A stretch of DNA of 64,000 nucleotides, from contig JAHPZH010000005.1 in assembly GCA_019058315.1 (NCBI GenBank), positions 32,001 to 96,000 of the forward strand, read 5' to 3'. Both the position numbers and the translations under genes were made by a program. The notes beneath the pieces were generated by a model. The model saw only the letters and a list, made by a program, of their open reading frames with translations. It ran no database searches and was not told the origin of the DNA. Of this stretch, positions 1-64,000 are shown one piece after another. This stretch comes from Candidatus Helarchaeota archaeon (GTDB lineage: Archaea > Asgardarchaeota > Lokiarchaeia > Helarchaeales > RDOG01). How positions within the stretch are numbered: position 1 is the stretch's first letter; the number at the start of each line of letters is the position of its first letter.

Positions 1-1265
1 CCATCCTTCATTTTAATAACAACTTTGCCTCCAAAATACATTCTAAATTTTTCTGCATCAGTGCTTTTTAATTTTAAATCCTCAATTCCGCTTCCAGATA
101 ACCCAGAAGCAATACCAGCTGTTTTTGCTGTAAGTCCTATATCCATCGATAACTGAACTTTTTTAGATAATTCTTGGATTTCGGGGTCTGTAATTCGCTC
201 TTCTGTAAATTGATCAGGAGTTAATTTTTTGTCAATAAGTATAACAGCTACATTATAAGGTATGGAAAAATTCAGTGCTGTATGAGATTTAGTTCTTTTT
301 ATTTCTTCTAAATTTGTGAATGGTCTAGATAAATCATCCATTGTTGGCATTAGGATCGTTCCGGAAACATCTATTTTTTCAATTTCATGATAATCTAGAC
401 CTGGATTTTTCTGAAGGATTTCAAGTAAACAATCTGCGACAGGGTCTAGGTAGGCACAGCCAGGGTAGATTTTATAACAAATTGTTTCTGTTACCCAAAA
501 TTCTCCTAAGGAAACATCTATAAAATTAGTTAGAGGAACATCTGCATTAAAATTACACCATCCAACTGGATTTTCAAAAATATCCAAAGCACCTGTAAAC
601 CCATCTTTAGCAAGGTATGCAGAATGGATCCCTATTTTTGCTGGGACTGCAGCTGTTAGAAGTTTTGCCATTGGACCCATAAATCCACGATATGTACAAG
701 TGGTAGGAATAGCATATGCGATACCAAGAGAATTTGCAATCTGATCTTCTGTTGAACCTAAAATTCTTCCAGCTATACATGCTGAGCTTGCTAAATGAAT
801 AAAGCTTAAAGTTTGCCCATTCAAAGGTCCAATAATGACCGAAGCTCCAACTCTTCCAGCAATTTCATTGCCTATAAGAACATTTGTTATTAATTCCTTT
901 CCACTAATCTTGTATTTTTCACCAAGGGCTAATGAGACATTTACAGCAGATACACCAGTATGTCCTGCATATAAATAATCAACATAATCAAGAGCAATAG
1001 TTGACGCAGCATTTATGTAAACAGCATTTTCCAAGGATGTTTTATCTCCAGATGGAAATATTGTAACATCTTTTCCACCATTAAAGTTCTCAAGTGTACA
1101 TTTTCTAAGGATTTTAGCGGCTAAAGTTTGTGATCCTGCGTACATCCCACCTAAAACACCTAAGATTTCATCTTTCGCTTTTTTAATCACTGTATCTGGT
1201 ATTTTATTAAATGATAAATTTTTAACAAATTTCCCTATATTTTGAGCTTTTGTATCCAAATTCAT
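1..1265 (-). CDS. MmgE/PrpD family protein (3'-partial, runs off left edge; absent from ORF track)
   Basis: Manual translation from ATG at 1265: MNLDTKAQNIGKFVKNLSFNKIPDTVIKKAK...ALDYVDYLYAGHTG...GNEIAGRVG...GFTGALDIFENPVG...YKIYPGCAY...LNFSIPYNVAV...KMKDG. Open to position 1 and collinear with paralog 4844-6292. Confidence 0.9.
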   Translation of the reverse strand, partial: MNLDTKAQNIGKFVKNLSFNKIPDTVIKKAKDEILGVLGGMYAGSQTLAAKILRKCTLENFNGGKDVTIFPSGDKTSLENAVYINAASTIALDYVDYLYAGHTGVSAVNVSLALGEKYKISGKELITNVLIGNEIAGRVGASVIIGPLNGQTLSFIHLASSACIAGRILGSTEDQIANSLGIAYAIPTTCTYRGFMGPMAKLLTAAVPAKIGIHSAYLAKDGFTGALDIFENPVGWCNFNADVPLTNFIDVSLGEFWVTETICYKIYPGCAYLDPVADCLLEILQKNPGLDYHEIEKIDVSGTILMPTMDDLSRPFTNLEEIKRTKSHTALNFSIPYNVAVILIDKKLTPDQFTEERITDPEIQELSKKVQLSMDIGLTAKTAGIASGLSGSGIEDLKLKSTDAEKFRMYFGGKVVIKMKD

Positions 1266-1269
1266 CCCT

Positions 1270-1671
1270 CTATTTAAATTTTAAAATTTTTAATGAAATT
1301 AGACTCGAAAGTAAAATTGAAAACATCATTGCATTCATCCAATTTGCTCTTAAATTACTAATTTTTGCTACCCCAGAAACAACATTATATATTAAAGTTT
1401 CTTCACCTGTAAAGACTCGAATCCACATATCTTTTTGAGATTTTATACTAAAATTAATAGCTGGATTTTTTTCAGTTGATATCTCTTGCTTATCTTGACT
1501 AATTACCAGAGAAAGATAAGGTGTTTTCTTCTCATCCGTAATTTCCAAGTTTGTAGCAACACTTAAATTTAAAGCGTTTAATAAATCTGTTCCCCCAAAT
1601 TCAGAAAGTCTCTCAAAAATTAGACCTATCCTTTGAGCTAGAACTTGAAAATATTCGATTATTTCAGTCAT
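1270..1671 (-). CDS. SCP2 sterol/lipid-binding domain-like protein
   Basis: 133 aa with SCP2-like pattern (PAINFSIKS..MWIRVFTGEETLIYNVVSGVAKI). Similar to 6302-6685 and 4 bp upstream of the MmgE/PrpD gene. Confidence 0.6.
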   Translation of the reverse strand: MTEIIEYFQVLAQRIGLIFERLSEFGGTDLLNALNLSVATNLEITDEKKTPYLSLVISQDKQEISTEKNPAINFSIKSQKDMWIRVFTGEETLIYNVVSGVAKISNLRANWMNAMMFSILLSSLISLKILKFK

Positions 1672-1953
1672 AAAATCCTAACCAATTAATAATTTATTTT
1701 TTAATTTTATTTGCTATATCTTATTAAAAAATTTCGCTTATATTTACTAATATAAATCATAATTAAATCCAAAAAAGTTTTTATTTTGCCTTTCTAAATT
1801 TAGTGAAAGAAATAGATAAATTATAATTATATCACAATTTTAATAATATGAGTAAATTAAGTGTGAAAGAAAAATTCAGAACTAACAAGTGAAATATAGT
1901 AAAAAATCAAGTTTCTAATATTTATAATGAGTTAGATAAAATAGGTGAAATAA

Positions 1954-3123
1954 ATGGCATATAATGTGGGCAAAAAGATGTTGAACATGTTTTTAAATGA
2001 ATTTCTACGAAAACAAGGAAATAGTATAGGAGCAGTGGAAAAATATTTCAATAAAATACAAAATAATGAAAAAAGTGACTTAGAAAGGAAAATTTCAGAT
2101 TCTGAATCTAGAATTAATTCGAACATGAAAGATATTGAGCGAATTAAAAAGGATATAAAAACGTCAAAAGATAAAAAGAAGGATAAAGAAAAAGAATTGA
2201 ACCGGAAACAAGACCTTGTTAATGAACTTAAAAATAAGATTAAAGAATATAGTAAAACTATAAGTAAATTGCCGGGAAATGCTAAAGATAAAGTTAATGA
2301 AGTAAGAAGCATATTAAAAGAATTTTATAAGTTATCAACTGCTTTTTCTAAAATTTCAACAGGAAAAATAGATATCGATAAGATTATGAAGACGGGTGAT
2401 GATCATTTTAATTACGTAATGAGGCTGAATAATCTAATACCATTTGGTGAATTTATAAGAGATTCGAAATTAGAATTTAAAATAAGTCGCCCTAGAAAAG
2501 AGGTTAAAATCGCTGGTTATAACCAATATATAGCATATTTTTTAGAAACAATATTATATTACATATTAGAAACAGTAGAAGAAGAAAAATTATATAAAAT
2601 TAAAGAGGAATTTGCAGAGAAAGCATTAAGTTATGCTAAAGGCATAATAAAATATGCCAAAGCTGCAAAAAGTACCGATATTGATTATTTCACAGCTTTA
2701 GAAAAGTTATGTGAGAGTGAATATATTTCAGCACTAGCACACCAAGAATTTAGTAATTTTAATTTAGAAAATGCTACAAGTTATTTTTTAGGGGCCAGAA
2801 ATTTATTAAAAGAATTGAATAATTTAGGAAAAAATATTGATACATTAATTTCGGAAAAAATAAATATATTAGAAGCTTGGGCTTCTGATGCTTATCATTT
2901 GATATATTTATTTAATTCTTATAACCGCTGGGCAAATGTTGCGAATTCTGAAAATCCAGAAATAAAAGAAATTGCACAAATTACGAAGGATAAAGTTGAA
3001 GATTTTATTACAAGCCAATATGGCTTCCCAGAAGAGAATAAAATTGAAGAAATCATTAAAAAAATTAAATGGATTGCACCATCTACACCTATCAAATTGG
3101 AGAAGATAGGACCCACTCATTAA
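1954..3123 (+). CDS. Hypothetical protein, N-terminal coiled coil plus C-terminal alpha-helical domain
   Basis: 389-aa ORF with K/E-rich heptad region at about aa 30-125. GGTGA SD-like motif upstream. Confidence 0.7.
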   Translation: MAYNVGKKMLNMFLNEFLRKQGNSIGAVEKYFNKIQNNEKSDLERKISDSESRINSNMKDIERIKKDIKTSKDKKKDKEKELNRKQDLVNELKNKIKEYSKTISKLPGNAKDKVNEVRSILKEFYKLSTAFSKISTGKIDIDKIMKTGDDHFNYVMRLNNLIPFGEFIRDSKLEFKISRPRKEVKIAGYNQYIAYFLETILYYILETVEEEKLYKIKEEFAEKALSYAKGIIKYAKAAKSTDIDYFTALEKLCESEYISALAHQEFSNFNLENATSYFLGARNLLKELNNLGKNIDTLISEKINILEAWASDAYHLIYLFNSYNRWANVANSENPEIKEIAQITKDKVEDFITSQYGFPEENKIEEIIKKIKWIAPSTPIKLEKIGPTH

Positions 3124-3194
3124 ATTTATTTATATGCAGAAATTTCGCATCTACTCAAGTTTTATATGTTGATGTTAGAGTAAAGGTGTTTTAA

Positions 3195-4838
3195 TTGTCA
3201 AAAAATAATGAAGAAGAAAATGAAAAATCTGATGTGCATGTAATAGAAAAGAAAACAAAATCTTTATATTGGCTTAGATTGGGTTTTTTTAGCTTTGTAT
3301 TTTTGGTTTTTTTCTTTTTTACAGCATTAGTCCTTAATATTTTACCCACAAACGACTTTTATCAAACTTTCATTGATATAATTAGAGAGATTCTAATTTT
3401 ACCTTTAGGACAAACATATTCTTTAGCAGTACCTCAAGAATTATGGCATAATGAAGCAGTATATATTACTTCGGCAATAATTTTAATGTTTTTCACCATA
3501 GGACTTCTTTGTGCAAATGAAGGATTTAAGAATTTCCTCTTTGAAGGATCTTTAAAAAAATGTGCGATTGTTCAAATTCTGTTCTTTTTTTTATTTCTAA
3601 TTGGCTTTTTAAGACTTTTTGTAGTCATGCCTAAGTATTTTGTTATTAATTTACCTAATGGTGAATATAAGATTCTGACTCCAGTTTTTATTCTAATAGC
3701 AGCAACAATAACTTGGCTTATTTTTCAAACATTTGCATTATTCAGACAATCTCGAAGCTCTGCTTCATCAGCTGAGGGATTTTTTTTAAAACATGATAAC
3801 ATAGCTACCTATTCTCTTGTAGTTACTTCGACTTTCTGGGGTTTAATTATAATCGGAGGTTTTGGTTATGGCTATTATATCTTTATAAACATAGCTAGTA
3901 CTTTTGGTGTTGAAACTGACCTTTGGAAAATAATATCCTTAATCATTGGTGGTGCTGTTGTAGTTTCTTGTCTTGTTGCATTTTTCCTTTCAATATTTTC
4001 TAGAACTGAAAAACGTCAACGTATGTACGATAATTTTGCCATAATGGCTACAAATATTTCACTATGGCCTTATATTTTATTAAATTTGGCAATTTATTTT
4101 TTCCTAACTTCATCTGGAGTTGCCGGAGGAGGTGCTGGAGCAGGTAGAGTTCTTTCTATTACAGATTTAGCGATTTCTGTTGTTACTTTAATAATAAGTA
4201 TGAGGGGACTTGGTTCAAAAACTGAGTGGAAATTTGGACCTCTTAAACGTGAAAGTTTTATATTGACTATTTATAGTGCTATTGCGGGTCAATATGGAAT
4301 TCGATATTTAATATTCAGACAACAGCTTATTCCAATAAATATATCAGATTATTTTTCAGTCTTTATTTTAAATGAATTATTAGTCGTTCCGAAGCTAATA
4401 GATCCAGGACTTTTTTGGTTTTATATAGGTCTATTTTATATCGACTTAAACCCCTTTTTTAATACTTATATAATTGATCCACGAATTGAGTTCCTTATAA
4501 ACATGGGTAATCTTATTACTTCTTTTGCAGTTATAGCTCTCTTAATCGGTGCTTTAGTAATGTATGCAACCCATAAAGAAAAATTTGGTGAGATTTTTAG
4601 AATCCACGATGTTGGAGCCAAAGAGGGAAGAATTACTGCAGATTTTATCTATGATTTTATGAAGGAAGAGTTTATAAGACGAAATAAACCCTTTCCAATA
4701 TACGAAATTCAAGAAATTTTGGCTAAATCTCTTGAGTTGGATGTTAATATGACATTAAGACTTATTAATAAATCGGATTTAAGACATAAGGATTTCAATA
4801 TAGATGGAAAGAAAAAGAGATATGTGTATTTCGATTAA
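3195..4838 (+). CDS. Multi-pass membrane protein with soluble C-terminal domain
   Basis: 547 aa with roughly 10-12 hydrophobic segments and a soluble ~85-aa C-terminus. Confidence 0.75.
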   Translation: MSKNNEEENEKSDVHVIEKKTKSLYWLRLGFFSFVFLVFFFFTALVLNILPTNDFYQTFIDIIREILILPLGQTYSLAVPQELWHNEAVYITSAIILMFFTIGLLCANEGFKNFLFEGSLKKCAIVQILFFFLFLIGFLRLFVVMPKYFVINLPNGEYKILTPVFILIAATITWLIFQTFALFRQSRSSASSAEGFFLKHDNIATYSLVVTSTFWGLIIIGGFGYGYYIFINIASTFGVETDLWKIISLIIGGAVVVSCLVAFFLSIFSRTEKRQRMYDNFAIMATNISLWPYILLNLAIYFFLTSSGVAGGGAGAGRVLSITDLAISVVTLIISMRGLGSKTEWKFGPLKRESFILTIYSAIAGQYGIRYLIFRQQLIPINISDYFSVFILNELLVVPKLIDPGLFWFYIGLFYIDLNPFFNTYIIDPRIEFLINMGNLITSFAVIALLIGALVMYATHKEKFGEIFRIHDVGAKEGRITADFIYDFMKEEFIRRNKPFPIYEIQEILAKSLELDVNMTLRLINKSDLRHKDFNIDGKKKRYVYFD

Positions 4839-4843
4839 ATAAA

Positions 4844-6292
4844 TTATTTTAAAACTAAATTTTGGATGAAATCTTGGATTTTTAGATCCTCTAAAGATTC
4901 TACTACATTTGAGATTTCTTTGATTTGATTATCAGACATGCCGATATACCTAGCTTCTTGAGCCATTTTTTTATTTAAGTCATATTTTTCTCCACCTGCT
5001 GCTCCAATAGGTATATCTTGTTTTGCAGAGTAACTTGAACCATCTTTCATTTTTACCTTAATTTTACATCCACAATACATTTTCCAATTTTTTAGATCCA
5101 ACTTCCCTATCCCCTCTCGCATCAATTTCCAATCAATGGTTTGTGCACTCTTCATGGAATAGCCTAAATCTGGTTTAACTTCTATTTTTTTAATAAGTTT
5201 GTGAACATCAGGATTAGTAATCTTATCCATAGTTAATTGGGCTGGTGTTAATTTTTTTTCTATCAATATAATAGCAACATTATAAGGTAAGTAAAAATTG
5301 AGTGCCACTGCACTTTGAGTTTTTTTCAATTCAGATATATCAACGAAAGGGCGACTCATATCATCCATCATTGTGCTCAAGATAGAAGCATTGACTATGA
5401 TTTTATCGATATCCCTATAATCCAGTTCGGAATCAGTTCTCTCTCGATATTTTTGAAGAATTTTTAATGTAACATCAGCTGAAGAGTCAACATAAGCACA
5501 TCCGGGATAAATCTTGAATGTCATTGTCTCTGTCAGCCAACCTGTTCCTAAATCACTATCTAGAATAGAAAGAATAGGTTCATCACCAAAAAAATTTAAA
5601 AATCCTTGTGGGTCTTCAAAAATATTAGTAGCACCAGTAAAACCACTTTTTGCAAGGTATGCAGCTTGTGCACCGACTTGAGCAGGAATAGAAGAGCTTA
5701 AAAGTTTGGATTGGGGACCAAAAAAACCTCTAGGTATTGTAGTAGGGACTTGATAAAGAGATATACCAATTGCATTTGTAAGCTGCTCTTTGTTTAAGCC
5801 TATAATGCGTCCAGCTATACAAGCTGCACCGATAGAATGAATAAATGTTTGTTGTTGACCTTCTCCTGGTGGGTAAATAGCCATTCCAACCCTACCCTCG
5901 ATTTCATTCCCTATAACTACTGCAGTTAAGTATTCTTTTCCAGAAATATTATATTTTTCTCCAAATGCCAGGGGAACTGAGTAGGTAGTAGTTCCTGCAT
6001 GGATAGTACCTAGATAATCATCATAATCTAGTGCCATTGATAGGCCTGCATTTGCATAGAACGCATTTATTACATCAGTCCTTACTCCTGAAGGTATAAT
6101 AGTGGCTTCTTCCTTCGAACCGAATGATTCAATAGTTTTAACTAGGTTTTTTCCGCCGATGGTAGTAGATCCCGCAAATGCTGCCCCAAACATACCTAGA
6201 ATTTGTTGCTTTGCGATTTTAATTATTCTATCAGGAATATCATCATATTTTAGATTTAAAACCCAATCAGCTATATTTTCACTTTTTGTCAA
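4844..6292 (-). CDS. MmgE/PrpD family protein
   Basis: IADWVLNLKYDDIP, ALDYDD...H, GNEIEGRVG, GFTGATNIFE..GF, FKIYPGC motifs typical of the MmgE/PrpD fold. Confidence 0.9.
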   Translation of the reverse strand: MTKSENIADWVLNLKYDDIPDRIIKIAKQQILGMFGAAFAGSTTIGGKNLVKTIESFGSKEEATIIPSGVRTDVINAFYANAGLSMALDYDDYLGTIHAGTTTYSVPLAFGEKYNISGKEYLTAVVIGNEIEGRVGMAIYPPGEGQQQTFIHSIGAACIAGRIIGLNKEQLTNAIGISLYQVPTTIPRGFFGPQSKLLSSSIPAQVGAQAAYLAKSGFTGATNIFEDPQGFLNFFGDEPILSILDSDLGTGWLTETMTFKIYPGCAYVDSSADVTLKILQKYRERTDSELDYRDIDKIIVNASILSTMMDDMSRPFVDISELKKTQSAVALNFYLPYNVAIILIEKKLTPAQLTMDKITNPDVHKLIKKIEVKPDLGYSMKSAQTIDWKLMREGIGKLDLKNWKMYCGCKIKVKMKDGSSYSAKQDIPIGAAGGEKYDLNKKMAQEARYIGMSDNQIKEISNVVESLEDLKIQDFIQNLVLK

Positions 6293-6301
6293 AAAATCAC
6301 C

Positions 6302-6685
6302 CTATAATTTAATCTTCATATTTAAAAGAAAAGATATTAATCCGGAAAGTAGAAAAATATTAAACCTATTACTACGATATTTATTTGCTTTTAATCGAGC
6401 TGAAGTATATGCCCCAAATAGGGAAATTTTACCATCAAATATTTCATTCCATGTATTGACATCTGAAGAAATTGTCATAATCGCAAACGGACTTTTTCCT
6501 TTCTCTAATTTACTACCAGAAGGAGATAGGATTAAATAATAAGGTTCCATTTCTGGAATTTCTAAATTGATAATCATGTTTAAATTGAGAACATCAGGGG
6601 CTTCTTCTCCTACAGATGAAGAGATCATAGATTTAATTTGTTCAATTTTTGAAGCTAAAGTATTAAACCTCTCAATTAAAGCCAT
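6302..6685 (-). CDS. SCP2 sterol/lipid-binding domain protein
   Basis: TWNEIFDGKISLFGAYTSARLKA matches the SCP2 'G.l....A...G.lk' signature. Confidence 0.7.
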   Translation of the reverse strand: MALIERFNTLASKIEQIKSMISSSVGEEAPDVLNLNMIINLEIPEMEPYYLILSPSGSKLEKGKSPFAIMTISSDVNTWNEIFDGKISLFGAYTSARLKANKYRSNRFNIFLLSGLISFLLNMKIKL

Positions 6686-6802
6686 TTTAAAAAACCCATT
6701 TGATCTTTTTCATATTTTAATTTTCTTAAATTCATTAAATAAATATATTTTATATTCATAAAATATATTAGTTACTTGAGAAAAAAGTAGGTAAATAAAA
6801 AA

Positions 6803-7612
6803 ATGGGCTACTATGACATAATGGCTAGTAGAATGATGCTTAATACATTATTGTACACCATTTCTGAATTGAGTAAAATAAATGAGAGAATAAAATCTAT
6901 GAATAAAGACCAAAAAATGATAATTAAGGTTGAAATTGGAAGAGGTGGACCAACAGAATATTTGAATATTAACAATGATATAATAACTTTTGAAAGAGAT
7001 AAAGTATATCCTAATTATGATGCGTATATTAGTTTTAATAATCCTTTAGAATTCTTGAAACTCTTAAAAAACTTAAAAATTAATTTAGAGCAACTAAAAG
7101 CTGAAGGGAAAATAAAGTTAGGAGGACCACCTAATTTTCAAAAAAATTGCGAAGAAATCATCAATATTGCTCTGCCATATTACAACGATGAATTAGGAGA
7201 AGATATTTCCCCGGAGGATGAGCTTCTTCAAGTTAAATTTATCCTTTTCGCTCTTATGGCAGGATTTCAAGAAATTGCCGAAGAAGATGAAAATGTTCGT
7301 GAAGAAATTAAAGGAATAAACGTTAGCATTAAAGTAAAAATAGTTGATGGTCCACAATGCTTTTTGTTATTTCAAAATGGGACATTTAGAGGATGTATGG
7401 ATGGGGAAGGGGTGAAGCCGACTGTAGTTATTAAATTAAAGGATCTTGAGACCGCTAGAGCCTTGCTTACTGGGAAGGGGGATGCAGCCAAGTCTTTTAT
7501 GAGGGGTGATATCTTAATAGAAGGGGAAACTAAACATGCAATGAAATTAGTTAATATAAATGAGCTTTTAACTGATTATTTGGATTATATTAAAGCAAAA
7601 ACAAAAAAGTAA
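6803..7612 (+). CDS. Tandem SCP2-domain protein
   Basis: Two SCP2-like halves (..KAEGKIKLGG; LLTGKGDAAKSFMRGDILIEGETKHAMKL). Confidence 0.8.
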   Translation: MGYYDIMASRMMLNTLLYTISELSKINERIKSMNKDQKMIIKVEIGRGGPTEYLNINNDIITFERDKVYPNYDAYISFNNPLEFLKLLKNLKINLEQLKAEGKIKLGGPPNFQKNCEEIINIALPYYNDELGEDISPEDELLQVKFILFALMAGFQEIAEEDENVREEIKGINVSIKVKIVDGPQCFLLFQNGTFRGCMDGEGVKPTVVIKLKDLETARALLTGKGDAAKSFMRGDILIEGETKHAMKLVNINELLTDYLDYIKAKTKK

Positions 7613-7840
7613 TGAAAATTTACTTTTATTAACTAAAGAATTTTAACATCTATAAAAACATATATTAAAATCCATTTATTTTTATTAATTCGTGATTTAA
7701 TTATCATGAGACCCGTTAAATTTCACGATTATAATAAAAGATAAATCAGAAAAAATTAGAAAAATCTGGTATATTTTAAAAAATAATGATTTTGGAGCGT
7801 ATAAAGGAATTATAATAAAGAATAGATTCCTTAATTTGAG

Positions 7841-8581
7841 ATGATTAATTTGAGCCACGAATTAATTGTCATTGGAGCTAGCGGGATACCAATTTACACA
7901 GTTAAAATTGATCCAGAATCATTATTAAGATCTGGTTTTTATAAGGCTATTTATGATTTCGGAAGGCAACAAGATTCATGTCTTAGTCGGATTGAATTTT
8001 TAAACGGAAGATGTGCTTATTGCAATTATTATGAAGATAAAGATTTGCTTTTTTTTATAACAATCGATGTTTATCATTTTAAAGAAGGCATAATGCTTAA
8101 GATAGAAAGATTATACAACCAAATATTCAGAGATATGGAACAGCCAGAAGGTGAAATCACACCATCTGAAGAATTAATTGAAAACGTAGAATATATCTTA
8201 AGGGAGAAGTTTATTAGAGAACAAATCTTAGCAAAGCAAGATAGTATAAGAGAAGTAATTCAAGAAATACTACAGAGCCCAGAAATTAAAGCTGTTTCTA
8301 TTCATACTTTAGATAATACTCCTATTATTTTTGCAGGTTCAAATATTGATTTAATAATAAAATGGTTAGTAAAATGGAATTTAGCTCACCCTCCCGCTCC
8401 TTATGAATTTGAGTTTGGTAACTATCTTGATGATAAGACCCTACAAGGAATTATAATGAATTCGGGGATTAGCCTTAAAAACGATAAGAATTTCATTCTT
8501 TATTATATTTTTGGAGAATCGGCTAATCTTGGGTTTCATATGGACTGGTTATCAGCCAAATTGAATAAAATCATAGGTTAA
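7841..8581 (+). CDS. Longin-like domain protein with second roadblock/profilin-like domain
   Basis: N-term LIVIGASGIPIY...LLRSGFYKAIYDFG is the Asgard longin pattern. The C-term half begins IKAVSIHTLDNTPII. Confidence 0.55.
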   Translation: MINLSHELIVIGASGIPIYTVKIDPESLLRSGFYKAIYDFGRQQDSCLSRIEFLNGRCAYCNYYEDKDLLFFITIDVYHFKEGIMLKIERLYNQIFRDMEQPEGEITPSEELIENVEYILREKFIREQILAKQDSIREVIQEILQSPEIKAVSIHTLDNTPIIFAGSNIDLIIKWLVKWNLAHPPAPYEFEFGNYLDDKTLQGIIMNSGISLKNDKNFILYYIFGESANLGFHMDWLSAKLNKIIG

Positions 8582-8609
8582 TTATCAGATCGATTTTGGT
8601 ATTAATAAA

Positions 8610-9233
8610 ATGAACAATAAACAACCCTTAGGGAAAATCGAGAAAAAAAAGCTTGAAAAAATCAAAGGTCGTAGGGTTGTTGAGGTTCCATTATTATTTA
8701 AAGTTAATTATCCCTATTTATCAGAAGAAATTAATGAAGAATATTCAAAAAAATTAAGAGAATATGCTGAAAATTTACAGCAGTGGATAAAGAAATTCAA
8801 ATTAGATATCGGAAAAATTGATAAAATTTATCTTCAAGCTCTTAGCGAAGAAATTATTGATGATTTAGATAGACTAGATTATATTAAAAATAAAGGGAAT
8901 ATTTATAGTGAAATTATAAAAAATTTGATTGAAAATGGTGCAAAACCACAAATAACGGAAAATTCAGAACTTGTTCACGAGTCTATGGCTTGGCTATCGA
9001 GAATCTTGGGTCCTGACGCTCTTGAGGTGGATTTTCAGTTATTTCTTGATACAATTAAAGATCGTGATGCATTTATTGTTAAAAGGATAGAAGAAACTCT
9101 TAAAGAAGGCGAAACAGCTTTATTATTAATAGGGATTGAACATTCTTTTACATTCCCAAAGGATATCGAATATATAAAATTTCGACCTCCTATGGTCGAT
9201 GAAATTATTAAATTAATAAGATTTAAACCTTAG
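8610..9233 (+). CDS. Hypothetical protein
   Basis: 207-aa ORF, co-oriented with the upstream gene. C-term RDAFIVKRIEETLKEGETALLLIGIEH suggests a TIKI/EreA-like alpha/beta fold (weak). Confidence 0.65.
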   Translation: MNNKQPLGKIEKKKLEKIKGRRVVEVPLLFKVNYPYLSEEINEEYSKKLREYAENLQQWIKKFKLDIGKIDKIYLQALSEEIIDDLDRLDYIKNKGNIYSEIIKNLIENGAKPQITENSELVHESMAWLSRILGPDALEVDFQLFLDTIKDRDAFIVKRIEETLKEGETALLLIGIEHSFTFPKDIEYIKFRPPMVDEIIKLIRFKP

Positions 9234-9311
9234 AGTTATAAATTGTTTTAAAAATATTTAAAAAAACAGGAAATAAAATAAAAAAAGAATAATTAATTCA
9301 TTAAGTTTTTC

Positions 9312-10157
9312 TTAAGTCATAAGCTTCTTTTTAATTTTTTGAACAATATCATTGAATGCTTTGGCAGCTTCAGCGTCAGAATGCTTTACTATATAAGGTT
9401 CACCCTTGTCTTCTTCTACTCTGATCAGAGGATCAATTGGAATTGCACCTAAAAAGGGAACATCAAAGTCTTTAGCAGCTTTTAATCCACCACCTTCACC
9501 AAATAAGTCAATCTTTTCACCGCATTTAGGACATGTAAATCCACTCATATTTTCAATAATGCCGAGGACAGGAGTATTCAATTGTTTAGCCATATTGATC
9601 GCTTTTCGGGAATCTAATAATGCGACATCCTGTGGTGTAGTGACTATGATTACTTGTGCTCCTTTTATTAGCTGAAGGACAGAGAGTGGTTCATCTGAAG
9701 TTCCAGGGGGATTATCAACAATTAAAAAATCCAATTCACCCCAATTGACATCTGTAATAAATTGTTTAATTGCACCCATTTTCAATGGACCCCGCCATAT
9801 TACTGGAACATCTTCATTTTGTAATAAAAATCCCATCGACATAATTTTCATATTCAAAGGTCCGAATATTGGGGAAATACCTTTTTCAGTACCTGATGAG
9901 GGAGGGAGTGCAATGTTTTTCCCTATCATTTTGGGAACATTAGGACCCGTTATATCTACATCTAGTAGACCTACACGAAAGCCATTAAGAGCTAGTGAAA
10001 GTGCTAAATTTACTGCAACAGAGGTTTTTCCAACTCCGCCTTTACCACTCATAATAACGATTTTATGTTTAATTGTTTCAAGTTTCTTTGCTATTTGGCG
10101 ATCTTCTTCTTCAATTCTCTTTTTTTGTTCTTCTTTTAAATTTTCCATATAACTCAC
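9312..10157 (-). CDS. apbC: Mrp/NBP35/ApbC iron-sulfur cluster carrier ATPase
   Basis: SGKGGVGKT deviant Walker [36 protein letters not shown]. Confidence 0.95.
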
Positions 10158-10265
10158 AAATTACACAAAGATTTTAAACTTTTATGCTTTATTGTTATTC
10201 AAATATGAAATATTTTTGAAAGTTTTAGTTATAAATAGCAACTTATTTTTTTAGGTAAAAACATT

Positions 10266-10853
10266 ATGCTTGATAATAAAAATAAAAAAATCATAAATTT
10301 TCTACAAGAAAATGGCCGAAAATCTTTAAATGAGATAGGTAAACAACAAAATTTATCTCATACTAGCATTCAAAAACGGTTAAATAAATTAATATCTTCA
10401 AATTTAGTAAAAATTTCAGCAGTTCTGAATCTAAATGAACTTGAATTTTCATTTGCGGTTATAATAGCTGAAATAGAAGGTCATGATAATTTAACAAAGA
10501 TTATTGACACTTTTAAAAATTGTCCCCGAATTCTTTTTCTCAGTCCTATGATGGGGGGTCACAATTTAATTTCTATAATGGCATGTGAAGATGCTAGCTC
10601 TATGAACCAAATTATTAATGTATGCTCATTCCGGAACCATCCAGCAGTTAGAAGATCAGAAGTATATATATGCGATAGTCCGATTATACCACAATTTTTC
10701 AATTATCCAATTATTATTGAACATAAGGAGAAACAATCTCCATGTGGTATCACATGTTTGGAGTGTGAGAAATTTCAAAATGCGAAGTGTGTAGGATGTC
10801 CAGGGACGATACATTATAAATTTAACCAGAATAAGGGCAAATCAAAAAAATAA
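10266..10853 (+). CDS. Lrp/AsnC family transcriptional regulator with C-terminal Cys-rich extension
   Basis: LQENGRKSLNEIGK..NLSHTSIQKRLNKL HTH, RAM domain, then C-term PCGITCLECEKFQNAKCVGCP. Confidence 0.9.
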   Translation: MLDNKNKKIINFLQENGRKSLNEIGKQQNLSHTSIQKRLNKLISSNLVKISAVLNLNELEFSFAVIIAEIEGHDNLTKIIDTFKNCPRILFLSPMMGGHNLISIMACEDASSMNQIINVCSFRNHPAVRRSEVYICDSPIIPQFFNYPIIIEHKEKQSPCGITCLECEKFQNAKCVGCPGTIHYKFNQNKGKSKK

Positions 10854-11012
10854 TACGTTTTAAAACTCTTAACGAGAAGTTTTTAATAAGACTAGAAAAT
10901 AAATTTAAATTTTTTATGTTTTTTTTTGGAATTATAATTATTTAAAATTCAAATTTCTATTAGTTATTAAATTTCAATTGTATTTTGAAAATTAAATATA
11001 GGAGTTAACTGA

Positions 11013-11828
11013 GTGACTGAAGATCTTACAGAGAAAATTAAAACAGTTGCTAAGTGGATCGTTGAATCTAAATATGCCATTGTATTAAGTGGAGCAGGTA
11101 TGTCTACGGAGAGTGGTATCCCAGATTTTAGGGGGCCAGAGGGTGTTTGGACTAAATTAGGAGATGATCCAATGGATGTATCTTCTATTGCAGCTTTTGA
11201 AGATATGGCAAGCAGCAAAACACCCGATCCTAGAATGCAAGAAATGCTTATGGGAATCGTCCAAAAATTAATAACCGCTAGACCAAATAAAGGACACAAA
11301 GTTGTAGGAAAGCTATATAAAAAGGGTTATGTAAAGGCTGTTATTACACAAAATATAGATAATCTACATCAGCGAGGTGGTGCTAAGGAAGTTATTGAGG
11401 TTCATGGAACCTATAAAACTGCAACTTGTATGACATGTGGGAATAAATATAAATTCGAGCAATTATTACAAATGGTTCTACAGGATGGTATGTTTCCTCC
11501 TTTATGCGAAAAAACTCAATGTGGTGGGTTTATCAAACCTGATGTGGTATTTTTTGGTGAAATGTTACCGCCAATGGCTCTTAGAAAATCTATGCATTAT
11601 GCAGAAACTACGGATTTAATGCTGATACTTGGTTCAAGCCTTGTAGTTTATCCCGCAGCTAATCTTCCAAATATCGCAAAAAGTAATGGAGCTAAAATTG
11701 TAATAATTAATGATGAAGAAACTCCAAAAGATAATATTGCAGATATAATAATTAGAGGTAGACTTGGCGAAGTTCTACCAAAAATACTTGAAGAAGTTGA
11801 ATTATTAGAGCAAAAAAAAGGGAGTTAA
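11013..11828 (+). CDS. cobB: NAD-dependent protein deacylase, Sir2 family
   Basis: GAGMSTESGIPDFRG, TQNIDNLH, HG..C..C...C....C Zn site, KPDVVFFGE, GSSLVVYPAA. Confidence 0.95.
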   Translation: MTEDLTEKIKTVAKWIVESKYAIVLSGAGMSTESGIPDFRGPEGVWTKLGDDPMDVSSIAAFEDMASSKTPDPRMQEMLMGIVQKLITARPNKGHKVVGKLYKKGYVKAVITQNIDNLHQRGGAKEVIEVHGTYKTATCMTCGNKYKFEQLLQMVLQDGMFPPLCEKTQCGGFIKPDVVFFGEMLPPMALRKSMHYAETTDLMLILGSSLVVYPAANLPNIAKSNGAKIVIINDEETPKDNIADIIIRGRLGEVLPKILEEVELLEQKKGS

Positions 11829-12406
11829 GAACGTTCATCTGCAACAATTTTCTTAAATTTTAAATTAAGCTCATGTTTTTCATAACTTTGAGAAACTATT
11901 TCAGCTAGATTCTTATCTATTTCCTTGGTTTTATAATCAATTTTACTTTTTTCCGGATCCCACCAATTTACTGAGTCAAATGATGCTTGTGGAAATAGCG
12001 AAAGTAAACTGGGATCAAAAGTTGGATCTACAATTTTCCATTCACCATTTAAATAGATTTCTGTTGCACAATGGCTTATATCCGAAAGTTCAATCTCTTT
12101 ATTAGCTAATAAATAGGCATTCACAAGAATATATCTTGCAGGAATACCAGCTGCCCTACATAAAGCAATAAACAAACTTGATTTGTCAACACATGCCCCA
12201 GTTTTTCTTTTAAGCAGTTTTATAGCTCCTACAATTGGATCTAATTCATATCGAATATTATCTCTTACCCATTTGAAAATTTTTTCCGCAATTTTTTTCT
12301 TTTCAGTTTCATTTCCGATTATTTCTTTTAGCTTTTGCATAATTTCGGGGCTATCAGATTCACAACCATATGTTGCACGAAGAAATTTAGCTTTTTTCTT
12401 TTCCAT
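11825..12406 (-). CDS. Transglutaminase-like domain protein
   Basis: GACVDKSSLFIALCRAAGIPAR (Cys), HCATEIY (His), WKIVDPT (Asp) catalytic triad. Confidence 0.92.
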   Translation of the reverse strand: MEKKKAKFLRATYGCESDSPEIMQKLKEIIGNETEKKKIAEKIFKWVRDNIRYELDPIVGAIKLLKRKTGACVDKSSLFIALCRAAGIPARYILVNAYLLANKEIELSDISHCATEIYLNGEWKIVDPTFDPSLLSLFPQASFDSVNWWDPEKSKIDYKTKEIDKNLAEIVSQSYEKHELNLKFKKIVADERS

Positions 12407-12518
12407 TTGCCTTATTCTCCAAAAAATTAAATAAAAATCTTAGATTAATTGATCAAAAAATAAATTCTAATTTTCATATTTAAATCCAAAGATTTTTAAT
12501 TAGCATTCAAATAGATTT

Positions 12519-13007
12519 TTATCCGTAAAATGCTGGTTTCTTCGCTTGATATGGTTCTGACGGTTTTAATCCACAAATCCTATTTAATATTATTAATATT
12601 TTTTGGAAAGTGTGAGAAATTTCACGGATAGAGTTAAAAAAACTATTTTGAGTAAGACCATCTACAAATATTCGGTCAACTAAGACATACTGAGGATTTT
12701 TTTGGTCAAAAGCTAAATCTAAAGGTCTCTCAAACACATATTCCAGAACTTGCTCCTTGAATTTCATAAGATTTGTTCCTTTTTGTAATTGGGCCCAATG
12801 CGGGGGAGCAATTTGGGTTTTACAACTAATAACAATAAATGGTTTGTCGTTTGGTTTTGCTATCTGGAGACCGAGTTTTGTAGGTAATCGCACTGAAATT
12901 ATGAATTCATGAGCTGGTTCTTTAATTTTTTTATCAAAAATGCCCTCCTCTTTACACCACTGAGATATTTTTTTATATAAATCAATTTTTTCATCATTTT
13001 TTGGCAA
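12519..13007 (-). CDS. DUF2299-like archaeal protein
   Basis: KISQWCKEEG...RIFVDGLTQNSFFNSIREI pattern. Confidence 0.65.
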   Translation of the reverse strand: MPKNDEKIDLYKKISQWCKEEGIFDKKIKEPAHEFIISVRLPTKLGLQIAKPNDKPFIVISCKTQIAPPHWAQLQKGTNLMKFKEQVLEYVFERPLDLAFDQKNPQYVLVDRIFVDGLTQNSFFNSIREISHTFQKILIILNRICGLKPSEPYQAKKPAFYG

Positions 13008-13105
13008 AAAACGCCCTCATTTTAAATTTTCTTAATAAAATTATAAAATATAAGTTGTTTTATTCTATAGTCTTATTTTTATTTTACTGTTTAAATAAAG
13101 ACTAC

Positions 13106-13876
13106 TTAAATTTCTATTTTTAATCCTGACCCATTTTTTATGTATAGATCTTGAAAGGCTTTACTTATCATTATTTTAGATGTATTTCCTGTACAATGGC
13201 AAGGTGATACTAATTGGATATTAATTTTTTTAAAATATCTAATTAATTCCTCAGTTTTTGATTTGTTATTAATATGGAAACCACCTATAACTCCGTATAC
13301 CTTTGGAATTTTACTAACATCTCTACAAAATTCAATAATTTTTATTACTCCTGGATGAGCACAGCCTAAAACTATGAATAATCCTTTATCCTTTATATTA
13401 AAGACTAGAGATTGCTCTTGAATTCCATTATTAAGTGTACCTGTTGAAAAAACACCCTCAAATATCATTTCTGGCTTTGCAAGTGTTTCAATATTAAAAC
13501 CTAGTTCTTGAATTTGTTTACAAGTTTTTGCATTTCCAATTGGAACATATAACATTGCGGATTTTGAAATAGATGATAAAACATAATTTAAACATCCACA
13601 ATGGTCACTATGCCAATGTGATATATGAATAGCCTTTAATTTTGTAAAATCAAGTTTAAGTTTAGACAGATTTTGGGAAAAATCATAGAGTGAACCACTA
13701 CAATCCATTAAAATTGATTTTTCTGGGTTCTTATCAATCTCTATATAAAAAGATAGCCCCCAAGTAGTTTCTAGATCATCATTAATAAAGTCATTATCAA
13801 TCACAGTTAATACGGATAGGGATTCGATTTCCCCAATATTATCGATTTTTTGAGAAAACTGATCTAGATTACTCAT
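13106..13876 (-). CDS. MBL-fold metallo-hydrolase
   Basis: WGLSFYIE, ISHWHSDHCG (HxHxDH), EQSL, GCAHPG, IGGFH, PCHCTG. Confidence 0.9.
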   Translation of the reverse strand: MSNLDQFSQKIDNIGEIESLSVLTVIDNDFINDDLETTWGLSFYIEIDKNPEKSILMDCSGSLYDFSQNLSKLKLDFTKLKAIHISHWHSDHCGCLNYVLSSISKSAMLYVPIGNAKTCKQIQELGFNIETLAKPEMIFEGVFSTGTLNNGIQEQSLVFNIKDKGLFIVLGCAHPGVIKIIEFCRDVSKIPKVYGVIGGFHINNKSKTEELIRYFKKINIQLVSPCHCTGNTSKIMISKAFQDLYIKNGSGLKIEI

Positions 13877-14094
13877 TGAATAATTATTTCCATAATTTTT
13901 TTTTAAAATTTACGAAACTATCAAAATTTTAGGTATTAGGTTACTATTTGCAACCATTTTGTTTTAAATAAGAAAATTCTTAGTCTTTGAAAATATTTCT
14001 TAGGTATAAAAGACACCTTTATTAAGCATTTTTTTGTCTTTAATAAGTTATAAAGTAAATATAATGAAAACAATATCAATTTTGTGTGAAGATA

Positions 14095-15786
14095 ATGGCG
14101 TATATTAAAGAAACCGCTTCAGTTTGTCCAGAATGCTTACAGCAAATTAATGCTACGATATATGAAGACGAAAAGGATAATAATATTTACATGAAAAAGA
14201 CTTGTCCTGAGCATGGGGAATTCAAGGACATCATTGCTGGCAGTAAACATTATTATATTTGGAGACGGGGTTATCATCATGATTCTTTAGAGACACCTTT
14301 AGATCGTGAAACAGGTTTTGACAATGGACCATTTAGCCAATTTGGTGGAAAACAGGGGCTGAAAGGTTGTCCTTATGATTGTGGTTTGTGTGAGAACCAT
14401 AAATCGGCTTCATGTATTTGTTTAATAGATATAACTAATCGATGCAACCTCAAATGTCCTATATGTTTCGCAAACGCAGCTGTAACGGGTTACGTTGTTG
14501 AACCTACTTTGGAAGAGATTGAAACTATTATGGCACATTTCAGGGACACTAAACCTATGCCTCCCGCAGCTCTCCAAATTTCCGGTGGTGAGCCTACAAT
14601 TCGAAACGATTTACCTGAAATAGTACAAATGAGTAAGGACATGGGATTTGCTCATCGTATGGTTACTACTAACGGAATTAGATTCACGAACATTGACTAC
14701 TTACAAGAGATTATAGATGCTGGAATGAATGCTATGTATTGGCAATTTGATGGTGTAGAACGTGAAACTTGGATAAAAACTCGAGGGGTAGATTTATTAG
14801 ATAAAAAGATGAAAGTTATTGAAAATTGCCGTGAATTGGGATACAAAGACGTTGTTCTAGTTCCAACAGTAGCACGTGGAGTTAATGACCACGAAGTAGG
14901 AAATATAATGGATTTCGCTATTCAAAATAATGATGTCGTATCGTGTGTCGTATTTCAGCCAGTATCTCTTTGTGGACGAATTACACAACAAGAAGTTCTC
15001 AGAATGCGGTATAATTCGACTGATTTATTCGATGATATCAATAAACATTCTTCTCCTAATATGGATGCAAATATTTTTGGTACACGATTTTATCCAATTC
15101 CTACACTCTCACATTTCGTGAAATTAGTTACTTGGTTTGACGATGTCGAACCCTTTGAGATGACATCGCATGAAGATTGTGGATTTGCAACTATTGGAAT
15201 AGTCGAACGTCACAAAGATCCAAAGGATAATAAAATGAGAGCCATTGATGACTATTTCAATATTGATGCTGCTGTAGGAGATGCTGATAGATTGTGGACC
15301 TTTTTAAAAGATACAAGATTAGAGAATAAACAACCATTTTTCTCAAGGATTTTTGGAGCGATCTCTCCTACAATCGGGAAAGCTATAGGAGATGCGATGG
15401 ATAGTGCTGGACATTTCCTAATAAGAAAAGCGTTTAAATATGGGTTCTTAGTTAACACAATGCGACACCTTGAATTTAAAGATCCAAGAAATCTTTTAGA
15501 TACATTGCTTAAATTTTCGAGAATTGTCTTAAATCCTGGTTGGGATTCCGCTGCAGGTTTCCTAAATACAAATGCATTACTAGTATCATGTATGCACTTT
15601 CAAGACGCATTTAATATGAATGTTGAACGAACGTCTAGATGTTTGGTCCATTACGGCATCTACGACAGAGAGCGAAAGAAAGTTTTCCGAATCCCGTTTT
15701 GTACTATGAATACCTTACACAGGCCCATTATAGAAAAGAAAAATGCTGAATTACAACAACAGACAATGGAAGTCACATTAGAATAA
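14095..15786 (+). CDS. tes: Tetraether lipid synthase (Tes/GDGT-MAS, MJ0619-family radical SAM)
   Basis: N-term CPEC...CPEH rubredoxin-like site, GCPYDCGLCENH, TNRCNLKCPICFANA radical SAM motif, HEDCG, C-term CMHFQD.FN..ERTSRCLVHY..IPFCTMN. ATG at 14095 preferred over GTG 14086. Confidence 0.88.
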   Translation: MAYIKETASVCPECLQQINATIYEDEKDNNIYMKKTCPEHGEFKDIIAGSKHYYIWRRGYHHDSLETPLDRETGFDNGPFSQFGGKQGLKGCPYDCGLCENHKSASCICLIDITNRCNLKCPICFANAAVTGYVVEPTLEEIETIMAHFRDTKPMPPAALQISGGEPTIRNDLPEIVQMSKDMGFAHRMVTTNGIRFTNIDYLQEIIDAGMNAMYWQFDGVERETWIKTRGVDLLDKKMKVIENCRELGYKDVVLVPTVARGVNDHEVGNIMDFAIQNNDVVSCVVFQPVSLCGRITQQEVLRMRYNSTDLFDDINKHSSPNMDANIFGTRFYPIPTLSHFVKLVTWFDDVEPFEMTSHEDCGFATIGIVERHKDPKDNKMRAIDDYFNIDAAVGDADRLWTFLKDTRLENKQPFFSRIFGAISPTIGKAIGDAMDSAGHFLIRKAFKYGFLVNTMRHLEFKDPRNLLDTLLKFSRIVLNPGWDSAAGFLNTNALLVSCMHFQDAFNMNVERTSRCLVHYGIYDRERKKVFRIPFCTMNTLHRPIIEKKNAELQQQTMEVTLE

Positions 15787-15838
15787 TTTTTTCATTTAAT
15801 ACCCACTTTTTCCTTTTATTTAAAAGAAAAATTAATTT

Positions 15839-16504
15839 TTGAATTCTAAAATGATAGAGGACGACAAATTTAAAAAAAATAGTGAACTTTTAAAGGAATA
15901 TTGGATTTCAGAAATTGAGGACACATTAGAAAACATTAAAAATTATTTAAAACATTTTTTTTCTGGTGTTTGGGGTTGGTTATTCAATAAATTTGTTGTA
16001 TTTATTTTCGATTTTTTTCTTTCTCCCGAAGTTCGTGAAAAATCGATAACACAATTATCTCCGATACTAGAGGGAGCAAAAATATTAAATTCAAATAATT
16101 TGGACGATATAATTGAGCAATTTTTTGAAGAATTTAAAGAAAATGATTTAGGTTACATTCGCTGCAAACACAAACATAAAAAATTTCCCGAATTAGTTGA
16201 AAAAATGAGGCAAAATTTCATTACAAGGGTAACAGGTACTCATAAATTACTATTAGCAGATGGTAAATGTTATAGTGAATTGGTTAGAAATGCTTTCCAA
16301 AACAAAGAAGAAGCGATCAAAGTTATGGTGGAAACTTTAGATCTAGCAAAAGAATCCCTAGATTTTACTGTTGAAAATAAAATAATTAAAATTAGTCCAT
16401 TAATTAGAAGCCAAACAATTAGTGTACTTTATAAAGAAATTGACTATAAACGGAAAGTATTTCTCGATAAACTAGATCAAATTTTTTCTGGTGAAGATTT
16501 TTAA
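15839..16504 (+). CDS. Hypothetical alpha-helical protein
   Basis: 221-aa ORF with no recognisable motif. Confidence 0.65.
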   Translation: MNSKMIEDDKFKKNSELLKEYWISEIEDTLENIKNYLKHFFSGVWGWLFNKFVVFIFDFFLSPEVREKSITQLSPILEGAKILNSNNLDDIIEQFFEEFKENDLGYIRCKHKHKKFPELVEKMRQNFITRVTGTHKLLLADGKCYSELVRNAFQNKEEAIKVMVETLDLAKESLDFTVENKIIKISPLIRSQTISVLYKEIDYKRKVFLDKLDQIFSGEDF

Positions 16505-16983
16505 AATTGTATTATTGTGGGTAAAATTTTTTCTTTCGTAATATGGACTATACCCAATGATCTAGCAGTAAAAATACCAGAACCAGTTCCACTTCCAGGA
16601 TTAAGTAAAATTATTTTTCCTTTGTTACTAATTTTCTTTCTATGGGTATGACCATATATTGCTAGATTAACCTCATTTTCTTTTAATGGAATATGATTTA
16701 GTTTATGAGCCATCTTAATGGCATGTCCTAGAATTTCAAACTCCTCAAGCTGTTTGAATTTCTTTTTTACCTCATATTTATCCATATTTCCATGAACTAC
16801 GATAATTTTTTCCGCATTTGTATTCATTTCCAAATCATAAATTACTTTAAGAGTTACCAGATCTCCTGCAAAAAATATAAACTTGACATCTTCTAAATTA
16901 AAGGTTTCATAGAGTTTTTCAGGGATTTTTAAGGCTCGTGAAGGGACATGGGTATCTGCAATACATCCTATTTTGACTGACAT
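16501..16983 (-). CDS. YfcE/MJ0936/Vps29-family metallophosphoesterase
   Basis: DTH, AGD, HGNMD, YGHTH, NPGS motifs. Confidence 0.9.
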   Translation of the reverse strand: MSVKIGCIADTHVPSRALKIPEKLYETFNLEDVKFIFFAGDLVTLKVIYDLEMNTNAEKIIVVHGNMDKYEVKKKFKQLEEFEILGHAIKMAHKLNHIPLKENEVNLAIYGHTHRKKISNKGKIILLNPGSGTGSGIFTARSLGIVHITKEKILPTIIQF

Positions 16984-16986
16984 TCA

Positions 16987-17385
16987 TTAATCTTCCTTTC
17001 TACTTGATAACCTTTCCTCACGCTCTTTTTCTAACAATTTTATGAATTTTTTCACTTTTTTTGACTTGCTTTTTTTAATATATTTAATATTTTCGCGATT
17101 TAAACAATCTTTATCGATCACACATTCACCATTATCATATACAAAGGGATATAATCGACATCCTTGAGGTCTATACCTATGAATTGTGCATTTTTTATCT
17201 GGGGCATAATAAAAAATGCATTGATTATTATCATTCATTAAATAGAGAAAACCATCTTTCTCATAATAAAAATCAAATTCTGGATTTATTTTAGTAAAAA
17301 TTTTAAGAATATCTTGATTAGATAAATTCATCTCGGTATCAAGACAACAATTACCGCATTTAATACAATATCTCAAGAATTTCAC
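16987..17385 (-). CDS. YkgJ family cysteine-cluster protein
   Basis: CIKCGNCC...CIFY...CTIHRYRPQGCRLYPF. Confidence 0.92.
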   Translation of the reverse strand: MKFLRYCIKCGNCCLDTEMNLSNQDILKIFTKINPEFDFYYEKDGFLYLMNDNNQCIFYYAPDKKCTIHRYRPQGCRLYPFVYDNGECVIDKDCLNRENIKYIKKSKSKKVKKFIKLLEKEREERLSSRKED

Positions 17386-17539
17386 TCATTTAAGATGATT
17401 ATAACTTTATAAAATTTATATTTTCCTTTATTTAGATTTATTTCAAATGTTCCTTAATTTTTAAGAAGAATTTAAAAAATTTGGATTACAATTTTAAATT
17501 CTTCAACAATAAAAGTTATAATAAATTAAAAAATAAAAG

Positions 17540-18022
17540 GTGGGCTTTTTAAAATTGGTAAAGTTTCCATCTCCTGAGTATTGTGAAATATATAAAAAAT
17601 TGATAAATGAATCAGAGGAATACGAAAAAGCTGCAGCCACATGGGAAGGTGACCTCATGTTCATTATAGAAGGCGAAGGCGATCTATTGGAAGATGGTGA
17701 GAAATTTATTCTATATTTAGACCTTTGGCATGGAAAATGCAGAGACGTTAAATTGATGTTAGAAGAGGATGAAAAACCAGACGTAGCATTTAAAATACGC
17801 GGAGGCGAATCAGTTTGGAGAAAAATATCAGAAGAAGGTGGCAATGCAATAAATATGATAATGACCAACGAATTGCAAGCCGAAGGTGATATGAACAAAT
17901 TAATGAGAGCAACAAAACCCGCATTACTTTTAGCTAAAATACAACAATCTATCGATATAGAATATTTAACTCCAGAAGAAGCAGACGAATTAAGGGCTGA
18001 AATAGAAAAACAAAAAAGCTAA
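17540..18022 (+). CDS. SCP2 sterol/lipid-binding domain protein
   Basis: FPSPEYC..INESEEYEKAAATWEGD...YLDLWHGKC...ELQAEGDMNKLMR, the archaeal SCP2 pattern. Confidence 0.88.
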   Translation: MGFLKLVKFPSPEYCEIYKKLINESEEYEKAAATWEGDLMFIIEGEGDLLEDGEKFILYLDLWHGKCRDVKLMLEEDEKPDVAFKIRGGESVWRKISEEGGNAINMIMTNELQAEGDMNKLMRATKPALLLAKIQQSIDIEYLTPEEADELRAEIEKQKS

Positions 18023-18023
18023 C

Positions 18024-18045
18024 TATTTTTTCTCTTTTTATTTAA
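18024..18045 (+). terminator. Oligo-T archaeal terminator candidate
   Basis: T-rich tract (tattttttctctttttattt) immediately after the stop codon. Confidence 0.4.
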
Positions 18046-18196
18046 AATTGGAAAATAACTAGATACTATTTTAGAAAATTTCGAGTATCTAATTATCATC
18101 TCTAATCTTTCTCCATTGATTAATTGGATAATTTAAATAGGATCCAATTTTAATATATTCAGATTTATCGAACAAAAAAATCTTAGGAGTTAAATT

Positions 18197-19822
18197 ATGA
18201 TAAAAGCTAAATACTCAATAATTTTAATGCTGACAATCTTTATTATGATATATTCTGGATATTTAACGGCAAATCAAATAGGAAATATAGGATCCTTCGA
18301 AATTCGGAAAGTTAATGATGATATAATTTCATCCCGTCAAATATATACGGAATGGGTTGGCAATGGATCTGCCATTTGTACAGAAATCGACACACAATGG
18401 TATCAAGAGCTCTGCAGCGATCTTGATGGAGGAGCAATTATCACGTGGACCGATGAGAGAAAGGGCACCGATGATGATGTTTATGCTCAAAGAATTGATT
18501 CAAATGGAAATATTAGATGGTTAAAAAATGGTACTCCTATATCTACTGAAACCAATAATCAAAGATTTTCTAAAATATGTAGTGATACTGAAGGTGGTGC
18601 AATCATCACTTGGGTTGATTTTAGAGGACCCGATGCAGATATATATGCACAAAGAATCAATTCAAGTGGAATTACTCTATGGAAAGCTAATGGAACACCG
18701 ATATCCACAGAAACCGGTTCTCAAGCTGCTCCTGAAATTACTATAGATGAATATGGAAATTCAATCATTGTTTGGCATGATTTTAGAGGATCAGATTGGG
18801 ATATTTATGCACAACGGCTTGATATTTATGGAAATGTTTTATGGGATTTAAATGGAACTCCAATATGCACTTACGGCGGTGATCAATTTTATCCTAAAAT
18901 TTGTCCTGATGGAGAGGGTGGTGCAATAATTATTTGGAGAGATGAAAGAACTGTAGCGTCTAGTGATATTTATGCACAGAGAATTAATTCAACTGGAAAT
19001 ATATTATGGTCACCGAATGGTACAGTAATTTCTAACGAAAATGGAGAACAACATGAACCTCAGATTTGTAGTGATGGATTAAATGGTGCAATTATAACTT
19101 GGGAAGATGATAGAGCATCAAATTGGGATATATATGTGCAAAGGATCAATTCAAGTGGTAATACTTTATTGTCCAACAACGGAACACCAGTATGTACAGA
19201 CGATGATCAACAACGAAATCCAAAACTTTGTGGGGATGGTGCTGGAGGAACAATAATAACTTGGCAGGATGATAGAAATAGTCCGGGTGTCGAAGAAATT
19301 TATGCTCAAAGAATGGATTCAGAAGGAAATTTTACATGGATTGCTAATGGAACACGAATCATTTATGCAAATCAAGAACAAATTTTACCCGAAATATGTA
19401 GCGATGGAGCTGGTGGTGCTTATATAACATGGAACGATTATAGAAGAGTCGGTATATCAGATGTATATATGCAATGGATCGACTCAAATGGTGTAATTAA
19501 ATTGACACCATTCGGTATGCCAATAAGCGTGCAATTTAGTAGTCAACTCAATCCTAAAATTTGTTGCGATGATAATGGCGGCGCAATCATCACATGGTAT
19601 GATATGAGAAACATTGCAACCACAGGTTATGATATATACACTCAGAAAATAACAAATACCACCACTATGGAAGAAGAGCCTGAGTTAGACCCCTTATTAT
19701 TGCTTTTAATGTCCATTCCACAACCCAAGATTCTAGATTTATTCTCTAATCCCTTGATATTAAGTGCAATTTATGGAACAGTGATTATTATTTTAATAAT
19801 AGCCTTAATTAAAAAGAAATAA
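18197..19822 (+). CDS. Secreted, membrane-anchored beta-propeller repeat protein
   Basis: Signal peptide; about 7 repeats of ~62 aa (ICSDGxGGAIITWxDxR...DIYAQRINSxG...WxxNGTPIC); C-terminal TM + KKK. Confidence 0.85.
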   Translation: MIKAKYSIILMLTIFIMIYSGYLTANQIGNIGSFEIRKVNDDIISSRQIYTEWVGNGSAICTEIDTQWYQELCSDLDGGAIITWTDERKGTDDDVYAQRIDSNGNIRWLKNGTPISTETNNQRFSKICSDTEGGAIITWVDFRGPDADIYAQRINSSGITLWKANGTPISTETGSQAAPEITIDEYGNSIIVWHDFRGSDWDIYAQRLDIYGNVLWDLNGTPICTYGGDQFYPKICPDGEGGAIIIWRDERTVASSDIYAQRINSTGNILWSPNGTVISNENGEQHEPQICSDGLNGAIITWEDDRASNWDIYVQRINSSGNTLLSNNGTPVCTDDDQQRNPKLCGDGAGGTIITWQDDRNSPGVEEIYAQRMDSEGNFTWIANGTRIIYANQEQILPEICSDGAGGAYITWNDYRRVGISDVYMQWIDSNGVIKLTPFGMPISVQFSSQLNPKICCDDNGGAIITWYDMRNIATTGYDIYTQKITNTTTMEEEPELDPLLLLLMSIPQPKILDLFSNPLILSAIYGTVIIILIIALIKKK

Positions 19823-19957
19823 TAATTTGCTTTCCTTTCACTTTTTTTTATTTGAGTAAGAATATTAAAATAATTACATTCCTTTTTTTAGAATATAAAA
19901 GATTTATAGTTTTTAACAGATTATATAAGTGATTCATCTAAAATTAAGGGACTAAAT

Positions 19958-21115
19958 ATGAGCCCACAAAATTTATTTTCAGATTTAGACAAGCCAAATA
20001 AAGAATTCATGCTTTTGGCGAAACATATGTTTAAGTGTTTCAAGGAATTAGGAGCAGAATTTGTTGAAGCTTTATTCCCAAAATTTGACGAAATTCAGTA
20101 TGAATTAATTAAATATCGCTGGGACAATATGATTCAAACCTCGCGGAAAGTCATTGATGGTGAAGTTCCTACAGAAGATGCAGATAGGATTCTTCTATAC
20201 ACGCTTCCTCATGTTATCTCATTAATTAGCTCTTTACAAACAGGATTAATTAAGCTACTTTATGGCGAGAGTGTCGATGTAACCGCTGTTATGGTTGATG
20301 ATTTTAATTGGCAAATTGTGACTTGTATGAATGGACACCAAGAAGATGGCATTCCTGTGGACTGGTGGAATATCGGTTTAGAAGATGAACTAATGGACCG
20401 GCGTCACATGAAACGGGGTGTGAAATTTAAAGACCTTTATAAATCAACAAAAGACGTGACTAAAGCTGCTCAACTTATCATGGAAGTTCTAAAGGACGTA
20501 AGGAATGAAAGAACTCCTCAATGGTCAAACTCTCTTTATACTGTCGTAATTTTACATACGAGCGGTCTTTTTAATTTCTTCACCGAATTAAGCAATTACG
20601 AAGTCATAGGATCTATTTGGGATGGATATAATAGTAAAAAGTATAAATTAAAGGATTATTGGTTTTTAATGTATCCAGATCCACCTATGATACGAACAAT
20701 GACTATGTCTTCCCGAGATGCATTTATTCGAAAATTAACTGGATTAACTACTGCAAGAAATTTTGCAATTCATACAATCGAAGATCCAGCTCTTGATTGG
20801 GTAAAAGAAGAAATCCCAGAAGCATATGATGCCGTTCTTTTAAGTGATTGGGAAGAAGGAATTCCTTTACCAATATCTACTTTAAATTGTAAAATCCCTA
20901 CAGATATTAAAAAGCTCATTTCTTCGGATGAAAAATTAAATTGGCAATACCCGAACCATCAAAGAATCACAATGGATACTTTTGATCTGTCAACTGATAA
21001 TTGTTTTGCGGGATATTTAACCGATATTACGGATGAAACATCGCCAGATGCGGGAATTACTAGAGATAATATAATTTCAAAAAATTTTGGTCAGTATACT
21101 GAATTTTTCAAATAA
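19958..21115 (+). CDS. Hypothetical protein (paralog A)
   Basis: 385 aa, collinear with 21231-22391. Confidence 0.85.
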   Translation: MSPQNLFSDLDKPNKEFMLLAKHMFKCFKELGAEFVEALFPKFDEIQYELIKYRWDNMIQTSRKVIDGEVPTEDADRILLYTLPHVISLISSLQTGLIKLLYGESVDVTAVMVDDFNWQIVTCMNGHQEDGIPVDWWNIGLEDELMDRRHMKRGVKFKDLYKSTKDVTKAAQLIMEVLKDVRNERTPQWSNSLYTVVILHTSGLFNFFTELSNYEVIGSIWDGYNSKKYKLKDYWFLMYPDPPMIRTMTMSSRDAFIRKLTGLTTARNFAIHTIEDPALDWVKEEIPEAYDAVLLSDWEEGIPLPISTLNCKIPTDIKKLISSDEKLNWQYPNHQRITMDTFDLSTDNCFAGYLTDITDETSPDAGITRDNIISKNFGQYTEFFK

Positions 21116-21230
21116 GATTTAATGTTATTTTTGTTAGAGCATTAATATTTTTTTTAAATTGAAAACTAAAAAATATATATATCATAAAGAACTCACTTTT
21201 TATACAAATCTAAATAAGTGGGGATAATCC

Positions 21231-22391
21231 TTGAGTCCACAAAATTTGTATGCTGAATTGGATAAACCTAACAAAGAATACTTACTTCTTGCAAAACATA
21301 TGTTTAAATGCTTCAAAGAGCTTGGAGCTGAATATATAGAAGCCCTTTTTCCTAAGTTTGATCAAATCCAGTACGAATTAATCAAAGAACGATGGGACAA
21401 TATGATTCTTACCTCTCGAAAAGTGATCGATGGACGGATTCCTCCAGATAAAGCCGAAAAAACTGTGCTCTACACCCTGCCGCATGTTATCAGTTTAAAA
21501 TCTACATTACAAACAGGACTTATTAAATTACTTTATGGCTCTAGTGTGGATGTAACGGCAGTCATGGTTGATGACTTCAACTGGCAAGTAGTAACCGCAT
21601 TCAATGGTCACATGGAGGATGGAATACCCGTAGATTGGTGGGTACTAGGGATGGATGACGAGATGATGGATCGCCGTCATTTAAAAAGAGGGATGAAATT
21701 TAAAGAAATATATGAAGTAACAAAAAACGTCCAGAAGACAGCACAATTTATGATGGAATTATTAAAAGACGTGAGAAATGAAAGAACTCCACAGTGGTCA
21801 TTTTCTCTATATACATTAGTTATAATACATACTTCAGGATTATTTAATTTCTTCACAGAGTTAAGTAACTTTGAAGTTCTTGGGAATATATGGGAGGGAC
21901 TAAATTCTAAAAAGAAATTTAACACTCCAGATCATTTTTTTCTAATGTATCCTTACCCTCCGATGATAAAATCTCTTGTGATGCTTCCCAGAGCAGGTTT
22001 TATTCAGAGATTGGCGGATCTAACTACTGGGAAGTACTTAAATCTTAATAATATTGAAGATCCCGCTTTGGAATGGATTAAAGAAGAAATTCCAGAAGCA
22101 TATGAGCCTGTCTTGCTCAATGATTGGAAAGAAGGATGGCCATTACCACAAGCCACTTTACAATGTAAAATTCCCACAAATTTAAATGAAATATTAACTT
22201 CTGATGAGAAACTAAATTATCATTATCCGTCCCATAAACGGATCACAATGGATACCTTCGGTTTTACACCTGATGATGCATGGAAAGGTTATTTAACAGA
22301 TATCACAAATGAAACACCACTTGACGCAGAACTAAGTAAAGATAATCTAATTTCAAAAGGATTTGGGCGAAATACAGAATTTTTAAAGTGA
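21231..22391 (+). CDS. Hypothetical protein (paralog B)
   Basis: 386 aa. Shares long identical blocks with paralog A (LLAKHMFKCFKELGAE, LQTGLIKLLYG, KDVRNERTPQWS). Confidence 0.85.
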   Translation: MSPQNLYAELDKPNKEYLLLAKHMFKCFKELGAEYIEALFPKFDQIQYELIKERWDNMILTSRKVIDGRIPPDKAEKTVLYTLPHVISLKSTLQTGLIKLLYGSSVDVTAVMVDDFNWQVVTAFNGHMEDGIPVDWWVLGMDDEMMDRRHLKRGMKFKEIYEVTKNVQKTAQFMMELLKDVRNERTPQWSFSLYTLVIIHTSGLFNFFTELSNFEVLGNIWEGLNSKKKFNTPDHFFLMYPYPPMIKSLVMLPRAGFIQRLADLTTGKYLNLNNIEDPALEWIKEEIPEAYEPVLLNDWKEGWPLPQATLQCKIPTNLNEILTSDEKLNYHYPSHKRITMDTFGFTPDDAWKGYLTDITNETPLDAELSKDNLISKGFGRNTEFLK

Positions 22392-22430
22392 AAAGGGAAA
22401 TTTGAATTTAATTTTTTAGAGATTTTTGAC

Positions 22431-23114
22431 TTAAACTGTTTTTCTTTTTAATGTTAAGTACTTCTTTTTTTGATAAGTACGTATAACACCTTCAACTGCT
22501 AGTCTAGAAATTTTAGTTTCTTTTATAATATCCATAATTGTGTGTGTTCCATCACATAAACGTAGGATTTTTACATCATTAATTGGAAATTTTTCCTTAC
22601 CAGTCAATTCTTTTATTAATCTTGGAAGCTTAGCAAATTTTTTGGAATCTACTTGTGTATATTGAGGTTTAGCACTAGGAGTTGGAGCAGTCTGTTGGGA
22701 TATAGTTATTTCTTCCGTAATTTCTACCTTTCTTTTTATCGTGATTTTGGTAACTTCATCTATTTTTTCATCAATTATATCCGCATAATTGAACATTTTA
22801 TTCTTAAAGGCAAGAAGCGAACCTAATTTACCCTTTTTAGTATATAATATAATCATACTTTTTTCTGATACCTTGAAAAAACCGATGCTTTTATTTGACA
22901 TTGGAAATGCATGATCTCCCACTCCGAGCAAGCTAAAATTAGTTTTTACAAAGTTTATAATGAAAGAGAGCATATTTTCTTCATTGAAGTCGTTTCTCGC
23001 GAATTTTAATTCACCATTTTCGTTTGTAATTGCAGTATATACCCTTGAACCTATTAAAGCTCCCAAATATTTCTCAATTTCTTGAACTAAGTCGTAAAAT
23101 GCTTCTGATTCCAA
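22431..23114 (-). CDS. Roadblock/longin-like N-terminal domain plus C-terminal winged helix
   Basis: VYTAITNENGELKF beta-hairpin start; C-term KILRLCDGTHTIMDIIKETKISRLAVEGVIRTYQKKKYL wHTH. Confidence 0.55.
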   Translation of the reverse strand: MESEAFYDLVQEIEKYLGALIGSRVYTAITNENGELKFARNDFNEENMLSFIINFVKTNFSLLGVGDHAFPMSNKSIGFFKVSEKSMIILYTKKGKLGSLLAFKNKMFNYADIIDEKIDEVTKITIKRKVEITEEITISQQTAPTPSAKPQYTQVDSKKFAKLPRLIKELTGKEKFPINDVKILRLCDGTHTIMDIIKETKISRLAVEGVIRTYQKKKYLTLKRKTV

Positions 23115-23334
23115 ATATACACCAGTATTGCCTAATTTTCAATAATATTAATGAAGATTCTCTTAAAAATAATTCAATGAAAAAATTACAATCCTTAATA
23201 AGAATATCAGAATTTTCCATATTAGTAATATAAAATCAGTTTATTGAAAAAAGGTAGAAATTTTTATTCAATAAAAGATTTAAGTTAAAAAGAAATATTT
23301 TTAAAATAAAAAGATTTAAATTTTTGTTTTAGAC

Positions 23335-23949
23335 TTATGATCCTTCCGGATAAAGAAAGATTGTAAATTCTGCATAGGGATCTCCCCTCATGATACATTT
23401 TGTCTCCTTAACTTCGACTCTTAATTCATTGCCTACATATTCTTCAATTGTTTCAACGGCAGCTTCCACAACACCTGCCATAACAGAGCCCCATGTCTGA
23501 CTTCCTGTAGTTTCTTTATTGACTTCTATAGATTTTTCCTCCTTTAACCCTGCACAAAACATACATCGATCTAGAGTAAAGATGACTCTAGGAATAGGCA
23601 CTTGATCATCTGGTGGATAGTATTTACAGCTGGAAAATCTTTGACCCGTCATAACATAGTAAGAAGTTTCGATTATCGTTGGTAAATCTTCTAAACTTTT
23701 AGAAAAAACATATTTTCCGATATCCAAGAATTCATATGTGATATCATGACCTGCTAATTTTCCTAGTCTGTGGAATTCCGCTAATGCAGTCTCTAGAGTC
23801 CCGTCCGTTAGATCCATCAACATTTTTACATCTTCCAAATATGTCAAAGAAAATATAAGACCACTTAGCTTTGGTTGTCTCCACCATAGTAATTTCTTAC
23901 CCACTTTTGATAATAATCTTCTAAACCAACCCAATTTATCAGGAACCAA
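23335..23949 (-). CDS. V4R / TRAPP Bet3-like protein
   Basis: KLSGLIFSLTYLEDVKML..FHRLGKLAGHDITYEFL resembles the Bet3 N-terminal helices; C-term VKETKCIMRGDPYAEF is the V4R signature. Confidence 0.8.
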   Translation of the reverse strand: MVPDKLGWFRRLLSKVGKKLLWWRQPKLSGLIFSLTYLEDVKMLMDLTDGTLETALAEFHRLGKLAGHDITYEFLDIGKYVFSKSLEDLPTIIETSYYVMTGQRFSSCKYYPPDDQVPIPRVIFTLDRCMFCAGLKEEKSIEVNKETTGSQTWGSVMAGVVEAAVETIEEYVGNELRVEVKETKCIMRGDPYAEFTIFLYPEGS

Positions 23950-23957
23950 ATAATCAC

Positions 23958-24482
23958 CTATAATACTTCAATAACTTCATGAGTACACAATTTATCTCCT
24001 CGAGCTTTTGATGCTATTGTGTTAACTACTACCTTTGGTATTTTTTTATAGCCAGTTTGATTTAGACTGTTCAATAGAAATTCCATTGCACCTCCAAGAG
24101 CTACACAATAATGGATTTCAGTTTCTTCTACACCTTCCCAGCAGAGGATACATTTGTTATCATATATAAACCATTTTCTCGGTGTTTCTTTTTTAAATTC
24201 TTTGATTTTATATAATTTAATGAAAAAATGTGTTTTGTAAGTGTCTTTTAAAACCTTTTTTATAGTATCTCCTTTAGGTGTCCAATGTATAAGCATATCT
24301 TCCATAACTCTTCGTCCAAATTCCTTTAATTTTTCAGTACCTTTCTCTACACCCCATTTTTCCTTGATCATTGGCATTATATAACCATATATTATTGGAA
24401 GAAGGGATCGACTCCACCTAACTTCTAGCATATCTTCCCTTGTTAACTCAATAAAGGGAAGTTCACCAGTAAAAATTTCCAA
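23958..24482 (-). CDS. V4R / TRAPP Bet3-like protein
   Basis: EKLKEFGRRV, CILC, HYCVALGGAMEFLL, SKARGDKLCTHE. Confidence 0.75.
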   Translation of the reverse strand: MEIFTGELPFIELTREDMLEVRWSRSLLPIIYGYIMPMIKEKWGVEKGTEKLKEFGRRVMEDMLIHWTPKGDTIKKVLKDTYKTHFFIKLYKIKEFKKETPRKWFIYDNKCILCWEGVEETEIHYCVALGGAMEFLLNSLNQTGYKKIPKVVVNTIASKARGDKLCTHEVIEVL

Positions 24483-24628
24483 TTTAAATAAACCTCATAA
24501 TAATTGTTTATTTTTTAATAGAAAACAAAAATTTTGGAATAAACCAGTACTAATCTATATATATTTTCTACCTATTTACTTTTATTATTAAATTCTTTTA
24601 GGTAAATAAAGAAGAAATCAGTCAAATT

Positions 24629-25378
24629 CTATATAATTAATATATTTTTTAAATCAGGAACGAAAGCGCATAGAATGAATTTTATCCCAAGATACGTAAA
24701 AAAAATTCCACAACATATCAATATAATAAGATAGGTTCTATCTGAAATAACTTTTTTCCCTTTATAGATTGATGTAGAAACAAATGAATACCAAGCGAAA
24801 TCACTTGAAATATGCCCGAAAAAGTAAGTTATTACCCATGAAAATTGAATCGTTATTAAGCCAAGAGAATAGAGGAATTCCATCATTCCAGATAAAGAAG
24901 CTCGTTCAAATAAATAAAACATGTAAGTAAATCCGCTCGTACCCCACCAAAGGATCCAAAATGGATTCGAAATACTCAATATAATTCCTTGAATAACGGG
25001 AGAATATTTGAATATTGAGTTATTTTTATTCTTACTCTTTTCTATTTCTGATGAAAGAGAAATTTCTTTTTTTTTCATCTCATAAAATAACTGTACAGCC
25101 ATGAAAATTAATATCCCACCCCCTACTGTAGAAATTATGAAATAAACAATAGGTATTTTAATAAGATTTATCAATCCATAGAACGCTGCTAAAATCACAA
25201 TAGATTCCAAAATTGCATGTCCTACAATCATTATAGGACCTACCAAATATCCCCGTTGTCTCTTTGGAGTTTCTGAAATTACTGCAGTTAGAACAGGTCC
25301 AGGAGTTAATGCGCCTGTTAGACCGTAAAGGAATGCACCGCCAAAAATAATTAAATACCCACTAATATCTAATGCCAT
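24629..25378 (-). CDS. LysE family translocator
   Basis: GALTPGPVL, GHAILE, LSISNPFWILWW; multiple TM helices. Confidence 0.92.
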   Translation of the reverse strand: MALDISGYLIIFGGAFLYGLTGALTPGPVLTAVISETPKRQRGYLVGPIMIVGHAILESIVILAAFYGLINLIKIPIVYFIISTVGGGILIFMAVQLFYEMKKKEISLSSEIEKSKNKNNSIFKYSPVIQGIILSISNPFWILWWGTSGFTYMFYLFERASLSGMMEFLYSLGLITIQFSWVITYFFGHISSDFAWYSFVSTSIYKGKKVISDRTYLIILICCGIFFTYLGIKFILCAFVPDLKNILII

Positions 25379-25567
25379 TTTATAAATTGCCTATTTGAGT
25401 TTTGAAATAATTTTTTTTGGATTTAATCATCAAATTATCTTATTTTAATGAGGTAATTACTTTAGAAAATGCTGATTTAATAAAGTTAAAAAATTGATTT
25501 ATTTAATTTTGTTTTGAACATTATAATCAAATTATTTAATTATTATCTAAACTCAAATTAGGACTTT

Positions 25568-26731
25568 ATGGTGAACATTTTGACAGTTGGAATTATAAAA
25601 TCTAGTTTAAAAGAAGTAGATGTAAAATTACCAGAATTACTGGAACTTATAAAATATAAACCTAAAAAGAAAAAGATATTTATTAAACCAAATGTTGTTG
25701 ATGCTATTAATGCTAAATCTGGAGTAATTGCACTCCCTCAGCTTGTTGATGAATTAATTAATTATTTAATAAAAAAACATGATATATCAAAAGAAGATAT
25801 AGTAGTCGGAGAGGGAACAGGTTATTTTAATGAAGATAAACATTTCGAGCGTTTAGCAAAAGAATCAGGGTATATTAAATTAGAGAAAAAATATGGTATT
25901 AAATTCGAAAATTTACAAAATACTGAAAGGGTTACGAAAAAATGGAAATATGGGGAAATTGAATTACCCAAATATTTGGATACTCATGAATATATCAATA
26001 TCCCCGTTATGAAAACTCACATGCAAGCAACTGTAACTTTAGCTATGAAAAATCAGAAAGGATTACTTCTTTTAAAAGATAAACGAAATTTTCATCGTTC
26101 AAGTACTTACGGTAGTCTTCATGATTCGATATATGAATTATCAAAAGTAGCCATACCAGACCTTGTGGTTACCTCGGCAATTTTTGCTCTAGAAGGAACT
26201 GGACCAACTTTAAATGCTCAATCAAAAACTAAAAAATTGGATTTAATACTTGCTGGAACTGATATGATAGAAGTGGATAATGTTAGTTGTGAAATAATGG
26301 GATTAGATGTAGAAAAAATTAAACATATACCCAAAGTTAAATTTTCCACAATAGGGGTTCCATTGGAAGCAGTAAAAACTAAATTTGCAGAAGCAGATCC
26401 CTTTCTTAAGGTTCGAAATTTATATGTAAATCAATCTGATGCAGCATGTACTTTATGTACTATGTCAATTAGTCGGATGTTCAGGAAAATTTTGTTTGTA
26501 GAAGACTTAAGAAAAAAATTTGAAGAATTAAATAAGATATATGATCGTATCGATCTTGTTATAGGAAGTGATTTTGAGGAACTACCAGCAAATGCAAAAA
26601 TTGGGCAAATTTTTTGTGTTGGTGCTTGTACATCAAAATTAGCTAAAAATAATGATGTTCCTATTGTTAAAGATTGTCCACCCAATCATAATGATATAAT
26701 AAAATTAATTTTAGAACACACTCTGAAATGA
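25568..26731 (+). CDS. DUF362 domain iron-sulfur protein
   Basis: IKPNVV, VGEG, INIPVMKTH..ATVTLAMKNQKG, EGTGP, C-term ACTLC, GACT, CPP. Confidence 0.9.
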   Translation: MVNILTVGIIKSSLKEVDVKLPELLELIKYKPKKKKIFIKPNVVDAINAKSGVIALPQLVDELINYLIKKHDISKEDIVVGEGTGYFNEDKHFERLAKESGYIKLEKKYGIKFENLQNTERVTKKWKYGEIELPKYLDTHEYINIPVMKTHMQATVTLAMKNQKGLLLLKDKRNFHRSSTYGSLHDSIYELSKVAIPDLVVTSAIFALEGTGPTLNAQSKTKKLDLILAGTDMIEVDNVSCEIMGLDVEKIKHIPKVKFSTIGVPLEAVKTKFAEADPFLKVRNLYVNQSDAACTLCTMSISRMFRKILFVEDLRKKFEELNKIYDRIDLVIGSDFEELPANAKIGQIFCVGACTSKLAKNNDVPIVKDCPPNHNDIIKLILEHTLK

Positions 26732-26891
26732 TTTTTTTTTACTTTACTTTGAAGAGATAATAAATTTATTAACGATGTTGAAATATTTTCAATTTTTATT
26801 TAGTATAATAACTTTACAAAATACCGTAAAAAAAAGATTTATAAATTTCATTTACTACTTTTTCTAACCCAACTTTAAGAAGGGATTTTTT

Positions 26892-28532
26892 ATGAAAAAA
26901 AGATTTTTTTTAATGTATATAATGACTTTTTTAAGCCTAGTTCTTACTTTAAGCCCTATTATATGCTCAATTTCGACAAACAGAAATACAATCTGGTCTT
27001 TAGTACCAACATCAAAAAAAATTGGATTAGAAACGACCGCAAATTTATTTGAGGAAAAAGTAGGCAAGATAGCATGGCAACCTAATGGAACTCCCGTAGA
27101 CACAGTTCCATCACCTTCTGGAACTGGAGCTCATGGAGCTGTTGCTGATGGAAGTGGTGGTGTTATAGTAGCTTGGTATCGATTTAATGGTACACATTAT
27201 AGTCCATATATTCAGAAATTCAATTCAACTGGTCATGCTTTATGGGGAGATAATGGAACAATGATATGTAATGATGTTGTAGCAGGACATTGGATGCGTA
27301 ATACTAGGATTTGCAGCGATGATGCTGGAGGAGCTATTGTTATGTGGCAAGATAATAGATCTGGAAATGAAGACATTTATGTACAACGAATTAATTCGAC
27401 AGGTGGTCGAGAATGGACTCCTACGGGAGTGGCAGTATGTACTGATATAGCGGATCAAGAAATACATCCATATGCAACAAATCAACTTTGCCCCGATGGA
27501 CAAGGAGGTGCAATACTTGTCTGGAGAGATAATAGAAATGATGCTAATGGGGATATTTACGCACAACGGGTTGATGTTAATGGAAATCCATTATGGGCAG
27601 GTAATGGAGAGATTATCTGTGATGCAACTGGTATGTCTTTATATCACAAAGTGGTTAGTGATGGACAAAGAGGAGCAATTGTAGTATGGAGAGATGATAG
27701 AGATGCTGGTGGTGATGGGGACGTATTTGCACAGAAAATCAATTCAACAGGAGATATTAAGTGGACAAATAATGGCGTGGTGATATGTAATACTACTGAC
27801 ATACAAAGAGCGATTCAACTATGTAGTGATGGAGCTGGAGGCGCAGTTATAGTATGGACAGATGAAAGAACTGGTGTTATGAATGAAAGTATATATGCCC
27901 AACGAGTAATTTTCAATGGAACTACGTTATGGACTACAAATGGTACAGTAATATGTGATAGAGATGGTGAGAATAACGATCCTTTTCTTTGCCCTGATGG
28001 AACAGGAGGAGCAATTATCACATGGAGGGGCATCAGTGGTTATACCCAACGTATTAATGGGTTTGGTCAAACAATGTGGACTAATAACGGCGTGGTAGTA
28101 CAAAGCGCGAGTACAGCAGAACTCAAAATTTGTACCGATGAAGATGGTGGTGCAATCATAGTTTACAGAATCTTAGATACTGATTATAACCTTTATGTTC
28201 AATTGATTGATTCTGATGGTAAAAAACAGTGGTCTGGAAACGGTATTTCTGTATGTACAGAAAGTGGTCAACAATGGGATTTGGTTATTGTTCCGGATGG
28301 AGATGGTGGTGCATTTATGCTATGGGAAGATACAAGGGTTGAACCTCAAGAAGATCTTTATGTAACACATTTAACAGTTGAAATTCAGTTACATTATGAA
28401 ATAATAGGTATTTTGGCTGCTGGAGGAGCGGCAGGTGCAGCTGGTACAAATTGGTTACCTTTTGCGTTAGCTGGTGGAATTGGAGTTGCAATTGCAGTAA
28501 TAATAGCGGCAGTATTGAAAGCAAAAACATAA
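26892..28532 (+). CDS. Secreted, membrane-anchored beta-propeller repeat protein
   Basis: Same ~62-aa SDGxGGAIxxWxDxR..DIYAQR repeats as 18197-19822; signal peptide and C-term TM. Confidence 0.85.
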   Translation: MKKRFFLMYIMTFLSLVLTLSPIICSISTNRNTIWSLVPTSKKIGLETTANLFEEKVGKIAWQPNGTPVDTVPSPSGTGAHGAVADGSGGVIVAWYRFNGTHYSPYIQKFNSTGHALWGDNGTMICNDVVAGHWMRNTRICSDDAGGAIVMWQDNRSGNEDIYVQRINSTGGREWTPTGVAVCTDIADQEIHPYATNQLCPDGQGGAILVWRDNRNDANGDIYAQRVDVNGNPLWAGNGEIICDATGMSLYHKVVSDGQRGAIVVWRDDRDAGGDGDVFAQKINSTGDIKWTNNGVVICNTTDIQRAIQLCSDGAGGAVIVWTDERTGVMNESIYAQRVIFNGTTLWTTNGTVICDRDGENNDPFLCPDGTGGAIITWRGISGYTQRINGFGQTMWTNNGVVVQSASTAELKICTDEDGGAIIVYRILDTDYNLYVQLIDSDGKKQWSGNGISVCTESGQQWDLVIVPDGDGGAFMLWEDTRVEPQEDLYVTHLTVEIQLHYEIIGILAAGGAAGAAGTNWLPFALAGGIGVAIAVIIAAVLKAKT

Positions 28533-28556
28533 TTTCTTTATTTTTTTCTTTTTTTA
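28533..28556 (+). terminator. Oligo-T terminator candidate
   Basis: tttctttatttttttcttttttt directly after the stop. Confidence 0.45.
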
Positions 28557-28652
28557 AAAATCAAATCTCACTATTTTTTTTTTATACCTTATATTTTTTA
28601 AAGTTAGATTACAATAATAAATCAAATTAAAATTAATAGGGAAGATACAATA

Positions 28653-29543
28653 ATGACGAAAAATCGAGGATTAATTGGACATGTTGAATGGAGCGATGGG
28701 GAACCAGCTTCGAATATTACAATAGAATTAGAAGAAAAAGATTTAGTTTTTCATGATGTTCTACCTTCTGGAGAAACTGATGGGCAAGGTAATTTCATCA
28801 TTTCATATCATCCAGAGATTTACGGGGGCACGGGACGTTTAGGCGAAAAACCCGATATTGAATTAATGATCAATTATCTAAATGACAAAGGCGAGAAAAA
28901 AACGTTCAAAAGATTTTATAAAAATGTAGAAGAGGAGTGGTTAAAAATCGAATTAAAACTTGATGATGAATCAGGCTCTCCTTTGCCAGAATCTAAGGAA
29001 ACAGCTGTTGGTATTTGCTCTCAAATGTTGAATATGAAAGATTCTATAAACATTGATGAGGTTGAATCAAATGATGTTTGGGAAGCCTGTGTAGCAACAT
29101 CAACCGCATTCAGTCGATCAAGATATGAAAGAATTATGAAATTAACTAATTGGGGAGGAAAAGTAATTGTTGGAGATATCATGGAAGGTCCTTTATCACG
29201 TAATGAACAAAATCTAAATTCTAAGGGAATAAAAAGTCTCAATAACAGAAAGAATAAACCTAAGCAGATTAAATTGAATTTTCTCTGGCTTGATGAAAAT
29301 ATGAAGATAATATATAAAATTAATTTAGAAAATCAGATGATGAACTATATTAGTGAAAAAGGTTTGCGAATATTACTACGTGAAATTGATGAAACGGGTA
29401 AAAATTATAAATATTTACCAGTAGAACAGTTAAAAATTACATCCGAAATTCAAATTAAAGATAAAACTTTTAATTCTGAAGTTATTTGCCTCGAATCCAT
29501 TAAAAAATTGAAAAATTTAATAGGGACTCCCTCAATAATTTAA
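28653..29543 (+). CDS. Hypothetical protein with N-terminal transthyretin/carboxypeptidase-regulatory-like beta domain
   Basis: GHVEWSDGEPASNITIELEEKDL.FHD.L.SGETDGQGNFIISY...EKPDI pattern. Confidence 0.6.
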   Translation: MTKNRGLIGHVEWSDGEPASNITIELEEKDLVFHDVLPSGETDGQGNFIISYHPEIYGGTGRLGEKPDIELMINYLNDKGEKKTFKRFYKNVEEEWLKIELKLDDESGSPLPESKETAVGICSQMLNMKDSINIDEVESNDVWEACVATSTAFSRSRYERIMKLTNWGGKVIVGDIMEGPLSRNEQNLNSKGIKSLNNRKNKPKQIKLNFLWLDENMKIIYKINLENQMMNYISEKGLRILLREIDETGKNYKYLPVEQLKITSEIQIKDKTFNSEVICLESIKKLKNLIGTPSII

Positions 29544-29579
29544 AAATATTATTATTTGAATTTGTTAGGAGATGATAAA

Positions 29580-29870
29580 ATGGTGACTTTAATTGCCACC
29601 CTAACGATAAAAGAAGGAAAAATGGAAGAAGCAATACAAATTATAAAGGAAATTGTGCCAAAAGTTAGAAATACTGAATCAGGATGTAAAGCATACATTC
29701 CTCATACTGTAAAAGGACGAAAAAATAAAAATAAAGTTTTATTCTATGAAAAATATGAAGATAAAGCTGCATTAGATCTGCACTCAGCAAATCTACCAAA
29801 GAATTTTGAAAAATTATTTCCCTTTCTAGAAGGGGGAATGGATTTAAAGACTTGTGAAGAGATTATTTAA
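29580..29870 (+). CDS. Antibiotic biosynthesis monooxygenase (ABM)/quinol monooxygenase family
   Basis: LIATLTIKEGK..ESGCKAY..FYEKYEDKAALDLH. Confidence 0.88.
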   Translation: MVTLIATLTIKEGKMEEAIQIIKEIVPKVRNTESGCKAYIPHTVKGRKNKNKVLFYEKYEDKAALDLHSANLPKNFEKLFPFLEGGMDLKTCEEII

Positions 29871-29913
29871 AAAAGAGGAACAAAGGTTCCTAATATTATT
29901 TTTTTTTATTTGT

Positions 29914-31344
29914 CTAATCCAGTTTGGGTTTCTTATCTTGCCAAGGAGCTAATTCTTCAAATGCTTTTGAGACTTGAAGCACCTTTAAATCATCGTACTT
30001 ACTTCCAACAATCTGCATACCAATCGGAAGACCTTCAGTAGACCAACCAGCTGGAATAGAAGCCGCTGGGAGACCGGTCATGTTAAAAGGATATGTAAAG
30101 CTCATCCATGAAAGTGGAGATGCACTTCGACCATCAATTTTTTCAGGATACATTATACCATGTTTAAATGCTGGAACTGCAGTAGTAGGAGTAATTAGTA
30201 AATCATAGCCCTTAAAGAATTTTAAAAGCTTTTCATACATTTTTTTTCTCGTAGCTAATCCAGAAATATAATCAGTAGCTTTTTGATTCAGACCCATTTC
30301 GATTATTTTTACCAAGTTTGGGCTTAAAATATCTTGTTGTTTATTATATGCGGCTTTGAGATCAAAAGCCAAAGTAGGAGCTACTAGATTCATACCAAAT
30401 GCTATTTCTGGGTTCTTGAGTTTGATTTTAGCTTCTTCTACTATCCAACCCAGTTTTTCAAATTTATGAACTGAGTCTACAACATTTTTTCTTACCTCTG
30501 GATCTAGATTTTTACAAAAACCGAGACTTAAAGAGTAGCCAATTTTCAATTTTTTAGGGCTTTCTTTAATTCCTTCATAATAACTAATTTTTTGGTCTGG
30601 CAATGCTTCCTGGTCTGCATAATATGGTTGTTTCATAACATCCAGCATTAATGCAGCATCTTCAACATATCTAGCTATAGGTCCAAAATCAGACAGAAGA
30701 GCAAATCCCATTGCAATTCTAGGATAGTGCGGTATTCTTCCATGAGTTGGTTTAATACCAAAAGCACCACATAGACAAGAAGGGATTCTTACAGAACCAC
30801 CGCCATCAGAACCTTGAGCAAGAGGACTTAACCCACTAACAACTGCAGCTGCCGCACCTCCGCTTGATCCACCAGATGTTCTATCAAGATTCCATGGATT
30901 ATTCGTCTTTCCAAAAATTAGATTATCAGTGATTGCTTGATGACCAAATTCTGGAGTGTTAGTCTTGCCTAGTATTACACAACCAGCGTCTTTTAATCGT
31001 TTTACAGCAATATCATCCTCTTCAGGAATATGATTTTCATAAAGTTTTGAACCAAATGTAGTTCTTACTCCTTTTACTGCTGTTAAATCTTTTATTGATG
31101 TAGGAACACCATTTAGAGTACTAATTTTTTTACTATTTTTAACAGCATCATCAGCGTTTTTTGCTTGTTCTCTAGCCATATCAAAAGTAGGAGTACAATA
31201 AGCATTAATTTTAGGATTGATTTTTTCTATTCTTTCTATGAATGCTTCAGTTATTTCCACTGCAGAAATCTCTTGTCTTTTAATTAAATCTATGATATTA
31301 CAGGCAGATAGAAAGTAAATATCTTCTTTTTTCATTTTAAACAC
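29914..31344 (-). CDS. Amidase signature family protein
   Basis: GVPTSIKD (Lys), GKTNTPEFG, GGSSGGAAAAV, GSDGGGSVRIPS (Ser-cisSer-Lys triad). Confidence 0.95.
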   Translation of the reverse strand: MFKMKKEDIYFLSACNIIDLIKRQEISAVEITEAFIERIEKINPKINAYCTPTFDMAREQAKNADDAVKNSKKISTLNGVPTSIKDLTAVKGVRTTFGSKLYENHIPEEDDIAVKRLKDAGCVILGKTNTPEFGHQAITDNLIFGKTNNPWNLDRTSGGSSGGAAAAVVSGLSPLAQGSDGGGSVRIPSCLCGAFGIKPTHGRIPHYPRIAMGFALLSDFGPIARYVEDAALMLDVMKQPYYADQEALPDQKISYYEGIKESPKKLKIGYSLSLGFCKNLDPEVRKNVVDSVHKFEKLGWIVEEAKIKLKNPEIAFGMNLVAPTLAFDLKAAYNKQQDILSPNLVKIIEMGLNQKATDYISGLATRKKMYEKLLKFFKGYDLLITPTTAVPAFKHGIMYPEKIDGRSASPLSWMSFTYPFNMTGLPAASIPAGWSTEGLPIGMQIVGSKYDDLKVLQVSKAFEELAPWQDKKPKLD

Positions 31345-31558
31345 TTTTTAATTCAATATTTTTAAAATTCATATGGTTATTTATCAAATTTTCAATTTAT
31401 AAAAGAAGTTATCTATTTCTTTTTCCAACAAATTTTTTCCATTTTATTAAGTTATTTAACCAATTTCAAACTGAAACCTAAAATAATTAAATAAAAAATC
31501 TTTTTTAATAATTTAATTATTAGTTCAAATTGATGACGATTATAAAATAATAGAGTAG

Positions 31559-32239
31559 ATGATTGTGTCGATTTTCTGGCTTCTTAGAATTATTTTTATA
31601 ATTATTTTTTTTATGTTAATTCTAATTAATGGTCATTTTTTAACAAATCGTCAGAAATATGAGCATATTCTTAATAATAGATCTTTGAATATTTTTTTTG
31701 TAGCTTTATACAATGCATGCTGTTATTTATCAGCAGGGCTCCTTCCTTCAGATCCTAATGTAGTTCATCCGCCTCTATTTTTTAAAAGTCAATTAATTAT
31801 TATTGGTTTTCAATTTCTCGGGGTATTAAATTTAATTCTTGGATTTTTACTTCTTATAAAAACAGTCTTAATGCGTAAGACTATTGGAGCTGAGGAAACT
31901 GAAGGAGGATTAATAACTAATGGAATATACGTTTATTTCCGCCATCCAATTTATACAGGAATTTTTTTAATCTCTTTTGCTATAGCTTTAAATTCCATCA
32001 ATTTAGATGGAATGCTTATATTGCCATTTATTTTTTTAGCTAATTTACTCCAAGCAAAAATTGAAGAAAAATATGATGTAGGCAAAATTTTTAAGGAAGA
32101 ATATGAAGAATATCGGAAAAAGACAAGAATGTTTGGTCCCTTATGGCTTTGGTTAATTATATTGACGATTTTTGTTTTACTAATGATGGTTTCTTACTTT
32201 ACTTATTTACCCACCTTAACTGATTTCATACTTTTCTAA
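31559..32239 (+). CDS. Isoprenylcysteine carboxylmethyltransferase/PEMT family membrane protein
   Basis: LITNGIYVYFRHPIYTG, EE, YEEYRKKT. Confidence 0.88.
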   Translation: MIVSIFWLLRIIFIIIFFMLILINGHFLTNRQKYEHILNNRSLNIFFVALYNACCYLSAGLLPSDPNVVHPPLFFKSQLIIIGFQFLGVLNLILGFLLLIKTVLMRKTIGAEETEGGLITNGIYVYFRHPIYTGIFLISFAIALNSINLDGMLILPFIFLANLLQAKIEEKYDVGKIFKEEYEEYRKKTRMFGPLWLWLIILTIFVLLMMVSYFTYLPTLTDFILF

Positions 32240-32242
32240 GAT

Positions 32243-32701
32243 CTACAAATTCCATTTCTCAAAATATACATGCTTTAATTTTTCATGTATTGGTTCAACT
32301 TTAAATTGTTTGTAACCTAATTTTTTATATAAATAGATATTTTTCTCGCTCTTATGGCCAGTAAATAATTCATATTTTTTAATATCTTTAAAATTATGTT
32401 CAATTTCATTCATTAATTTAGAACCGATTCCTTGATTTTGAAAATCGGGATGAACAATTAATCTTCCAATATGGCAAGTGTCTCCTTCTTTATAACCTCT
32501 TACAGAACCAACGATTTTATTATCAATTACGGCTTTTAGAAAAGTCTGTTGAGGAAAGACATTTTTCATCTCCTCAATCGTTTCAATTAATGGAGGAATA
32601 GTATAATCATTATAAATTTTAGCTTGCACTTGAAAAGCAATTTTTTGTAAATTAAGTATATCTTCCAGATCTTCGCTTTCTACTTTTTCTATTTTTATAA
32701 T
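32243..32701 (-). CDS. GNAT family N-acetyltransferase (probable ATT/ATA start)
   Basis: IGRLIVHPDFQNQGIGSKLM acetyl-CoA motif, NIYLYKKLGY. The frame stays open upstream of GTG 32629 (IIKIEKVESEDLEDILNLQKIAFQ) to a TAA at 32704-32702. Confidence 0.88.
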   Translation of the reverse strand: MIKIEKVESEDLEDILNLQKIAFQVQAKIYNDYTIPPLIETIEEMKNVFPQQTFLKAVIDNKIVGSVRGYKEGDTCHIGRLIVHPDFQNQGIGSKLMNEIEHNFKDIKKYELFTGHKSEKNIYLYKKLGYKQFKVEPIHEKLKHVYFEKWNL

Positions 32702-32729
32702 TTAAGACGACCTTTTATAATTTATTAAA

Positions 32730-34847
32730 TTAATTTATCTTTTCTAACCTTACTTTAATTCCATCTAATAAAACCATTCCCGCAAAAGTCTCTAAATTCT
32801 TCCAATTATCGTCAGTTATCAAATTTATATTATAACCACGTTTTTCCTTTGCAATCCCCTCAGGGGGATTTTCCACTGTTCTTCCCCAGCCATGTGGTAT
32901 CCAAATAACACCCTTCATAAGATCATCTATGATTTTTATGGGAATATCTATGGAATTAATTCTACTTTTTACACGAATAATTTGATAATCTTCAACTTCT
33001 AGACTTCTTGCATCCTCAGGATGGATATAGCAATAATTTGTACCTTCCTTTAAATGTAACCAACTATTTATCGTTTCTATATCTCTCCCTGAAATTAAAT
33101 AATATGGAAATTCATTATCATATGGACCTTTCCATTTTCTAAATTTTTCAAATTCATCTATGTAGTCTTTTGGAACTAAATCTATTAATTTATCAGATGT
33201 TTGGAGCTTATCTGGAAGTAAAACATTATATTGAATCTTTTTCTCTTCATTTAGAAAAATTCCCCTTTCAGATTTCATTAAATTCTTGATTTTTTTTCGG
33301 TCTGCTCTTGATAAAATAGATTTAAAAATAGTAATTGGAGGACCACCTATAGTTGGTAATCCCATTTTTTTTCCTAATAGATTAAAAATCTCCCATTCTG
33401 GTTTTTGTTCGGAATCAGGTTGCACTACAGGATCAGAATAACTTGCAAACGGTATAGGGTTAAATGAAGTTGTTGTTAAAGTTAAATCTTCTCTTTCCAA
33501 AAAAGTCACTGCAGGTAGAATATAATCAGCTAAACTTCCCGTATCATTCATGTAAAAATCTATAGAGACTAATAATTCTAATTTTTTAAATGCTTTTTCA
33601 AGTTTTTTTGTGTTTGGACAACTAACTAAGGGATCACCCGCGACAATGAGCATAGCTTTTATTTGATCATCTCCAGGCGTCAATATTTCATCTGCCATTA
33701 ATGCTGCTGGATAAGTTCCCATTAAACTTCGAAATTTACCAATTCTGCTAAGGTTTGCACCTTTATCTGCAACTTTGCCAGTTACTTCTGAAGTTTCAAG
33801 TCCACCTACATTAGAAATACTAAACACATCTATTAAACCAGAACTATAAAAATTTCCCTTTTTATCTATATTTCCAGTAATAAAATTAAATACATCAATT
33901 GCCCAAGCTAGCAATGTAGCAAAAGATCCGCGATCAGTCCCTGCTCTTCCATAAACTGATGCGCCACCTTTTTTGGATGCTTCTAGAAAGTCATTTACAA
34001 TTTTTATTATGTTTTCTTTAGAAATACATGTTATTTTAGCAATTTGATTTAGATCCCCACCAAATTCTTTTGCGATTTTTCGTAATTCATCGATTCCCTT
34101 AGAATACTTCCTAATGAATTCTTTATCTTCAAGATCATTTTCTAAAACATAGTTGATCATACCAAAAAGCAGGTAGATGTCAGTATTTGGACAAATAAAA
34201 TGATGATCGCCGATTTTTTTTGCAATAGGTATTTTTCTGGGATTGATCCAGACAATTTTGCAACCTCGTTTCTCCATTTCTTTTAAACGTTGAGCTGGGC
34301 GGGGAAAAACAACAAAACTAAAATGTGAAGCCCCGGGATTTGTTCCAAGTGCTAAGAAATAGTCTATATTTGCAAAATCTGGAACTATTATAATGAGATT
34401 TGAACCATAAAAACGTTTAGAATGAGCAAATTTATTATTACAATCTTGAGAACCAGCAGAATAAATATTTCGGGAACCTAAGAATCTCATAAATGCTTGG
34501 GTATAAATTGCAGCAGAATAGGAAAAAGCTACGGGATTCCCAAAGTACATCCCAATAGATTTAGGACCGAATGTATTCTTTATTTTTAATAATTTTTCCC
34601 CTATCTCATTTATGGCTTGTTCCCAGGATATTCTTTCATACTTACTATCAATTTTTTTCATTGGATATTTAATCCGTTTGGGGTCATATTGAACATTAAG
34701 CATCGAACGACCTTTGATGCACGAATAACCCTTCGAAACTGGGTGATCCTTATCTGCATAGTATTTTAAAATCCTGTTGCTCTCCACTTCTGCAGTAAAA
34801 CCGCAAGATCCTTCACATATTCTGCAATAGGTATACTTTTTTTCCAT
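32730..34847 (-). CDS. Molybdopterin-dependent oxidoreductase (DMSO reductase superfamily)
   Basis: N-term CRICEGSCG...CIKG [4Fe-4S] motif, ADYILPA..FLERED, IHPEDA..., PHGWG. Confidence 0.93.
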   Translation of the reverse strand: MEKKYTYCRICEGSCGFTAEVESNRILKYYADKDHPVSKGYSCIKGRSMLNVQYDPKRIKYPMKKIDSKYERISWEQAINEIGEKLLKIKNTFGPKSIGMYFGNPVAFSYSAAIYTQAFMRFLGSRNIYSAGSQDCNNKFAHSKRFYGSNLIIIVPDFANIDYFLALGTNPGASHFSFVVFPRPAQRLKEMEKRGCKIVWINPRKIPIAKKIGDHHFICPNTDIYLLFGMINYVLENDLEDKEFIRKYSKGIDELRKIAKEFGGDLNQIAKITCISKENIIKIVNDFLEASKKGGASVYGRAGTDRGSFATLLAWAIDVFNFITGNIDKKGNFYSSGLIDVFSISNVGGLETSEVTGKVADKGANLSRIGKFRSLMGTYPAALMADEILTPGDDQIKAMLIVAGDPLVSCPNTKKLEKAFKKLELLVSIDFYMNDTGSLADYILPAVTFLEREDLTLTTTSFNPIPFASYSDPVVQPDSEQKPEWEIFNLLGKKMGLPTIGGPPITIFKSILSRADRKKIKNLMKSERGIFLNEEKKIQYNVLLPDKLQTSDKLIDLVPKDYIDEFEKFRKWKGPYDNEFPYYLISGRDIETINSWLHLKEGTNYCYIHPEDARSLEVEDYQIIRVKSRINSIDIPIKIIDDLMKGVIWIPHGWGRTVENPPEGIAKEKRGYNINLITDDNWKNLETFAGMVLLDGIKVRLEKIN

Positions 34848-34868
34848 TAAAATCACGTAATTCAATTA

Positions 34869-34975
34869 ATTTTTTTTTATTATTTTGAGTTAATTTTTGA
34901 AATATTTTTGATCAACACTAAATTCATACAATTTTTTTTATTATTTTGAGTAAATTTTTGAACTATTTTTAATCA
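34869..34975. repeat. Imperfect ~46-bp direct repeat (period 61 bp)
   Basis: ATTTTTTTTTATTATTTTGAGTTAATTTTTGAAATATTTTTGATCA at 34869-34914 vs AATTTTTTTTATTATTTTGAGTAAATTTTTGAACTATTTTTAATCA at 34930-34975. Confidence 0.75.
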
Positions 34976-35182
34976 CCTATTTTTATCAAATACTTTTAAC
35001 TGCTAGACAATTCGAAATTGAGCACTTTAGAGAAATTCGGGAATTGCAAAGGGTTAAATATAATGATTCCTTCATATATTTAGTAAGTCAGTTAGTTAAT
35101 TTGAATTAAAAATATGAGAGATTTTTAAGTAAGAATAAAAATTAGAAAATATGTGATGCTATTGATTGAAAGTACAAAAAAA

Positions 35183-35350
35183 ATGAAGAAAAAACCGTCT
35201 ATTAGTTTTTATTGTATGAGATGCAATTTATTCTTTGTAGAAGATGGAGAAACATTATTAGACGAAATTAAATGTCCAGAATGTAATACTCATGAGATAT
35301 TTATAGAATTAGAATTTGATGATGAGAAAACTCCTAGTTATATTTCATAA
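35183..35350 (+). CDS. Small zinc-ribbon protein
   Basis: FYCMRCN...IKCPECN, two CxxC pairs. Confidence 0.7.
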   Translation: MKKKPSISFYCMRCNLFFVEDGETLLDEIKCPECNTHEIFIELEFDDEKTPSYIS

Positions 35351-35614
35351 ATGTGAAGTTCTTCAAATTATTTTTTCTATTTGTTTTTTTTTAGATCATA
35401 AGAACCTCAAGCATACCTAACAAAGAATTTTAAATACGAAGAACTTTAATCTAAAAATTTATTTTTTAAATATTGGATAATAATCATTCAAACAAAAATT
35501 TAATCTTAAGAATGAATTTTTAAGTAAATTAATAATTCATAGATTCAATTTTTTTGTAAATTTTTCTTAAAAAGATAAAAACAGATAAAAATTATTAATT
35601 ATAGATGCTTACTG

Positions 35615-36121
35615 ATGCTACTTACTAAAAAATATGTTGACAAGCTTCTTAAGGATATTTATGACTTGCATACCATTAAGGGATGTATTATCGCGAGTAT
35701 TAAGGGTATACCAATTTGTTCATTATTACCTCAGAACATAGATGAAAGAAAAATATCTATATTAGCTACAGTATTGCTATCTATTAGTGAAATGACCGCA
35801 AAAGAATTTAAATTGTTAAGTGATCCAACAGAATTAGCCTCAATGATGAAATTTGGAGAGTATATTTTAACAATAGTGAGAATAGGTGGAATAGCTTTAC
35901 TTATAACTCTAAATAAATATGATATGAGTCATGATGGATTGATAATTAGAAAAATCATAACCAAGATGCATAGTGAAATTAATAGTATATTAAGAACAGG
36001 ACTTACTGAAAAATTAAGAATTATTAAAAGGAAAATTGATGGAGGATACGTTTCATTAACAAATTTACAAGAATTAAATACAGTAGTAGATGAGATTAAT
36101 GAAATAATAAAAGAACTTTAA
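35615..36121 (+). CDS. Roadblock/LC7 (MglB-like) domain protein
   Basis: IKGCIIASIKGIPICSLLPQNIDERKISILATVLLSISE...ALLITL. Confidence 0.85.
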   Translation: MLLTKKYVDKLLKDIYDLHTIKGCIIASIKGIPICSLLPQNIDERKISILATVLLSISEMTAKEFKLLSDPTELASMMKFGEYILTIVRIGGIALLITLNKYDMSHDGLIIRKIITKMHSEINSILRTGLTEKLRIIKRKIDGGYVSLTNLQELNTVVDEINEIIKEL

Positions 36122-36330
36122 ATTCTTTGCATTATTATAAATATTTAAATAAGAAGCACTTTATACAAAAGTGATTATTTTTATAAAAAGGATAATAATC
36201 ATTAAGACTAAAATATAAGACTAAAGTTCAATCTAAAAAAATTACGATAATAACAACTTAGAGATGAAAAATTAATAAGAACTTAACAAAAAATTAACAA
36301 GAATTATAATAAATTAGGGGTGAATATTAA

Positions 36331-37899
36331 ATGCCATTATTAAATAGAGCACATGAGAAGCTTTTATCGAGAAAGTTAAAGGCAGATGATTTACCTTATG
36401 TTACTTCCATTAAATTTAAAGAATTAACTAAAGTTAAAGAAAGTATTGTTGGTAAACCCATTCTTTGTTCAAGTTGTAAAGCAGCACTTACCAATCCAGC
36501 TATGGTAAAAATAGACCAAAAAGTTGGACATCATTTTATATGCGAATTTTGTGGCACATTGAATGTCGTGGATCCTAAGGATTTACCTTCTGGTTCATGG
36601 ACAGATCTTGATTATATTATAGAAACAAAAACGGAACCGAAGGATGTTACTAAGTTAAAAATAACAGGTGATAATATAACTTCAGTTATTGATATTTCTG
36701 GCTCAATGTCGGATGGTAAATTAGAGGCTGTAAAGCGAAGTTTGGTCGAGACAGTTCGAGATTTAAAAGTAAATTCTCCTGGATCACATTTTTCTTTGAT
36801 TACATTCGAATCTAGTGTTCGACTACTTTCGCATAAAGGAAAGGAAGTCCTAAAACTTTCTGGGGATACACTTCATTCAAAAAAGGATATAATCAAGCGT
36901 TTTCAAAAAGCAGATCTTGACTTTGTTCCAATCTCAGATACTGCTGATAGATGGATTGATATGATTAATCAAATGATGCCAATGGATATGACAGCACTAG
37001 GTCCAGCTTTATTAGGGGGAGTAACACTCTTAGGGCGAGCTGGGACTGGTGGGCGACTTATATTACTTACTGATGGGATGGCTAACCAAGGTTTGGGAAA
37101 TTTAGAAACACCAACTTCATCTGGTAAAAAATTCTATGATGAAATGGGTGATTTATGTCTCAATCATAATATAATAGTTGAAGTAGTCGGCGTTCAGAGC
37201 CATGAAGGTGCTAGTGAATTAGGTTTAGATGTTCTAGGACATTTAGCAGATAAAACTGGTGGAGATATATTTTTTGTTACCCGAGAAGAACTTAAAGATG
37301 CATTTGAGAAAATGCGATCCGTTGAATATCTTGCGAAAAATGTTTCTGTTAGCGTTATTGCACCAAAAAAGAGGTTAAAACTTCGAAGCGTATCAGGAGT
37401 TTCGGTCCCTAAAACAGCAGGCCCCATTGAGGTTGGTGCTGTAACTAAAGATCGAGAAATCTTTTATGAAATGGAAACACTTGATGATCTAAAAGAAGAA
37501 GAAGTCCCGGTTCAAACCCAAATTATGTATAAGGATAAAGAAGGAAACACACATTTACGAATTATTAATGAAAAATTAAAAACAACAAAAGATGAAAAAG
37601 AATACAACAAGAAATATAATTTAAACCTAACTACGACTTATAACGTGCAAAAAGCCGGTGAATCGTATTATAAATCGGATGTAAAGGCCGCGAAATCTCA
37701 ATTAAAAGCTTATCAAACCAAAATTAAAAATTTAGCTGCTGGTGGACCAATGCCAGCTGCGGCTGAAGCAGTAATTGCTAAGTTAGATGATGAGATGGAA
37801 GAAATAGATAAAGAAGAAGAGAAAGTAGAAAAATTTAAGGGTAAAAAATCCTATCGCGCAAGTATAGCTCAAAAAATGAAACGAAGATTATCAGAATAA
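36331..37899 (+). CDS. Sec23/Sec24-like protein (zinc finger + VWA trunk + beta-sandwich + helical tail)
   Basis: PILCSSCKAAL...FICEFCGTLNVV Zn finger; VIDISGSM MIDAS; TALGPAL; LLTDGMANQGLG; LADKTGG. Confidence 0.8.
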   Translation: MPLLNRAHEKLLSRKLKADDLPYVTSIKFKELTKVKESIVGKPILCSSCKAALTNPAMVKIDQKVGHHFICEFCGTLNVVDPKDLPSGSWTDLDYIIETKTEPKDVTKLKITGDNITSVIDISGSMSDGKLEAVKRSLVETVRDLKVNSPGSHFSLITFESSVRLLSHKGKEVLKLSGDTLHSKKDIIKRFQKADLDFVPISDTADRWIDMINQMMPMDMTALGPALLGGVTLLGRAGTGGRLILLTDGMANQGLGNLETPTSSGKKFYDEMGDLCLNHNIIVEVVGVQSHEGASELGLDVLGHLADKTGGDIFFVTREELKDAFEKMRSVEYLAKNVSVSVIAPKKRLKLRSVSGVSVPKTAGPIEVGAVTKDREIFYEMETLDDLKEEEVPVQTQIMYKDKEGNTHLRIINEKLKTTKDEKEYNKKYNLNLTTTYNVQKAGESYYKSDVKAAKSQLKAYQTKIKNLAAGGPMPAAAEAVIAKLDDEMEEIDKEEEKVEKFKGKKSYRASIAQKMKRRLSE

Positions 37900-37931
37900 A
37901 TATTTTTTACTTTTTTTTATTTTTTTTAATT

Positions 37932-38861
37932 TTAAAAATTTCTTAATTTTATTAGTTTTAATACGTGCTCCCCGTTTTTTTCAGTAAATTCATAATAAAC
38001 CCATAATTCATTTTCATATTTTAATCCAAATAAATAACGACAAGAACCTTTACCAAAATCAGAGTGATATGTTGGTTCTTCCAAGCTTTGGATTTTTAGA
38101 TTTTTTGGTGAAGATCCGGTTAAAACACCAGATTTTTCTTCACATAAACCAGATTCTTGATCCGTTCCATCGAAAAATCCAAAGTATTGATCATTGAATT
38201 CGAAAATTGATGTTAATCGAATCATATAACTAGCCCATTTACAATCCTTTAAATTAACGAACACATCTCCATTCCATTTGAAGGAAATTCCATCTTGGCT
38301 CGTTAAGAGACCGCTTGATCCCCAAGGTTTTTTCCAAAATCGAAAATAATCGATATAGAGATGAATTTTATCATTAAAAACAGATACAATAGGATCTTTA
38401 ATGCTAAGTCTATGAAAACGGGGCAAATTCCATTTTATCTTTTGTATTTTTTTCGAATCAAAATTCGAGGGATCTCTTGCTACAATTTTTTTAATCTGCC
38501 ATCTAGGAATTATGGCATTAGATTCATATGAAAAAAATAAATTATATTTATCTTGAATTTTAATCATCGATGCTCCTTCGATGCTTTTTACATCAATTTC
38601 TTTTTTTCCCATTTCCCAAATTACTTTAAAATCAGTGCCATTTATTGACTCTAGAATTTGACATTTATACCCTCTATGAGTATCACTGGGTAATACTTTT
38701 CCCTTCTTCGGTCTAGGATTACGAATTCTTACATATAAATAGAATTTCTCGAAATCTTTATCAAAAAAAATTGAAGATGCACCAATCCAATACCCTTTTC
38801 CTTTTCCCTCAGGTTCTAAAATGGTGGTTCCTTCTTGCGGATTAAAAAGAAAGTTATCCAT
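37932..38861 (-). CDS. Five-bladed beta-propeller glycoside-hydrolase-like protein
   Basis: GKGYWIGASS, FYLYVRIR, ES.NG.DF, IKDP, TSQDGISFKW, SCRY, VYYE. Confidence 0.6.
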   Translation of the reverse strand: MDNFLFNPQEGTTILEPEGKGKGYWIGASSIFFDKDFEKFYLYVRIRNPRPKKGKVLPSDTHRGYKCQILESINGTDFKVIWEMGKKEIDVKSIEGASMIKIQDKYNLFFSYESNAIIPRWQIKKIVARDPSNFDSKKIQKIKWNLPRFHRLSIKDPIVSVFNDKIHLYIDYFRFWKKPWGSSGLLTSQDGISFKWNGDVFVNLKDCKWASYMIRLTSIFEFNDQYFGFFDGTDQESGLCEEKSGVLTGSSPKNLKIQSLEEPTYHSDFGKGSCRYLFGLKYENELWVYYEFTEKNGEHVLKLIKLRNF

Positions 38862-38900
38862 TTAAATCCATCTGATACCAATAAATTAAGCTTTGAATTA

Positions 38901-39284
38901 TTAGCGTAATGATTTAGATCTATAATCCTGATAAATGTCCCAAATTCCATCTATTATAGAAAGGACAATAATTAATATTTTAAAGAAAATTGTATCAGGA
39001 TATACGAGAATTGAGTAAATTGCAATAAATGGGAGCGTAAACACATATGGACCGTGTTCAATATAAGTTCCTCCTATGGGAGATTCGCCATGTCTAATAT
39101 GCCTTTCATCCACAATATCCTTCCAAATTAAAATACCCAAAATGCTTAAACCAAACGTTATAAATATTGAATCAATTACATAATAAGCTCTTGCGGTCCA
39201 TTGTTGAAGATTTAGGATAACAATATAACCAATTAAGTGAATTAAACCAAGCAAAATTGAGATGATATAGTATTTGATTCTCAT
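38901..39284 (-). CDS. Small membrane protein
   Basis: 127 aa with about 4 hydrophobic helices. Confidence 0.7.
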   Translation of the reverse strand: MRIKYYIISILLGLIHLIGYIVILNLQQWTARAYYVIDSIFITFGLSILGILIWKDIVDERHIRHGESPIGGTYIEHGPYVFTLPFIAIYSILVYPDTIFFKILIIVLSIIDGIWDIYQDYRSKSLR

Positions 39285-39406
39285 TAAATCTATTTCCTAA
39301 TAGTCTGGAATTTTTTCATTTTTTAACTTGTTCAAATCTAAGAAATATCATATAATTGAAAAAAAAATGTTTCGTTAGTACTGATGAAAAAAAATCAAAT
39401 GTTGAG

Positions 39407-40933
39407 TTAATGATCATGGTTATGCTCATGATCATGCTCATGTTCTATATTTACACTACGAAGCGAGCCGATAGCCCAACCAGCTACTTCATTTAATGAT
39501 GGGTGAATGACTTGGGAACGATAGATCGGCATAAATGATCCAGCTTCGGGACAGGTTTGCGAATATGTGGGTATTGGTTCAGATTCCGGAGTTGGGCTTA
39601 TATTACAAACGTATCCCGCATTCATAAGATATACAAATGGTTGAACTAACACTGCAGCGTGAGGACCAATAATATGGGCACCAAGTAATGTTCTAGATTG
39701 ATCTACGACAAGTTTTACAAACCCATCATCAATATCTCCTTTGTTTAATCCCATCGCAAACCCTTTTGCCACACTCGAATAATTCTTTTTTGCAACATAA
39801 ATTTTATACCCTTTTTCAATAGCTTCTGCCTCTGTTATTCCCACATGTCCAATTTGGGGGTATGTAAATATAGCCCAAGGGACAGAGGAATAATCAACCT
39901 TTAATCGATTATCTCCCTCAGCAAACATATTATTTTCTACAATCTCTGATTCATAATTAGCTTTATGACGAAATTGATATTTTCCATTTGCATCTCCAAT
40001 GCACCAAATATTCTTTTTGGCTGTTTCTAAATATTCATTTGTTATAATCCAACCTTTTTTATCTGTTTTAACACCAGTTTTTTCCACTTTTAATAAATCG
40101 GCATTGGAGCGGCGACCGGTAGCTACTAAAATTTCTTCAGCTTCCACTTCCGACTTTTCACCAGTTTTCATATCCTCAATTTTAACAATCTTAACTCCTT
40201 TCTTAGCATGTGCTTCAATCGCTTTTTTATTTACAAGAACCTTCATATATTTATTTAGATTTCTTTCTAAAAAAGCACTCACTTCAGGTTCTTCGGTATA
40301 TACTAAACGAGGTAGCATCTCAATTATTGTGACATCAGTACCAAATGCTGAAAATATATGTGCAAATTCAACGGCTATTACACCGCCTCCAAGAATAATA
40401 AGACTCTTCCAAGGTTTTTTAGGAAATTTATCTCCAAAAAAATTTTCATTTGTAATATATTCTATGTTTTCTATTCCTTTAATAGGAGGAATAAAAGACC
40501 GAGCACCAGTGGCTATTAGAAATTTTTCACCCTCAAATGTTTCTGAATAACTTCCATCTTTTAATTTAACCCTCATCTGATAATCTTTAACGAATTCTCC
40601 GGTCCCTTTATAAAACGAAAGTCTAGGTGATTTTGACAAACTTCTCTCCATTCTTTTATTCTCATCAATTTGGGACCACATCCGCTTTCCAATCATATCC
40701 CAATCAAATTTTTCTAATTTAAGTTGTAAACCTACTCGCTCTGCGTGTTGAGCTTCTCTAATTACATCTGCGGGATATACGAGAACTTTAGAAGGTATAC
40801 AACCTCGGGTGAGGCATGTACCACCGACTTTAGTATCTTCGATGATTGCACAACTTAACCGTCTACTAAGTACTGTATTAACAATGTTGAGCCCTGCACC
40901 AGTTCCAATGATAACAACATTATATTTTTCCAT
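39407..40933 (-). CDS. Dihydrolipoamide dehydrogenase/mycothione reductase-like flavoprotein disulfide reductase
   Basis: IIGTGAG, GGTCLTRGCIPSK, GGGVIAVE, IGDANG, IHPSLNE; His-rich C-terminus. Confidence 0.92.
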   Translation of the reverse strand: MEKYNVVIIGTGAGLNIVNTVLSRRLSCAIIEDTKVGGTCLTRGCIPSKVLVYPADVIREAQHAERVGLQLKLEKFDWDMIGKRMWSQIDENKRMERSLSKSPRLSFYKGTGEFVKDYQMRVKLKDGSYSETFEGEKFLIATGARSFIPPIKGIENIEYITNENFFGDKFPKKPWKSLIILGGGVIAVEFAHIFSAFGTDVTIIEMLPRLVYTEEPEVSAFLERNLNKYMKVLVNKKAIEAHAKKGVKIVKIEDMKTGEKSEVEAEEILVATGRRSNADLLKVEKTGVKTDKKGWIITNEYLETAKKNIWCIGDANGKYQFRHKANYESEIVENNMFAEGDNRLKVDYSSVPWAIFTYPQIGHVGITEAEAIEKGYKIYVAKKNYSSVAKGFAMGLNKGDIDDGFVKLVVDQSRTLLGAHIIGPHAAVLVQPFVYLMNAGYVCNISPTPESEPIPTYSQTCPEAGSFMPIYRSQVIHPSLNEVAGWAIGSLRSVNIEHEHDHEHNHDH

Positions 40934-41080
40934 CTAAATTAACTCCTTTGATTGTAAAATCCCAATAATTTTAAAGTAAAATTTTTAATCTAAAGTTATA
41001 CAAATATAAGAAAGTTTACTTATAAAATTAAATTAATTCCAATAATAGGAAGTTCATATCCTTAAATTTCGTGAACTTAA

Positions 41081-42016
41081 ATGATTGATAAGCTCTATAT
41101 TATGTATGAGAACGGTGTATGCGTTTTTGAAAAGATTTATTATACTAGTTTGGATACAATCAAGACAGATTCCCAGCTATTTACTGGTTTCTTAACTGCT
41201 ATTGGTGGTTTTGCTGCAGAAGCTTTGGGAAGCGGATTACAATCGATGCATTTACAGACCGGAGAACAACTCGCAATAATGAAACATGAGTCAAGAATGG
41301 TCGGAATCTGTATCGCAGACGGACGCGATCACGACAAGCTGATTTCATCATTATTAAGAAAGATATTAGATCGATTTTATGAAATATTTAAGAGAGAAGT
41401 TGACATAATGGATGCGTCGTTACTTGGAAAAACTGATAAATTTGGAAAAGAAGTCGATTCTATTTTAAAAAATAAAGCTTCAAGTAGAGCAGATTGGAAA
41501 ATGGGGTTAGGAATATTAGTTGGATTTGCTATTTTAGGCTTGTTAACTTTTGTGATTTTAAATAGGACACTTTTAGAAAATATTCCAAGTCCATTATTTT
41601 TAGCCATACGAAATCCCATAAGTGCAATTTATATTGGAATGCTTGGAGAGTCAATAGGAGGAATATTATCATTAATAATGTTTTTTGTTGCAATATTATT
41701 TTTTATTCCATCAGTTATAACAGGCTATTTGAGCGGTAGTCGTGTTAGAGGACTAATTTCTGGTACAATTATAACTGTTATCGCCTATATTACCTTAATT
41801 TTAGCCAGATTTCAAATAATGGCAAGATTGGGACTGGATTTAAAGGATTGGTTCTTCAGTTTATCCCCTCTTATACTTTTCCTAACTCTATCAGTTTCAT
41901 TTAGTGCGGGTTATATCGCAGAGCGACTACACCTTTATACATTTCCAGAACCAGATAAAGAAATGGGAAAATTAGATAGGATTTTAAAATCTATAAAAGA
42001 TAAGATTGGTTTATAA
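41081..42016 (+). CDS. Longin domain fused to ~4 C-terminal TM helices (paralog A)
   Basis: KLYIMYENGVCVF...DSQLFTGFLTAIGGFA...KILDRFYEIF longin, followed by hydrophobic segments. Confidence 0.78.
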   Translation: MIDKLYIMYENGVCVFEKIYYTSLDTIKTDSQLFTGFLTAIGGFAAEALGSGLQSMHLQTGEQLAIMKHESRMVGICIADGRDHDKLISSLLRKILDRFYEIFKREVDIMDASLLGKTDKFGKEVDSILKNKASSRADWKMGLGILVGFAILGLLTFVILNRTLLENIPSPLFLAIRNPISAIYIGMLGESIGGILSLIMFFVAILFFIPSVITGYLSGSRVRGLISGTIITVIAYITLILARFQIMARLGLDLKDWFFSLSPLILFLTLSVSFSAGYIAERLHLYTFPEPDKEMGKLDRILKSIKDKIGL

Positions 42017-42026
42017 GGAATATTCG

Positions 42027-42953
42027 ATGATTCACAAATTATATTTAATGTTTGAAAGTGGAATTTGTATTTTTGAAAAAAATTTTTTTACTCATTTGGG
42101 TAAAGAAGAAAATACTCAAGTTTTTACTGGTTTCATCTCAGCTATCGGAAATTTTGCTTCCGAAGCTCTTGGTAGTACTCTACAGTCCATTCGATTACAA
42201 ACAGGAGAACAGCTTGCTATAATGAGGCATGAGCCATCAAAATTAGTTGTCATATGTGTTGCCGATGGCCGAGATCATGACAAATTACTGGCATCAATAT
42301 TACTAAAAATTCTTGATCGTTTTTTTGAAATTTTCAAAAAGGAAATTGAAGCGGAAGATACATCAATAGCTGAAAAATCTAAAGATTTTGAAAAAGAAAT
42401 TGAAATAATTCTAAAGAAAAAAATTTCAAGTAGAACTAATTTTAAAATGTTTGTTGGTATATTTTTAGGACTAACAATCTTGAGTTTATTAATTTTTATA
42501 GCTTTAAACAGAACTTTTTTAAATAATTTTCCAGGACCATTATTTTTTGCAGCGATGAATAATCCATTAATGCTATTTTTTATTGGTTCGATTGGAGAAT
42601 CAATAGGTTCAATTTTAGCATCCTTAATGTTTTTTATTGGATTTTTATTTATGTTACCTGCATTTATAACAGGTTTCTTGAGTGGAACCAGAGTAAGAGG
42701 ATTAATTTCTGGATTCATTATTATAATTGGTACATATTTAATACTTTTTTTAAGTGCCGTTCGTTTACAGGTTGTTTTAGGATTAGACTTAAGAGGATGG
42801 TTTCTTGGAATATCTCCATTAATCTTCTTCTTGACGTTATCAGTTTCATTTATTTCAGGATATTTAGCTGAGAGATTACGTCTTTATACTTTTGAAGAAC
42901 CAACAATTAAAAAAGGAAGGTTATCTAAGCTGTTAATTTTTAAAAAGAGATAA
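42027..42953 (+). CDS. Longin domain fused to ~4 C-terminal TM helices (paralog B)
   Basis: Collinear with paralog A. ATG 42027 (MIHKLY) aligns with MIDKLY. Confidence 0.78.
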   Translation: MIHKLYLMFESGICIFEKNFFTHLGKEENTQVFTGFISAIGNFASEALGSTLQSIRLQTGEQLAIMRHEPSKLVVICVADGRDHDKLLASILLKILDRFFEIFKKEIEAEDTSIAEKSKDFEKEIEIILKKKISSRTNFKMFVGIFLGLTILSLLIFIALNRTFLNNFPGPLFFAAMNNPLMLFFIGSIGESIGSILASLMFFIGFLFMLPAFITGFLSGTRVRGLISGFIIIIGTYLILFLSAVRLQVVLGLDLRGWFLGISPLIFFLTLSVSFISGYLAERLRLYTFEEPTIKKGRLSKLLIFKKR

Positions 42954-42977
42954 TAAAAATTAAAGGATTTAATAAAA

Positions 42978-43274
42978 ATGGAAGAACACGAAATTGACGA
43001 ATTAAGTCGCATATTATATTATGAGTTTAATAGAGGGGAATATGAAGTATTTCGCCTTGAAGTGTTAAATCGAAAAATAAAGACGTTTAAACAAAGGATT
43101 GAGCAAGCAAAAAAGATTTTGTGGAATAAAAATGAAATACTTCTTGCAAAAATTGTTAATTTATTAGAGAAAAATAGATTAGACTTGGTTAAGGAAATTT
43201 TCACTCGTGCTCAGAGACTTTATCGTCAAAAAGAGTTAAGTAAATTTATCAGTATGGATGATTTTGGAGAATAA
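42978..43274 (+). CDS. Small hypothetical protein
   Basis: 98-aa helical ORF with AAGGA upstream. Confidence 0.6.
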   Translation: MEEHEIDELSRILYYEFNRGEYEVFRLEVLNRKIKTFKQRIEQAKKILWNKNEILLAKIVNLLEKNRLDLVKEIFTRAQRLYRQKELSKFISMDDFGE

Positions 43275-43316
43275 ACAAATAATAAAATCTTATAATAATA
43301 AAAAATTTTACGAAAT

Positions 43317-43811
43317 TTATTCAGATTTTTTTTGAAGATATTGAAAAATCCTTTCTAATGTAATTCCTAGAAGAACACAAATATTATATGAAGCAATTGT
43401 ACATTCATGATATTTTTGTTCTACCCCTAATTCTAGATACAATTCTTCCGCAGCAAGATAATATTTAACTGCATTGACCAAATTTTCATTACTTTTTTCA
43501 ATTTTAGTAGCATAATCTGCAAATTTATCTGCTAATGATATCATTAAGGACTTACTATCTTCTTTTAATTCTAACTGATCATAATATTTTGCTGCTTCTT
43601 CTATATATTCCCTTCCTTTGAACGGATCAAGAGCTTTAGTATAATCTTCTAATACTTTAATAGCTTTTTTCATCGTTTTTATGTAATTTTTCTTTTTAAA
43701 ATTTTTATTGTAACATTCTGCAGCATTAACAAATAAATCTTTAGATTTTAAAGGATCTTCCTTTAATACTGTCTTTGCCTGACTCTCTAAGTTTTTACAT
43801 TTTTGAGACAA
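43317..43811 (-). CDS. alpha-SNAP/TPR-like helical repeat protein
   Basis: LFVNAAECY, YIEEAAKYY, YYLAAEELY repeats; paralog of the N-terminal part of 43813-44637. Confidence 0.65.
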   Translation of the reverse strand: MSQKCKNLESQAKTVLKEDPLKSKDLFVNAAECYNKNFKKKNYIKTMKKAIKVLEDYTKALDPFKGREYIEEAAKYYDQLELKEDSKSLMISLADKFADYATKIEKSNENLVNAVKYYLAAEELYLELGVEQKYHECTIASYNICVLLGITLERIFQYLQKKSE

Positions 43812-43812
43812 A

Positions 43813-44637
43813 TTATTCCTCCTTCTTTTTCATTAATTGATCTAGAGCTGCCAGTTGTGATTTCTCTTTTTCCTCTAGTTCGGCAAGTTCCTCTTTGTAT
43901 TTTTTGATTTCTTCTGCGGTTTTTCCTTCTTTTACTAATTCTTGCACCACAGCTTTTTCATATTCTTGTTTTTTTTCTAAATATTCTTTCTCTTTGAGCG
44001 TTTTTTCTTTCTCTCTCTCTTTTTCTTCGACTTTCCTTGCTTTTTCTCTTTCTTTCTCATCCAATTTTCCCTTTTCTTCTCGCTCCTTTTTTAGCTCTTC
44101 AAATTCCCTAGTTTCCAAAATGTCAGGTTTTCGAATTGTTGGCAAAACTGGAAATTCTTCTAAAATTGAAGATATTTCATCCTTCGGTAAGCCAATTTCT
44201 TTTTGTATTATCTCAATTAGTTGTTGGTTTTGATTTATTTTATCTTTATTTTGAAGTTCTTCATAAATTTTATTAGCAGTTTGGAGATATTTAATTGCAT
44301 AAATTATTCGTTTTCTAGTATTGTGGAGTTTTTTAGCAGTAGTTATATAAGCCTCAGCCATAGTAACAATACATTTTGATACTTCCTTTTCTTTATCAAT
44401 TTTTTTATAGTATTCAATTGCTTCTTCATAGAATTTCTGTGCTTCTTCAGGATCTTCAAATTGATCTGCGGTATTACTTACAATTTGAGCAACTTTTTCG
44501 TAAGCTTTTGCTGCCTTTTTTTTCTGATATTTCTTTTCCCAACATCTAGCAACTTGTAAATAAGTTTCTTTAGCAACAACGGGATTATCACTAATTTTCT
44601 TTGCCTTATTTTCCAATTCTTTGCAATTTTCTGACAA
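43813..44637 (-). CDS. alpha-SNAP/TPR-like helical repeat protein with C-terminal charged coiled coil
   Basis: YLQVARCW..KAAKAYEKVA..DPEEAQKFYEEAIEYY; E/K-rich tail. Confidence 0.65.
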   Translation of the reverse strand: MSENCKELENKAKKISDNPVVAKETYLQVARCWEKKYQKKKAAKAYEKVAQIVSNTADQFEDPEEAQKFYEEAIEYYKKIDKEKEVSKCIVTMAEAYITTAKKLHNTRKRIIYAIKYLQTANKIYEELQNKDKINQNQQLIEIIQKEIGLPKDEISSILEEFPVLPTIRKPDILETREFEELKKEREEKGKLDEKEREKARKVEEKEREKEKTLKEKEYLEKKQEYEKAVVQELVKEGKTAEEIKKYKEELAELEEKEKSQLAALDQLMKKKEE

Positions 44638-44842
44638 TACCCTTCAACCTTCCAAACTTTTATGAAGAAATTTATGTCGAATAAATAGTTTCTTATTTTT
44701 GTAATAAATAAATTTTGTTTAATAAAAAAACCTCAAAAAAATAAGAGTTGTTTATTATCTTGTTAATGACTTTCATATCGTCATGAAAATCTAGATTTTT
44801 TTTGCATTTAAATAAAAAAAAGAATAAAAGAAAGGAGTTTAA

Positions 44843-46174
44843 TTATTTTTCTCTTCTATGTGTAACAACAGCAGCGATAAACACTATTCCGGCTGCAATT
44901 CCGATTAAACCACCAATTATAGCAGAGGGGATCCAAGCTTTAGGATTGTAGTTGAATGTAAATATTAATGCTAAAGGTGATTGCATACTGAATATGGGAT
45001 CATGATCAATTTCCTCGCCATCCCATTTATTATAACAGATTCTATGTTGGAACCACTCTCTAACGCGTGTCCATCCACCAGTATGGGAATAAGTGTTATC
45101 CTCAACGTAGCCTTCATAAGTGGTAGTGAACCAAGGGCAGCTTGTGGCGCTGACATTATATAGATCGGTTTTATTCCAAACATAAGTTGGTTTACTTGAG
45201 GTTAAGTCCAATTCCATTAATGATTTAGTTCCATACTCTACAGTGAAATTTGTCATAATTGTACTGTTATCTGGGTCCACTTTTACGGTACCATTTTCGT
45301 CTCTTGCTTCTACATTTATTTTTATATCAAAATCGAGAGTCTGTGCAACATCAAATTGGAGAACGGATAGACCTAAGTTAGTCCAATTATAATCAATATC
45401 CGTATCGGTAAGTTCTCCAAAATGGAAATTTTGAAATAATTCCGTATCACCATTTGAACTAAATTTAAGCATATATGATATATTTAAGTAGTCCATAGTT
45501 TCTGTACCTATCCATGGTGTTGGCCAAGCAGCCCAGTTTTGGGCATCGAATACTTGAACTGTTACACCAGTATAATTTATGCCCCAAGTATATTCCTCTG
45601 ATTGGGAAGGTCGCCATGCTGGACCTTTTTGTGGAGTAAGGTTCATTATTTCATAAGATGTATATGTATCTAGAAAGAGATAATATAAGACTTCTGTAGC
45701 ATTAGTTGAAGGATTTGTGTGATTGAAATATGTATCACAAACCCCATTATTATTAGAATCATTATATGCTTCTAATACTCCTGGAAAAATGGAGCCAACT
45801 GATTTTAATTGTTTAACAGTAAAATAGTAAAATGGCGAATCTCTTAATTCTGCAAATTTTGAAATACCTAAGTGCATGTACCATCCGTGAGCTAAATCAC
45901 TAACAGGAGATAAAGTAAGTCGGCTCAGTCTAGTGCCCCAAGCAAAGGCTATATTATTTCCTGCAATAGCGACATAATAATCTGTTATATCTCCTGCAAT
46001 ACCATAACTAGCATGATTAATTCCTTCAGTAGCGAGTGATAATCCGCTTAAGTAGAGTACCAAGTAGTCTATGTTTGGGTTTCCTCCTTGAGCATTGACT
46101 GTTGTTGCTGGAGAAAGACCTAGAATTGCGAATCCTGCTATTAGACCGAGCAGAATAATAGACATCTTTCTCAT
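44843..46174 (-). CDS. Secreted, C-terminally anchored cell-surface protein
   Basis: Signal peptide (MRKMSIILLGLIAGFAILG..VNA), several N-x-S/T sequons, C-term TM + HRREK. Confidence 0.8.
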   Translation of the reverse strand: MRKMSIILLGLIAGFAILGLSPATTVNAQGGNPNIDYLVLYLSGLSLATEGINHASYGIAGDITDYYVAIAGNNIAFAWGTRLSRLTLSPVSDLAHGWYMHLGISKFAELRDSPFYYFTVKQLKSVGSIFPGVLEAYNDSNNNGVCDTYFNHTNPSTNATEVLYYLFLDTYTSYEIMNLTPQKGPAWRPSQSEEYTWGINYTGVTVQVFDAQNWAAWPTPWIGTETMDYLNISYMLKFSSNGDTELFQNFHFGELTDTDIDYNWTNLGLSVLQFDVAQTLDFDIKINVEARDENGTVKVDPDNSTIMTNFTVEYGTKSLMELDLTSSKPTYVWNKTDLYNVSATSCPWFTTTYEGYVEDNTYSHTGGWTRVREWFQHRICYNKWDGEEIDHDPIFSMQSPLALIFTFNYNPKAWIPSAIIGGLIGIAAGIVFIAAVVTHRREK

Positions 46175-46228
46175 ATTTTTCCCTCTAATGAATATTCTTA
46201 AATTTTTTTCATTTGAACTTTTTTCGTC

Positions 46229-46248
46229 CGTTTGATTTTTATCAAACG
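46229..46248. promoter_or_regulatory. Palindromic operator candidate CGTTTGAT-N4-ATCAAACG
   Basis: Perfect 8-bp inverted repeat in a divergent promoter region. Confidence 0.6.
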
Positions 46249-46369
46249 ATTCTAAGTATAAAGGATTGGTACTGTTATTTAAAAGTTTTCATTGTGGTTT
46301 GTTGATTTAAGATTGAGCAATTTATAAATTATTTTAAAAGAGTCTGATTAATAATATTTAATTTAAATC

Positions 46370-46389
46370 CGTTTGAATTTTTTCAAATA
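46370..46389. promoter_or_regulatory. Second operator copy CGTTTGAA-N4-TTCAAATA
   Basis: Same TTTGA-N6-TCAAA core as the first site. Confidence 0.55.
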
Positions 46390-46488
46390 ATTCTAAAAAT
46401 TAAAATAGAACTTAAACCAAAAAAAAAAAAGAATAAATATTATATTTCGGTTTAGAAAACAAATAATAAATGTGTTGAGAGATTTAAA

Positions 46489-47307
46489 ATGGGATTTGGT
46501 ATAAAAAGTATAAAAGCGGGAATTCAAACTTTTAGAAAAGGTTGGTTAAGCTTTATTTTAATTGTATTAGTATTATCAATTACCTTTATTCCAGCAATTC
46601 TCATTATGTATATGTTTTTACAAGATGTCACAGATATATTAGGATTGATTATTTTTACGTTGACATTTTTTTCATTTTTAATTTTTTATTCCTTACTGGA
46701 GGGAATAGTTCAAGCGATTGGTAACGAAGTTTCGGAAGTTGAGCAAGGGAGGGCGGAGAATATGACGTTTTATATTAGAAGAAATGGAAAAGCTTTGATT
46801 ATAACTGGAATTGTAATATCTGGTTTAGGATTTATTTGTACAACTCCGCTTTTGATTATTATTTACTCAATCGTAAGTAATTTTTTTCTTCCATTTGATC
46901 AAAATTCACTCATTATACTATCAATTGCTAGTTTTTTGATAACAGTCATAATTAATTCGATATTTTGTTTGGCAATATCTGCTATTATATTTAATAATAT
47001 AGATGCATCTCCTGCTTTGAGCAAATCGTTCAATTTATTTAAAACGCATTATAAATCGATGCTTTTTATTACAGTCATTTTTCAAAGTATTTTATGGGCA
47101 ATTGTTTCATTATTACAAATATTTTCAAGAAGTTCGGATATTTTTAGTTTAGAATTTGCTCTTCTAATACTTTTATCAATTTTAATATTATTTTTTGTTT
47201 TTCCTTTGATGAATCTTACCTATTTTCACCTCTACTTAAAAATTACTTTACCTTCTCAGGTTAGTTCAGAAAAATTGGATGAGGATATACCAATAAAAAT
47301 AGTTTAA
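46489..47307 (+). CDS. Multi-pass membrane protein
   Basis: About 6 TM helices; ALSKSFNLFK motif seen in DUF975-like membrane proteins. Confidence 0.75.
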   Translation: MGFGIKSIKAGIQTFRKGWLSFILIVLVLSITFIPAILIMYMFLQDVTDILGLIIFTLTFFSFLIFYSLLEGIVQAIGNEVSEVEQGRAENMTFYIRRNGKALIITGIVISGLGFICTTPLLIIIYSIVSNFFLPFDQNSLIILSIASFLITVIINSIFCLAISAIIFNNIDASPALSKSFNLFKTHYKSMLFITVIFQSILWAIVSLLQIFSRSSDIFSLEFALLILLSILILFFVFPLMNLTYFHLYLKITLPSQVSSEKLDEDIPIKIV

Positions 47308-47308
47308 C

Positions 47309-47905
47309 ATGGTCTATAAAATGAAAGAAGTAATGGTCTTACGGGATCCCGAAAAAGTAAAGATAGTTTTTAATAAATGGAGAGGTAAAATTCTAGATTT
47401 ATTGAGTAAGAAACCTTTTACAATAAAAGAATTGGCAGAAATTTTAAAAATCAATCCAGGGACGGTATTTCATCATATGAAAATACTTGAAGAAGCTGGT
47501 TTGATTGAAATAATCAGAACAGAAATGGTTGGCAACATTGTAATGAAATTCTATCAAGCAGTTGCAAGAGAATTTCGTTTTGATCTTTTAGAGACTAAGG
47601 ATACAAAAATTCACTCTATAATTGAATCAAAACTAAAAAAAATAGTTGATGCCTTAAGCACATACCGAATAAATATCCCCGATGATAAGAAAAAGACAAT
47701 TTTAAAACAAATTGCAGAATTTTGGGATTTGGAAAATAAAATAAAAGAAAATATTGAGGTTGAAACAACAATAAAGGATTTTTCGGCAGACATTCAAAGG
47801 GAAGTTTTTATTCTAGTAAGTCTACTAGAATTAAATAAAAATGAGGAATATATTAAAAAAAGGGATGAAATTATAAAGTTATTAGATAATTATCAAGAAA
47901 AATAA
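47309..47905 (+). CDS. ArsR-like winged-helix transcriptional regulator
   Basis: RGKILDLLSKKPFTIKELAEILKINPGTVFHHMKILEEAGLI...KFYQ. Confidence 0.9.
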   Translation: MVYKMKEVMVLRDPEKVKIVFNKWRGKILDLLSKKPFTIKELAEILKINPGTVFHHMKILEEAGLIEIIRTEMVGNIVMKFYQAVAREFRFDLLETKDTKIHSIIESKLKKIVDALSTYRINIPDDKKKTILKQIAEFWDLENKIKENIEVETTIKDFSADIQREVFILVSLLELNKNEEYIKKRDEIIKLLDNYQEK

Positions 47906-48179
47906 ATGTAAAAAAGGAGAATTTTTGTTTAAAATTTGCTAAAATATGCTTATTATTAAATATATCAAATAGAAATTATAAGTTTCTCTGTTTTCTTGAT
48001 TTATTTGATAGGCACCATAGAAAAATATTAGCGAGAAAAACAACAGGATTAAAAAAATTATATATAAAGCCCATACCTTTTTTGTTGCCATCCTAAAACA
48101 AATCCTAAAAATTTATGTACTTTTTTAATTTTGGTATTAACTTATTAATAAATGTTGAGTAAATCTGATGAAACTATAT

Positions 48180-49010
48180 CTAAATTATGACAGATTTTAA
48201 GGTTTCATCAACTAACTCATATGCAGATAGAAAAACATCCATATTTCCATTCCATACGGGGATTAAGAATTGTTTATATTTTTTTTCAAATTTTTTAATA
48301 AATTCTTTTAGAAATTTTTTCATTTGCGATGTTTCTCTATTTACTAATAAAACTCCAATCAATCTACTCTGAGGTACAGATTCTAACTTAGTTGGAGGCA
48401 AATCTATAGTCCCATATTCAAAAATGAGCTCTTTATCTCCCATGTCGATATTTCTTAATTTTTCTTCACTTTTAGTTATATGTCTTATAAGATGTCCTAT
48501 TGCATTTAATGCAGATGAAATGAGATGCGAATCTCCTACACCTAGTGGTTCGGGATTATATGAAAATAAGCAACGACCATCAAAATTAGCTACAAATAAA
48601 TTAAAAATTTTGGCTTTGTCAAATTCCTCTTCTAAATCTTCTTCAATAACAGTATCGACCTTTCTCTTTTTTTTAGGAGGAAGGGTTTCTACAATCATTC
48701 CTATTAAATTTGGCTTTTTTTTATCACTAGTATCTAAATTAAGCGTGTTACAAATATCTTCTAGTTCTTTTTTATCAAAACATATATCTAATAATTCATC
48801 TAGACCATAGGTGGATTCATACATAATTTTTAAACATAATGATTCTTTACTTTCGCTTTGTTGCCGAGAGATATTGGCTAATTCAACTAATTCTAATATT
48901 TTCTTTTTTGAAACAAGGTTGGAGAGAAGAATATCATCAAAATGTTTAATTTGTTTTTCTTTTTTAATTGATTTACGTCCTTTTTTTATCCTCTTTGGAA
49001 TTATTATCAC
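48180..49010 (-). CDS. SAP/HeH-like motifs plus C-terminal longin domain
   Basis: KKELEDICNTLNLDTSDKKKPNLIGMI is SAP-like; NLFVANFDGRCLF...HLISSALNAI...FIKKFEKKY is longin. Confidence 0.7.
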   Translation of the reverse strand: MIIIPKRIKKGRKSIKKEKQIKHFDDILLSNLVSKKKILELVELANISRQQSESKESLCLKIMYESTYGLDELLDICFDKKELEDICNTLNLDTSDKKKPNLIGMIVETLPPKKKRKVDTVIEEDLEEEFDKAKIFNLFVANFDGRCLFSYNPEPLGVGDSHLISSALNAIGHLIRHITKSEEKLRNIDMGDKELIFEYGTIDLPPTKLESVPQSRLIGVLLVNRETSQMKKFLKEFIKKFEKKYKQFLIPVWNGNMDVFLSAYELVDETLKSVII

Positions 49011-49207
49011 GCCATAATTTTTATTTATTGGAATCTATAATGTAACAGATTAATAAATGTATAATGTGCATTCGTCTAATTTCAAAATTTTAATATAGCA
49101 AATTAATATCAAATTCATATTATGAGTTTCCCTTCTCATTTTTCGAAATTGCTAAATACTAATTTTCTTATAATAACTAACAGAATTAAACTTGGATCTG
49201 CGAATAT

Positions 49208-52200
49208 ATGGGAGATTTCAAGATGAGAATTAATAATTTTAAAAGAAAAGGAAAGATTTTCACAATTCTGATTATCATGCTTATTAGTTTTTCAAACATT
49301 CATTATATCTTTCAGAAAAATCAGCTTGATCCATATAATTTAGCATTATTTACAAATATTTTTACTTCTAATATAAGAATGCCTTCTAATGATGGTCCAT
49401 TTTCCACTAAGTCCTCCTCTAGTGATGTCATTGAGGGTAATGGAGGAAAGTTAGACACTTTATTATATGAAAATATTAGTGGTCAAGTTCTTTCTTGTGA
49501 TACTTCTTCTGATTTTTCTATTTATACAAATGGATGGAATATAACCAAAACAGATCTAATTTTCACAAATGTTAAGGCACCAACAGATATAGATATTGAA
49601 ATATCAGAACCATTTGCGGGTGAACATAGATTGGATACTTTAAGAGCGATGTCATTTACTGTAGGAAGCGTTACCTATTTAAAGAAAATAAATGTTAATT
49701 TGCGATTAAAAAAACTCTACCCTGGTAATGATTTAGATTTATCTGTATTTAATACAAAAGCTACTGGGGAACCCAATAATATTATTTATAATGAAGGATT
49801 TGATTTAGATAGCTATTCTGATGGTTGGATTGAATTAAATTTAAGTTCGGATGTCCTATTGGACCCTGCTGATACTAATAATAGTAAATTTTTCATAGGG
49901 TTAAAAGAAGGTTCTATTTTACCTTCTCCTCAAGTCTATTGGTATTATTTAAATGATCTCTCTACCCCAGATGGTTCAAATGAAGGTGATGACTATTCTT
50001 ACAGTTTTGGAATGTGGACTTCTAATGATGTAGATTATACTTTAGGTCTCACATTAGATACTAATACATTACCATCAAATATAGAATTAAAAGTGAATGG
50101 TATTAATGTGGAGAATTTACAAATAGGTAATGGTACTTGGAATTCATCTGTTTTATATATTGGACCTAATGTTACTTTTAATGTCGAAGCAAATACTTCA
50201 GCGAGATTTGATGTAAATTGGACATGTCAATTTATAAATCAAACATTATCTAATACTTATTTTATTTCTAATGCGAGTAAATCAATTGTCAATTGGAATT
50301 CATCTATTCCAGCTAAATTTCATGCTAATTCATATGCTAGAGGCATTAATATGACAATACCCCTAGATTGGAATATTACTGAAGTAATATATGATTCTAG
50401 CTCACATTTATCTTGGGTTAATATAACAGAAAATGGTAAAAAAATTAATATTATATCCAATGTTTTTAATTCTACCTGGATAGCAGTTTGTATTGGACCA
50501 AACTATGTACGTGAAATAAGCTTAGAAAGAAAGGTTGATTCTAGCTTCACTCCTGTTAACGGTCCAGTTAATGGAACAGATACTATTAGAATAAACGCAT
50601 CTATAAAAGACGGTAAGGGTATTGAAATAATTAATGGGAATGGAAATTTATCTATTTTTAATCCAGAAGAAACTCTAAATTATATTGATCATACACCCCC
50701 AAACAGTACCCATGCTTTAAATGGAATTATAAGTTTTACACCTTGGCGAATTAATTTAACTGGAACAATGGGTGGAAATTATACAATTCAAGTAGTATGG
50801 TATAACCAGACAGAAGTGGGGATAAATGTTACTTCTATTGATATTAAATCAATTCCAACTCAATTAACATTGATTTATAATACCATATCGGCTAATACAG
50901 GGGATCCAATTGATGCTATAATATATTATAACGACTCATATTGGGGATATGGTATTCCAAATGCTAATTTTTATTTAATTAATAACTATACTTCTGGTTA
51001 CCATTTTGATTTTACTGTAACTCCATTATCACCAATGGGTAATTATTCAATTGCAATTTCTACAGCTACATTAACCGCAGGCTCTTATGAATTTATTATT
51101 ATTGCTAATAAATCAGTATATAATACATCAACTGTTAATATCACATTTACTATTCAAGGGAATAAATCTTATGCTTGGATTGTTTCTGGAGCTACACCAG
51201 TTGGACCGTTACTTGGTGGAAGAACCTTAGATGATGGATCTTTTGTTTACGATAATTACACAACAACTCCTTTAAATGATCCCTACTGGGATGATACTTC
51301 TCATAAACTTACAATTTATTACAATGATACTGTAGGAAATCCTATTACAATCGAAGATGTTGATCTGGTTGAAATCAGATGGGATAATAACGAGACAGAC
51401 ATTATCCCAACTTTAGTGGGATCTGGCTTATATAATGTAACCATTGATACAACAGGAATTACTGCTGGAATACATTTCTTTTCAATCATTATGCAAACTT
51501 CTAATTATTATAGAGCATATTTGAATGTGAGTGTAACTGTAAAACCCGTTCCTACTCAAGTTGACCCCGGATTATATGGAAATGTTACTCAATATGAAGG
51601 AGAGGATTTAGAATTCTGGGTGGCATATTTAGATGTTTATCATTCAAATCAACGGATAGAATCTCCACCAGCCATTGTAAAATATAATATTACGGGCTTT
51701 CCAAATATAAATGGAACCATGACATATATAGGAGCCCCAAATTTTGCTTATCGTGGTGAATTTAACCTTGGAGACTTAAGTCTGGGATCTTATAACTTAA
51801 CCATCTATGCTAGTGCTGGCACTGAATACCTTGAAGCAATTAGAAATATAACCGTTAATGTAATTCCAAAATATAATGTCTCTTTAAACTTAATTGATAT
51901 TCCATTTGGTATTAGAGTTGGAGAGGAATTAATCATTAGAGCAAAATTAATTAATGATATTACAGGTGATCCTCTCAAGTATGTGCCCATAAATGTAAAA
52001 ATTACTTTTCTTGATAGTCAAAATGGAACCATATCAGAATTAGAAGCGGTTCTAATCACAAATAATAATGGAACAATAGAAGAATCCTTAATTGTTCCTC
52101 AAAATGTGAAATATGCTAATATTTCTTTATTTTATAACGGGGATGTCAATGTAACTTCGGCAGTAAATAACACAATTCTTAATATCGCCCCCAAAAGATC

Positions 52201-53920
52201 AGTTCATTTGATAGTATTTTCTCCAACACCTACAATATGGGTGGGGGAACTTTTATTTATTGGTGCAAGTTTAACATACGGAGATACTGGGGAAGCGATT
52301 TTTGATGGATCTGTTGAGTTTGAAATAATATTTTTTGGTGAAAGAATTCTCCGATTTACTCAGATTGGAAAAACAGGTTCTGATGGAATTACTTATATAA
52401 GTTTTCCTATTCCATCAGATATTTCGGGAGTTTATTTAATTATGATAAATGCACGACATTCTGGGTCAAATACCGAAGCTTCAACTACTTCAAATCTGTT
52501 TCCTATTAATCTGCTATCAACAGGAAGAATTTTTATAGAAAACATATGGCTTTTTATAGCAATAATTGGAGCGGTTTCTGCTATGGGGACTTATAAAACA
52601 TGGAATTATTTGAGAAATAGAGGGTGGAAGAAGAAGATTGACCATTTATTTATAATAACGCATGGGGGTTCACCTATAAAAGAGTGGAAAATGGGGGGAG
52701 CTATACTAGACGCAACTTTGGTTTCGGGAGCCTTAAGCGGGATTGCATCTATTGTACGAGAAATGACAAAAAGTGTTAAAAAATTAACTTCAATTGATCA
52801 TGAAGATAAAAAATTAATATTTGCTTATGGTAAATTTGTAATTGGGGTATTAATTACTGAAAAAGATCAACCAATAATACATAAAAAACTAGATAAATTT
52901 GTAGATAATTTTGAATCAAAGTATTTTTATTATTTATCCTCTTGGGATGGTAATTTAAAGTATTTTCAAGATGCAGATGATTTATTAGTTGATATTTTCC
53001 CATTTGCAATCCCAGAGACTGTTCAAGAAAAGATTAAATTATATCCAGATATTATTAAAAAGGAAAATAGAATAAGAGAATTAAATATTGAAGCGGGACA
53101 TCTTCTTATGGAAAATAAACCAGCTATGGCAATTGAATCTTATATAGTTGCTGCTAAAATAGCTATTGAAATTGGAGACTTAGAAATATTTGAGAATTTC
53201 ATTATAAATATAAATAATCTTCAAAAAAGACTCTCAAAATTTGAAAAAAGACCAATGAGAAAATTAGATATTAAAACCGAAACTAAAGATAAAAAGAATC
53301 TTGCAACTAATATCGAAAAAATTCAAAAAGCAATAAAAATCTCAGACTTCCTTACAGCATTAAAATTAACTACAAAAAATGCAAACATTTACATGGACCT
53401 AGGGCAATATGAAATTGTTTCAGAATTGTTTCAAAAGATCAATGAATATGGTAAAAAACACAAATTGAAAATGAGAGAGATTCAGTTAAAAGAAAGAACT
53501 CAAAAAACCACAGATAAGATCAACAAGTTGAAAATGAAAGCTGAACTAGAGATTGAAAATGGAAATTTTTTAAAAGCTGCTGATAAGTATAATGAGGCTG
53601 CTATACTCGCAATACAAAATAATGATAGAGATAACTTTCAAGACCTTATGTCAAAAGTCGAAAAATATCAAAAAACTGAAGAAGAGACTACTTTGAAAGC
53701 AGAAAAAGAACGACAATTACTAATTCTTAAGGAATCAATACCGAGGATATTAGCAGAGGCAGAATCAGCAAAACTATCTGGTGATTATGAAAAAATAATT
53801 GAATTATATTTAAAAGTAGCCAATATCAATCAAAGTATAGGTCATATGGAAAATTTTATGAAATATATAACAATAGCGAAAGAATATAGGACAAAACTTG
53901 AAAATTTTACAAACAAATGA
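49208..53920 (+). CDS. Large single-pass surface protein: extracellular beta-sandwich repeats, TM, cytoplasmic longin + TPR/SNAP-like repeats
   Basis: N-term hydrophobic signal; about 1080 aa rich in N-x-S/T and G.Y.i Ig-like patterns; TM IWLFIAIIGAVSAMG (~52545-52600); longin HLFIITHGGSPI...LVSGALSGI; helical repeats AIESYIVAA, AADKYNEAA. Confidence 0.82.
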   Translation: MGDFKMRINNFKRKGKIFTILIIMLISFSNIHYIFQKNQLDPYNLALFTNIFTSNIRMPSNDGPFSTKSSSSDVIEGNGGKLDTLLYENISGQVLSCDTSSDFSIYTNGWNITKTDLIFTNVKAPTDIDIEISEPFAGEHRLDTLRAMSFTVGSVTYLKKINVNLRLKKLYPGNDLDLSVFNTKATGEPNNIIYNEGFDLDSYSDGWIELNLSSDVLLDPADTNNSKFFIGLKEGSILPSPQVYWYYLNDLSTPDGSNEGDDYSYSFGMWTSNDVDYTLGLTLDTNTLPSNIELKVNGINVENLQIGNGTWNSSVLYIGPNVTFNVEANTSARFDVNWTCQFINQTLSNTYFISNASKSIVNWNSSIPAKFHANSYARGINMTIPLDWNITEVIYDSSSHLSWVNITENGKKINIISNVFNSTWIAVCIGPNYVREISLERKVDSSFTPVNGPVNGTDTIRINASIKDGKGIEIINGNGNLSIFNPEETLNYIDHTPPNSTHALNGIISFTPWRINLTGTMGGNYTIQVVWYNQTEVGINVTSIDIKSIPTQLTLIYNTISANTGDPIDAIIYYNDSYWGYGIPNANFYLINNYTSGYHFDFTVTPLSPMGNYSIAISTATLTAGSYEFIIIANKSVYNTSTVNITFTIQGNKSYAWIVSGATPVGPLLGGRTLDDGSFVYDNYTTTPLNDPYWDDTSHKLTIYYNDTVGNPITIEDVDLVEIRWDNNETDIIPTLVGSGLYNVTIDTTGITAGIHFFSIIMQTSNYYRAYLNVSVTVKPVPTQVDPGLYGNVTQYEGEDLEFWVAYLDVYHSNQRIESPPAIVKYNITGFPNINGTMTYIGAPNFAYRGEFNLGDLSLGSYNLTIYASAGTEYLEAIRNITVNVIPKYNVSLNLIDIPFGIRVGEELIIRAKLINDITGDPLKYVPINVKITFLDSQNGTISELEAVLITNNNGTIEESLIVPQNVKYANISLFYNGDVNVTSAVNNTILNIAPKRSVHLIVFSPTPTIWVGELLFIGASLTYGDTGEAIFDGSVEFEIIFFGERILRFTQIGKTGSDGITYISFPIPSDISGVYLIMINARHSGSNTEASTTSNLFPINLLSTGRIFIENIWLFIAIIGAVSAMGTYKTWNYLRNRGWKKKIDHLFIITHGGSPIKEWKMGGAILDATLVSGALSGIASIVREMTKSVKKLTSIDHEDKKLIFAYGKFVIGVLITEKDQPIIHKKLDKFVDNFESKYFYYLSSWDGNLKYFQDADDLLVDIFPFAIPETVQEKIKLYPDIIKKENRIRELNIEAGHLLMENKPAMAIESYIVAAKIAIEIGDLEIFENFIININNLQKRLSKFEKRPMRKLDIKTETKDKKNLATNIEKIQKAIKISDFLTALKLTTKNANIYMDLGQYEIVSELFQKINEYGKKHKLKMREIQLKERTQKTTDKINKLKMKAELEIENGNFLKAADKYNEAAILAIQNNDRDNFQDLMSKVEKYQKTEEETTLKAEKERQLLILKESIPRILAEAESAKLSGDYEKIIELYLKVANINQSIGHMENFMKYITIAKEYRTKLENFTNK

Positions 53921-53932
53921 GGGCGTGTTATA

Positions 53933-54451
53933 TTGGAGAAAATAATTTATAAAATTCTTTTATTAGGTGATCCTGGAGTAGGTAAAACAGCTCTTATAAC
54001 TCAATATATTGATAATAGATTTATAACTGATTATAAAGCCACTCTTGGATTTGATATCTTTATCAAAAAAATTATAGGATCCAAAGCAGAATTTTCATTA
54101 GCAATCTGGGATCTCGCGGGACAAGAGAAATATACATCCTTAAAACAATCATATTATGAAGGTGCCCAGGGAATTATTATGGTATATGATGTAACAGACC
54201 GAGAAAGCTATAAAAATATAATACAGTGGTTAACAGAATTGCAAAAAGTAGTAAAAACAATTCCTATTATGTTAGTAGGAAATAAAATTGATTTAACTGA
54301 CGAAATTAAAATCAATACAGAGGATGGGCAACGACTTAAAACAAGAATTAAAGCAATTAATTTTTATGAGACTTCAGCAAAAACTGGACATAATGTTAAT
54401 ACAATTTTTGAAGAACTTGCAGATATTATTAATAAACATTCATCGATATAG
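53933..54451 (+). CDS. Rab-like small GTPase
   Basis: G1 GDPGVGKT, G2 YKATLG, G3 WDLAGQE, G4 NKID, G5 ETSAK; no C-terminal Cys prenylation motif. Confidence 0.95.
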   Translation: MEKIIYKILLLGDPGVGKTALITQYIDNRFITDYKATLGFDIFIKKIIGSKAEFSLAIWDLAGQEKYTSLKQSYYEGAQGIIMVYDVTDRESYKNIIQWLTELQKVVKTIPIMLVGNKIDLTDEIKINTEDGQRLKTRIKAINFYETSAKTGHNVNTIFEELADIINKHSSI

Positions 54452-54513
54452 TGTATTTAAAATAAAGCTACATAAATAAAAAATTTTATAGAAGATTAAC
54501 AAAATATTAGGGG

Positions 54514-54906
54514 TTGAATTTAGTTTTAGAACACGACATTTCCTACTATTGCAAAAAATTTAACTGTGGAAAATGCTGTGAAAAGGGTTGGGATATCTTT
54601 GTTACTGAATCTGATATAAGAAAGTGGGAGGAAAAAAAACCTGAAATCTTAAATCAAATAACAACTAAAAATATAAATGGAATAAGAAAAAAATTGCTTA
54701 AAAAACAACCAATCAAACTGCTAGATGGAAAAATACGTCAATTATGTGTGTTTTATGACTTTGAAAAAAAATGTACTATACACGATGTAAATCCTGAAAT
54801 ATGTAAGAAATTTTCGTGTTTGCATCATGTCTATTTCATTTTTCAATTTTTTAATAAAATTTCTGAATTAATAGAAGAATCTGATAAGAAAATGTTGAAC
54901 TCTTAA
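54514..54906 (+). CDS. YkgJ family cysteine-cluster protein
   Basis: CKKFNCGKCC...CVFY..KKCTIHDVNPEICKKFSC. Confidence 0.85.
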   Translation: MNLVLEHDISYYCKKFNCGKCCEKGWDIFVTESDIRKWEEKKPEILNQITTKNINGIRKKLLKKQPIKLLDGKIRQLCVFYDFEKKCTIHDVNPEICKKFSCLHHVYFIFQFFNKISELIEESDKKMLNS

Positions 54907-54927
54907 GTAAGTTCAAATTTAGGGCGT

Positions 54928-57588
54928 ATGGCTTATATGAAAGATGAACTTCGAGAAGAAGACTCTAATATCGAGCAAAAATTAAAAGAAACTCAAATTA
55001 AGAGTGAGTTTGATTATCAAAATTTATTTAATGATATTCCTTGTGCTCTTTGGGTTATAAATTTTTCAGATATTAAATTGTACATTGATGAATTACGTAA
55101 TAAAGGAATTAAAGATTTTAGATCTTTTTTTAAAAATGACCCTGATTTTTATTCAACTTGTGTTTCTTTCATGAATATTATAGATGTCAACAGAGCAGCT
55201 ATACAATTATATCAAGCCAAAAACAAGGAGGAAGTTTTACAATATTTAAATGATACCTTTTGCAAAGAATCTTTAGATTTATTTTTAGAAGGAATTATTT
55301 CTATAATTGAGGGTAATTTACCGTTTGAAGGCGAGACTATAATTCAAACTATAAAGGGAAATAAAATTAATGTATTTTATAATTGGTTTATAGCTTCTGG
55401 TTTTGAAAAAAGCTTATCTAAAGTATTTGTAAGTCTCCATGATATTAGTGACCGGAAACAAATAGAATTATTATTACGTAAAGAACGAGATTTAGTCCAA
55501 AAATATCTAGATTTAATTGGAGTTCTTCTTATAACTTTAAATAAAAAAGGTGAAATAACCCTTATCAATCAAAAAGGATATCAGACTTTAGGATATGAAG
55601 AACAAGAGCTTATTGGTAAAAATTGGTTTGATAATTGTTTACCAGAACGAAATATAGAGGAAGTGAAATTAGTTTTTCAAAAATTAGTGGTAGGAGAAAT
55701 TGAACCAGTTGAATATTATGAAAATCCAATTATAACTAAAAGTGGTGAAGAAAGAATTATCGCTTGGCATAATACTGTTTTGACAGATGATATTGGAAAT
55801 ATTATTGGAATATTAAGTTCTGGAGAGGATATTACTGAGCGAATAAGAGGAGAAAAAAAATTAGCAAACCAAATGTATTTAATTGAGTCTATAAATACAA
55901 TATTAAAAGAAGCTTTAAGATTAGACAGTGAAATAAATGTTGCCAAAATGTGTCTAATTTTTGCTGAGGAGTTGACGAATAGCAAATTTGGCTTTATTGG
56001 TGAAATAAATGAAGATGGATATTTCGATACTATTGCTTTAAGTAATCCAGGATGGGAGGCGTGCACCATGGAAAAAACCGCTGCAATAAAATTACTTAAA
56101 AACATGGAGATTCGCGGCATTTGGGGGGAAGTTTTAAAAAGTGGGAAAACTTTAATAGCAGATGATCCCGAATCTCATCCTTCAAGTGTTGGTACTCCTG
56201 TTGGTCACCCAAGATTAACAAGTTTTTTAGGAGTTCCGTTATTTTACGCTGGAAATACATTTGGAATGATTGCTGTGGCTAATAAAGAAATAGAGTATAA
56301 TTCTGATGATCAGCAAGCCATAGAAACTCTTTCAATATCATTCATGGAAGCTTTGATGAATAAAAGAGCAGAAATAAAACTAAAAAATGCCAAAGAAACA
56401 CTTTTAGAAGCGCAAAAAATAGCTCATATAGGAAATTGGGATTGGAATATAGTTACTAATGAATTAAGTTGGTCTGATGAAATTTACCGCATATTCGGGC
56501 TTGCTCCACAAGAATTTGGAGCAACATATGAAGCATTTTTAAATAGTGTCCATCCCGACGATAGAGAATTTGTTACAAAATCCGTTAATGAAGCCATTTA
56601 TGATAAAAAACCTTACTCTATTGATCATCGTATTATTTTACCTGATGGGACACAACGAATAGTACATGAACTAGGTAAAGTTACATTTGATAAGGATGAT
56701 AAACCAATTAGAATGTTAGGAACTGTCCAAGATATCACCGAATTAAAGCTAATTGAAAATGAATTAAAGAAACATAGGGACAACCTTGAAGAATTAGTTT
56801 TAGAGCGTACAAGAGAATTGGAATTAGCAAATAAAAAACTTCAATTAGAAATTGAACAAAGAATAAAAGCTGAAAAAGATCTGGAACTATTCGTATATGC
56901 AGTTTCTCATGAAATAAGAACACCAATTTCAGTTTTAGTCCAATCTATAGATAATTTAGAGGTTTATGGAGAAAAATTATCAGAGAATTTGAAATCAAAA
57001 TTAATAAAAACGATGTCTAGAAATACATCATTATTATCCGAATTAATAGAGGATCTTTTATTAGCTTCAAGGATAGAAAGAACAGAAATAGAATTAAAGT
57101 GGGAAAATTACAAGCTATTCGATGTTTTAAAAGATGTATTAGACCAAATGGAACCTCGTTACAAATCAAGAGGAATAAAAATTGATACAGATGTGGATAT
57201 AAATATTCAATTATTTGGTGATATCAAACGTATTGCACAGATCTTTCGAATATTTATTGATAATGCTATAAAATATTCAAAAGAAAGATCACTGATAAAG
57301 ATTAAAGTATTTAATAAATATAAAGGAGAATTTAATCCGAAATCAATTGATGGTGTTTTAATTCAGTTCATTGATAATGGAATAGGTATTAAGAAGGAAG
57401 ATATCCCTAATTTGTTTAAAAAATATTTCAGATCTAAAGACGCAATGAATATTCCTGGTACAGGTTTAGGACTAACTATTGCAAAAACTCTAACTTATTA
57501 TCATCAAGGAGAAATATTTGTAGAAAGTGATTATGGTAAAGGAACGACTTTTTCCATTTTTCTTCCCAGATTAGAGGAACAACCATAA
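54928..57588 (+). CDS. Cytoplasmic PAS-PAS-GAF-PAS sensor histidine kinase
   Basis: PAS motifs (ELIGKNWF, WSDEIYRIFG..VHPDD), GAF (SFLGVPL..GMIAVAN), H-box VSHEIRTP, N-box DNAIKYS, DNGIGI, GTGLGL. Confidence 0.95.
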   Translation: MAYMKDELREEDSNIEQKLKETQIKSEFDYQNLFNDIPCALWVINFSDIKLYIDELRNKGIKDFRSFFKNDPDFYSTCVSFMNIIDVNRAAIQLYQAKNKEEVLQYLNDTFCKESLDLFLEGIISIIEGNLPFEGETIIQTIKGNKINVFYNWFIASGFEKSLSKVFVSLHDISDRKQIELLLRKERDLVQKYLDLIGVLLITLNKKGEITLINQKGYQTLGYEEQELIGKNWFDNCLPERNIEEVKLVFQKLVVGEIEPVEYYENPIITKSGEERIIAWHNTVLTDDIGNIIGILSSGEDITERIRGEKKLANQMYLIESINTILKEALRLDSEINVAKMCLIFAEELTNSKFGFIGEINEDGYFDTIALSNPGWEACTMEKTAAIKLLKNMEIRGIWGEVLKSGKTLIADDPESHPSSVGTPVGHPRLTSFLGVPLFYAGNTFGMIAVANKEIEYNSDDQQAIETLSISFMEALMNKRAEIKLKNAKETLLEAQKIAHIGNWDWNIVTNELSWSDEIYRIFGLAPQEFGATYEAFLNSVHPDDREFVTKSVNEAIYDKKPYSIDHRIILPDGTQRIVHELGKVTFDKDDKPIRMLGTVQDITELKLIENELKKHRDNLEELVLERTRELELANKKLQLEIEQRIKAEKDLELFVYAVSHEIRTPISVLVQSIDNLEVYGEKLSENLKSKLIKTMSRNTSLLSELIEDLLLASRIERTEIELKWENYKLFDVLKDVLDQMEPRYKSRGIKIDTDVDINIQLFGDIKRIAQIFRIFIDNAIKYSKERSLIKIKVFNKYKGEFNPKSIDGVLIQFIDNGIGIKKEDIPNLFKKYFRSKDAMNIPGTGLGLTIAKTLTYYHQGEIFVESDYGKGTTFSIFLPRLEEQP

Positions 57589-57648
57589 AAAAATATATAT
57601 AGAAAATGAAATGTAATATATCTGATGAAATAAAAAAGGAGTTTCAGC

Positions 57649-58536
57649 TTGAAGCCATTAATACTATGTGTAGATGACAATGAAGATATTTTATTAAATC
57701 TACGGTTAACATTAGAATTTAATGATTATGAAGTAATCACGGGAAAAAATGGCATAGAGGGTATAATCATATTATCCGAACTCGGGCGACTTCCAGACAT
57801 CATAATAAGTGATATAATGATGCCCGAAATGAATGGATATGATTTCTTTAAAAAAGTTTCTGAAAACTCGAAGTGGAATCGCATTCCATTTTTATTTTTA
57901 ACAGCTCGAACTTCTCCAACAGATGTTAGATTTGGCAAAATGTTAGGTGTTGATGATTATCTTACTAAACCCTTTAAAAAAGAAGATTTGATGGCCATAA
58001 TTGCTGGAAAACTTGCTAGAAGAAGAAAAACAGAAGAAGTTAGTGAAAAAGTTGAAGAAGTTCTCTCCTCTTTAAAAATTGATGAAAAACCTTCAATCTC
58101 TATTGAAGAAAAATTTTTAGTAAATTTATTATTAGTGTTTTGGGACGATAAAACGGGTCCTAGGGTTTTAAATTACTATCCAAAAGACATTAAATTACCT
58201 TTTTCTGTTGATAAAATAGGTGTTCAATTATATAATTCTATAGTTTCTATTTATGGACAAGGAAAAGTTGCTGAAGCTCAAGGTATATTATTAAATATAA
58301 AAAATATCGAGAGGGATGGTTTTATTTATTTTGATTCATATCCAGATAGTTCAATCAGAGGAGGTGAACAACAATATATGTTGGGGGTTATTGCTCCAAA
58401 GATTAATTATTTTGAATCTTTAAAAATTGGTGAACGCTTTAAACATATATCTTCACATATTAAATTAAAGGAAGATTGGGATTTTAAAAGTCATTGGGAA
58501 GAAATTGCAAATCTTTTATCAACTCCTTCACTGTAG
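57649..58536 (+). CDS. Response regulator with C-terminal uDENN/longin-like output domain
   Basis: Receiver VDD, ISDIMMP (phospho-Asp), FLTA, KP. C-term LLLVFWDDKTGPRVLNYYP...DSSIRGGEQQYMLGVI. Confidence 0.85.
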   Translation: MKPLILCVDDNEDILLNLRLTLEFNDYEVITGKNGIEGIIILSELGRLPDIIISDIMMPEMNGYDFFKKVSENSKWNRIPFLFLTARTSPTDVRFGKMLGVDDYLTKPFKKEDLMAIIAGKLARRRKTEEVSEKVEEVLSSLKIDEKPSISIEEKFLVNLLLVFWDDKTGPRVLNYYPKDIKLPFSVDKIGVQLYNSIVSIYGQGKVAEAQGILLNIKNIERDGFIYFDSYPDSSIRGGEQQYMLGVIAPKINYFESLKIGERFKHISSHIKLKEDWDFKSHWEEIANLLSTPSL

Positions 58537-58668
58537 ATAAAATAATCTTCATTTTTAAGATTTATAATTCTTAATCGAATGTTTCGAGTAATATAAATAC
58601 ATTTTAATAACCTTGTTTTTATTTTCTATAAGGTTGAACTATCTAAAGAAAAACAAAGGTAATAACAA

Positions 58669-58956
58669 ATGATGACAAAACAAGATTTTGAGATATATTT
58701 AGATTATATGATAGATTATTACGGAGTGGAAAGATCAGAATTACGAATATCGGCTTATAAGGTGCAAGGTGATGATAGCTATGAATTTTTCGAGAGTGCT
58801 AGAATAATTTCGATTTTAGAGTCAGGAATTATGGTTTGGAAATATGAGGATGAGGAAGAAGAGGAAAATGAGTCAGCATTCGTCTCATGGTCCGCCATAG
58901 ACGAAATTTCAATAATGCTAAGAGAAGTCGATGAAGATGAAGAATATGAAGATTAA
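58669..58956 (+). CDS. Small acidic hypothetical protein
   Basis: 95 aa, D/E-rich; AAGGT SD-like motif upstream. Confidence 0.65.
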   Translation: MMTKQDFEIYLDYMIDYYGVERSELRISAYKVQGDDSYEFFESARIISILESGIMVWKYEDEEEEENESAFVSWSAIDEISIMLREVDEDEEYED

Positions 58957-58961
58957 TTTTT

Positions 58962-59888
58962 TCAATCCTTTCTACTTAATAAATTTTCAGCTTTATAGTG
59001 TATAATTGTTGCTCCATGCTTATAATATTCTTTTAATGTTATCCAATTTTTTGAAGGATATTCAAACTCTTTAAGAGATCCAAGTATAGAAGAACCAAGC
59101 CAAGAAGAATATTGTTCAGCTTGAGTGATTTTAATAGGAAAGGTCGCTAAATTTTCTAATTCCTTTTGTAATCGTGCTTTCATACCCTTAATTTTTAACC
59201 CTGATACTATTATGTTCTTGGATAAATCTTCTCTAATAGTTGAATCTAGTTTCATTAGGGTATCAAAAATTTCTACGTCCAAAGGTTTTATCTTATCTTT
59301 ACCCGTCATTTTAGGTTTAAAATAGATTTCTGGAGCTAAAAATAATTCATCTAATTCGAGTGTAGTACCATCAGGTAATGTATAAGATTTTTTACTACTT
59401 TCCTTATCAGGATCTAGTGCTACAAAACAAAGTTTTTCGCGAATATCTCTTAAAATTTCCCTTTCTGCTGAAGTACGAAAATCATAACTCTTTTTTTTTA
59501 GGATCTTTTGTAGATAACTCGTTACATCTTCAATTCCTAAATCTATTTTTTTGATAAAATCAGTTAATGGGTAAGAATCCCAAACTGGTACGATATAAGT
59601 TGGATTTTTTAACCTAATAACTAACCCAGTAGTTTTTCCAACACACATTGCATCTGCCAAAGCTGCATTGACTAAAAGTATAGCCGGAATATTAAAATCT
59701 TCAAATAGAAAGCTACAAATCTTTTCCCTTTGTGACCTAGAAGTTAGTGGATGCTCGATAAGGATTAATCCGTGTTCAGATGGATCGATTTTTAAATCAT
59801 TATAGAAAATATAATGAACAAATTTCTTTATAGCATTAAAATCGACTATTTCTTCATTAATTATTGGAAATGTATTTCTTAAAACCAT
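58962..59888 (-). CDS. Divergent, N-terminally truncated actin-family protein
   Basis: FYNDLKIDPSEH, REKI..FLFEDFNIPA, TSAEREILRDIREKLCFVALD, SYTLPDG, YSSWLGSSILGSL, WITLKEY..HGATIIHYK all match actin from about residue 65 onward. Confidence 0.92.
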   Translation of the reverse strand: MVLRNTFPIINEEIVDFNAIKKFVHYIFYNDLKIDPSEHGLILIEHPLTSRSQREKICSFLFEDFNIPAILLVNAALADAMCVGKTTGLVIRLKNPTYIVPVWDSYPLTDFIKKIDLGIEDVTSYLQKILKKKSYDFRTSAEREILRDIREKLCFVALDPDKESSKKSYTLPDGTTLELDELFLAPEIYFKPKMTGKDKIKPLDVEIFDTLMKLDSTIREDLSKNIIVSGLKIKGMKARLQKELENLATFPIKITQAEQYSSWLGSSILGSLKEFEYPSKNWITLKEYYKHGATIIHYKAENLLSRKD

Positions 59889-59894
59889 AAGATT

Positions 59895-60914
59895 TCACCT
59901 CAAAAATTTTTGTAACAACTCTTTCATACTCTTCGGAAGTTGTCCATTAGATTCTAAATCTAAAATAAAATCTTCTACAAGATCTACTTGGCTTAGTGCT
60001 ATGGCAACAATGAGGTCTGGAATGTCTGGAGTATTTTCCAGCATAAAATGTTCTCCTTGCGTGATATTTGCAATTTCTTTAAAGATTTTTTCAGTTTTAC
60101 TATCTTTTACAATTTGTATAGTGTAAACTTTAACCTCATTAGAAGCTAACTTTTTTGATTCTTCTCTCCAATTCAATTTCTTTGGACATTGGGAAGGATC
60201 GTGTGGGGGAGCGTCCGCGATTAATATTGCGATCTTTTTAACATTTACCCATTGAAAATCTTGAAGAGAGCTTAATGCATCCTCAACCGCCTCTGGAATA
60301 TCTCCCCCACCATCTGCAGTCCATTCCTTTATAAAACTTGTTAGTTCTGAATAATATTGGGATTCTGTAAACGGGTAACATTTTAGTAAATAAGAACTTT
60401 CTTCGTCACAATGATCACGATAGGTTAAGGCACCAATTCGAACTCCTGGAATTTTTTCTGATAGAAAGTAAAGCATTCTAGCAATTTCCTTTTTTATGGC
60501 CCCAAGAGCAGATCCCATAGAACCTGTAGAATCAGCCACTACAACTAAGTCAAGCATTCCTAAAGATTCAATCTTTTCTTTTATCATTCTACACATATCT
60601 TTGTCATTTAAAGATTCCATAAAAGCTAAAGCTCGTTGATAAGCCTTGTAAGCATAACCCATCTTTTTTATTGATTCAAATTCTCTAGCAGCCTGTAACA
60701 TTGTTTTTCCGGCTTTTTCAGGTTCTCCTTGTTTATCTTGTAATGATGCTATCGAAACTAGAGTAATTACGGCTTGTAGCTTTAGATTTCGATTAATAAA
60801 TGTTTCACGTAATTTCATATAATTATTAATAGCTTTTTTCCAAGCTTTATTTTCCATTTTCAGGCAAATTTTATCCGAAATCGCTTTCAATTCATACTCA
60901 ATTTCACTTAACAT
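59895..60914 (-). CDS. TPR/SNAP-like helices + VWA domain protein (paralog B)
   Basis: LDLVVVADSTGSM MIDAS, YRDH, GGGDIPEAV, ILIADAPPH. ATG 60914 aligns with the paralog start. Confidence 0.88.
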   Translation of the reverse strand: MLSEIEYELKAISDKICLKMENKAWKKAINNYMKLRETFINRNLKLQAVITLVSIASLQDKQGEPEKAGKTMLQAAREFESIKKMGYAYKAYQRALAFMESLNDKDMCRMIKEKIESLGMLDLVVVADSTGSMGSALGAIKKEIARMLYFLSEKIPGVRIGALTYRDHCDEESSYLLKCYPFTESQYYSELTSFIKEWTADGGGDIPEAVEDALSSLQDFQWVNVKKIAILIADAPPHDPSQCPKKLNWREESKKLASNEVKVYTIQIVKDSKTEKIFKEIANITQGEHFMLENTPDIPDLIVAIALSQVDLVEDFILDLESNGQLPKSMKELLQKFLR

Positions 60915-60936
60915 TCCATTATCACAATCCAAGGAA

Positions 60937-61965
60937 TCATATTAATTCTTTAAGGAGCTCCCTTTTACTTTCTGTGAGTTTTCCTTCAGATTCTATATCA
61001 ATAATAAAATCTTCTGCTAAATCAAATTGATGTAATGCTATTGCTACGATTAGATCTGGTAAATCAGCTGTGTCGGATAAAAGAAAAGATTTTGATTCTG
61101 TTATCCTAGCAATTTCTTTGAAACTTTCTATAGTTCTCACATCATTACCACAAATCACAGAATAAACTTTTATTTCATCATTTGCTAATTTTGCAGAAAT
61201 TTTTTTCCAGTCTAATTTATTAGGACATTTTTCAGGGGGGTGTGGGGGTTCATCAGCTATTAATATTGATATTTTTTTAACAGATTCCCATTCGTAACCT
61301 TTTTGAAGGTAGTCTAATGCGTCTGCAACTGCCTCACCACCATCTCCACCCCCACCATCAGGCACCCAGCTATCTACAAAAGAAACCAATTTGGCTATTT
61401 CAGAAGATACTTGTTCAATGAATGGTTGAGCTTTAATCAGATAAGAAGTATTTTCGTTACAGTGGTCTCGGTAAGTTAAAGCACCTATACGAATGCCTGG
61501 GATTTTATCTGACATCTTATATAGCATTTTCGCTATTTCTTTTCTAATAGAATCAAGACCACTTCCCATCGATCCTGTAGAGTCGATCACAATTACTAAA
61601 TCTAGCATTCCGAGAGATTCTATTTTCTGCTGAATATTTTTTACTTTACCAATTTGATCACATGATATCATAAGGTCTAGAGCTCTTTGATATGCCTTGA
61701 ATGCATAACCCATTTTTCTATGTTCTTCGAATTCATTAGCAGCACTTAACATAATATTTCCAGCTTTTTCGACCTGACCAATCGTTTCTAACAACGAAGC
61801 AATACTCACAAGCGTTAAAGTGGCTTGAGAGTTTAATTTAGCTTCAAGAAAATGCTCACGTATTCTCTCATAGTCTTTAATTGCAACGATCCAAGCTTTA
61901 TTGCACATATTAAAATGAATTTCTTCTGATAATGTATTCATTTCATATTCTATTTCTTTTAGCAT
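60937..61965 (-). CDS. TPR/SNAP-like helices + VWA domain protein (paralog A)
   Basis: LDLVIVIDSTGSM, YRDH, GGGGDGGEAV, ILIADEPPH. Confidence 0.88.
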   Translation of the reverse strand: MLKEIEYEMNTLSEEIHFNMCNKAWIVAIKDYERIREHFLEAKLNSQATLTLVSIASLLETIGQVEKAGNIMLSAANEFEEHRKMGYAFKAYQRALDLMISCDQIGKVKNIQQKIESLGMLDLVIVIDSTGSMGSGLDSIRKEIAKMLYKMSDKIPGIRIGALTYRDHCNENTSYLIKAQPFIEQVSSEIAKLVSFVDSWVPDGGGGDGGEAVADALDYLQKGYEWESVKKISILIADEPPHPPEKCPNKLDWKKISAKLANDEIKVYSVICGNDVRTIESFKEIARITESKSFLLSDTADLPDLIVAIALHQFDLAEDFIIDIESEGKLTESKRELLKELI

Positions 61966-61981
61966 TTTGAATTACAGACCT

Positions 61982-64000
61982 TTACTCTATTTGGAGTATA
62001 TTTACTGAAGAGTTTGCTCTTAAATCTACATTATACATTGGATAACCCACCGTCTCCTTTACAATTATTTCTCCCGGTTTTGTTGCAGTCATATTATAAG
62101 TTAAGGTTATTGATCCATCCAATTCATTTAGATAAAGATTCAATTTGTCACTAGTTAATTTATATGATGTGATTTGATATTCTTCCACCAGTTTCTTTAA
62201 TGATTGTTCCACAACTAAAAAACCAGCGGGGATAGGTTCCTCTATTGCAAACATTCCCTGTTTTTCGGTTGTTGTTATATTAAGTTTAACACTTATGGAA
62301 TCATTCTGTGCAACTTTATTTGAACTGAAATCTCTTGTTATTGTTAACATTTTGGGTTTTAGAAGATATTCTTTAGGATACCATGCTTCTATTGTTAAAT
62401 CGTACACTAATAAGCCCTCACCATTCTTTTCTAATATCAATTTATTTTCAGAATTTAGATTATCTAACGGAATATTTCTCATATCATAAACAATATGTTC
62501 TAAAGTGTCTTCATTTACTTCGAATTCTCCTATTACCTGTTTATTAAAAATTGCCTGTGTTAGAAAATTCGTTTTTTCGCTTCTTGCGCAATTAGAAAGA
62601 CAAAGAATAGCGGCTATAGTATCTGATGTTGTACTCCATCCACCACCTTTAGCGCGATTAGCCATAATATAATTTAAGACCCTTTGAACATTTACTGGAT
62701 CTCCTCCTGCAATATTTAAAGCTAGTGCAGCATAAGCTGTAGATTCAACTTTTCCAGCTAGTGATGAACCAACGTCCCAATAGACGAAATCGCCTTCATT
62801 ATGAGCTGATGTATTTAATTTTTCTATAAGGAGGTTCAATTCCTTATTGTATTTATTTGACCCTTCTTTAATGATGTCGATTATTAAATAGGCTAATAGG
62901 TTTGGGTCGTTCGTTCTCTTTGAGGAGAGGATAGCGTTTGATATAATATTTTCTAAAGCTTTGTCAATAATTTCTTGATTTACGTTATATCCAGCTTTTT
63001 TAGCCTCGAGTAATGCTTGTATAACATACGCTGTACAGAAGTCTTTCCCTCGTCTATTTGATTCCCAAGTCCCTTGAGAAGTTTGTATTTTCTTTAATTC
63101 TTCTATTGCAGCATTAATTAGTTTTTTTTCTATAAAAAATCCCGAGTTAATTGTATAAGCCAAACCAAACAATACATAGGCTGTAGTGAAAGGCTCTGAT
63201 TGCTCATTTCCCCAATATCCCCAACCACCACGGTCATTTCGAAGACTTATTAATTGTTGAATACCCTTAGTTGTCATTTCTTCAAATTGTTCTTGGAATT
63301 TGTTAGTAAGCATATTATTTTCTTTTAGCAGATTGTAAACTAGAACGTTAGGTAAAAATTTCGACATAGTTTGTTCTACACAACCATGAGGATATCCTAA
63401 TATCGATTCTAATCCATCCATGCAACCCATTTGATAACCAGGTATCAATGAAAGGCGTGCTTTATAAAAAATTGCGTCTCTTGGTATAGTTGGAGATATA
63501 TTAATAATTTCATCTTCCAAAATAAGTCCCGTATATCTGAAAATATGAGGTTCTCCTTTAGGATTTATTTTTATTTTTTTTCTTAAGACATCAATATGCT
63601 TCGGTGTTTTAGCTTCGATCCAAAATGTCGCCTCACCTGGATTAATTGCTTTCAATTTGAAATCGAGACGTTTCATCCCATTTGCAGGAACGAGAATATT
63701 CCCTTTCGGTATGTCAACTTTTAATTTATATTTATCAGCATTTAAATTAACGTTACATTCTAAGTTTTCTTTTGTTAGATTTGTCAAAATTATTCCAAGT
63801 TGAATATTATCTCCATGAGTTAAAACTGGTGGGATATCAAGTTTTGCAAAAAAATCTTGTTTAACTGTAATTCTATGAGTTCCCATACCTATCTCACAAT
63901 CTTTTGTACTTGCAAACACTGTCAACTCATGACTTGTTATCTGATCTGGTAGCTCTGTTTCTAGCATAGATTGACCATCTGATTCTAGGAATGGAATCCA
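61982..64000 (-). CDS. Alpha-2-macroglobulin / thioester-containing protein (5'-partial)
   Basis: Frame open to the window edge (WIPFLESDGQSMLETELPDQIT). FFAKLDIPP.L..GD, YPHGCVEQTMS thioester (63371-63385), GGWGYW, VESTAYAALA, GGWSTTSDT, IEEPIPAGF, YPMYN. Confidence 0.93.
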   Translation of the reverse strand, partial: WIPFLESDGQSMLETELPDQITSHELTVFASTKDCEIGMGTHRITVKQDFFAKLDIPPVLTHGDNIQLGIILTNLTKENLECNVNLNADKYKLKVDIPKGNILVPANGMKRLDFKLKAINPGEATFWIEAKTPKHIDVLRKKIKINPKGEPHIFRYTGLILEDEIINISPTIPRDAIFYKARLSLIPGYQMGCMDGLESILGYPHGCVEQTMSKFLPNVLVYNLLKENNMLTNKFQEQFEEMTTKGIQQLISLRNDRGGWGYWGNEQSEPFTTAYVLFGLAYTINSGFFIEKKLINAAIEELKKIQTSQGTWESNRRGKDFCTAYVIQALLEAKKAGYNVNQEIIDKALENIISNAILSSKRTNDPNLLAYLIIDIIKEGSNKYNKELNLLIEKLNTSAHNEGDFVYWDVGSSLAGKVESTAYAALALNIAGGDPVNVQRVLNYIMANRAKGGGWSTTSDTIAAILCLSNCARSEKTNFLTQAIFNKQVIGEFEVNEDTLEHIVYDMRNIPLDNLNSENKLILEKNGEGLLVYDLTIEAWYPKEYLLKPKMLTITRDFSSNKVAQNDSISVKLNITTTEKQGMFAIEEPIPAGFLVVEQSLKKLVEEYQITSYKLTSDKLNLYLNELDGSITLTYNMTATKPGEIIVKETVGYPMYNVDLRANSSVNILQIE

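Follow-up and report, generated by a model that had tools for sequence, protein, structure and literature searches.

The receptor-like gene and its operon

The window analysed here, a stretch of 64,000 nucleotides from a Candidatus Helarchaeota contig, contains a gene for a receptor-like membrane protein of 1570 amino acids (P0001; 49208–53920; this and all following features lie on the forward strand unless stated otherwise), which is defined by its open reading frame and by three orthologues from Asgard MAGs (P0005, P0006 and P0007). A hydropathy peak after a basic N-terminus marks a predicted signal peptide or signal anchor at residues ~17–35 (49256–49312), which is followed by an ectodomain of about 1070 amino acids (residues ~36–1107; 49313–52528) that is rich in sequons: 47 N-x-S/T motifs precede the transmembrane (TM) helix, where about 19.7 are expected from composition, and 2 follow it, where 2.3 are expected. 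The single TM helix (residues ~1108–1127; 52529–52588) stands out in the hydropathy scan as a peak directly followed by the basic stretch KTWNYLRNRGWKKK, as expected from the positive-inside rule, and leads into a cytoplasmic tail of 440 amino acids that comprises a longin domain and helical repeats. The protein of 1570 residues with a sequon-rich ectodomain and one TM helix that had been sketched in the preliminary description is thus recovered in all of these features.

When the receptor protein, its tail and ten relatives were compared with Pfam and NCBIfam, no part gave a match at E ≤ 0.1, and BLAST self-comparison of tail and ectodomain revealed no significant internal sequence repeats. 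An Atlas search with the ectodomain returned archaeal lectin-like/Big domains with a score of 0.84, which is to be taken as a lead only. Among the orthologues, identity falls from 68–79% in the longin domain over 50–66% in the helical part to 30–33% in the ectodomain (ectodomain and longin values against P0005 and P0007), a gradient that fits a conserved cytoplasmic function.

Twelve nucleotides after the receptor stop codon follows the gene for a Rab-like small GTPase of 172 amino acids (P0002; 53933–54451; Pfam Ras, 1.4e-54), with a TTG start codon and a GAGG Shine-Dalgarno-like motif upstream of it. The TTG start is supported by the orthologues, which likewise begin with MEK(I/S)IYK, one of them with TTG and two with ATG. 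All nucleotide-binding motifs are intact (G1 GDPGVGKT, switch-I T37, G3 DLAGQE, G4 NKID and G5 SAK), G1–G5 are invariant in the alignment with its relatives, and the best relatives in the PDB are Rab1A (3.4e-38), Rab3, Sec4 and a Thorarchaeota Rab. The protein contains no cysteine at all, has no N-terminal helix and ends after its last helix without a C-terminal extension; because a prenylatable cysteine tail is missing, as it is in 24/24 aligned relatives, it is better called Rab-like than a canonical Rab. The same holds widely in this genome, where only 3 of the 118 small GTPases carry a cysteine within the last five residues. Both the complete small GTPase placed 12 bp downstream of the receptor and its lack of a prenylation motif had been claimed beforehand, and both claims stand. 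Asgard archaea are described as encoding dozens to more than 100 Ras-superfamily GTPases, while lacking CAAX boxes, prenyltransferases, GDI and REP (Table 1, PMC4917890).

The co-oriented genes after the GTPase are separated by gaps of 21–132 nt, and the predicted operon with receptor and GTPase runs on into a two-component system. It continues with a CxxCxxCC protein, putatively Zn/Fe-chelating (54514–54906; Pfam PF03692, 2.3e-7), which is a conserved operon member also present in the orthologous loci L009 and L011, and with a PAS-GAF-PAS histidine kinase recognised by Pfam (54928–57588) that lies downstream in L009 as well and whose start is visible in L011. The response regulator that comes next (57649–58536) matches Pfam REC in residues 5–118 only and carries an uncharacterised output domain of 175 amino acids, for which no similarity was found to the receptor-type longin profile, to PDB sequences or in the Atlas, and which has paralogues elsewhere in the genome, also near GTPase genes. 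The block closes with an acidic protein of 95 amino acids (58669–58956) that gave no family match; L009 carries an orthologue of it in the corresponding position, with 92% identity. On the other side of the receptor gene, a divergent gene on the reverse strand (P0158; 48180–49010) encodes a soluble protein with a basic N-terminal part and a C-terminal longin domain of the receptor's own family (33% identity to the receptor longin, E 1e-13). L011 has an orthologue of P0158 in the equivalent position, with 75% identity.

Fold of the cytoplasmic tail

The domain behind the TM helix (residues ~1144–1263; 52637–52996) was assigned from AF2 models and structure searches. Two models, with pLDDT of 85.8 and 91.3, agree on the topology b-b-a-b-b-b-a-a, and DSSP places its elements in both at E9-16, E21-26, H34-52, E60-63, E66-72, E76-82, H87-109 and H115-128, which is the longin order b1-b2-a1-b3-b4-b5-a2-a3. 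In the VIA structure search all 50 best matches are longin domains, led by Sec22b (Z 14.4, rmsd 2.6 Å over 123 aa) and followed by Fuzzy of the Rab23 GEF CPLANE (14.2), AP-1 sigma3 (13.8), TRAPP Bet5/Trs23 (12.0), Mon1-Ccz1 (10.7) and SRX (10.3); the top Foldseek matches are likewise all longin domains, with E values from 2e-5 to 1e-3. The models thus confirm the longin domain that the preliminary description had placed in the cytoplasmic tail as having a true longin fold.

At the level of sequence the family stands apart from curated longins. Pfam Longin, Sybindin, Sedlin, Clat_adaptor_s, SRX and other curated longin families gave no significant HMM match, and a profile of the family searched against PDB sequences reached only non-significant values for TRAPPC1 (E 0.31) and Trs23 (E 0.57). 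A Roadblock/MglB identity was rejected, as Pfam Robl_LC7 (PF03259) matches 23 other places in the genome and none here, and as the AF2 model opens with two strands and without an N-terminal helix. The alignment of 65 family sequences has conserved columns at G19, L36, G73, E101, G113, F118 and F129 and, judged from sequence, no invariant or nearly invariant arginine column, which argues against an arginine-finger GAP of the FLCN/NPRL2 type; a longin GAP with a catalytic arginine finger as in FLCN-FNIP, GATOR1 NPRL2/3 or C9orf72-SMCR8 was accordingly considered and set aside on these sequence grounds.

The remainder of the tail (residues ~1270–1569; 53015–53914) is modelled by AF2 as all-helical with pLDDT above 90, and four hairpin motifs of about 45 amino acids are visible both by eye and in the model, giving a repeat region that may be described as TPR/MIT-like. 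Foldseek matched it to the LGN TPR with E 4e-4 but a TM score of 0.16–0.20, a local and weak match, and in the VIA search it resembled the tandem MIT of calpain-7 (Z 10.7), the MIT domains of Vps4, katanin and Atg1 (8.4–9.1) and also Rap TPRs, the MIT and Rap-TPR matches together spanning Z 8–10.7, which is under the informative level for helical proteins. There was no TPR match in Pfam, although NCBI labels the orthologue P0005 a 'tetratricopeptide repeat protein'. The repeats had previously been called TPR/SNAP-like; what stands of this is the confidently predicted array of helical hairpins. Neither a search among 7 genomes of the order for the helical tail nor one among 400 other genomes of the phylum for the tail found an orthologue, the latter giving only 3 weak partial matches, and the helical region is thus known only from the three orthologues.

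Linkage of longin and GTPase genes

The order of receptor and GTPase genes is conserved in 2/3 orthologous loci. L009 shows the same succession of receptor, GTPase, CxxCxxCC protein and histidine kinase and keeps the 12-nt spacing; L011 keeps the order with a duplicated GTPase and an inserted 95-aa gene; L010 alone has no GTPase, and its receptor gene contains an in-frame TGA. Since the three loci belong to close relatives (56–70% tail identity) and are syntenic over the whole neighbourhood, the conserved order, taken alone, carries little weight. With 118 GTPase genes and about 142 longin genes in one genome, chance pairs will arise and may persist among close relatives, and the neighbourhood of receptor and GTPase could in principle be such a fortuitous pair, a reading with which the close relationship of the loci and the one orthologue lacking the GTPase agree, as does the fact that 3.4% of unrelated genes also adjoin a GTPase gene. 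The missing GTPase, however, coincides with a disrupted receptor gene, and the census of the longin family makes coincidence very unlikely.

This family is pan-Asgard, being found in 397/400 genomes, and has about 142 copies in the present genome, 78 of which have predicted TM segments; at least 9 are receptor-like. Besides the receptor itself, no fewer than 8 proteins combine ectodomain, TM helix and longin, and about 50 TM-longin proteins are polytopic. Of the non-fused longin genes, 20/137 have a GTPase gene no more than 300 bp away, compared with 3.4% of other genes (4.3-fold enrichment in this genome, p=5e-8), and the excess is also seen for the TM-containing members alone (9/78, p=0.0014); with a measure of ±1500 nt it is only 2.3-fold. 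Five members are longin-GTPase fusions, and such fusions also occur in two other genomes (G134 and G137). The association is further concentrated on the Rab-like subfamily nearest to the GTPase studied here, as 11/30 of its closest Rab-like paralogues have a longin neighbour compared with 11/87 of the other GTPases (odds ratio 4.0, p=0.006), and 15/49 stand-alone GTPases of up to 200 aa adjoin a longin-family gene. Enrichment, fusions and this preferential pairing all speak against a chance neighbourhood. The fold behind the TM helix and the conserved linkage are the two points on which computation could have overturned the preliminary description, and on both the outcome speaks for it: the domain is a longin in the models, linkage to the GTPase is kept in two of the three orthologous loci, and GTPase neighbours are enriched for the longin family in this genome.

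The association is not general. Among the best 26 and 30 family loci of two complete Lokiarchaeia genomes there are 0 and 2 adjacent GTPases, respectively, with one longin-GTPase fusion each, so that adjacency there is close to chance, which agrees with what has been reported for MK-D1 (PMC10933270). For another pair of a TM-longin and a GTPase gene in the present genome (C5:425650-427490), a search across the class found no orthologues outside the family. An adjacent GTPase is missing for about 85% of the longin paralogues here, including the closest paralogues of the receptor longin, and the longin domain therefore clearly has uses that are independent of GTPases or act in trans. Longin domains also serve roles unrelated to GTPases, namely in SNARE regulation and as coat adaptor cores.

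These numbers bear on a second alternative, according to which the protein is a surface adhesin or envelope glycoprotein whose longin-helical tail serves as a scaffold, either pairing with further longins such as P0158 or linking the envelope to cytoskeletal or ESCRT-like partners, while the GTPase is run by the two-component system and never touches the tail. Most of the 142 longin paralogues lacking a GTPase neighbour would suit this, as would the fast, adhesin-like evolution of the ectodomain, the MIT-like and TPR-like matches of the helical part, and the operon's own histidine kinase and response regulator, the latter with output paralogues that also lie near GTPase genes. On the other hand, the helical matches are under the informative level for helical bundles, the family is significantly enriched beside GTPases and also fused to them, and the pair keeps its 12-nt spacing and order in L009 and its proximity in L011 despite rearrangement. 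Weighing these points, we consider a tail that acts without the GTPase rather unlikely.

A candidate membrane-tethered GTPase platform

The preferred reading, to which we give about even chances, is that the tail is a membrane-tethered longin platform that recruits the neighbouring Rab-like GTPase and probably controls its nucleotide state. The receptor would be a bitopic, type-I-like surface protein, predicted to be heavily N-glycosylated, with its fast-evolving ectodomain directed outward and a conserved tail in which the longin domain would sit a few residues past the membrane, followed by the TPR/MIT-like hairpins. It is predicted to be co-transcribed with a GTPase that would have no way of its own to the membrane. 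The receptor longin probably pairs with a second longin, either its own copy or P0158, and the pair would form a docking platform for the GTPase as in TRAPP, Mon1-Ccz1, CPLANE or SRX-SRbeta, and so bring the adjacent GTPase to the plasma membrane and probably set its nucleotide state, with a role as GEF or anchor more likely than one as arginine-finger GAP. The helical repeats would then offer the complex to further partners, and the downstream two-component system probably supplies a second input to the same GTPase. The preliminary description had likewise seen a receptor that recruits or activates a Rab-like GTPase, and this is supported in part: the analysis shows the architecture, the fold, the layout of the operon, the expansion of the family and its excess beside or fused to GTPases, and from these we infer that the two proteins bind, in which direction regulation runs and that extracellular signals may be linked to it. 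A single complex prediction of the full tail with a second longin copy and the GTPase gave ipSAE values of 0.09 and 0.02, under the mark, and counts neither way.

Among known systems, the longin-platform Rab GEFs (the TRAPP core Bet5/Trs23, Mon1-Ccz1, Fuzzy-Inturned CPLANE and BLOC-3) share the longin fold with the receptor at Z 10–14, and the likeness extends to a would-be target that is Rab-like and to an adjacent second longin gene, P0158, as a heterodimeric platform would lead one to expect. In contrast to them, the receptor shows no relationship at the level of sequence (E 0.3–0.6 for the profile against the PDB), has a single longin rather than a tri-longin arrangement and is tethered covalently by its own TM helix. 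The longin SNAREs Sec22b, VAMP7 and Ykt6 are likewise membrane proteins with a cytosolic longin, and Sec22b is the best structural match; they carry the longin at the N-terminus, followed by the SNARE motif and a C-terminal tail-anchor TM segment, whereas the receptor longin comes after the TM helix and an ectodomain of about 1070 aa and there is no match to a SNARE-family Pfam entry. MglA-MglB and Ragulator-Rag resemble the locus in that a profilin-like alpha/beta platform lies beside a small GTPase or shares an operon with it, Ragulator being a membrane-anchored docking platform, yet the receptor domain is not a Roadblock and its topology lacks the N-terminal helix.

In the SRP receptor, the longin SRX of SRalpha docks the small GTPase SRbeta at the membrane in a 1:1 complex, with the polarity reversed relative to the present locus: there the GTPase has the TM segment and the longin is soluble, here it is the longin protein that spans the membrane, and the soluble partner is the GTPase. 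This complex, of effector type and with SRX matched at Z 10.3, is also a precedent for a different arrangement, in which the tail would be an effector of the GTPase, whose GTP form, switched by the two-component/response-regulator branch, would bind the tail and thereby control, from the inside out, how the surface protein clusters, how it is turned over or which conformation it takes. Helical hairpins are typical of Rab-effector surfaces, and the lack of a conserved catalytic arginine would fit as well; the best structural matches, however, mix GEF longins (Fuzzy, TRAPP, Mon1-Ccz1) with non-GEF longins, and the present data do not separate an effector from a GEF or anchor. We judge the effector arrangement unlikely, clearly more so than a scaffold that ignores the GTPase.

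A broader version of the platform reading can be offered only tentatively, with the chances against it. Membrane-embedded longins may be how Asgard archaea make up for the lipid anchors that their GTPases lack: the receptor, the at least 8 other ectodomain-TM-longin proteins and the approximately 50 polytopic ones would act as fixed docking and exchange sites, each bringing a soluble Rab-like GTPase to one particular membrane protein. In this picture the locus would encode a receptor that has its longin GEF platform built in and is wired to a two-component system. If this is true, membrane longins of this kind would prefigure, in a prokaryote, both receptor-to-Rab signalling and a membrane identity based on longins.

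The locus offers a defined and conserved pair, in which the membrane protein has a longin on its cytoplasmic side and the Rab-like GTPase is minimal; a candidate second longin and a two-component system lie alongside. It makes the membrane targeting of anchor-free Asgard GTPases directly testable by binding, exchange and GAP assays. If the pairing is real, a protein can give a GTPase without lipid anchor its membrane address, and longin-GTPase platforms were coupled to surface proteins already before eukaryotes; if it is not, about 142 family members, over half of which are membrane proteins, are left to be explained.

Longin-domain proteins and longin-GTPase fusions have been described in Asgard archaea before (Klinger et al., 2016, as cited in PMC4917890; Liu et al., bioRxiv 10.1101/2020.10.19.343400; Tran et al., 2024, PMC10933270), and this literature reports extensive shuffling of longins with other domains in general terms. 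The proteins described there share phylum and fold with the receptor, and a single HMM finds both the receptor family and the N-terminal longins of the fusions in this genome, G134 and G137. The receptor-longin/GTPase locus would accordingly appear as a variant of an already known Asgard longin/GTPase theme, in which the mechanism proposed above may operate. In the searchable literature no description was found of the architecture of signal peptide, glycosylated ectodomain, TM helix and longin, nor of polytopic membrane proteins with a longin. A review asks, as an open question, if the targets of Asgard GTPases might be found by analysing operons (PMC4917890), and matching GTPases to their regulators by genome layout was found difficult in MK-D1, where longin genes and GTPase genes as a rule do not share operons (Tran et al., 2024, PMC10933270). 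In contrast to MK-D1, GTPase and longin genes share operons in the genome studied here, and they do so in significant excess.

The receptor, the GTPase and the post-transmembrane domain

The window is AT-rich (GC 27-34%) and belongs to a genome of 5.8 Mb in 12 contigs; the closest receptor orthologues carry database labels of Helarchaeota or Hodarchaeota MAGs. The receptor gene (window 49208-53920, +) encodes 1570 aa, and the GTPase gene (53933-54451, +; 172 aa) begins with a TTG codon 12 nt past the receptor stop codon. Hydropathy scans place a hydrophobic stretch, preceded by a basic N-terminus, at residues ~17-35 and a single transmembrane (TM) helix at residues ~1108-1127, followed by a basic cluster. 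The ectodomain holds 47 N-x-S/T sequons versus ~20 predicted by composition, and the cytoplasmic tail 2 versus 2.3. The preliminary description of a receptor-like protein with a sequon-rich ectodomain, one TM helix and a GTPase 12 bp downstream thus agrees with the ORFs, the hydropathy and the sequon counts; Pfam and NCBIfam recognised no part of the receptor.

The GTPase is matched by Pfam Ras at 1.4e-54, with Rab1A, Rab3, Sec4 and a Thorarchaeota Rab as its best solved relatives. Its G motifs are all intact, and it lacks cysteines, a C-terminal extension and an Arf-like N-terminus, which bears out its earlier reading as a complete small GTPase lacking a prenylation motif. Among the 118 small GTPases that an iterated HMM finds in this genome, just 3 have a cysteine among their five C-terminal residues. 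The orthologues begin with the same MEK(I/S)IYK sequence, one using TTG and two ATG, which supports the TTG start.

For the domain behind the TM helix, described earlier as a longin domain, the AF2 model (pLDDT 85.8) predicts the order b-b-a-b-b-b-a-a, that of longin and not of Roadblock domains. All significant PDB matches in Foldseek are longin domains (N-terminal parts of AP sigma/mu, COPI zeta/delta, Mon1-Ccz1, Fuzzy/Inturned, VAMP7, Bet5), and VIA-align ranks Sec22b first (Z 14.4, rmsd 2.6 A over 123 aa), followed by Fuzzy (Z 14.2), AP-1 sigma3 (Z 13.8), TRAPP Bet5/Trs23 (Z 12.0) and, lower, Mon1-Ccz1 (Z 10.7) and SRX (Z 10.3). Since the predicted topology and both structural searches agree, a fold other than longin is not indicated. 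Roadblock identity was rejected, the Pfam Roadblock model matching 23 other places in the genome and none in the longin family. Searches at the sequence level with the longin family reached TRAPPC1 and Trs23 alone, both non-significant; as modelled, the domain has the longin fold and belongs to no curated family. An exhaustive representative search yielded 683 cluster representatives at E<=1e-3, and the 65-sequence alignment drawn from it contains no conserved arginine, which speaks against a GAP of the FLCN/NPRL2 type. The receptor longin may serve as a GEF, an anchor or an effector. Control in the inside-out direction, with the receptor acting as an effector, is a rather improbable arrangement.

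The longin family and its linkage to GTPase genes

The longin domain is not special to the receptor gene. Its family profile detects members in 397 of the 400 phylum genomes searched, and first-look candidates are most numerous in the genome studied here (192 vs <=99 in the others). A protein search of this genome gave 93 matches, and an iterated HMM on all ORFs 142 longin-domain proteins: ~18 stand-alone domains, ~50 proteins of 350-390 aa that carry the longin at the C-terminus after 6-7 TM helices, groups of ~700-750 aa and ~1112-1137 aa that also end in the longin, and 5 longin-GTPase fusions. At least nine proteins (514 to 2021 aa) share the receptor-like build of signal peptide, sequon-rich ectodomain, TM helix and longin directly behind it, and a TM segment is predicted in 78 of the 137 non-fused members. 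An Atlas shape search matched Asgard clusters annotated 'hypothetical protein' (~350 aa), one cluster bearing DUF11/CARDB and one of response regulators. The window itself contains tandem overlapping genes (41081-42016 and 42006-42953, +) for proteins of 311 and 315 aa in which a longin of this family stands at the N-terminus, ahead of 4-5 predicted TM helices; the order is reversed in the 7TM-longin proteins. Genes for the latter also stand in tandem, seven in a row at C5:1284350-1292965 and four at C11:127048-132965; Rab-like GTPase genes ranking among the closest paralogues of the window GTPase flank these arrays or lie within them.

A GTPase gene lies within 300 bp of 20 of the 137 non-fused longin genes, compared with 3.4% of other genes (binomial p 5e-8); this holds for 9 of the 78 TM-containing members (p=0.0014) and for 11 of the 59 soluble ones. 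The enrichment is smaller when measured within +-1500 nt, at 16.8% versus 7.4%. Conversely, among the 30 Rab-like paralogues closest to the window GTPase 11 have a longin-family neighbour, versus 11 of 87 other GTPases (odds ratio 4.0, p=0.006), as do 15 of the 49 stand-alone GTPases of <=200 aa, and eight of the longin partners are membrane proteins. Fusions to a GTPase of the longin domain that this HMM defines, five in this genome and one in each of two complete Lokiarchaeia genomes, provide support of the Rosetta-stone type for a functional link. Set against this enrichment, chance adjacency of receptor and GTPase appears very improbable. The linkage has its limits: ~85% of the family in this genome lack a GTPase neighbour, and so do the closest paralogues of the receptor longin (receptor-like proteins of 788-821 aa).

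Apart from their fusions, the two complete genomes, which belong to the same class, have 0 and 2 GTPases adjacent to their 26 and 30 best family loci, where ~3-4% would be expected by chance from 41 and 49 Ras-family matches. This low adjacency agrees with the report that in MK-D1 the GTPase genes do not, as a rule, share operons with genes for Roadblock, longin or TRAPPC3 proteins (Tran et al., PMC10933270). As most longins have no GTPase neighbour and the two complete genomes show little adjacency, the pairing characterises this lineage, or some part of the family, and not the entire family.

Synteny and the helical part of the tail

Three receptor orthologues were found in other Asgard MAGs. 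At locus L009 the receptor tail is 70% identical and the GTPase (83% identical, TTG start) again follows after 12 nt, succeeded as in the window by a CxxCxxCC protein, a PAS-GAF histidine kinase, a response regulator and a 95-aa protein. At L011 (tail 56% identical) the upstream genes are the same, including a divergently transcribed longin protein 75% identical to its window counterpart. Behind the receptor stands a gene for an unrelated 95-aa protein, then a tandem pair of GTPases (52 and 54% identical) and after these the CxxCxxCC and PAS genes. The first of these GTPases (L011:11270-11794, +) reads WDIAGIE where the others have WD(L/I)AGQE, and with Ile in place of the catalytic Gln it may be GTP-locked or a pseudo-GTPase. 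Conserved order alone is modest evidence, because the orthologous loci belong to close relatives with overall synteny.

L010 has no GTPase anywhere within 13 kb, and this only orthologous locus without one is also that with an interrupted receptor gene: a single in-frame TGA at the Glu392 position (L010:5995-6003) divides it into a 391-aa and a 1176-aa ORF; the gene could be a pseudogene, or the stop could come from recoding or an error of sequencing. A tail that serves as scaffold or adhesin tail without contacting the GTPase would fit the GTPase-free paralogues; beside the linkage described for the family, this is a less probable reading that still deserves weight. Identity between orthologues is 68-79% in the longin domain, 50-66% in the helical region and 30-33% in the ectodomain.

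The whole 435-aa tail is modelled confidently (pLDDT 91.3) as the longin domain plus helical hairpins, with two helices of ~50 residues each. Four hairpin motifs of ~45 aa can be made out by eye, and BLAST found no internal repeats. The helical region, confined to the three receptor orthologues, resembles LGN/Pins TPRs (E 4e-4 but TM 0.16-0.2) and Rap TPRs locally and weakly, and part of it (window 53015-53914; model residues ~289-431) can be laid over MIT domains (the tandem MIT of calpain-7, Z 10.7; Vps4, katanin p60 and Atg1 tMIT, Z 8.4-9.1), all of these matches falling under the level where helical-bundle matches inform. Of the TPR/SNAP-like repeats proposed earlier, the hairpin shape is retained in the model and the term is a fair description of shape, not an assignment. 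If the organism has ESCRT-III, the likeness to MIT domains would be of interest.

A possible membrane platform and its downstream genes

In the best-supported reading, the membrane-tethered longin domain would provide a docking or regulatory platform for a co-encoded GTPase that has no lipid anchor; direct functional coupling of tail and GTPase has about an even chance of being correct. A single complex prediction of the tail, a second longin copy and the GTPase scored ipSAE 0.09 and 0.02, below the mark, and counts neither for nor against this coupling. The receptor longin may pair with a second copy of itself or with the divergently transcribed soluble protein P0158 (window 48180-49010, -), whose C-terminal longin is 33% identical (E 1e-13). 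Earlier work has described the wealth of longin and Roadblock proteins in Asgard archaea, longin-GTPase fusions, NPRL2-like longins fused to two-component domains, and domain shuffling on an extensive scale (bioRxiv 10.1101/2020.10.19.343400, PMC4917890, PMC10933270). The searchable literature yielded no case of a longin that immediately follows the TM helix of a large glycosylated surface protein or of a polytopic membrane protein, no description of a significant excess of TM-longin genes adjoining Rab-like GTPases and no conserved receptor-GTPase operon. The locus is of direct relevance to a question raised in PMC4917890, namely how small GTPases of Asgard archaea work, and at which sites, when they have no lipid anchor; receptor tail and GTPase form a small, expressible pair.

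The two-component system downstream probably supplies a second input. Its response regulator (57649-58536, +) carries a 175-aa output domain of no Pfam family, which showed no likeness to the receptor-type longin profile or to PDB sequences. Four paralogues of this domain (42-51% identity) are encoded in the genome at C1:456465-456989, C5:359850-360371, C5:678321-678827 and C1:552577-553092, two of them within ~0.5-0.7 kb of GTPase genes. Just downstream of the response regulator's operon, on the opposite strand (58962-59888, -), lies a gene for a 308-aa member of the actin family (Pfam Actin 6e-55, covering profile positions 65-408 only).

Follow-up and report, generated by a model that had tools for sequence, protein, structure and literature searches.

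A response regulator with a GAP-type longin output domain, encoded beside a Rab-like small GTPase in a Helarchaeota archaeon

The window analyzed here is a stretch of 64,000 nucleotides from a Candidatus Helarchaeota archaeon (contig JAHPZH010000005.1 of assembly GCA_019058315.1). It harbors a run of genes, from position 49208 to position 58956, that all point in one direction and are separated by gaps of 12, 62, 21, 60, and 132 bp. The first of them (49208–53920, + strand) encodes a 1570-aa membrane protein that consists of a large N-terminal part, a transmembrane helix near residue 1107, a cytosolic longin domain, and helical repeats. This longin domain (52619–53032, +) is of a second, TRAPP/Fuzzy/Mon1-like type: its AlphaFold2 model (pLDDT 87.7) aligns with TRAPP Trs23/synbindin and with Fuzzy at a VIA-align Z of 13.5, and it gives a weak Pfam match to Fuz_longin_1 (E 0.03). 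The following gene (53933–54451, +) codes for a Rab-like small GTPase of 172 aa (PF00071, E 1.4e-54, Ras/Rab type), the likely client of the regulator described below; its orthologs carry the source name "Rab family GTPase." Between the GTPase and the kinase genes lies the gene of a 130-aa putative Zn/Fe-chelating protein of the CxxCxxCC type (54514–54906, +; PF03692, E 2.3e-7). The next two genes encode a sensor histidine kinase (54928–57588, +) and a response regulator (57649–58536, +). The run closes with a small acidic protein of 95 aa (58669–58956, +), for which no family match was found in Pfam and NCBIfam. Divergent from this operon, a gene on the − strand (48183–49010) encodes a protein of 276 aa whose C-terminal longin domain is of the second type, as recognized by jackhmmer and hmmsearch matches. 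Kinase and regulator are thus co-oriented downstream of the Rab-like GTPase, as the original prediction had described, and both open reading frames are recovered at exactly the positions that it had given.

The order Rab-like GTPase, CxxCxxCC protein, kinase, and regulator is retained in orthologs down to 62% identity. The GTPase orthologs (84–48% identity) track those of the regulator and are found with them on common contigs, and the regulator orthologs are equal in length and up to 87% identical. Further genes of the run have counterparts as well: an ortholog of the 1570-aa protein occupies the matching position in the related locus L055, L055 keeps the CxxCxxCC gene at the equivalent position, as L056 probably does, and a gene for 95–96 aa takes the conserved place of the acidic protein in L055 and L057. 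In L056, the counterpart of the divergent 276-aa protein lies directly upstream of the GTPase gene.

The kinase is a soluble protein of 886 aa with the domain order PAS, PAS, GAF, PAS, HisKA, and HATPase_c (Pfam matches PAS_3, PAS_9, GAF_2, HisKA, and HATPase_c). His661 is the H-box histidine of its HisKA domain. It adjoins the regulator as its presumed cognate kinase, ending 60 bp upstream. The regulator itself starts with TTG and comprises 295 aa, with a receiver domain (REC) followed by a longin output domain. Its receiver (residues 5–118; 57661–58002, +) matches Response_reg (PF00072) with an E-value of 1.3e-21 and 77.3 bits, above the Pfam gathering cut-off of 30.2, and is complete: D9, D10, the phospho-acceptor D55, T85, and K107 are all in place. 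Hence, the canonical receiver that had been claimed is borne out, and so is its fusion to an output other than a helix–turn–helix (HTH). An HTH is absent from the protein, so that a DNA-binding regulator was dropped as a reading, and a longin domain stands in its place.

This output domain (residues 140–295, 156 aa; 58066–58533, +) is covered by no model in the Pfam and NCBIfam searches, the latter of which matched the receiver only. Its AlphaFold2 model has a pLDDT of 91 and a β-β-α-β-β-β-α-α topology as assigned by DSSP. The 22 best Foldseek matches are all longins, namely NPRL2/3, FLCN/FNIP2, DENND10, DENND1, Lst4, and a Loki longin, with E-values of 1e-4 to 1e-2, and no non-longin fold occurs among them. 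VIA-align yields Z-scores between 10 and 12.8. The best partner is the Loki Roadblock-Longin protein 8yqg_B (Z 12.8, rmsd 2.9, 131 residues aligned), followed by Lst4 (Z 11.6), FLCN (Z 11.0, the next value being Z 10.7), NPRL2/3, SMCR8/C9orf72, and DENND1B. In the Atlas fold search, an Asgard cluster of GTP-binding proteins, 341 aa long and with Arf/Ras/Roc domains, ranks first (TM 0.75) and is read as a group of longin–GTPase fusions; eukaryotic SMCR8, NPRL2, and DENND11 clusters come after it. A feature search of the protein atlas returned Asgard clusters only, with scores below 0.8. A PAS- or LOV-like sensor was considered and dropped, as such Foldseek matches stand far down the list with probabilities below 0.8.

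The domain had been likened by eye to the uDENN/longin N termini of NPR2, folliculin, and DENN proteins. This resemblance is not due to chance: Foldseek, VIA-align, and the sequence profile agree, and the fold searches, the secondary-structure topology, and a profile alignment with C9orf72 and SMCR8 all place the domain in the FLCN/SMCR8/NPRL2 class of GAP longins. The strict uDENN label does not hold. The matches to DENND1 span only its N-terminal longin lobe in Foldseek and VIA-align, the protein ends at residue 295 with neither a DENN core nor downstream lobes after the longin, and Pfam reports no DENN match, which removes a true DENN protein from consideration. The NPRL2-specific C-terminal domain is likewise absent, the regulator ending with its longin. 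What stands is a stand-alone longin domain, and yeast Lst7 is longin-only as well.

At the sequence level, a PDB search with the broad family profile A5 recovers human C9orf72 at E 0.0017 and SMCR8 at E 0.043. These two proteins are reached only with this broader profile; the narrow profile A1 (34 sequences) gave nothing meaningful against the PDB, and P0183 as sole query gave no match there. The regulator has no match to Pfam Folliculin (PF11704) or NPR2 (PF06218), and only a few family members reach these models, in each case below threshold (Folliculin: E 0.034; 17.7 bits against a cut-off of 23.3). The motif strings quoted in the original prediction are present as WDDKTGP (165–171) and IRGGE (236–240). 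The former contains a WD motif (W165–D166) and a GP motif (G170–P171; motif as defined in PMC12290439) on the β1–β2 hairpin (58141–58161, +), whose W, G, and P show little or no variation across the family. In the A5 alignment, they correspond to W33–D34 and G38–P39 of C9orf72, and the GP also to that of SMCR8. The latter string contains R237 (58357–58359, +), a candidate arginine finger. It aligns with the arginine finger R147 of SMCR8 and falls between model strands 83–93 and 101–110, that is, into the β4–β5 loop, where SMCR8 R147 and FLCN R164 are also located; the equivalence is drawn from the alignment and the predicted secondary structure rather than from a superposition. An arginine is found at this position in 212 of 240 family rows (88%), and the PAS-fused members do not have it. 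By alignment, the regulator longin thus carries WD, GP, and a candidate finger, the motifs that eukaryotic GAP longin complexes need.

The output-domain family is found only in Asgard archaea, judged from the named relatives and from 47 of 47 genome loci, all of which are Asgard MAGs. At E ≤ 0.001, it comprises 177 cluster representatives, among which the motifs are strongly conserved. When REC–longin fusions were surveyed across these genomes, the longin proved to be the C-terminal output throughout, placed after REC, PAS, DUF1638, or kinase–REC modules. A co-oriented kinase gene lies directly 5′ of the REC–longin gene in about 42 of 55 loci. A homologous domain also forms the N terminus of eight Rab-like GTPases of this genome and shares the GP and RGG motifs with the family. 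The underlying hhalign value (92%, E 5e-7) stems from this homogeneous GTPase subfamily, and no match emerged when A1 was set against an alignment in which all N-terminal GTPase extensions were mixed.

Small-GTPase genes recur next to the REC–longin genes. They are found within 5 kb of 36 of the 45 untruncated ones, compared with a genome background of about 18% for an interval of that size (106 GTPase ORFs in a 5.79-Mb genome). At least five kinds of arrangement occur: an Arf/Rag-like GTPase gene immediately 5′ of the kinase (26 loci), a Rab-like one upstream (three), a GTPase gene downstream at a distance of 39–685 bp or more (five), and a divergent one (two). In the clade-B locus L021, for instance, the triplet consists of an Arf/Rag-like GTPase gene (6673–7218), a kinase gene (7337–9508), and a regulator gene (9572–10480). 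The GTPases thus fall into two different classes, and the linkage gaps have medians of 79 and 54 bp, with tight spacings of 39–67 bp among the downstream cases. The conserved gene order, together with the domain fusions, argues for the link between the longin regulator and the neighboring GTPase that had been proposed. A complex prediction of two longin copies with the GTPase of the window, run with alignments, scored 0.00, a value that counts neither for nor against binding.

Most likely, the regulator acts on the co-encoded GTPase in the manner of a GAP and is itself controlled by phosphorylation. The whole chain, from the kinase over the REC–longin protein to GAP action on the operon GTPase, is given a probability of roughly 0.55. 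Herein, the cytoplasmic PAS/GAF kinase would phosphorylate D55 of the regulator. The output is a stand-alone longin homologous to the catalytic longins of C9orf72–SMCR8, FLCN–FNIP, and GATOR1, and phosphorylation of the receiver would change its oligomeric state or accessibility, probably by dimerization. Such a longin dimer could provide a paired-longin platform as in the eukaryotic GAPs. Since WD and arginine are located on a single polypeptide, a homodimer may take the place of a heterodimer. The regulator would then act on the Rab-like GTPase encoded at 53933–54451, most likely by stimulating GTP hydrolysis.

Binding of the neighboring GTPase may also serve another activity, with the longin acting as a GEF platform or as a phosphorylation-dependent effector or localization factor for the GTP form. 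This is judged unlikely, but it draws on known biology: longin and roadblock platforms such as TRAPP, Mon1–Ccz1, and DENN are mainly GEFs and occasionally GAPs (PMC10933270), and uDENN domains of DENND1 are among the structural matches. In addition, RomR, a receiver protein of Myxococcus, had together with RomX long been regarded as a GEF of MglA and is now reported as an effector of MglA-GTP (PMC13408092). Linkage and fusions speak for a GTPase partnership only and for no particular activity. It is the motifs that argue for a GAP, as the WD, the GP, and the arginine of the β4–β5 loop are all present in the domain and match C9orf72 and SMCR8 position by position, the arginine being kept in 88% of the members. 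Furthermore, the GP motif is specific to GAP-type longins and absent from other longins, according to the 2025 survey (PMC12290439).

Less probable still is a longin that serves as a generic interaction or dimerization output in stress, redox, or membrane functions apart from GTPases, with the GTPase genes nearby by inheritance or chance. The cassette of the large clade sits in a syntenic region of about 20 kb that also includes redox genes unrelated to it, so that much of the GTPase linkage there could reflect inherited gene order and not selection. The flanks contain ArsR and AsnC regulators, HSP20, a thioredoxin-reductase-like protein, thioredoxins, and CCG-domain proteins, which suggests a redox or stress locus. 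A nearby GTPase gene is missing from nine of the untruncated loci (45 in all) and from two of this genome's five paralogs, the genome is very rich in small-GTPase genes, and some longins, those of SNAREs and adaptor sigma subunits, are not GTPase regulators (PMC10933270). Against this, the linkage recurs in several independent arrangements, with two GTPase classes and tight gaps, a domain of this type also occurs in direct fusion with Rab-like GTPases, and the only known role of the arginine, WD, and GP motifs is in GTPase catalysis. A decaying or nonfunctional fusion, or a longin similarity produced by modeling, is very improbable: one REC–longin paralog of this genome does have an in-frame TAA and the structure is a prediction, but the family with its 177 representatives has conserved motifs, a constant ortholog length, and a high-confidence model, and the matches to C9orf72 and SMCR8 were obtained independently from sequence.

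The regulator joins a type of REC/longin fusion that has already been described. Liu et al. (bioRxiv 10.1101/2020.10.19.343400, Fig. 5c; Nature 2021) reported many Asgard fusions of NPRL2-like longins with two-component modules and proposed a eukaryote-type regulator under prokaryote-type signaling, with analogies to amino-acid starvation and mTORC1. The regulator of the window fits these fusions in its NPRL2/FLCN-class longin, its two-component module, and its Asgard origin. Hence, the hybrid prokaryote/eukaryote route of the original prediction is upheld in its components, a REC–longin protein with its kinase by a GTPase gene, but the idea is not new. In the text considered here, that paper treats the fusions as architecture only and reports neither a conserved operon with GTPases nor an experiment, nor does it analyze motifs or the arginine in the fused proteins. 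As the fusion is already published, what makes the present locus valuable is the conserved linkage to GTPase genes and the motif match at residue level rather than the architecture, and it is this linkage that makes the target testable. No paper on this operon came up in literature searches combining REC with longin, and Asgard GTPase with histidine kinase and longin.

Among eukaryotic systems, C9orf72–SMCR8 (CSW), FLCN–FNIP, and GATOR1 (NPRL2–NPRL3) are longin GAPs for Arf, Rab, and Rag GTPases. The regulator has in common with them the longin fold, the β1–β2 GP, the WD of C9orf72, and, as a candidate, the arginine finger of the β4–β5 loop. The related loci resemble the Rag/Arf GAP setting in their Arf/Rag-like neighboring GTPases; the client in the window is Rab-like. 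The regulator differs from the eukaryotic proteins by lacking a DENN or NPRL2 C-terminal domain and by its control through a receiver instead of lysosomal nutrient sensors. Asgard proteins with the GP motif, whose annotation names a Folliculin/SMCR8 longin domain, have been described as stand-alone longins (Traffic 2025, PMC12290439), whereas the longin of the window is the output of a response regulator and its gene lies beside a GTPase gene. Two further prokaryotic systems are comparable. In Myxococcus, the small GTPase MglA is controlled by the GAP MglB of the roadblock/longin superfamily and by the receiver protein RomR with RomX; however, receiver and roadblock GAP are separate proteins, the RomR output is not a longin, and MglB has no such arginine finger. 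The thaumarchaeal REC–NitrOD3 regulators (Galperin et al. 2018, PMC5847659) combine a receiver with a Roadblock/LC7-related output, but they belong to another lineage, the output is roadblock-like rather than a GAP-type longin, and no GTPase link was reported. Asgard REC–longin regulators are not listed in that census.

Asgard genomes encode about 100 small GTPases and even more longin and roadblock proteins (PMC10933270). Almost none of them have been matched to partners because they rarely occur in operons (PMC10933270), and the 2025 survey of GAP-type longins leaves their Asgard clients an open question (PMC12290439). The cassettes described here bring a GTPase, a kinase, and a regulator together as defined triplets; their catalytic arginine is predicted, and phosphorylation of the receiver would serve as a natural on-switch. 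This makes the ancestry of the longin GAPs for Rag, Arf, and Rab testable in vitro. A more far-reaching proposal is offered tentatively, with the odds against it: the cassette may function as a prokaryotic equivalent of the Rag/Arf-GAP nutrient-signaling modules GATOR1, FLCN, and CSW. A His–Asp phosphorelay would dimerize an arginine-finger longin GAP and thereby switch off the co-encoded Rab-like or Arf/Rag-like GTPase, and the upstream membrane longin of the TRAPP/Fuzzy type would supply the opposing exchange. If this were true, an archaeon would possess a full GTPase cycle encoded by a compact set of genes, and the GAP-type longins of Asgard archaea would gain assigned clients.

Six co-oriented genes span positions 49208-58956 of the window, which stems from an Asgard MAG of 5.79 Mb and ~30% G+C, and are separated by intergenic gaps of 12, 62, 21, 60, and 132 bp. 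They encode a membrane protein of 1570 aa (49208-53920, +), a Ras/Rab-type GTPase of 172 aa (53933-54451, +; PF00071, E 1.4e-54), a CxxCxxCC protein of 130 aa (54514-54906, +), a soluble histidine kinase of 886 aa with the domain order PAS, PAS, GAF, PAS, HisKA, and HATPase_c (54928-57588, +), a response regulator of 295 aa (57649-58536, +), and an acidic protein of 95 aa (58669-58956, +). The coordinates and sequence strings quoted in the original prediction are correct. The regulator consists of a canonical receiver (residues 5-118, carrying D9, D10, D55, T85, and K107) and a C-terminal output domain, whose 156 residues have no match in Pfam or NCBIfam. The closest relatives carry the source labels Helarchaeota, Hodarchaeota, or Promethearchaeota. 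The last product of the operon is highly acidic and without family match; a gene for 95-96 aa is kept directly 3' of the regulator in the related loci L055 and L057. Beyond it, 58962-64000 (-) holds a 308-aa actin-family protein, whose match to the Pfam actin model is confined to model positions 65-408, two paralogous VWA proteins, and an alpha-2-macroglobulin-like protein; L057 has this order as well, 3' of its regulator orthologue.

For the fold of the output domain, 34 homologous domains were aligned and an AlphaFold2 model was made (pLDDT 91, pTM 0.87). The model shows the order β-β-α-β-β-β-α-α, which is the longin topology. The best 22 Foldseek matches in the PDB are longin domains without exception (E 1e-4 to 8e-3), coming from GATOR1 (NPRL2/NPRL3), FLCN/FNIP2, DENND10, DENND1A/B with Rab35, Lst4, the SEA complex, and a Lokiarchaeal Roadblock-Longin protein. 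With VIA-align, the Loki longin scores highest (Z 12.8, rmsd 2.9, 131 residues), followed by Lst4 (11.6), FLCN (11.0 and 10.8), C9orf72/SMCR8 (10.7), and DENND1B (9.9); the longins of TRAPP, Ykt6, and Sec22 and roadblock proteins score lower. In the ESM Atlas, the top match (TM 0.75) belongs to an Asgard cluster of GTP-binding proteins, 341 aa long and with Arf/Ras/Roc domains, which we read as longin-GTPase fusions; Asgard clusters partly annotated as Folliculin or NPR2 come next, and then eukaryotic SMCR8, DENND11/Avl9, and NPRL2 clusters.

A 2025 survey (PMC12290439) lists as common marks of FLCN, NPRL2, and SMCR8 an arginine finger and, on strands 1 and 2, a GP motif, with a WD motif added for C9orf72. 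The fingers of SMCR8 and FLCN lie on the longin β4-β5 loop (bioRxiv 10.1101/2020.04.16.045708). In the model of the regulator, W165-D166 and G170-P171 are found at the β1-β2 hairpin and R237 in the β4-β5 loop. These positions are nearly invariant over 261 aligned family rows, that of R237 being Arg in 212 of 240 non-gap rows. Searched against the PDB, a profile built from REC-fused, TPR-fused, and GTPase-fused members matches human C9orf72 at E 0.0017 and SMCR8 at E 0.043, both over the whole domain, and after them designed helical proteins only (E 0.3 or worse). Herein, the family WD..GP pairs with C9orf72 W33-D34..G38-P39, and the family Arg with R147, the catalytic finger of SMCR8. The Pfam Folliculin model gives sub-threshold matches only, from a few members. 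Model topology, Foldseek, VIA-align, and these profile matches agree on the longin fold that had been proposed by eye, and the output domain is, as judged from model and sequence, a GAP-type longin. Three PAS-longin relatives in the alignment (P0054-P0056) retain WD and GP but have neither the RGG motif nor the conserved Arg; they may be analogous to the non-catalytic partners within eukaryotic GAP complexes.

A word-indexed search yielded 56 relatives of the domain and an exhaustive one 177 cluster representatives at E <= 0.001; all named sources are Asgard MAGs, as are all 47 loci in species-representative genomes. The domain is C-terminal in most architectures, following REC (commonest), PAS, DUF1638, or kinase-REC hybrids, and N-terminal only where TPR/SNAP-like repeats come next. 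Some members have an extra C-terminal domain (REC-longin-X or longin-TPR-X), and this X belongs to a second longin family. The genome itself holds five copies: three REC-fused, one PAS-fused, and one ending a 560-aa protein. In the third REC-longin copy (G000:C5:359493-360374), the genome search reported a single in-frame TAA, at which the 292-aa frame of the ORF scan ends; this copy may be a shortened, still intact gene or a broken one.

The family is linked to small GTPases by fusion and by gene order. In the same genome, eight Rab-like GTPases begin with a domain homologous to the output domain (hhalign probability 92%, E 5e-7, 125 columns), with GP..YP and D...RGG motifs in common. For gene order, 55 REC-longin genes were annotated and placed in a tree (47 genome loci, with two genes in L031, 4 assembly loci, and the 3 own-genome copies). 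In a clade of 29, 26 have an Arf/Rag-like GTPase gene as the direct upstream neighbor of the kinase gene; two of the remaining loci are truncated, and one is without a nearby GTPase gene. GTPase, kinase, and regulator are colinear in 25 of these loci (median gaps 79 and 54 bp), and 24 of them have an ArsR-type regulator still further upstream, at a median distance of 44 bp. This GTPase scores 9.6e-23 for Arf and 1e-17 for Gtr1/RagA, and its consensus contains GLDNSGKTS, WDLGGQ, and FLHKFD; G4 motifs of the form HKxD are typical of Rag/Gtr proteins. The cassette (L021:4379-16388 and ~25 related loci) sits inside a conserved block with AsnC-type regulators, ferredoxin, SfsA, HSP20, a thioredoxin-reductase-like protein, two or three thioredoxins, an MFS_MOT1 transporter, a second kinase, and CCG-domain proteins; judging from these neighbors, the input may be a redox or stress signal.

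The window gene belongs to the other, mixed clade. The order Rab-like GTPase, CxxCxxCC-like gene, kinase, and regulator recurs in L055 (87% identity) and L056 (62%), and the orthologous locus L057 breaks off at the kinase. Elsewhere in this clade, a GTPase gene lies 39-67 bp downstream (L046, L008), a run of GTPase genes follows (L031 and the paralogue on contig C1 of the same genome), or a divergent GTPase gene lies upstream (L012, L015); nine members have none. As the large clade is syntenic over ~20 kb, including HSP20, thioredoxin-system, and MFS genes, these repeated and differently arranged juxtapositions are the more telling evidence. Over both clades, a GTPase gene lies within 5 kb of 36 of 45 untruncated REC-longin genes; the expectation, given 106 GTPase ORFs in a genome of 5.79 Mb, is ~18%. 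Orthologues of the window GTPase (84-48% identity) track those of the regulator, two of them on the same contigs. On C1 (G000:C1:450900-463200), a paralogous kinase and REC-longin pair is followed by four Rab-like and Arf/Rag-like GTPase genes within ~5 kb, some with extra domains, in a stretch of ~70 kb dense in histidine kinases and GTPases.

The N-terminal part of the 1570-aa protein is large and has many N-x-S/T sequons; after a TM helix close to residue 1107 come a cytosolic TRAPP/Fuzzy/Mon1-type longin and helical repeats. This longin (residues 1138-1275; 52619-53032; AlphaFold2 pLDDT 87.7) belongs to the second family and best matches TRAPP Trs23/synbindin and Fuzzy (Z 13.5) and Mon1-Ccz1 (~11), which are longins of exchange-factor complexes; a Fuz_longin_1 match is weak. 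A gap of 12 bp separates the gene from that of the GTPase downstream, and L055 has an orthologue at the corresponding position. A 276-aa protein encoded upstream of the operon in divergent orientation (48183-49010, -) carries another second-type longin, and its counterpart adjoins the GTPase gene in L056. The second family, whose members show a LISGFLTAIQSF-type motif, has undergone great expansion in this genome: jackhmmer gave 167 domain hits, a few of which are counted twice owing to overlap between sequence sets. It comprises stand-alone members of ~136 aa and proteins of ~355 and ~1120 aa, and in some cases the domain is fused to the N-terminus of a Rab-like GTPase.

Liu et al. described many Asgard proteins in which NPRL2-like longin domains are fused to two-component domains, and proposed that growth regulation in these archaea runs on two-component systems with eukaryote-type regulators (bioRxiv 10.1101/2020.10.19.343400). 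Therefore, neither the REC-longin architecture nor the idea of hybrid signaling is new, and the window gene is another example. No account was found in the searchable literature of the conserved operon with small-GTPase genes, of the two GTPase classes linked to REC-longin genes, or of REC-fused longins matching the C9orf72/SMCR8 catalytic motifs residue by residue. According to Tran et al. (PMC10933270), Asgard GTPase and longin genes generally do not share operons, so that partners are difficult to assign, and the clients of Asgard GAP-type longins were left open by the 2025 survey (PMC12290439).

We consider it somewhat better than an even chance (about 0.55) that the regulator acts directly and phosphorylation-dependently on the neighboring GTPase; given such action, a GAP is more likely than a GEF or an effector. 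The kinase would sense a cytoplasmic signal via its PAS and GAF domains and phosphorylate D55, upon which the activated receiver would dimerize or release the longin domain. In contrast to C9orf72-SMCR8, a single domain combines the C9orf72-type WD with the SMCR8-type Arg, so that a longin homodimer could form the paired-longin catalytic pocket, which would speed GTP hydrolysis on the co-encoded GTPase. Together with the second-type longin protein, the domain type of the regulator suggests that the Rab-like GTPase has a GEF-type longin protein, anchored in the membrane, on one side and a GAP-type longin under phosphorylation control on the other.

Follow-up and report, generated by a model that had tools for sequence, protein, structure and literature searches.

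A pseudo-actin divided between the bait region of a thioester A2M and a truncated actin in Asgard archaea: a possible cytosolic decoy

In a four-gene cluster of Candidatus Helarchaeota an actin fold is divided between two polypeptides, neither of which carries it completely. The N-terminal part sits at the bait position of an alpha-2-macroglobulin (A2M)-family protein with an intact thioester motif, while the rest is encoded by a separate, truncated actin gene, here termed actinC. From structure modelling we infer that both pieces come together in trans at the bait site and form a single pseudo-actin without nucleotide. The cassette may protect the actin cytoskeleton as a cytosolic protease trap with a decoy as bait, a proposal that we regard as evenly balanced. 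More tentatively, it could be an Asgard cytosolic guard, in which a thioester protein with a trans-complemented actin replica as integrated decoy would covalently trap effectors attacking the cytoskeleton. No description of such a cassette was found in the literature searched.

The four genes are tightly packed on the minus strand of the window (the 64,000-nucleotide stretch of DNA that was analysed) in the order A2M, VWA1, VWA2 and actinC. The intergenic distances of 16 nt (A2M/VWA1), 22 nt (VWA1/VWA2) and 6 nt (VWA2/actinC) agree with an earlier note on this DNA, which had described four co-oriented genes with gaps of about 6–22 bp. actinC (P0001, 58962..59888) encodes a pseudo-actin of 308 amino acids lacking residues 1–67 (Pfam Actin 186.9 bits, 6e-55), and GAGGTGA is found directly 5′ of its ATG. 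VWA2 (P0002 from its Met7, 59895..60914) encodes three TPR-like helix pairs and a VWA domain (Pfam VWA 9.3e-12); the ATG at 60914 was taken as its start, the start in the ORF list being a TTG farther upstream at 60932. VWA1 (P0003, 60937..61965; Pfam VWA 7.9e-11) is a more divergent tandem paralogue. By translation, the MIDAS-like motif DSTGS is located at 60519..60533 in VWA2 and at 61570..61584 in VWA1, and the two proteins reach 45.9 and 42.9 bits with Pfam VWA, above the curated cut-offs. The A2M gene begins outside the window and occupies 61982..64000 within it, where the C-terminal 672 of 1650 residues are encoded (MG7, CUB, TED and MG8). This part comprises A2M/MG7, the first domain C-terminal to the bait region (63743..64000, Pfam A2M), the thioester domain (TED; 62594..63421, Pfam TED_complement 8.9e-29) and an MG8 or receptor-binding-type domain (62033..62320; Pfam bMG10 1.4e-9, A2M_recep 5.8e-4). 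Scores for the window part are above the curated cut-offs (TED_complement 101, A2M 51.8 and bMG10 38.7 bits). The thioester motif CVEQ (63371..63382 by translation; A2M residues 1185–1188, with GCVEQ at 1184–1188) is intact, as the earlier note had observed. A CoA-transferase gene and further metabolic genes adjoin the cassette.

The N-terminus of the A2M, which the earlier note had expected on the contig to the right, is indeed encoded there. The complete gene extends to window-equivalent position 66934 (L002:3983-8935) and its product has 1650 amino acids; the decisive actin segment lies 223 bases past the right end of the window. All Pfam scores of the full-length protein exceed the cut-offs (MG2 54.7, A2M_BRD 44.1, A2M 54.3, TED_complement 98.4 and bMG10 37.5 bits), and its domains follow the order of the A2M/TEP family: an MG array, the bait-region domain, MG7, TED and a C-terminal MG8/RBD. 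The insert covers residues 612–967, between A2M_BRD (494–611) and A2M/MG7 (976–1064), and consists of a helical spacer, lokiactin residues 7–67 and a Gly/Ser-rich linker, in which some members also carry a copy of the actin C-terminal tail. Residue 968, the first after the insert, aligns with residue 730 of human A2M, whose bait spans residues 690–728. The 61 residues of the actin segment correspond to strands beta1-3 and the whole of subdomain 2, including the D-loop.

The closest solved relatives by sequence are human A2M (6tav, E 4e-34), CD109, A2ML1 and Anopheles TEP1 (to 4e-27). With these the cassette protein shares the MG array, bait-region domain, MG7, CxEQ-containing TED and MG8/RBD-type end, as well as the position of the bait. 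In contrast to them it is archaeal and has no signal peptide, its bait of about 355 residues contains a helical domain and host-actin residues whereas theirs are short and unstructured, and a second polypeptide is needed to complete the fold of the bait.

The start of actinC, M-VLR, aligns to V68-L69-R70 of lokiactin. Its truncation is real, because the open frame (310 amino acids) reaches only 2 codons upstream of the ATG. In pairwise alignments with the lokiactin of the same genome, the A2M segment is 67% identical to residues 7–67 and actinC residues 2–297 are 45% identical to residues 68–375; the two pieces are thus exactly complementary, with neither gap nor overlap. Likewise, the Pfam Actin profile (410 positions) matches A2M residues 844–901 with its positions 5–55 and actinC with positions 65–408. 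Judged from sequence, both pieces are derived from lokiactin, and their best matches outside the cassette are Asgard actins. An Asgard origin of the DNA is in keeping with its relatives and with the source labels of homologues. Unlike lokiactin, an Asgard crown actin, the cassette actin has lost the phosphate-1 motif (DNGTG to ELGSN), the phosphate-2 motif (DSGTG to RL-KN, with one residue deleted) and the adenosine motif (SGGST to SG-SE in the family consensus), and its barbed-end face has diverged. actinC is apparently a nucleotide-dead and enzymatically dead actin, as the earlier note had supposed. That note had also considered a role of the pseudo-actin as decoy or scaffold, and this idea has gained much firmer ground, since the N-terminus that actinC lacks lies in the A2M bait region.

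In a complex model with actinC, the A2M piece takes its place in the actin fold at an ipSAE of 0.89, compared to 0.00 for the best of three controls. In the benchmark, 58 of 80 solved complexes attained that ipSAE mark, as did 2 of 110 mismatched pairs. Contacts agree between the runs to at least 93%, with a partner pLDDT of at least 73, and strand beta1 of the A2M piece is paired with actinC residues 39–44 in an actin-like manner. The A2M piece modelled alone is disordered (pLDDT 22–42). The success of the complex model may be explained by the model's memory of, or the likeness to, solved actins. Actin cut in the D-loop remains folded, and trans-complementation is therefore plausible. Both lokiactin and protease-nicked actin differ from the cassette actin in that its chain is naturally split and one half lies inside another protein.

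Of 400 Asgard species genomes, 3 carry the cassette, which makes it rare. Twelve loci were read, which fall into four subfamilies and all have intact open frames; the flanking genes vary from locus to locus, but the gene order within the cassette is tight and conserved. The actin is split at about residues 49-53/54 in one subfamily (G058, L059), at about 60/62 in another (L058) and at 67/68 in the main family. Nevertheless, the A2M and actinC halves are complementary in every locus in which both genes are readable, and the actin piece occupies the bait position throughout the four subfamilies. The chain of G058 and L059 exits the actin fold within the D-loop and leads straight into MG7. All VWA orthologues with readable context are located between the A2M and the truncated actin, which bears out the earlier suggestion of one multi-protein module. 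Only the genome studied here carries two VWA copies, while other VWA-bearing loci have one.

For the selection analysis, identity to the lokiactin consensus was determined separately for the main family and for G058. Subdomain 2 (0.79 and 0.81, respectively) and the D-loop (0.87 and 0.80) are far closer to lokiactin than the whole pseudo-actin (0.47 and 0.39), the nucleotide site (0.30 and 0.20) and the barbed-end face (0.27 and 0.24); the tip of subdomain 4 reaches 0.64, and outside subdomain 2 no 37-residue window exceeds 0.61. Lokiactins among themselves are uniformly conserved (0.82–0.92) over the same residue sets. Residues 54–70 of G058 are encoded by actinC, yet 16/18 are identical to lokiactin; thus the constraint tracks subdomain 2 and not the gene. 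GYPKYTSIMTDV is near-invariant across all subfamilies, also where the strands preceding it have diverged. The same codon is used at 19/41 identical residues versus 19.8 expected from codon usage. Synonymous sites are accordingly saturated, which argues for old purifying selection and not for recent gene conversion. A decaying relic, i.e. an actin paralogue broken by rearrangement whose pieces are now functionless, would account for the lost nucleotide-binding motifs. This explanation is disfavoured and deserves hardly any credence, given the intact frames of 12 loci, the complementarity of the halves across three different split points, the amino-acid identity held while synonymous sites became saturated, and the conserved gene order.

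The conservation pattern is equally well compatible with a docking or capping function, which we consider rather unlikely. The retained pointed-end face of the pseudo-actin (subdomain 2, D-loop and tip of subdomain 4) could join the barbed end of lokiactin, monomeric or filamentous, and tether the A2M to the cytoskeleton, and the thioester would then covalently fix the complex or a nearby target. Since its own barbed-end face, the most degraded surface, is dead and the nucleotide site is lost, such a pseudo-actin would cap filaments. Across the pseudo-actin family, conservation extends over the full length of the C piece (0.64–0.84 per 30-residue window), so the barbed-end face, although unlike lokiactin, could have a new partner. 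Docking leaves two features unexplained, namely the exact coincidence of the actin piece with the bait position in all subfamilies and the exit of the G058 and L059 chain from the actin fold inside the D-loop straight into MG7; a D-loop opened in this way would make poor contact with a filament.

Thioester proteins such as A2M, C3 and TEPs are known as extracellular or periplasmic immune and protease-control molecules. No signal peptide or lipoprotein anchor was found in the cassette A2M, and an N-terminal hydrophobic segment is absent in all 11 actin-bait A2Ms examined as well as in the VWA and actinC proteins of this genome. The maximum KD19 within the first 70 residues is 0.63–0.97 in actin-bait A2Ms versus 2.4–2.7 in two other Asgard A2Ms, which have signal anchors and whose bait gap is of ordinary size (about 100 aa). 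The cassette A2M is apparently cytoplasmic. Two of the conditions that the earlier note had named as refuting its proposal do not hold: the neighbourhood is conserved, and the A2M and its partners are alike in lacking a signal peptide. A conventional secreted inhibitor of broad protease range, comparable to the bacterial A2Ms and with actin pieces that are incidental, would fit the complete MG/TED/MG8 architecture, the CxEQ motif (kept in 11 of 11 actin-bait A2Ms) and the signal anchors of the other Asgard A2Ms. We nevertheless judge it very improbable: besides the lack of signal peptides, the strong constraint on the actin pieces speaks against their incidental presence, and no gene for a PBP1C-type transglycosylase adjoins the A2M in the loci read. 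Like the bacterial A2Ms (Salmonella 4u48, E. coli ECAM/YfhM; weaker sequence match, E 1e-16 to 3e-15) the cassette protein is a prokaryotic monomer-type thioester A2M with operon partners. The bacterial proteins, however, are periplasmic lipoproteins in an operon with PBP1C, whereas the cassette A2M is no lipoprotein and has VWA and pseudo-actin partners.

The two VWA proteins had been described in the earlier note as helical-repeat paralogues with DSTGS and no signal peptide, and this holds. The AF2 model of VWA2 (pLDDT > 90 across six N-terminal helices) contains a TPR-like domain and a VWA domain only. Foldseek assigned the alpha/beta fold to VWF A1 and integrin I-domains with a probability of 1.00 (target-normalised TM ~0.63), and TFIIH p44 was also among the matches. 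VWA2 clusters with single-copy orthologues in the tree, and VWA1 is 52–57% identical to all other VWA copies in the identity matrix. The MIDAS-like motif reads DxTGS, with Thr replacing the first Ser of DxSxS. D134, T136, G137, S138, D211 and D240 are invariant, the D, T, G and S in 10 orthologues.

Known contacts between TEPs and VWA domains go through the MIDAS, as in C3b/factor B and in iC3b/C3d with the CR3 I-domain. The cassette resembles these pairs in combining thioester and VWA proteins with conserved MIDAS-like residues, and A2M-family and VWA genes are neighbours in 3 of 4 subfamilies. A complement-like cascade, in which the VWA protein would, in the manner of factor B or an integrin I-domain, bind the thioester protein and activate it to tag targets like an opsonin, is nevertheless quite improbable. 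In contrast to the complement pairs, no protease domain was found in the VWA proteins (Pfam; VWA model), including the serine-protease module of such partners, and Pfam detected neither an anaphylatoxin nor a C345C domain in the A2M. Furthermore, the VWA gene is missing altogether in the subfamily of G058 and L059, and in L058 no MIDAS can be recognised in the middle gene, which gives only a weak match (hhalign probability 26%). The complement analogy of the earlier note thus found no support. Probably the VWA protein serves as a third subunit, or else as an adaptor once the A2M has been activated.

The proposed decoy-bait trap would have three components: the signal-less thioester A2M with its actin segment, the pseudo-actin, and one (here two) TPR-like and VWA protein. 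The D-loop of eukaryotic actin is hypersensitive to proteases, and the pseudo-actin reassembled on the bait site would display a faithful replica of this exposed loop. A viral, bacterial or endogenous protease aimed at the actin D-loop would then cut the A2M chain within the bait, and the cut would release a conformational change in which the thioester captures the attacker, as in other A2Ms. Actin is a known substrate of bacterial proteases, one of which cuts it only at Gly42-Val43, in the D-loop by standard numbering (PMC7311988; PMC5298343). Several points count against such a trap. Access of a protease would be limited to the D-loop and the linkers, as strands beta1-3 would be buried. The VWA protein is left unexplained and one subfamily does without its gene. 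None of the four proteins matched a family of the PADLOC models at E up to 0.01, and no defence-island context was found at the cassette. Finally, we know of no precedent for a thioester trap inside the nucleophile-rich cytosol.

As a concept, not as a homologue, the proposed decoy resembles the integrated decoys of plant NLRs, in which a piece of an attacked host protein is held inside a sensor and kept similar. The family and the read-out are unrelated, however, and the cassette decoy, whose function is inferred, is split over two genes and placed in a putative protease-triggered covalent trap.

With three genes the system is small and amenable to in vitro tests, and a natural, exact split of actin at three positions is relevant to actin folding and protein engineering. 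If the proposal is true, the cassette represents a new bait design, with a folded two-chain decoy instead of a loose loop. To our knowledge no other decoy-type sensor of such kind is known in archaea, and the cassette would be the first. On the more tentative guard reading, both thioester-based innate immunity and sensing by decoys would have a forerunner among prokaryotes, and the cassette would be an indirect sign that parasites target the Asgard cytoskeleton. Actin is a hallmark common to Asgard archaea and eukaryotes, and a bait of this type would hint at attacks by proteases or effectors on the Asgard actin cytoskeleton.

Four minus-strand genes at the right end of the window make up the operon: an A2M-family gene (61982 to past the window's right end; Pfam TED_complement, A2M and bMG10), VWA1 (60937-61965) and VWA2 (59895-60914), both assigned to Pfam VWA, and an actin-like gene, here actinC (58962-59888; Pfam Actin, 6e-55). 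The genes are separated by 16, 22 and 6 nt, and actinC has a GAGGTGA motif just before its ATG. The earlier note had read these four genes from the sequence; their presence was confirmed, and translation placed the CVEQ motif and both DSTGS motifs at the same positions. The Pfam Actin match of actinC is limited to profile positions 65-408 of 410. A search of NCBIfam gave sub-threshold matches only and PADLOC gave no match. A scan for sigma-70 promoters and terminators was set aside as uninformative, since it is not applicable to archaea. Left of the cassette and outside it, the opposite strand carries small ORFs and a response-regulator-type gene (53933-58956), which converge on the end of actinC.

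The whole A2M gene extends over L002:3983-8935 (the window being G000:C2:32001-96000) and encodes 1650 aa from a TTG start. Its N-terminal part, which lay beyond the view of the earlier note, completes the full family architecture according to Pfam, with MG2, the bait-region domain (494-611), A2M/MG7 (976-1064), TED (1172-1447) and bMG10 (1539-1634), and in addition residues 844-901 match Pfam Actin at profile positions 5-55. This match is part of an insert (residues 612-967) that starts directly behind the bait-region domain and ends at the point where human A2M residue 730 aligns. The bait of human A2M comprises residues 690-728; thus, the actin piece sits in the bait. In a comparison with the PDB the C-terminal half of the archaeal protein (P0005) matched metazoan A2M, CD109, A2ML1 and TEP1 (E-values from 4e-34 to 4e-27) better than enterobacterial A2M (1e-16), a ranking of match scores that need not imply kinship.

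A single canonical lokiactin is encoded in this genome (C5:296580-297686). The A2M piece aligns to its residues 7-67 with 67% identity, and residues 2-297 of actinC align to its residues 68-375 with 45% identity. The two pieces adjoin exactly: LRG (G67) closes the A2M piece, and actinC starts with M-VLR (V68). The actinC frame is open for just two codons above its ATG, which argues for a natural split and against a mis-called start. Distinct from the canonical lokiactin, a divergent actin-like protein is present as a 575-aa open frame (G000:C5:148334-149449; loci L005/L006), which matches the actin profile at 5-204 and again at 256-407 and bears an insertion.

Long proteins combining A2M and Actin matches were found in other Asgard assemblies labelled Lokiarchaeia, Freyarchaeota, Helarchaeota and Promethearchaeota. 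The conservation of the neighbourhood, on which the proposal of the earlier note depended, was seen in every readable locus of the main family as the order A2M (with the actin N piece), VWA, truncated actin (L030, L032, L034 (= G178), L035 and L037), and the same order appears in the partial loci L039 and L041, while the flanking genes vary. All close VWA orthologues (10/10) fall in cassette loci, the next matches being bacterial VWA domains with about 32% identity. When a profile of the helical spacer was searched against 1.84 billion representatives, three further divergent groups were obtained. In G058 and L059 the actin gene lies directly behind the A2M gene without a VWA gene, in L058 a 311-aa TPR-like/alpha-beta protein is encoded between the two, and the third group, L057, is cut by the contig end. 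The A2M piece ends and actinC starts at about residues 67 and 68 in the main family, 49-52 and 54 in G058, 53 and 54 in L059, and 60 and 62-63 in L058. Despite these group-specific split points, the actin halves are complementary in every locus with both genes readable. This co-variation of two genes is the strongest argument for the pieces working as one actin. The cassette was present in 3 of 400 Asgard species genomes, belonging to three different families (1/135 in one, 1/6 in another), and is thus rare and patchy. The A2M of the VWA-less subfamily G058 (P0007, L029:8291-13051) continues behind its MG8-type domain with an additional helical tail, roughly 100 residues long and ending with KGGI, and this tail might stand in for the absent VWA/TPR partner.

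A two-chain model of actinC with A2M residues 836-907 reached an ipSAE of 0.89, the best of three controls reaching 0.00; the mark applied is reached by 58/80 solved complexes and by 2/110 mismatched pairs. Contacts agreed to at least 93% in three complex runs with a partner pLDDT of at least 73, and in the model strand beta1 from the A2M is paired as it is in actin, here with residues 39-44 of actinC. Such a modelled pass shows likeness to actin rather than proof of binding, and may be due to the model's memory, because actin structures are solved.

Modelled alone, the helical domain of the insert was confident (pLDDT 80-92), and the actin piece with its linker was disordered (pLDDT 22-42). 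A structure search with the helical spacer gave generic helical-repeat neighbours only (best Z 9.9, under the meaningful level for helical proteins). The bait linker behind the actin piece (L002:6044-6220, minus strand, equivalent to window positions 64043-64219, past the right end) contains GPSVVHRCF, close to the C-terminus of the genome's own lokiactin, GPSVIHRCF. Its score of 30.8 bits was reached by 8/300 shuffles, modestly above chance, and 2 other orthologues have related forms. A copy of the actin C-terminal tail, confined to part of the family, is a plausible reading of this segment. A further linker segment, FTKDYKRTIG, resembles switch I of the small GTPases of this genome, and a related DYKRSIG is found in one orthologue. 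Mimicry of a GTPase switch I was not established, as the best match (28.2 bits) was reached by 42/300 shuffles; alternatively, FTKDYKRTIG may be a remnant of the C-terminal segment of actin.

Lokiactins are evenly conserved, whichever residue set is taken (0.82-0.92). Against their consensus, the fraction of identical residues in the pseudo-actin was 0.79 for subdomain 2, 0.87 for the D-loop, 0.64 for the tip of subdomain 4, 0.47 for the whole protein, 0.30 for the nucleotide site and 0.27 for the barbed-end face in the main family; the respective values for G058 were 0.81, 0.80, 0.50, 0.39, 0.20 and 0.24. None of the other 37-residue windows of the pseudo-actin exceeded 0.61. GYPKYTSIMTDV is near-invariant, even in subfamilies with diverged preceding strands. 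G058 residues 54-70 are still 16/18 identical, although encoded in the actin gene rather than in the A2M gene. The constraint thus goes with subdomain 2 as a structural unit. The main rival explanation, in which the pseudo-actin would dock onto actin barbed ends by its preserved pointed-end face, fits this pattern of surface conservation. It leaves unexplained both the bait position of the actin piece and the variants in which the chain exits the fold inside the D-loop, and we consider it rather doubtful. The bait piece shares the codon of the genome's own lokiactin at 19 of 41 identical residues (19.8 expected from codon usage), which points to old protein-level selection and rules out recent gene conversion from lokiactin. 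Beside this signature, a reading of the cassette as a relic is unlikely.

In the VWA model, three TPR-like helix pairs (pLDDT >90) precede a VWA fold of generic type, for which the fold search returned generic VWA neighbours only. An atlas search with the N-terminal domain pointed to TPR clusters at 0.89, which is no more than a lead. The invariant residues include D, T, G and S in the DxTGS motif and, in addition to the motif, two further Asp. Two VWA copies occur in this genome only, VWA1 being the divergent one. The match of the L058 middle gene to the VWA family is weak (hhalign probability 26%). Seven genomes of a different Asgard family encode solitary VWA proteins some 300 aa long (L047-L053, L055:9797-10699), which have 36-40% identity to the VWA domain of the cassette and are possible relatives of the source of that domain. 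In the one locus examined (L055, G319) the gene adjoins unrelated metallo-beta-lactamase and OsmC genes and does not belong to a cassette. Of the complement-like or bait-and-trap system proposed in the earlier note, the complement-like convertase is unlikely.

An N-terminal hydrophobic segment was found in none of the actin-bait A2Ms, nor in VWA1, VWA2 or actinC. A cytoplasmic location of the actin-bait A2M is the simplest reading of these sequences, and a secreted inhibitor is unlikely. Two other Asgard A2Ms (L042:5362-11604, 2080 aa; L043:5009-11035, 2008 aa) each carry a signal anchor at the N-terminus and an intact CxEQ, and their baits are ordinary aromatic/Gly-rich gaps of about 100 aa without a Pfam-recognisable insert. 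The decoy idea does not extend to these two proteins. A small HTH-like gene with weak ArsR or TrmB matches stands upstream of each of their genes.

Full-text literature searches brought up no paper in which Asgard archaea are connected with A2M or thioester proteins, and none in which actin is connected with a bait region. A preprint on the CAGE complex concerns an unrelated system with a different fold. Actin-specific bacterial proteases exist, one of which cuts only Gly42-Val43 (PMC7311988), and a Legionella effector likewise cleaves actin (PMC5298343). By standard actin numbering Gly42-Val43 lies within the D-loop. We regard it as about an even call that the cassette is a decoy-bait trap, in which the pseudo-actin would be a nucleotide-free scaffold presenting a faithful copy of actin's D-loop, and this copy would be shown at the sole place where cutting of the A2M chain fires the trap.

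Follow-up and report, generated by a model that had tools for sequence, protein, structure and literature searches.

Actin is the signature cytoskeletal protein common to Asgard archaea and eukaryotes, and actin folds are also found as structural or filament-end modules, as in Arp7 and Arp9 of SWI/SNF and in Arp10 and Arp11 at the pointed end of dynactin. These Arps are complete single chains in eukaryotic complexes, and none of them is known to be split or joined to a macroglobulin. Actin that has been nicked by subtilisin or by ECP32/protealysin in or after subdomain 2 stays together as a non-covalent complex, and the 33-kDa tryptic core of actin starts near residue 69.

A separate line of research concerns the thioester macroglobulins, the family of animal A2M and complement, whose described bacterial and animal A2Ms are secreted or periplasmic. 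A third group of relevant systems comprises the integrated-decoy and tripwire sensors, which include the plant NLR-ID receptors (RRS1-WRKY, RGA5-HMA) and the mammalian protease tripwires NLRP1 and CARD8. Such sensors carry a built-in copy of a host target and are set off when the target comes under attack.

Here we describe an Asgard operon whose apparent design can be compared with all three: a copy of the host actin is cut in two, with one piece in the trigger loop of an A2M-family protein and the other a separate, putatively ATP-dead subunit. The locus was found in a 64,000-nt stretch of a Helarchaeota genome (the window), to which all positions refer unless otherwise stated. In a full-text literature search, neither a natural split actin nor an A2M baited with a folded host-protein copy was found described, and the search returned no paper on an Asgard macroglobulin/lokiactin split-actin system; a preprint on the CAGE complex proved to be unrelated to such a system. 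We favor the explanation that the two pieces form a split pseudo-actin serving as decoy bait on a thioester A2M, and put its probability at roughly 55%.

The truncated actin gene and its operon

The pseudo-actin gene (P0001, 308 aa) occupies positions 58962 to 59888 of the minus strand. Its product is homologous to lokiactin and eukaryotic actin, with 43-46% identity to the lokiactin of the same genome over actin residues 64-375. Pfam Actin (PF00022) matches residues 9-299 of the protein to profile positions 65-408 of 410 (E 6e-55), with a score of 186.9 bits against a family cut-off of 27, and solved actins in the PDB match it from their residue ~66 onward (E 1.5e-61). The predicted fold is that of actin as well: an AF2 model of the protein alone (pLDDT 86.9, pTM 0.84) has actins as its best PDB matches, with TM 0.88-0.89 and an rmsd of ~2.1 A. 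While a one-chain actin has four subdomains, a phosphate-1 loop and a D-loop, P0001 starts at actin residue 64 and consists of the remainder of subdomain 1 together with subdomains 3 and 4 (residues 64-375), and lacks three strands of the five-stranded subdomain-1 sheet.

The open reading frame runs through its 308 codons with no internal stop, as the preliminary description of this DNA had claimed, and the account given there of the start codon is likewise borne out by the minus strand, which reads GAGGTGA AATCTT ATG at this point. The Shine-Dalgarno-like motif GAGGTGA (59895 to 59901, minus strand) is separated from the ATG by a spacer of 6 nt and contains the stop codon of the upstream gene (TGA, 59895-59897). 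This TGA is also in the actin frame, two codons before the ATG (the open frame is 310 aa), and because of it an N-terminal extension of the pseudo-actin is impossible. Read-through from the upstream VWA gene into the actin gene was considered and rejected, as three of the four remaining loci do not keep the in-frame relation of stop and ATG found here.

The upstream gene encodes VWA protein 2 (345 aa; 59895 to 60932, minus strand), which has an N-terminal helical region and a VWA domain (Pfam VWA, E 9.3e-12) and carries a DSTGS MIDAS motif. Its tandem paralogue, VWA protein 1 (342 aa; 60937 to 61965, minus strand; Pfam VWA, E 7.9e-11), is a second copy present only in this genome, the orthologous loci having a single VWA gene. 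The operon is headed by an A2M-family thioester protein, P0124, with 1650 aa, the C-terminal 672 of which are encoded at positions 61982 to 64000 (minus strand); the gene extends past the end of the window to the window-equivalent position 66934 (L006:5983-10935). The order A2M, VWA and then a truncated actin of 306-311 aa is observed in all five loci with context, and at none of them was the truncated actin seen without the A2M. Six A2Ms bearing the actin insert were found in 5.8e9 proteins; the fragment is shared by all members of their clade and by no other A2M. Among 1.84e9 cluster representatives, a single full-length one belongs to the truncated actin family, and of 400 Asgard species genomes two contain the family.

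A gene with such a long stem branch (0.62) and, as described below, without its catalytic motifs could be thought a decaying pseudogene, or an assembly or frameshift artefact of a full-length actin. However, the intact frame and the same MVL[KR] start are shared by six independent assemblies (NCBI, JGI, Logan), which argues against misassembly; behind the in-frame stop the upstream DNA is filled by the VWA gene, and a full-length lokiactin is encoded separately in the genome. The orthologues, which are equally truncated, are under purifying selection: dN/dS is 0.10, 0.11 and 0.27 in unsaturated pairs, most pairs being saturated (pS >0.75) and four usable. Because of these values, which are contrary to the outcome expected of decay, we regard the gene as neither pseudogene nor misassembly. 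The chance of such an origin appears negligible, and the earlier view that the truncation is genuine agrees with both the assemblies and the dN/dS.

Phylogenetically, the truncated actins form a monophyletic clade (SH-aLRT 99) and evolve several times faster than lokiactins, with end branches of 0.07-0.63 versus 0-0.17. Its attachment relative to the lokiactins is tentative: the clade joins the long outgroup branch, for which reason long-branch attraction was flagged, and we claim no donor lineage.

The missing actin segment in the bait region of the macroglobulin

As an alternative, the preliminary description had suggested an operon partner that provides the missing strands in trans. A matching segment is encoded in the A2M of the same operon, although in its bait region and not at the N-terminus of the A2M, where it had been proposed to look. 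Residues 1-59 of the own lokiactin align to residues 845-903 of the A2M (L006:8227-8403, minus strand; window-equivalent 64226-64402) with 68% identity (E 2e-24), and lokiactin residues 60-367 align to residues 2-297 of P0001 with 43% identity (E 4e-84), the two pieces tiling the lokiactin with zero gap and zero overlap. In actin numbering, the A2M supplies residues ~6-63, and the break at G63|I64 is identical in six A2Ms and six truncated actins. Compared with actin, the fold is thus divided over two polypeptides at this point. The natural break presumably lies in the same protease-sensitive stretch as the cuts in nicked actin, though here it is a genetic break that is conserved and under selection, and the small piece forms part of another protein.

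In its domains the partner resembles described A2Ms and thioester proteins (ECAM/YfhM, SaA2M, human A2M and C3), with which it shares MG2, bait, A2M, TED and MG10 regions and a CxEQ thioester. Pfam MG2, A2M_BRD, A2M, TED_complement and bMG10 are all matched above their cut-offs and, in the numbering of P0121, are arranged as MG2, A2M_BRD (511-628), Actin (861-918), A2M (993-1081), TED and bMG10. The thioester motif GC[VT]EQ is intact in all six A2Ms (GCVEQ in P0124), and to judge from this motif and from the MG2, TED and MG10 domains the thioester trap looks functional. The actin piece is found between the A2M_BRD and A2M domains, that is, in the bait region, at the site of the A2M bait and also of the C3 anaphylatoxin domain.

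The bait region as a whole measures ~370 residues and combines a helical domain, the piece of the cell's own actin and, behind this piece, a variable linker rich in Gly, Ser and Pro. The helical domain (~190 residues, ~640-830 of P0124) is modeled confidently, with pLDDT 80-96; a Pfam search of it gave no family match, and a wide structural search gave generic helical-repeat matches alone, with Z <=8.6, below what is meaningful for helical bundles. The closest A2M without the insert, P0129, has 30% identity and is without both the VWA and the actin neighbor genes, and no forms intermediate between the P0129 type and the actin-bearing A2Ms were found.

Unlike the secreted or periplasmic A2Ms described from bacteria and animals, the partner has no hydrophobic N-terminal segment, signal peptide or lipobox in a simple hydropathy scan. 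The maximum hydropathy over 12 residues within the first 50 stays at <=1.02 in the operon's own A2M, VWA and actin proteins and at <=0.88 in five A2M orthologues. Because the scan found neither signal peptide nor lipobox, we infer that the A2M is probably cytoplasmic.

The two pieces are predicted to bind each other. A complex model of the A2M fragment with P0001 gave an ipSAE of 0.90 in three runs versus 0.61 for the best control, an unrelated protein, and passed a mark that 58 of 80 solved complexes reach, as against 2 of 110 mismatched pairs, a pass that could come from likeness to the many solved actins. Contacts agree by at least 85%, with a partner pLDDT of 68-70, and fragment residues 12-16 are paired with residues 39-44 of P0001, equivalent to the actin strand 103-107. 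The D-loop (fragment residues 44-57) lies outside the confidently touching residues of the model, a position that is not proof of its being free. When modeled without P0001, the fragment has a pLDDT of ~25-27. A bait that is predicted to need a second protein in order to fold sets the partner apart from other A2Ms and thioester proteins. Taken by itself, an architecture in which actin is split and complemented in this way is highly probable.

Lost and retained actin surfaces

Conservation was assessed with 17 lokiactins as reference, to which the six orthologous truncated actins and the six A2Ms were compared. In the nucleotide site, 3 of 19 positions retain in the six orthologues the residue that is invariant in the lokiactins. 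The motif changes that had been read from the sequence by eye are all confirmed by alignment: Q137 is replaced by A and H161 by Y, the phosphate-2 motif DSGDG has become RL-KN and the adenosine motif SGGTT has become SG-LKI. These elements, together with the sensor-loop H73, are gone in six of six orthologues, and the pseudo-actin is without the set of nucleotide-binding motifs (DxGxG, GG[ST], Q137, H161 and K/R336). On the A2M-borne piece, ELGSN replaces the DNGTG of phosphate-1, and the P-loop strand keeps just 2-7 of 13 positions in the six A2Ms. The earlier proposal that the protein is a non-ATPase is therefore supported by sequence. By analogy it may be likened to Arp7/Arp9 and Arp10/Arp11, which use the actin fold as a structural part and not as a polymerising ATPase.

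The barbed-end cleft has fared no better, with 3 of 20 positions retained across the six orthologues. In contrast, 13 of 16 positions are retained in the contact segments of subdomain 4, the subdomain of P0001 with the highest identity to lokiactin (61%, versus 48% for subdomain 1 and 41% for subdomain 3), and 24-29 of the 33 lokiactin positions of subdomain 2 (73-88%) are kept on the A2M piece in all six A2Ms. The surface segments had been described as very actin-like; subdomain 4 bears this out, the barbed-end cleft does not. Going by these residue counts, the ATP cleft and the barbed-end cleft are decayed, while subdomain 4 and the subdomain 2 piece with its D-loop are still close to lokiactin. 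A module that docks on the barbed ends of filaments would be expected to conserve subdomains 2 and 4 just as well.

The state of the cleft bears on the first interpretation given to this gene, that of a free-standing actin mimic which works without the A2M fragment, whether it caps filaments or acts as a decoy of profilin, gelsolin or toxins. P0001 alone is confidently modeled as an actin without its N-terminus, and a protease-resistant actin core without the ~68 N-terminal residues is stable, so that the product might exist alone. Divergence of the cleft to which profilin, gelsolin and WH2 motifs bind makes a profilin or gelsolin decoy unlikely, and this form of the idea was rejected; a role of the capping type may still apply. 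A mimic of either kind would also have to do without three of the five subdomain-1 strands, and would not account for a breakpoint exactly complementary to the A2M fragment or for the A2M that always accompanies the gene in loci with context. Supply of the strands in trans by the operon partner fits better, and a free-standing function is very improbable.

The pattern of loss and retention is what established F-actin geometry would lead one to expect of a terminal, non-extendable subunit, in which a conserved pointed-end face joins the barbed end of a lokiactin filament and a degenerate barbed face stops further growth. The assembled module might accordingly serve to cap filaments, to anchor the A2M at the cytoskeleton, or both, and the actin piece would be an address instead of a bait. 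We know of no capping factor of such build, and if capping were its true role the module would represent a novel type of actin regulator. This explanation has the kept pointed-end face and the lost ATP site and barbed-end cleft on its side, yet it leaves unexplained why the fragment is positioned exactly in the bait of a protein with an intact thioester, when an address could be fused at any site. The subdomain 4 segments are, moreover, also core structure, and their conservation may be structural. We consider filament docking or capping unlikely.

A candidate decoy bait on a thioester trap

According to the decoy-bait reading, which we prefer, the pseudo-actin would be split by nature and free of nucleotide, with P0001 as its C-terminal piece and its N-terminal piece (strands beta1-beta3 of subdomain 1 and the whole of subdomain 2 with the D-loop) inside the A2M bait. 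The 308-aa protein would dock post-translationally onto the otherwise disordered A2M segment, completing the subdomain-1 sheet and producing an actin-shaped module on the A2M that presents the pointed-end face of the host lokiactin, formed by D-loop/subdomain 2 and subdomain 4. Such a module would be a structural decoy of host actin with an authentic, solvent-exposed D-loop as scissile bait, a function in which the variable Gly/Ser/Pro linker may likewise serve. We infer that a protease attacking actin would cut this bait and thereby spring the thioester trap of the A2M, and the VWA protein or proteins may act as an adaptor for the activated A2M. The decoy-bait function, considered as a part of this scheme, has a probability somewhat short of even.

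The closest analogy for such a function is offered by the integrated-decoy sensors, in which a copy of the host target is likewise kept similar within the sensor while the rest drifts. The embedded copy here would be the A2M piece, with the 68% overall identity and high subdomain 2 retention given above. The proposed system differs from these sensors in that its chassis is a thioester macroglobulin and not an NLR, and in that the decoy is made of two polypeptides. Host-specific co-variation of the decoy D-loop was looked for and not found; in genome G118 the lokiactin has a canonical D-loop, and the substitutions in the A2M-borne copy fall at positions that do not match. The neighborhood of the operon yielded no candidate protease, and no candidate effector was identified either. 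If the decoy reading is true, the lokiactin cytoskeleton would be attacked in nature by proteases.

The low confidence of the fragment in isolation admits a different role for the truncated actin, that of a safety catch or regulatory subunit. The fragment and the linker are predicted to be disordered without a partner (pLDDT ~25), and a bare bait of 130 residues would be vulnerable in the cytoplasm. The truncated actin might then shield the bait against proteases of the cell itself or hold the A2M spring-loaded, with activation once a signal, damage or competing actin-binding factors release it, and the likeness to actin would be historical rather than mimicry. The strict co-occurrence of the two genes in five of five loci agrees with such a role. 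Shielding alone, however, needs no 73-88% identity to lokiactin in subdomain 2 as opposed to 41-48% elsewhere, and a D-loop outside the confident contacts of the model does not suggest that it is covered by the partner. A safety catch seems to us distinctly unlikely.

With the decoy-bait reading as a basis, the operon could be viewed more broadly as an intracellular complement-like module of Asgard archaea, present in at least two classes, in which a thioester protein, a factor-B-like VWA protein and a two-chain actin decoy would together detect and covalently trap lokiactin-attacking proteases of viral, predator or competitor origin; this wider proposal is tentative and, on balance, doubtful. 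If it holds, the operon would encode the first archaeal integrated-decoy sensor and the first natural split actin, and the Asgard actin cytoskeleton would count as a target in biological conflicts. The system is testable, consisting as it does of three or four co-expressible proteins. With regard to the cut itself, the scissile part could be the Gly/Ser/Pro-rich linker behind the fragment instead of the D-loop.

The truncated actin and its missing N-terminus

The open reading frame at 58962-59888 (minus strand), 308 codons without internal stops, had been taken in the preliminary description for an actin homolog that lacks its N-terminus and has degenerate nucleotide motifs, and this observation is confirmed. 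Residues 9-299 match positions 65-408 of the 410 in the Pfam Actin profile (E 6e-55), and solved actins match the ORF from their residue about 66 (E 1.5e-61). Modeled by itself with AF2, the ORF gives a confident structure (pLDDT 86.9, pTM 0.84) that superposes on actins with a TM of 0.88-0.89 and an rmsd of about 2.1 Å. The truncation is likewise genuine: the minus strand 5' of the ORF reads GAGGTGA-AATCTT-ATG, and because its TGA, the stop of the preceding VWA gene, lies in frame two codons before the actin ATG (open frame 310 aa), no longer N-terminus can be read. This arrangement at 59886-59897, with the stop 9 nt upstream of the ATG, also means that read-through would fuse both proteins; the frame relation is not kept in three of four other loci and is probably coincidence.

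Scanning the whole genome for the Pfam actin profile gave four matches: a full-length lokiactin (C5:296580-297686, 448 bits), the truncated ORF itself, an actin-related ORF of 575 aa (G000:C5:148334-149449, minus strand), and a match to profile positions 5-56 only (C2:96229-96405, minus strand). The last lies only about 230 bases past the window end, within an A2M-family ORF of 1650 aa (P0124, L006:5983-10935) whose C-terminal 672 codons occupy 61982-64000. By BLASTP, residues 1-59 of the genome's own lokiactin align to A2M residues 845-903 (68% identity, E 2e-24), and residues 60-367 to the truncated actin from its residue 2 (43% identity, E 4e-84); the two pieces therefore tile actin with no gap and no overlap, the break falling at actin G63|I64.

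In P0121 numbering, Pfam places the fragment at 861-918, after A2M_BRD (511-628) and before the A2M domain (993-1081), which is the bait region. The bait insert is about 370 residues long, is bounded by the landmarks LVDASVLQL and FNFPETSLW, and continues downstream of the fragment as a variable Gly/Ser/Pro-rich linker. Within this linker, A2M residues 932-942 (L006:8110-8142, minus strand; window-equivalent about 64109-64141, past the window end) form a copy of the actin C-terminal tail, KSSGPSVVHRC against KEIGPSVIHRC in the own lokiactin (E 0.026, identical at 8 of 11 positions). Such a tail copy, with a similar GP[SE][VI]VHR motif, occurs in the linkers of three of six A2Ms and is absent or unclear in the other three. 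The bait also carries an all-helical domain of ~190 residues (A2M residues about 640-830, approximately L006:8450-9020, minus strand), modeled confidently (pLDDT 80-96), for which a Pfam search returned no family and a structural search only generic helical-repeat matches (Z ≤8.6). In C3 this place is occupied by the anaphylatoxin domain.

Predicted fit of the two pieces and the nucleotide site

The ORF was modeled in complex with an 81-residue A2M fragment, with alignments given for both chains, and scored an ipSAE of 0.90 in three runs against 0.61 for the best control; solved complexes attain the tool's score mark in 58 of 80 cases, mismatched pairs in 2 of 110. Contacts agree between runs by at least 85%, and partner pLDDT is 68-70. 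The geometry is as expected, with fragment residues 12-16 (strand beta1) pairing with ORF residues 39-44, which correspond to strand 103-107 of actin. The D-loop (fragment residues 44-57) falls outside the confidently touching residues, which according to the tool is no proof of a free loop. Hundreds of structures of the actin family have been solved, so that for a split actin the high score may stem from the predictor's memory of the fold; the model shows that the pieces are compatible, short of proving binding. Fragment pLDDT drops to 27 when an unrelated protein replaces the ORF, and AF2 of the bait region alone gives about 25 for the fragment and following linker, beside the confident helical domain, a pattern that fits folding upon binding.

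An alignment with a 375-aa eukaryotic actin, the own lokiactin and the orthologs bears out every motif change listed in the preliminary description: Q137 to A, H161 to Y, phosphate-2 DSGDG to RL-KN, and adenosine SGGTT to SG-LKI. Of 19 nucleotide-site positions, only 3 still carry, across the six orthologs, the residue invariant in 17 lokiactins, and sensor-loop H73 is N or D.

Distribution, operon conservation and selection

A bait-region search of 5.8 billion proteins recovered six A2Ms that have the insert and, in each case, a precomputed match to Pfam actin; source names assign them to Lokiarchaeia and Freyarchaeota, and they are mutually 59-64% identical over the post-bait part. The nearest A2M beyond these (P0129) is only 30% identical, without the insert and without VWA or actin neighbors. 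All five loci with context share the gene order A2M, VWA protein (338-340 aa), truncated actin (306-311 aa), and all six truncated actins start with MVL[KR] at the same actin position. The VWA gene, single (338-340 aa) at all five orthologous loci, is duplicated in the window genome, where 59895-61965 encodes two tandem TPR-like-helix and VWA paralogs (342 and 345 aa, MIDAS DSTGS).

Among 400 Asgard species genomes, the truncated form is confined to the window genome and G118, a genome of another class; in the other genomes that gave a match, those listed are lokiactins of full length, 43-48% identical. In a search of 1.84 billion cluster representatives, a profile built from the six truncated actins retrieved a single full-length representative (560 bits) plus two partials; below these, the score falls to 360 bits, for multi-copy actins. 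dN/dS (Nei-Gojobori, unsaturated pairs only) is 0.10, 0.11, 0.17 and 0.27. The phylogeny proposed as a check groups the truncated actins in a single long-stemmed clade (SH-aLRT 99), which joins the long outgroup branch, possibly by long-branch attraction. With the common start kept in six independent assemblies and these dN/dS values, the readings as a decaying pseudogene or a misassembly can be set aside. The 575-aa ORF served only as outgroup in the tree, where its branch is very long; because it matches the actin profile in two separate blocks, at positions 5-204 and 256-407, it is probably ARP-like and interrupted by a large insertion.

The orthologous locus L027 (JGI 3300033141) shares downstream neighbors with 54928-58956, namely a 96-aa ORF, a 298-aa response regulator and a PAS histidine kinase. 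As its truncated actin is only 53% identical to the window's, synteny has been kept across deep divergence.

Conserved surfaces and possible function

Measured against a consensus of 17 lokiactins, each of the six A2M fragments keeps 24-29 of 33 positions of subdomain 2 (residues 33-63) and only 2-7 of 13 in the first strand plus the phosphate-1 loop, which reads ELG[SAT]x instead of DNGTG. The truncated actin is 61%, 48% and 41% identical to the consensus in subdomains 4, 1 and 3, and keeps 58%, 40% and 30% of their lokiactin-invariant positions; segments 200-208 and 241-247 of subdomain 4 retain 13 of 16 positions, the barbed-end hydrophobic cleft 3 of 20. In the assembled module the pointed-end face (D-loop and subdomain 4) is therefore preserved, and, judged by residue conservation, the ATP cleft and barbed face have drifted.

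In the best-supported reading, the truncated actin is the subunit that completes a split, nucleotide-free pseudo-actin built on the A2M bait. A decoy is suggested because the fragment occupies the protease-sensitive trigger site of an A2M with an intact thioester (GC[VT]EQ in all six), and because the D-loop is the part closest to real actin. Actin is classically protease-sensitive at its D-loop; an actin-attacking protease would cut the decoy on the bait, and the cut bait would spring the A2M trap, in the manner of integrated decoys and protease tripwires but on a TEP chassis. A VWA gene beside an A2M brings to mind the pairings of C3b with factor B and of iC3b with the integrin I-domain. We infer this functional part, from decoy and protease trigger to trap and VWA pairing. 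The chief competing reading takes the conserved pointed face as a docking surface that would attach the A2M, as cap or anchor, to the barbed ends of lokiactin; this fits the conservation pattern equally well but leaves the location of the fragment within the bait unexplained; in a third reading, the truncated actin would be chiefly a safety catch for the long, disordered bait.

Full-text searches of the literature turned up no paper on an A2M fused to actin in Asgard archaea, on a split actin or on a truncated lokiactin. The components, the actin family and A2M bait-and-trap, are known; if the decoy function is true, the whole system would be of a new type. All six A2Ms have MG2, TED and MG10 domains (Pfam), and no protein of the window genome other than its A2M contains a TED. 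A simple hydropathy test found no hydrophobic N-terminal segment in the A2M, the VWA proteins or the truncated actin, and on this basis the system looks cytoplasmic. Immediately upstream, the strand opposite the operon carries genes for a Rab/Ras-like small GTPase (53933-54451, 172 aa) and for a response regulator that has a non-DNA-binding extension at its C-terminus (57649-58536).
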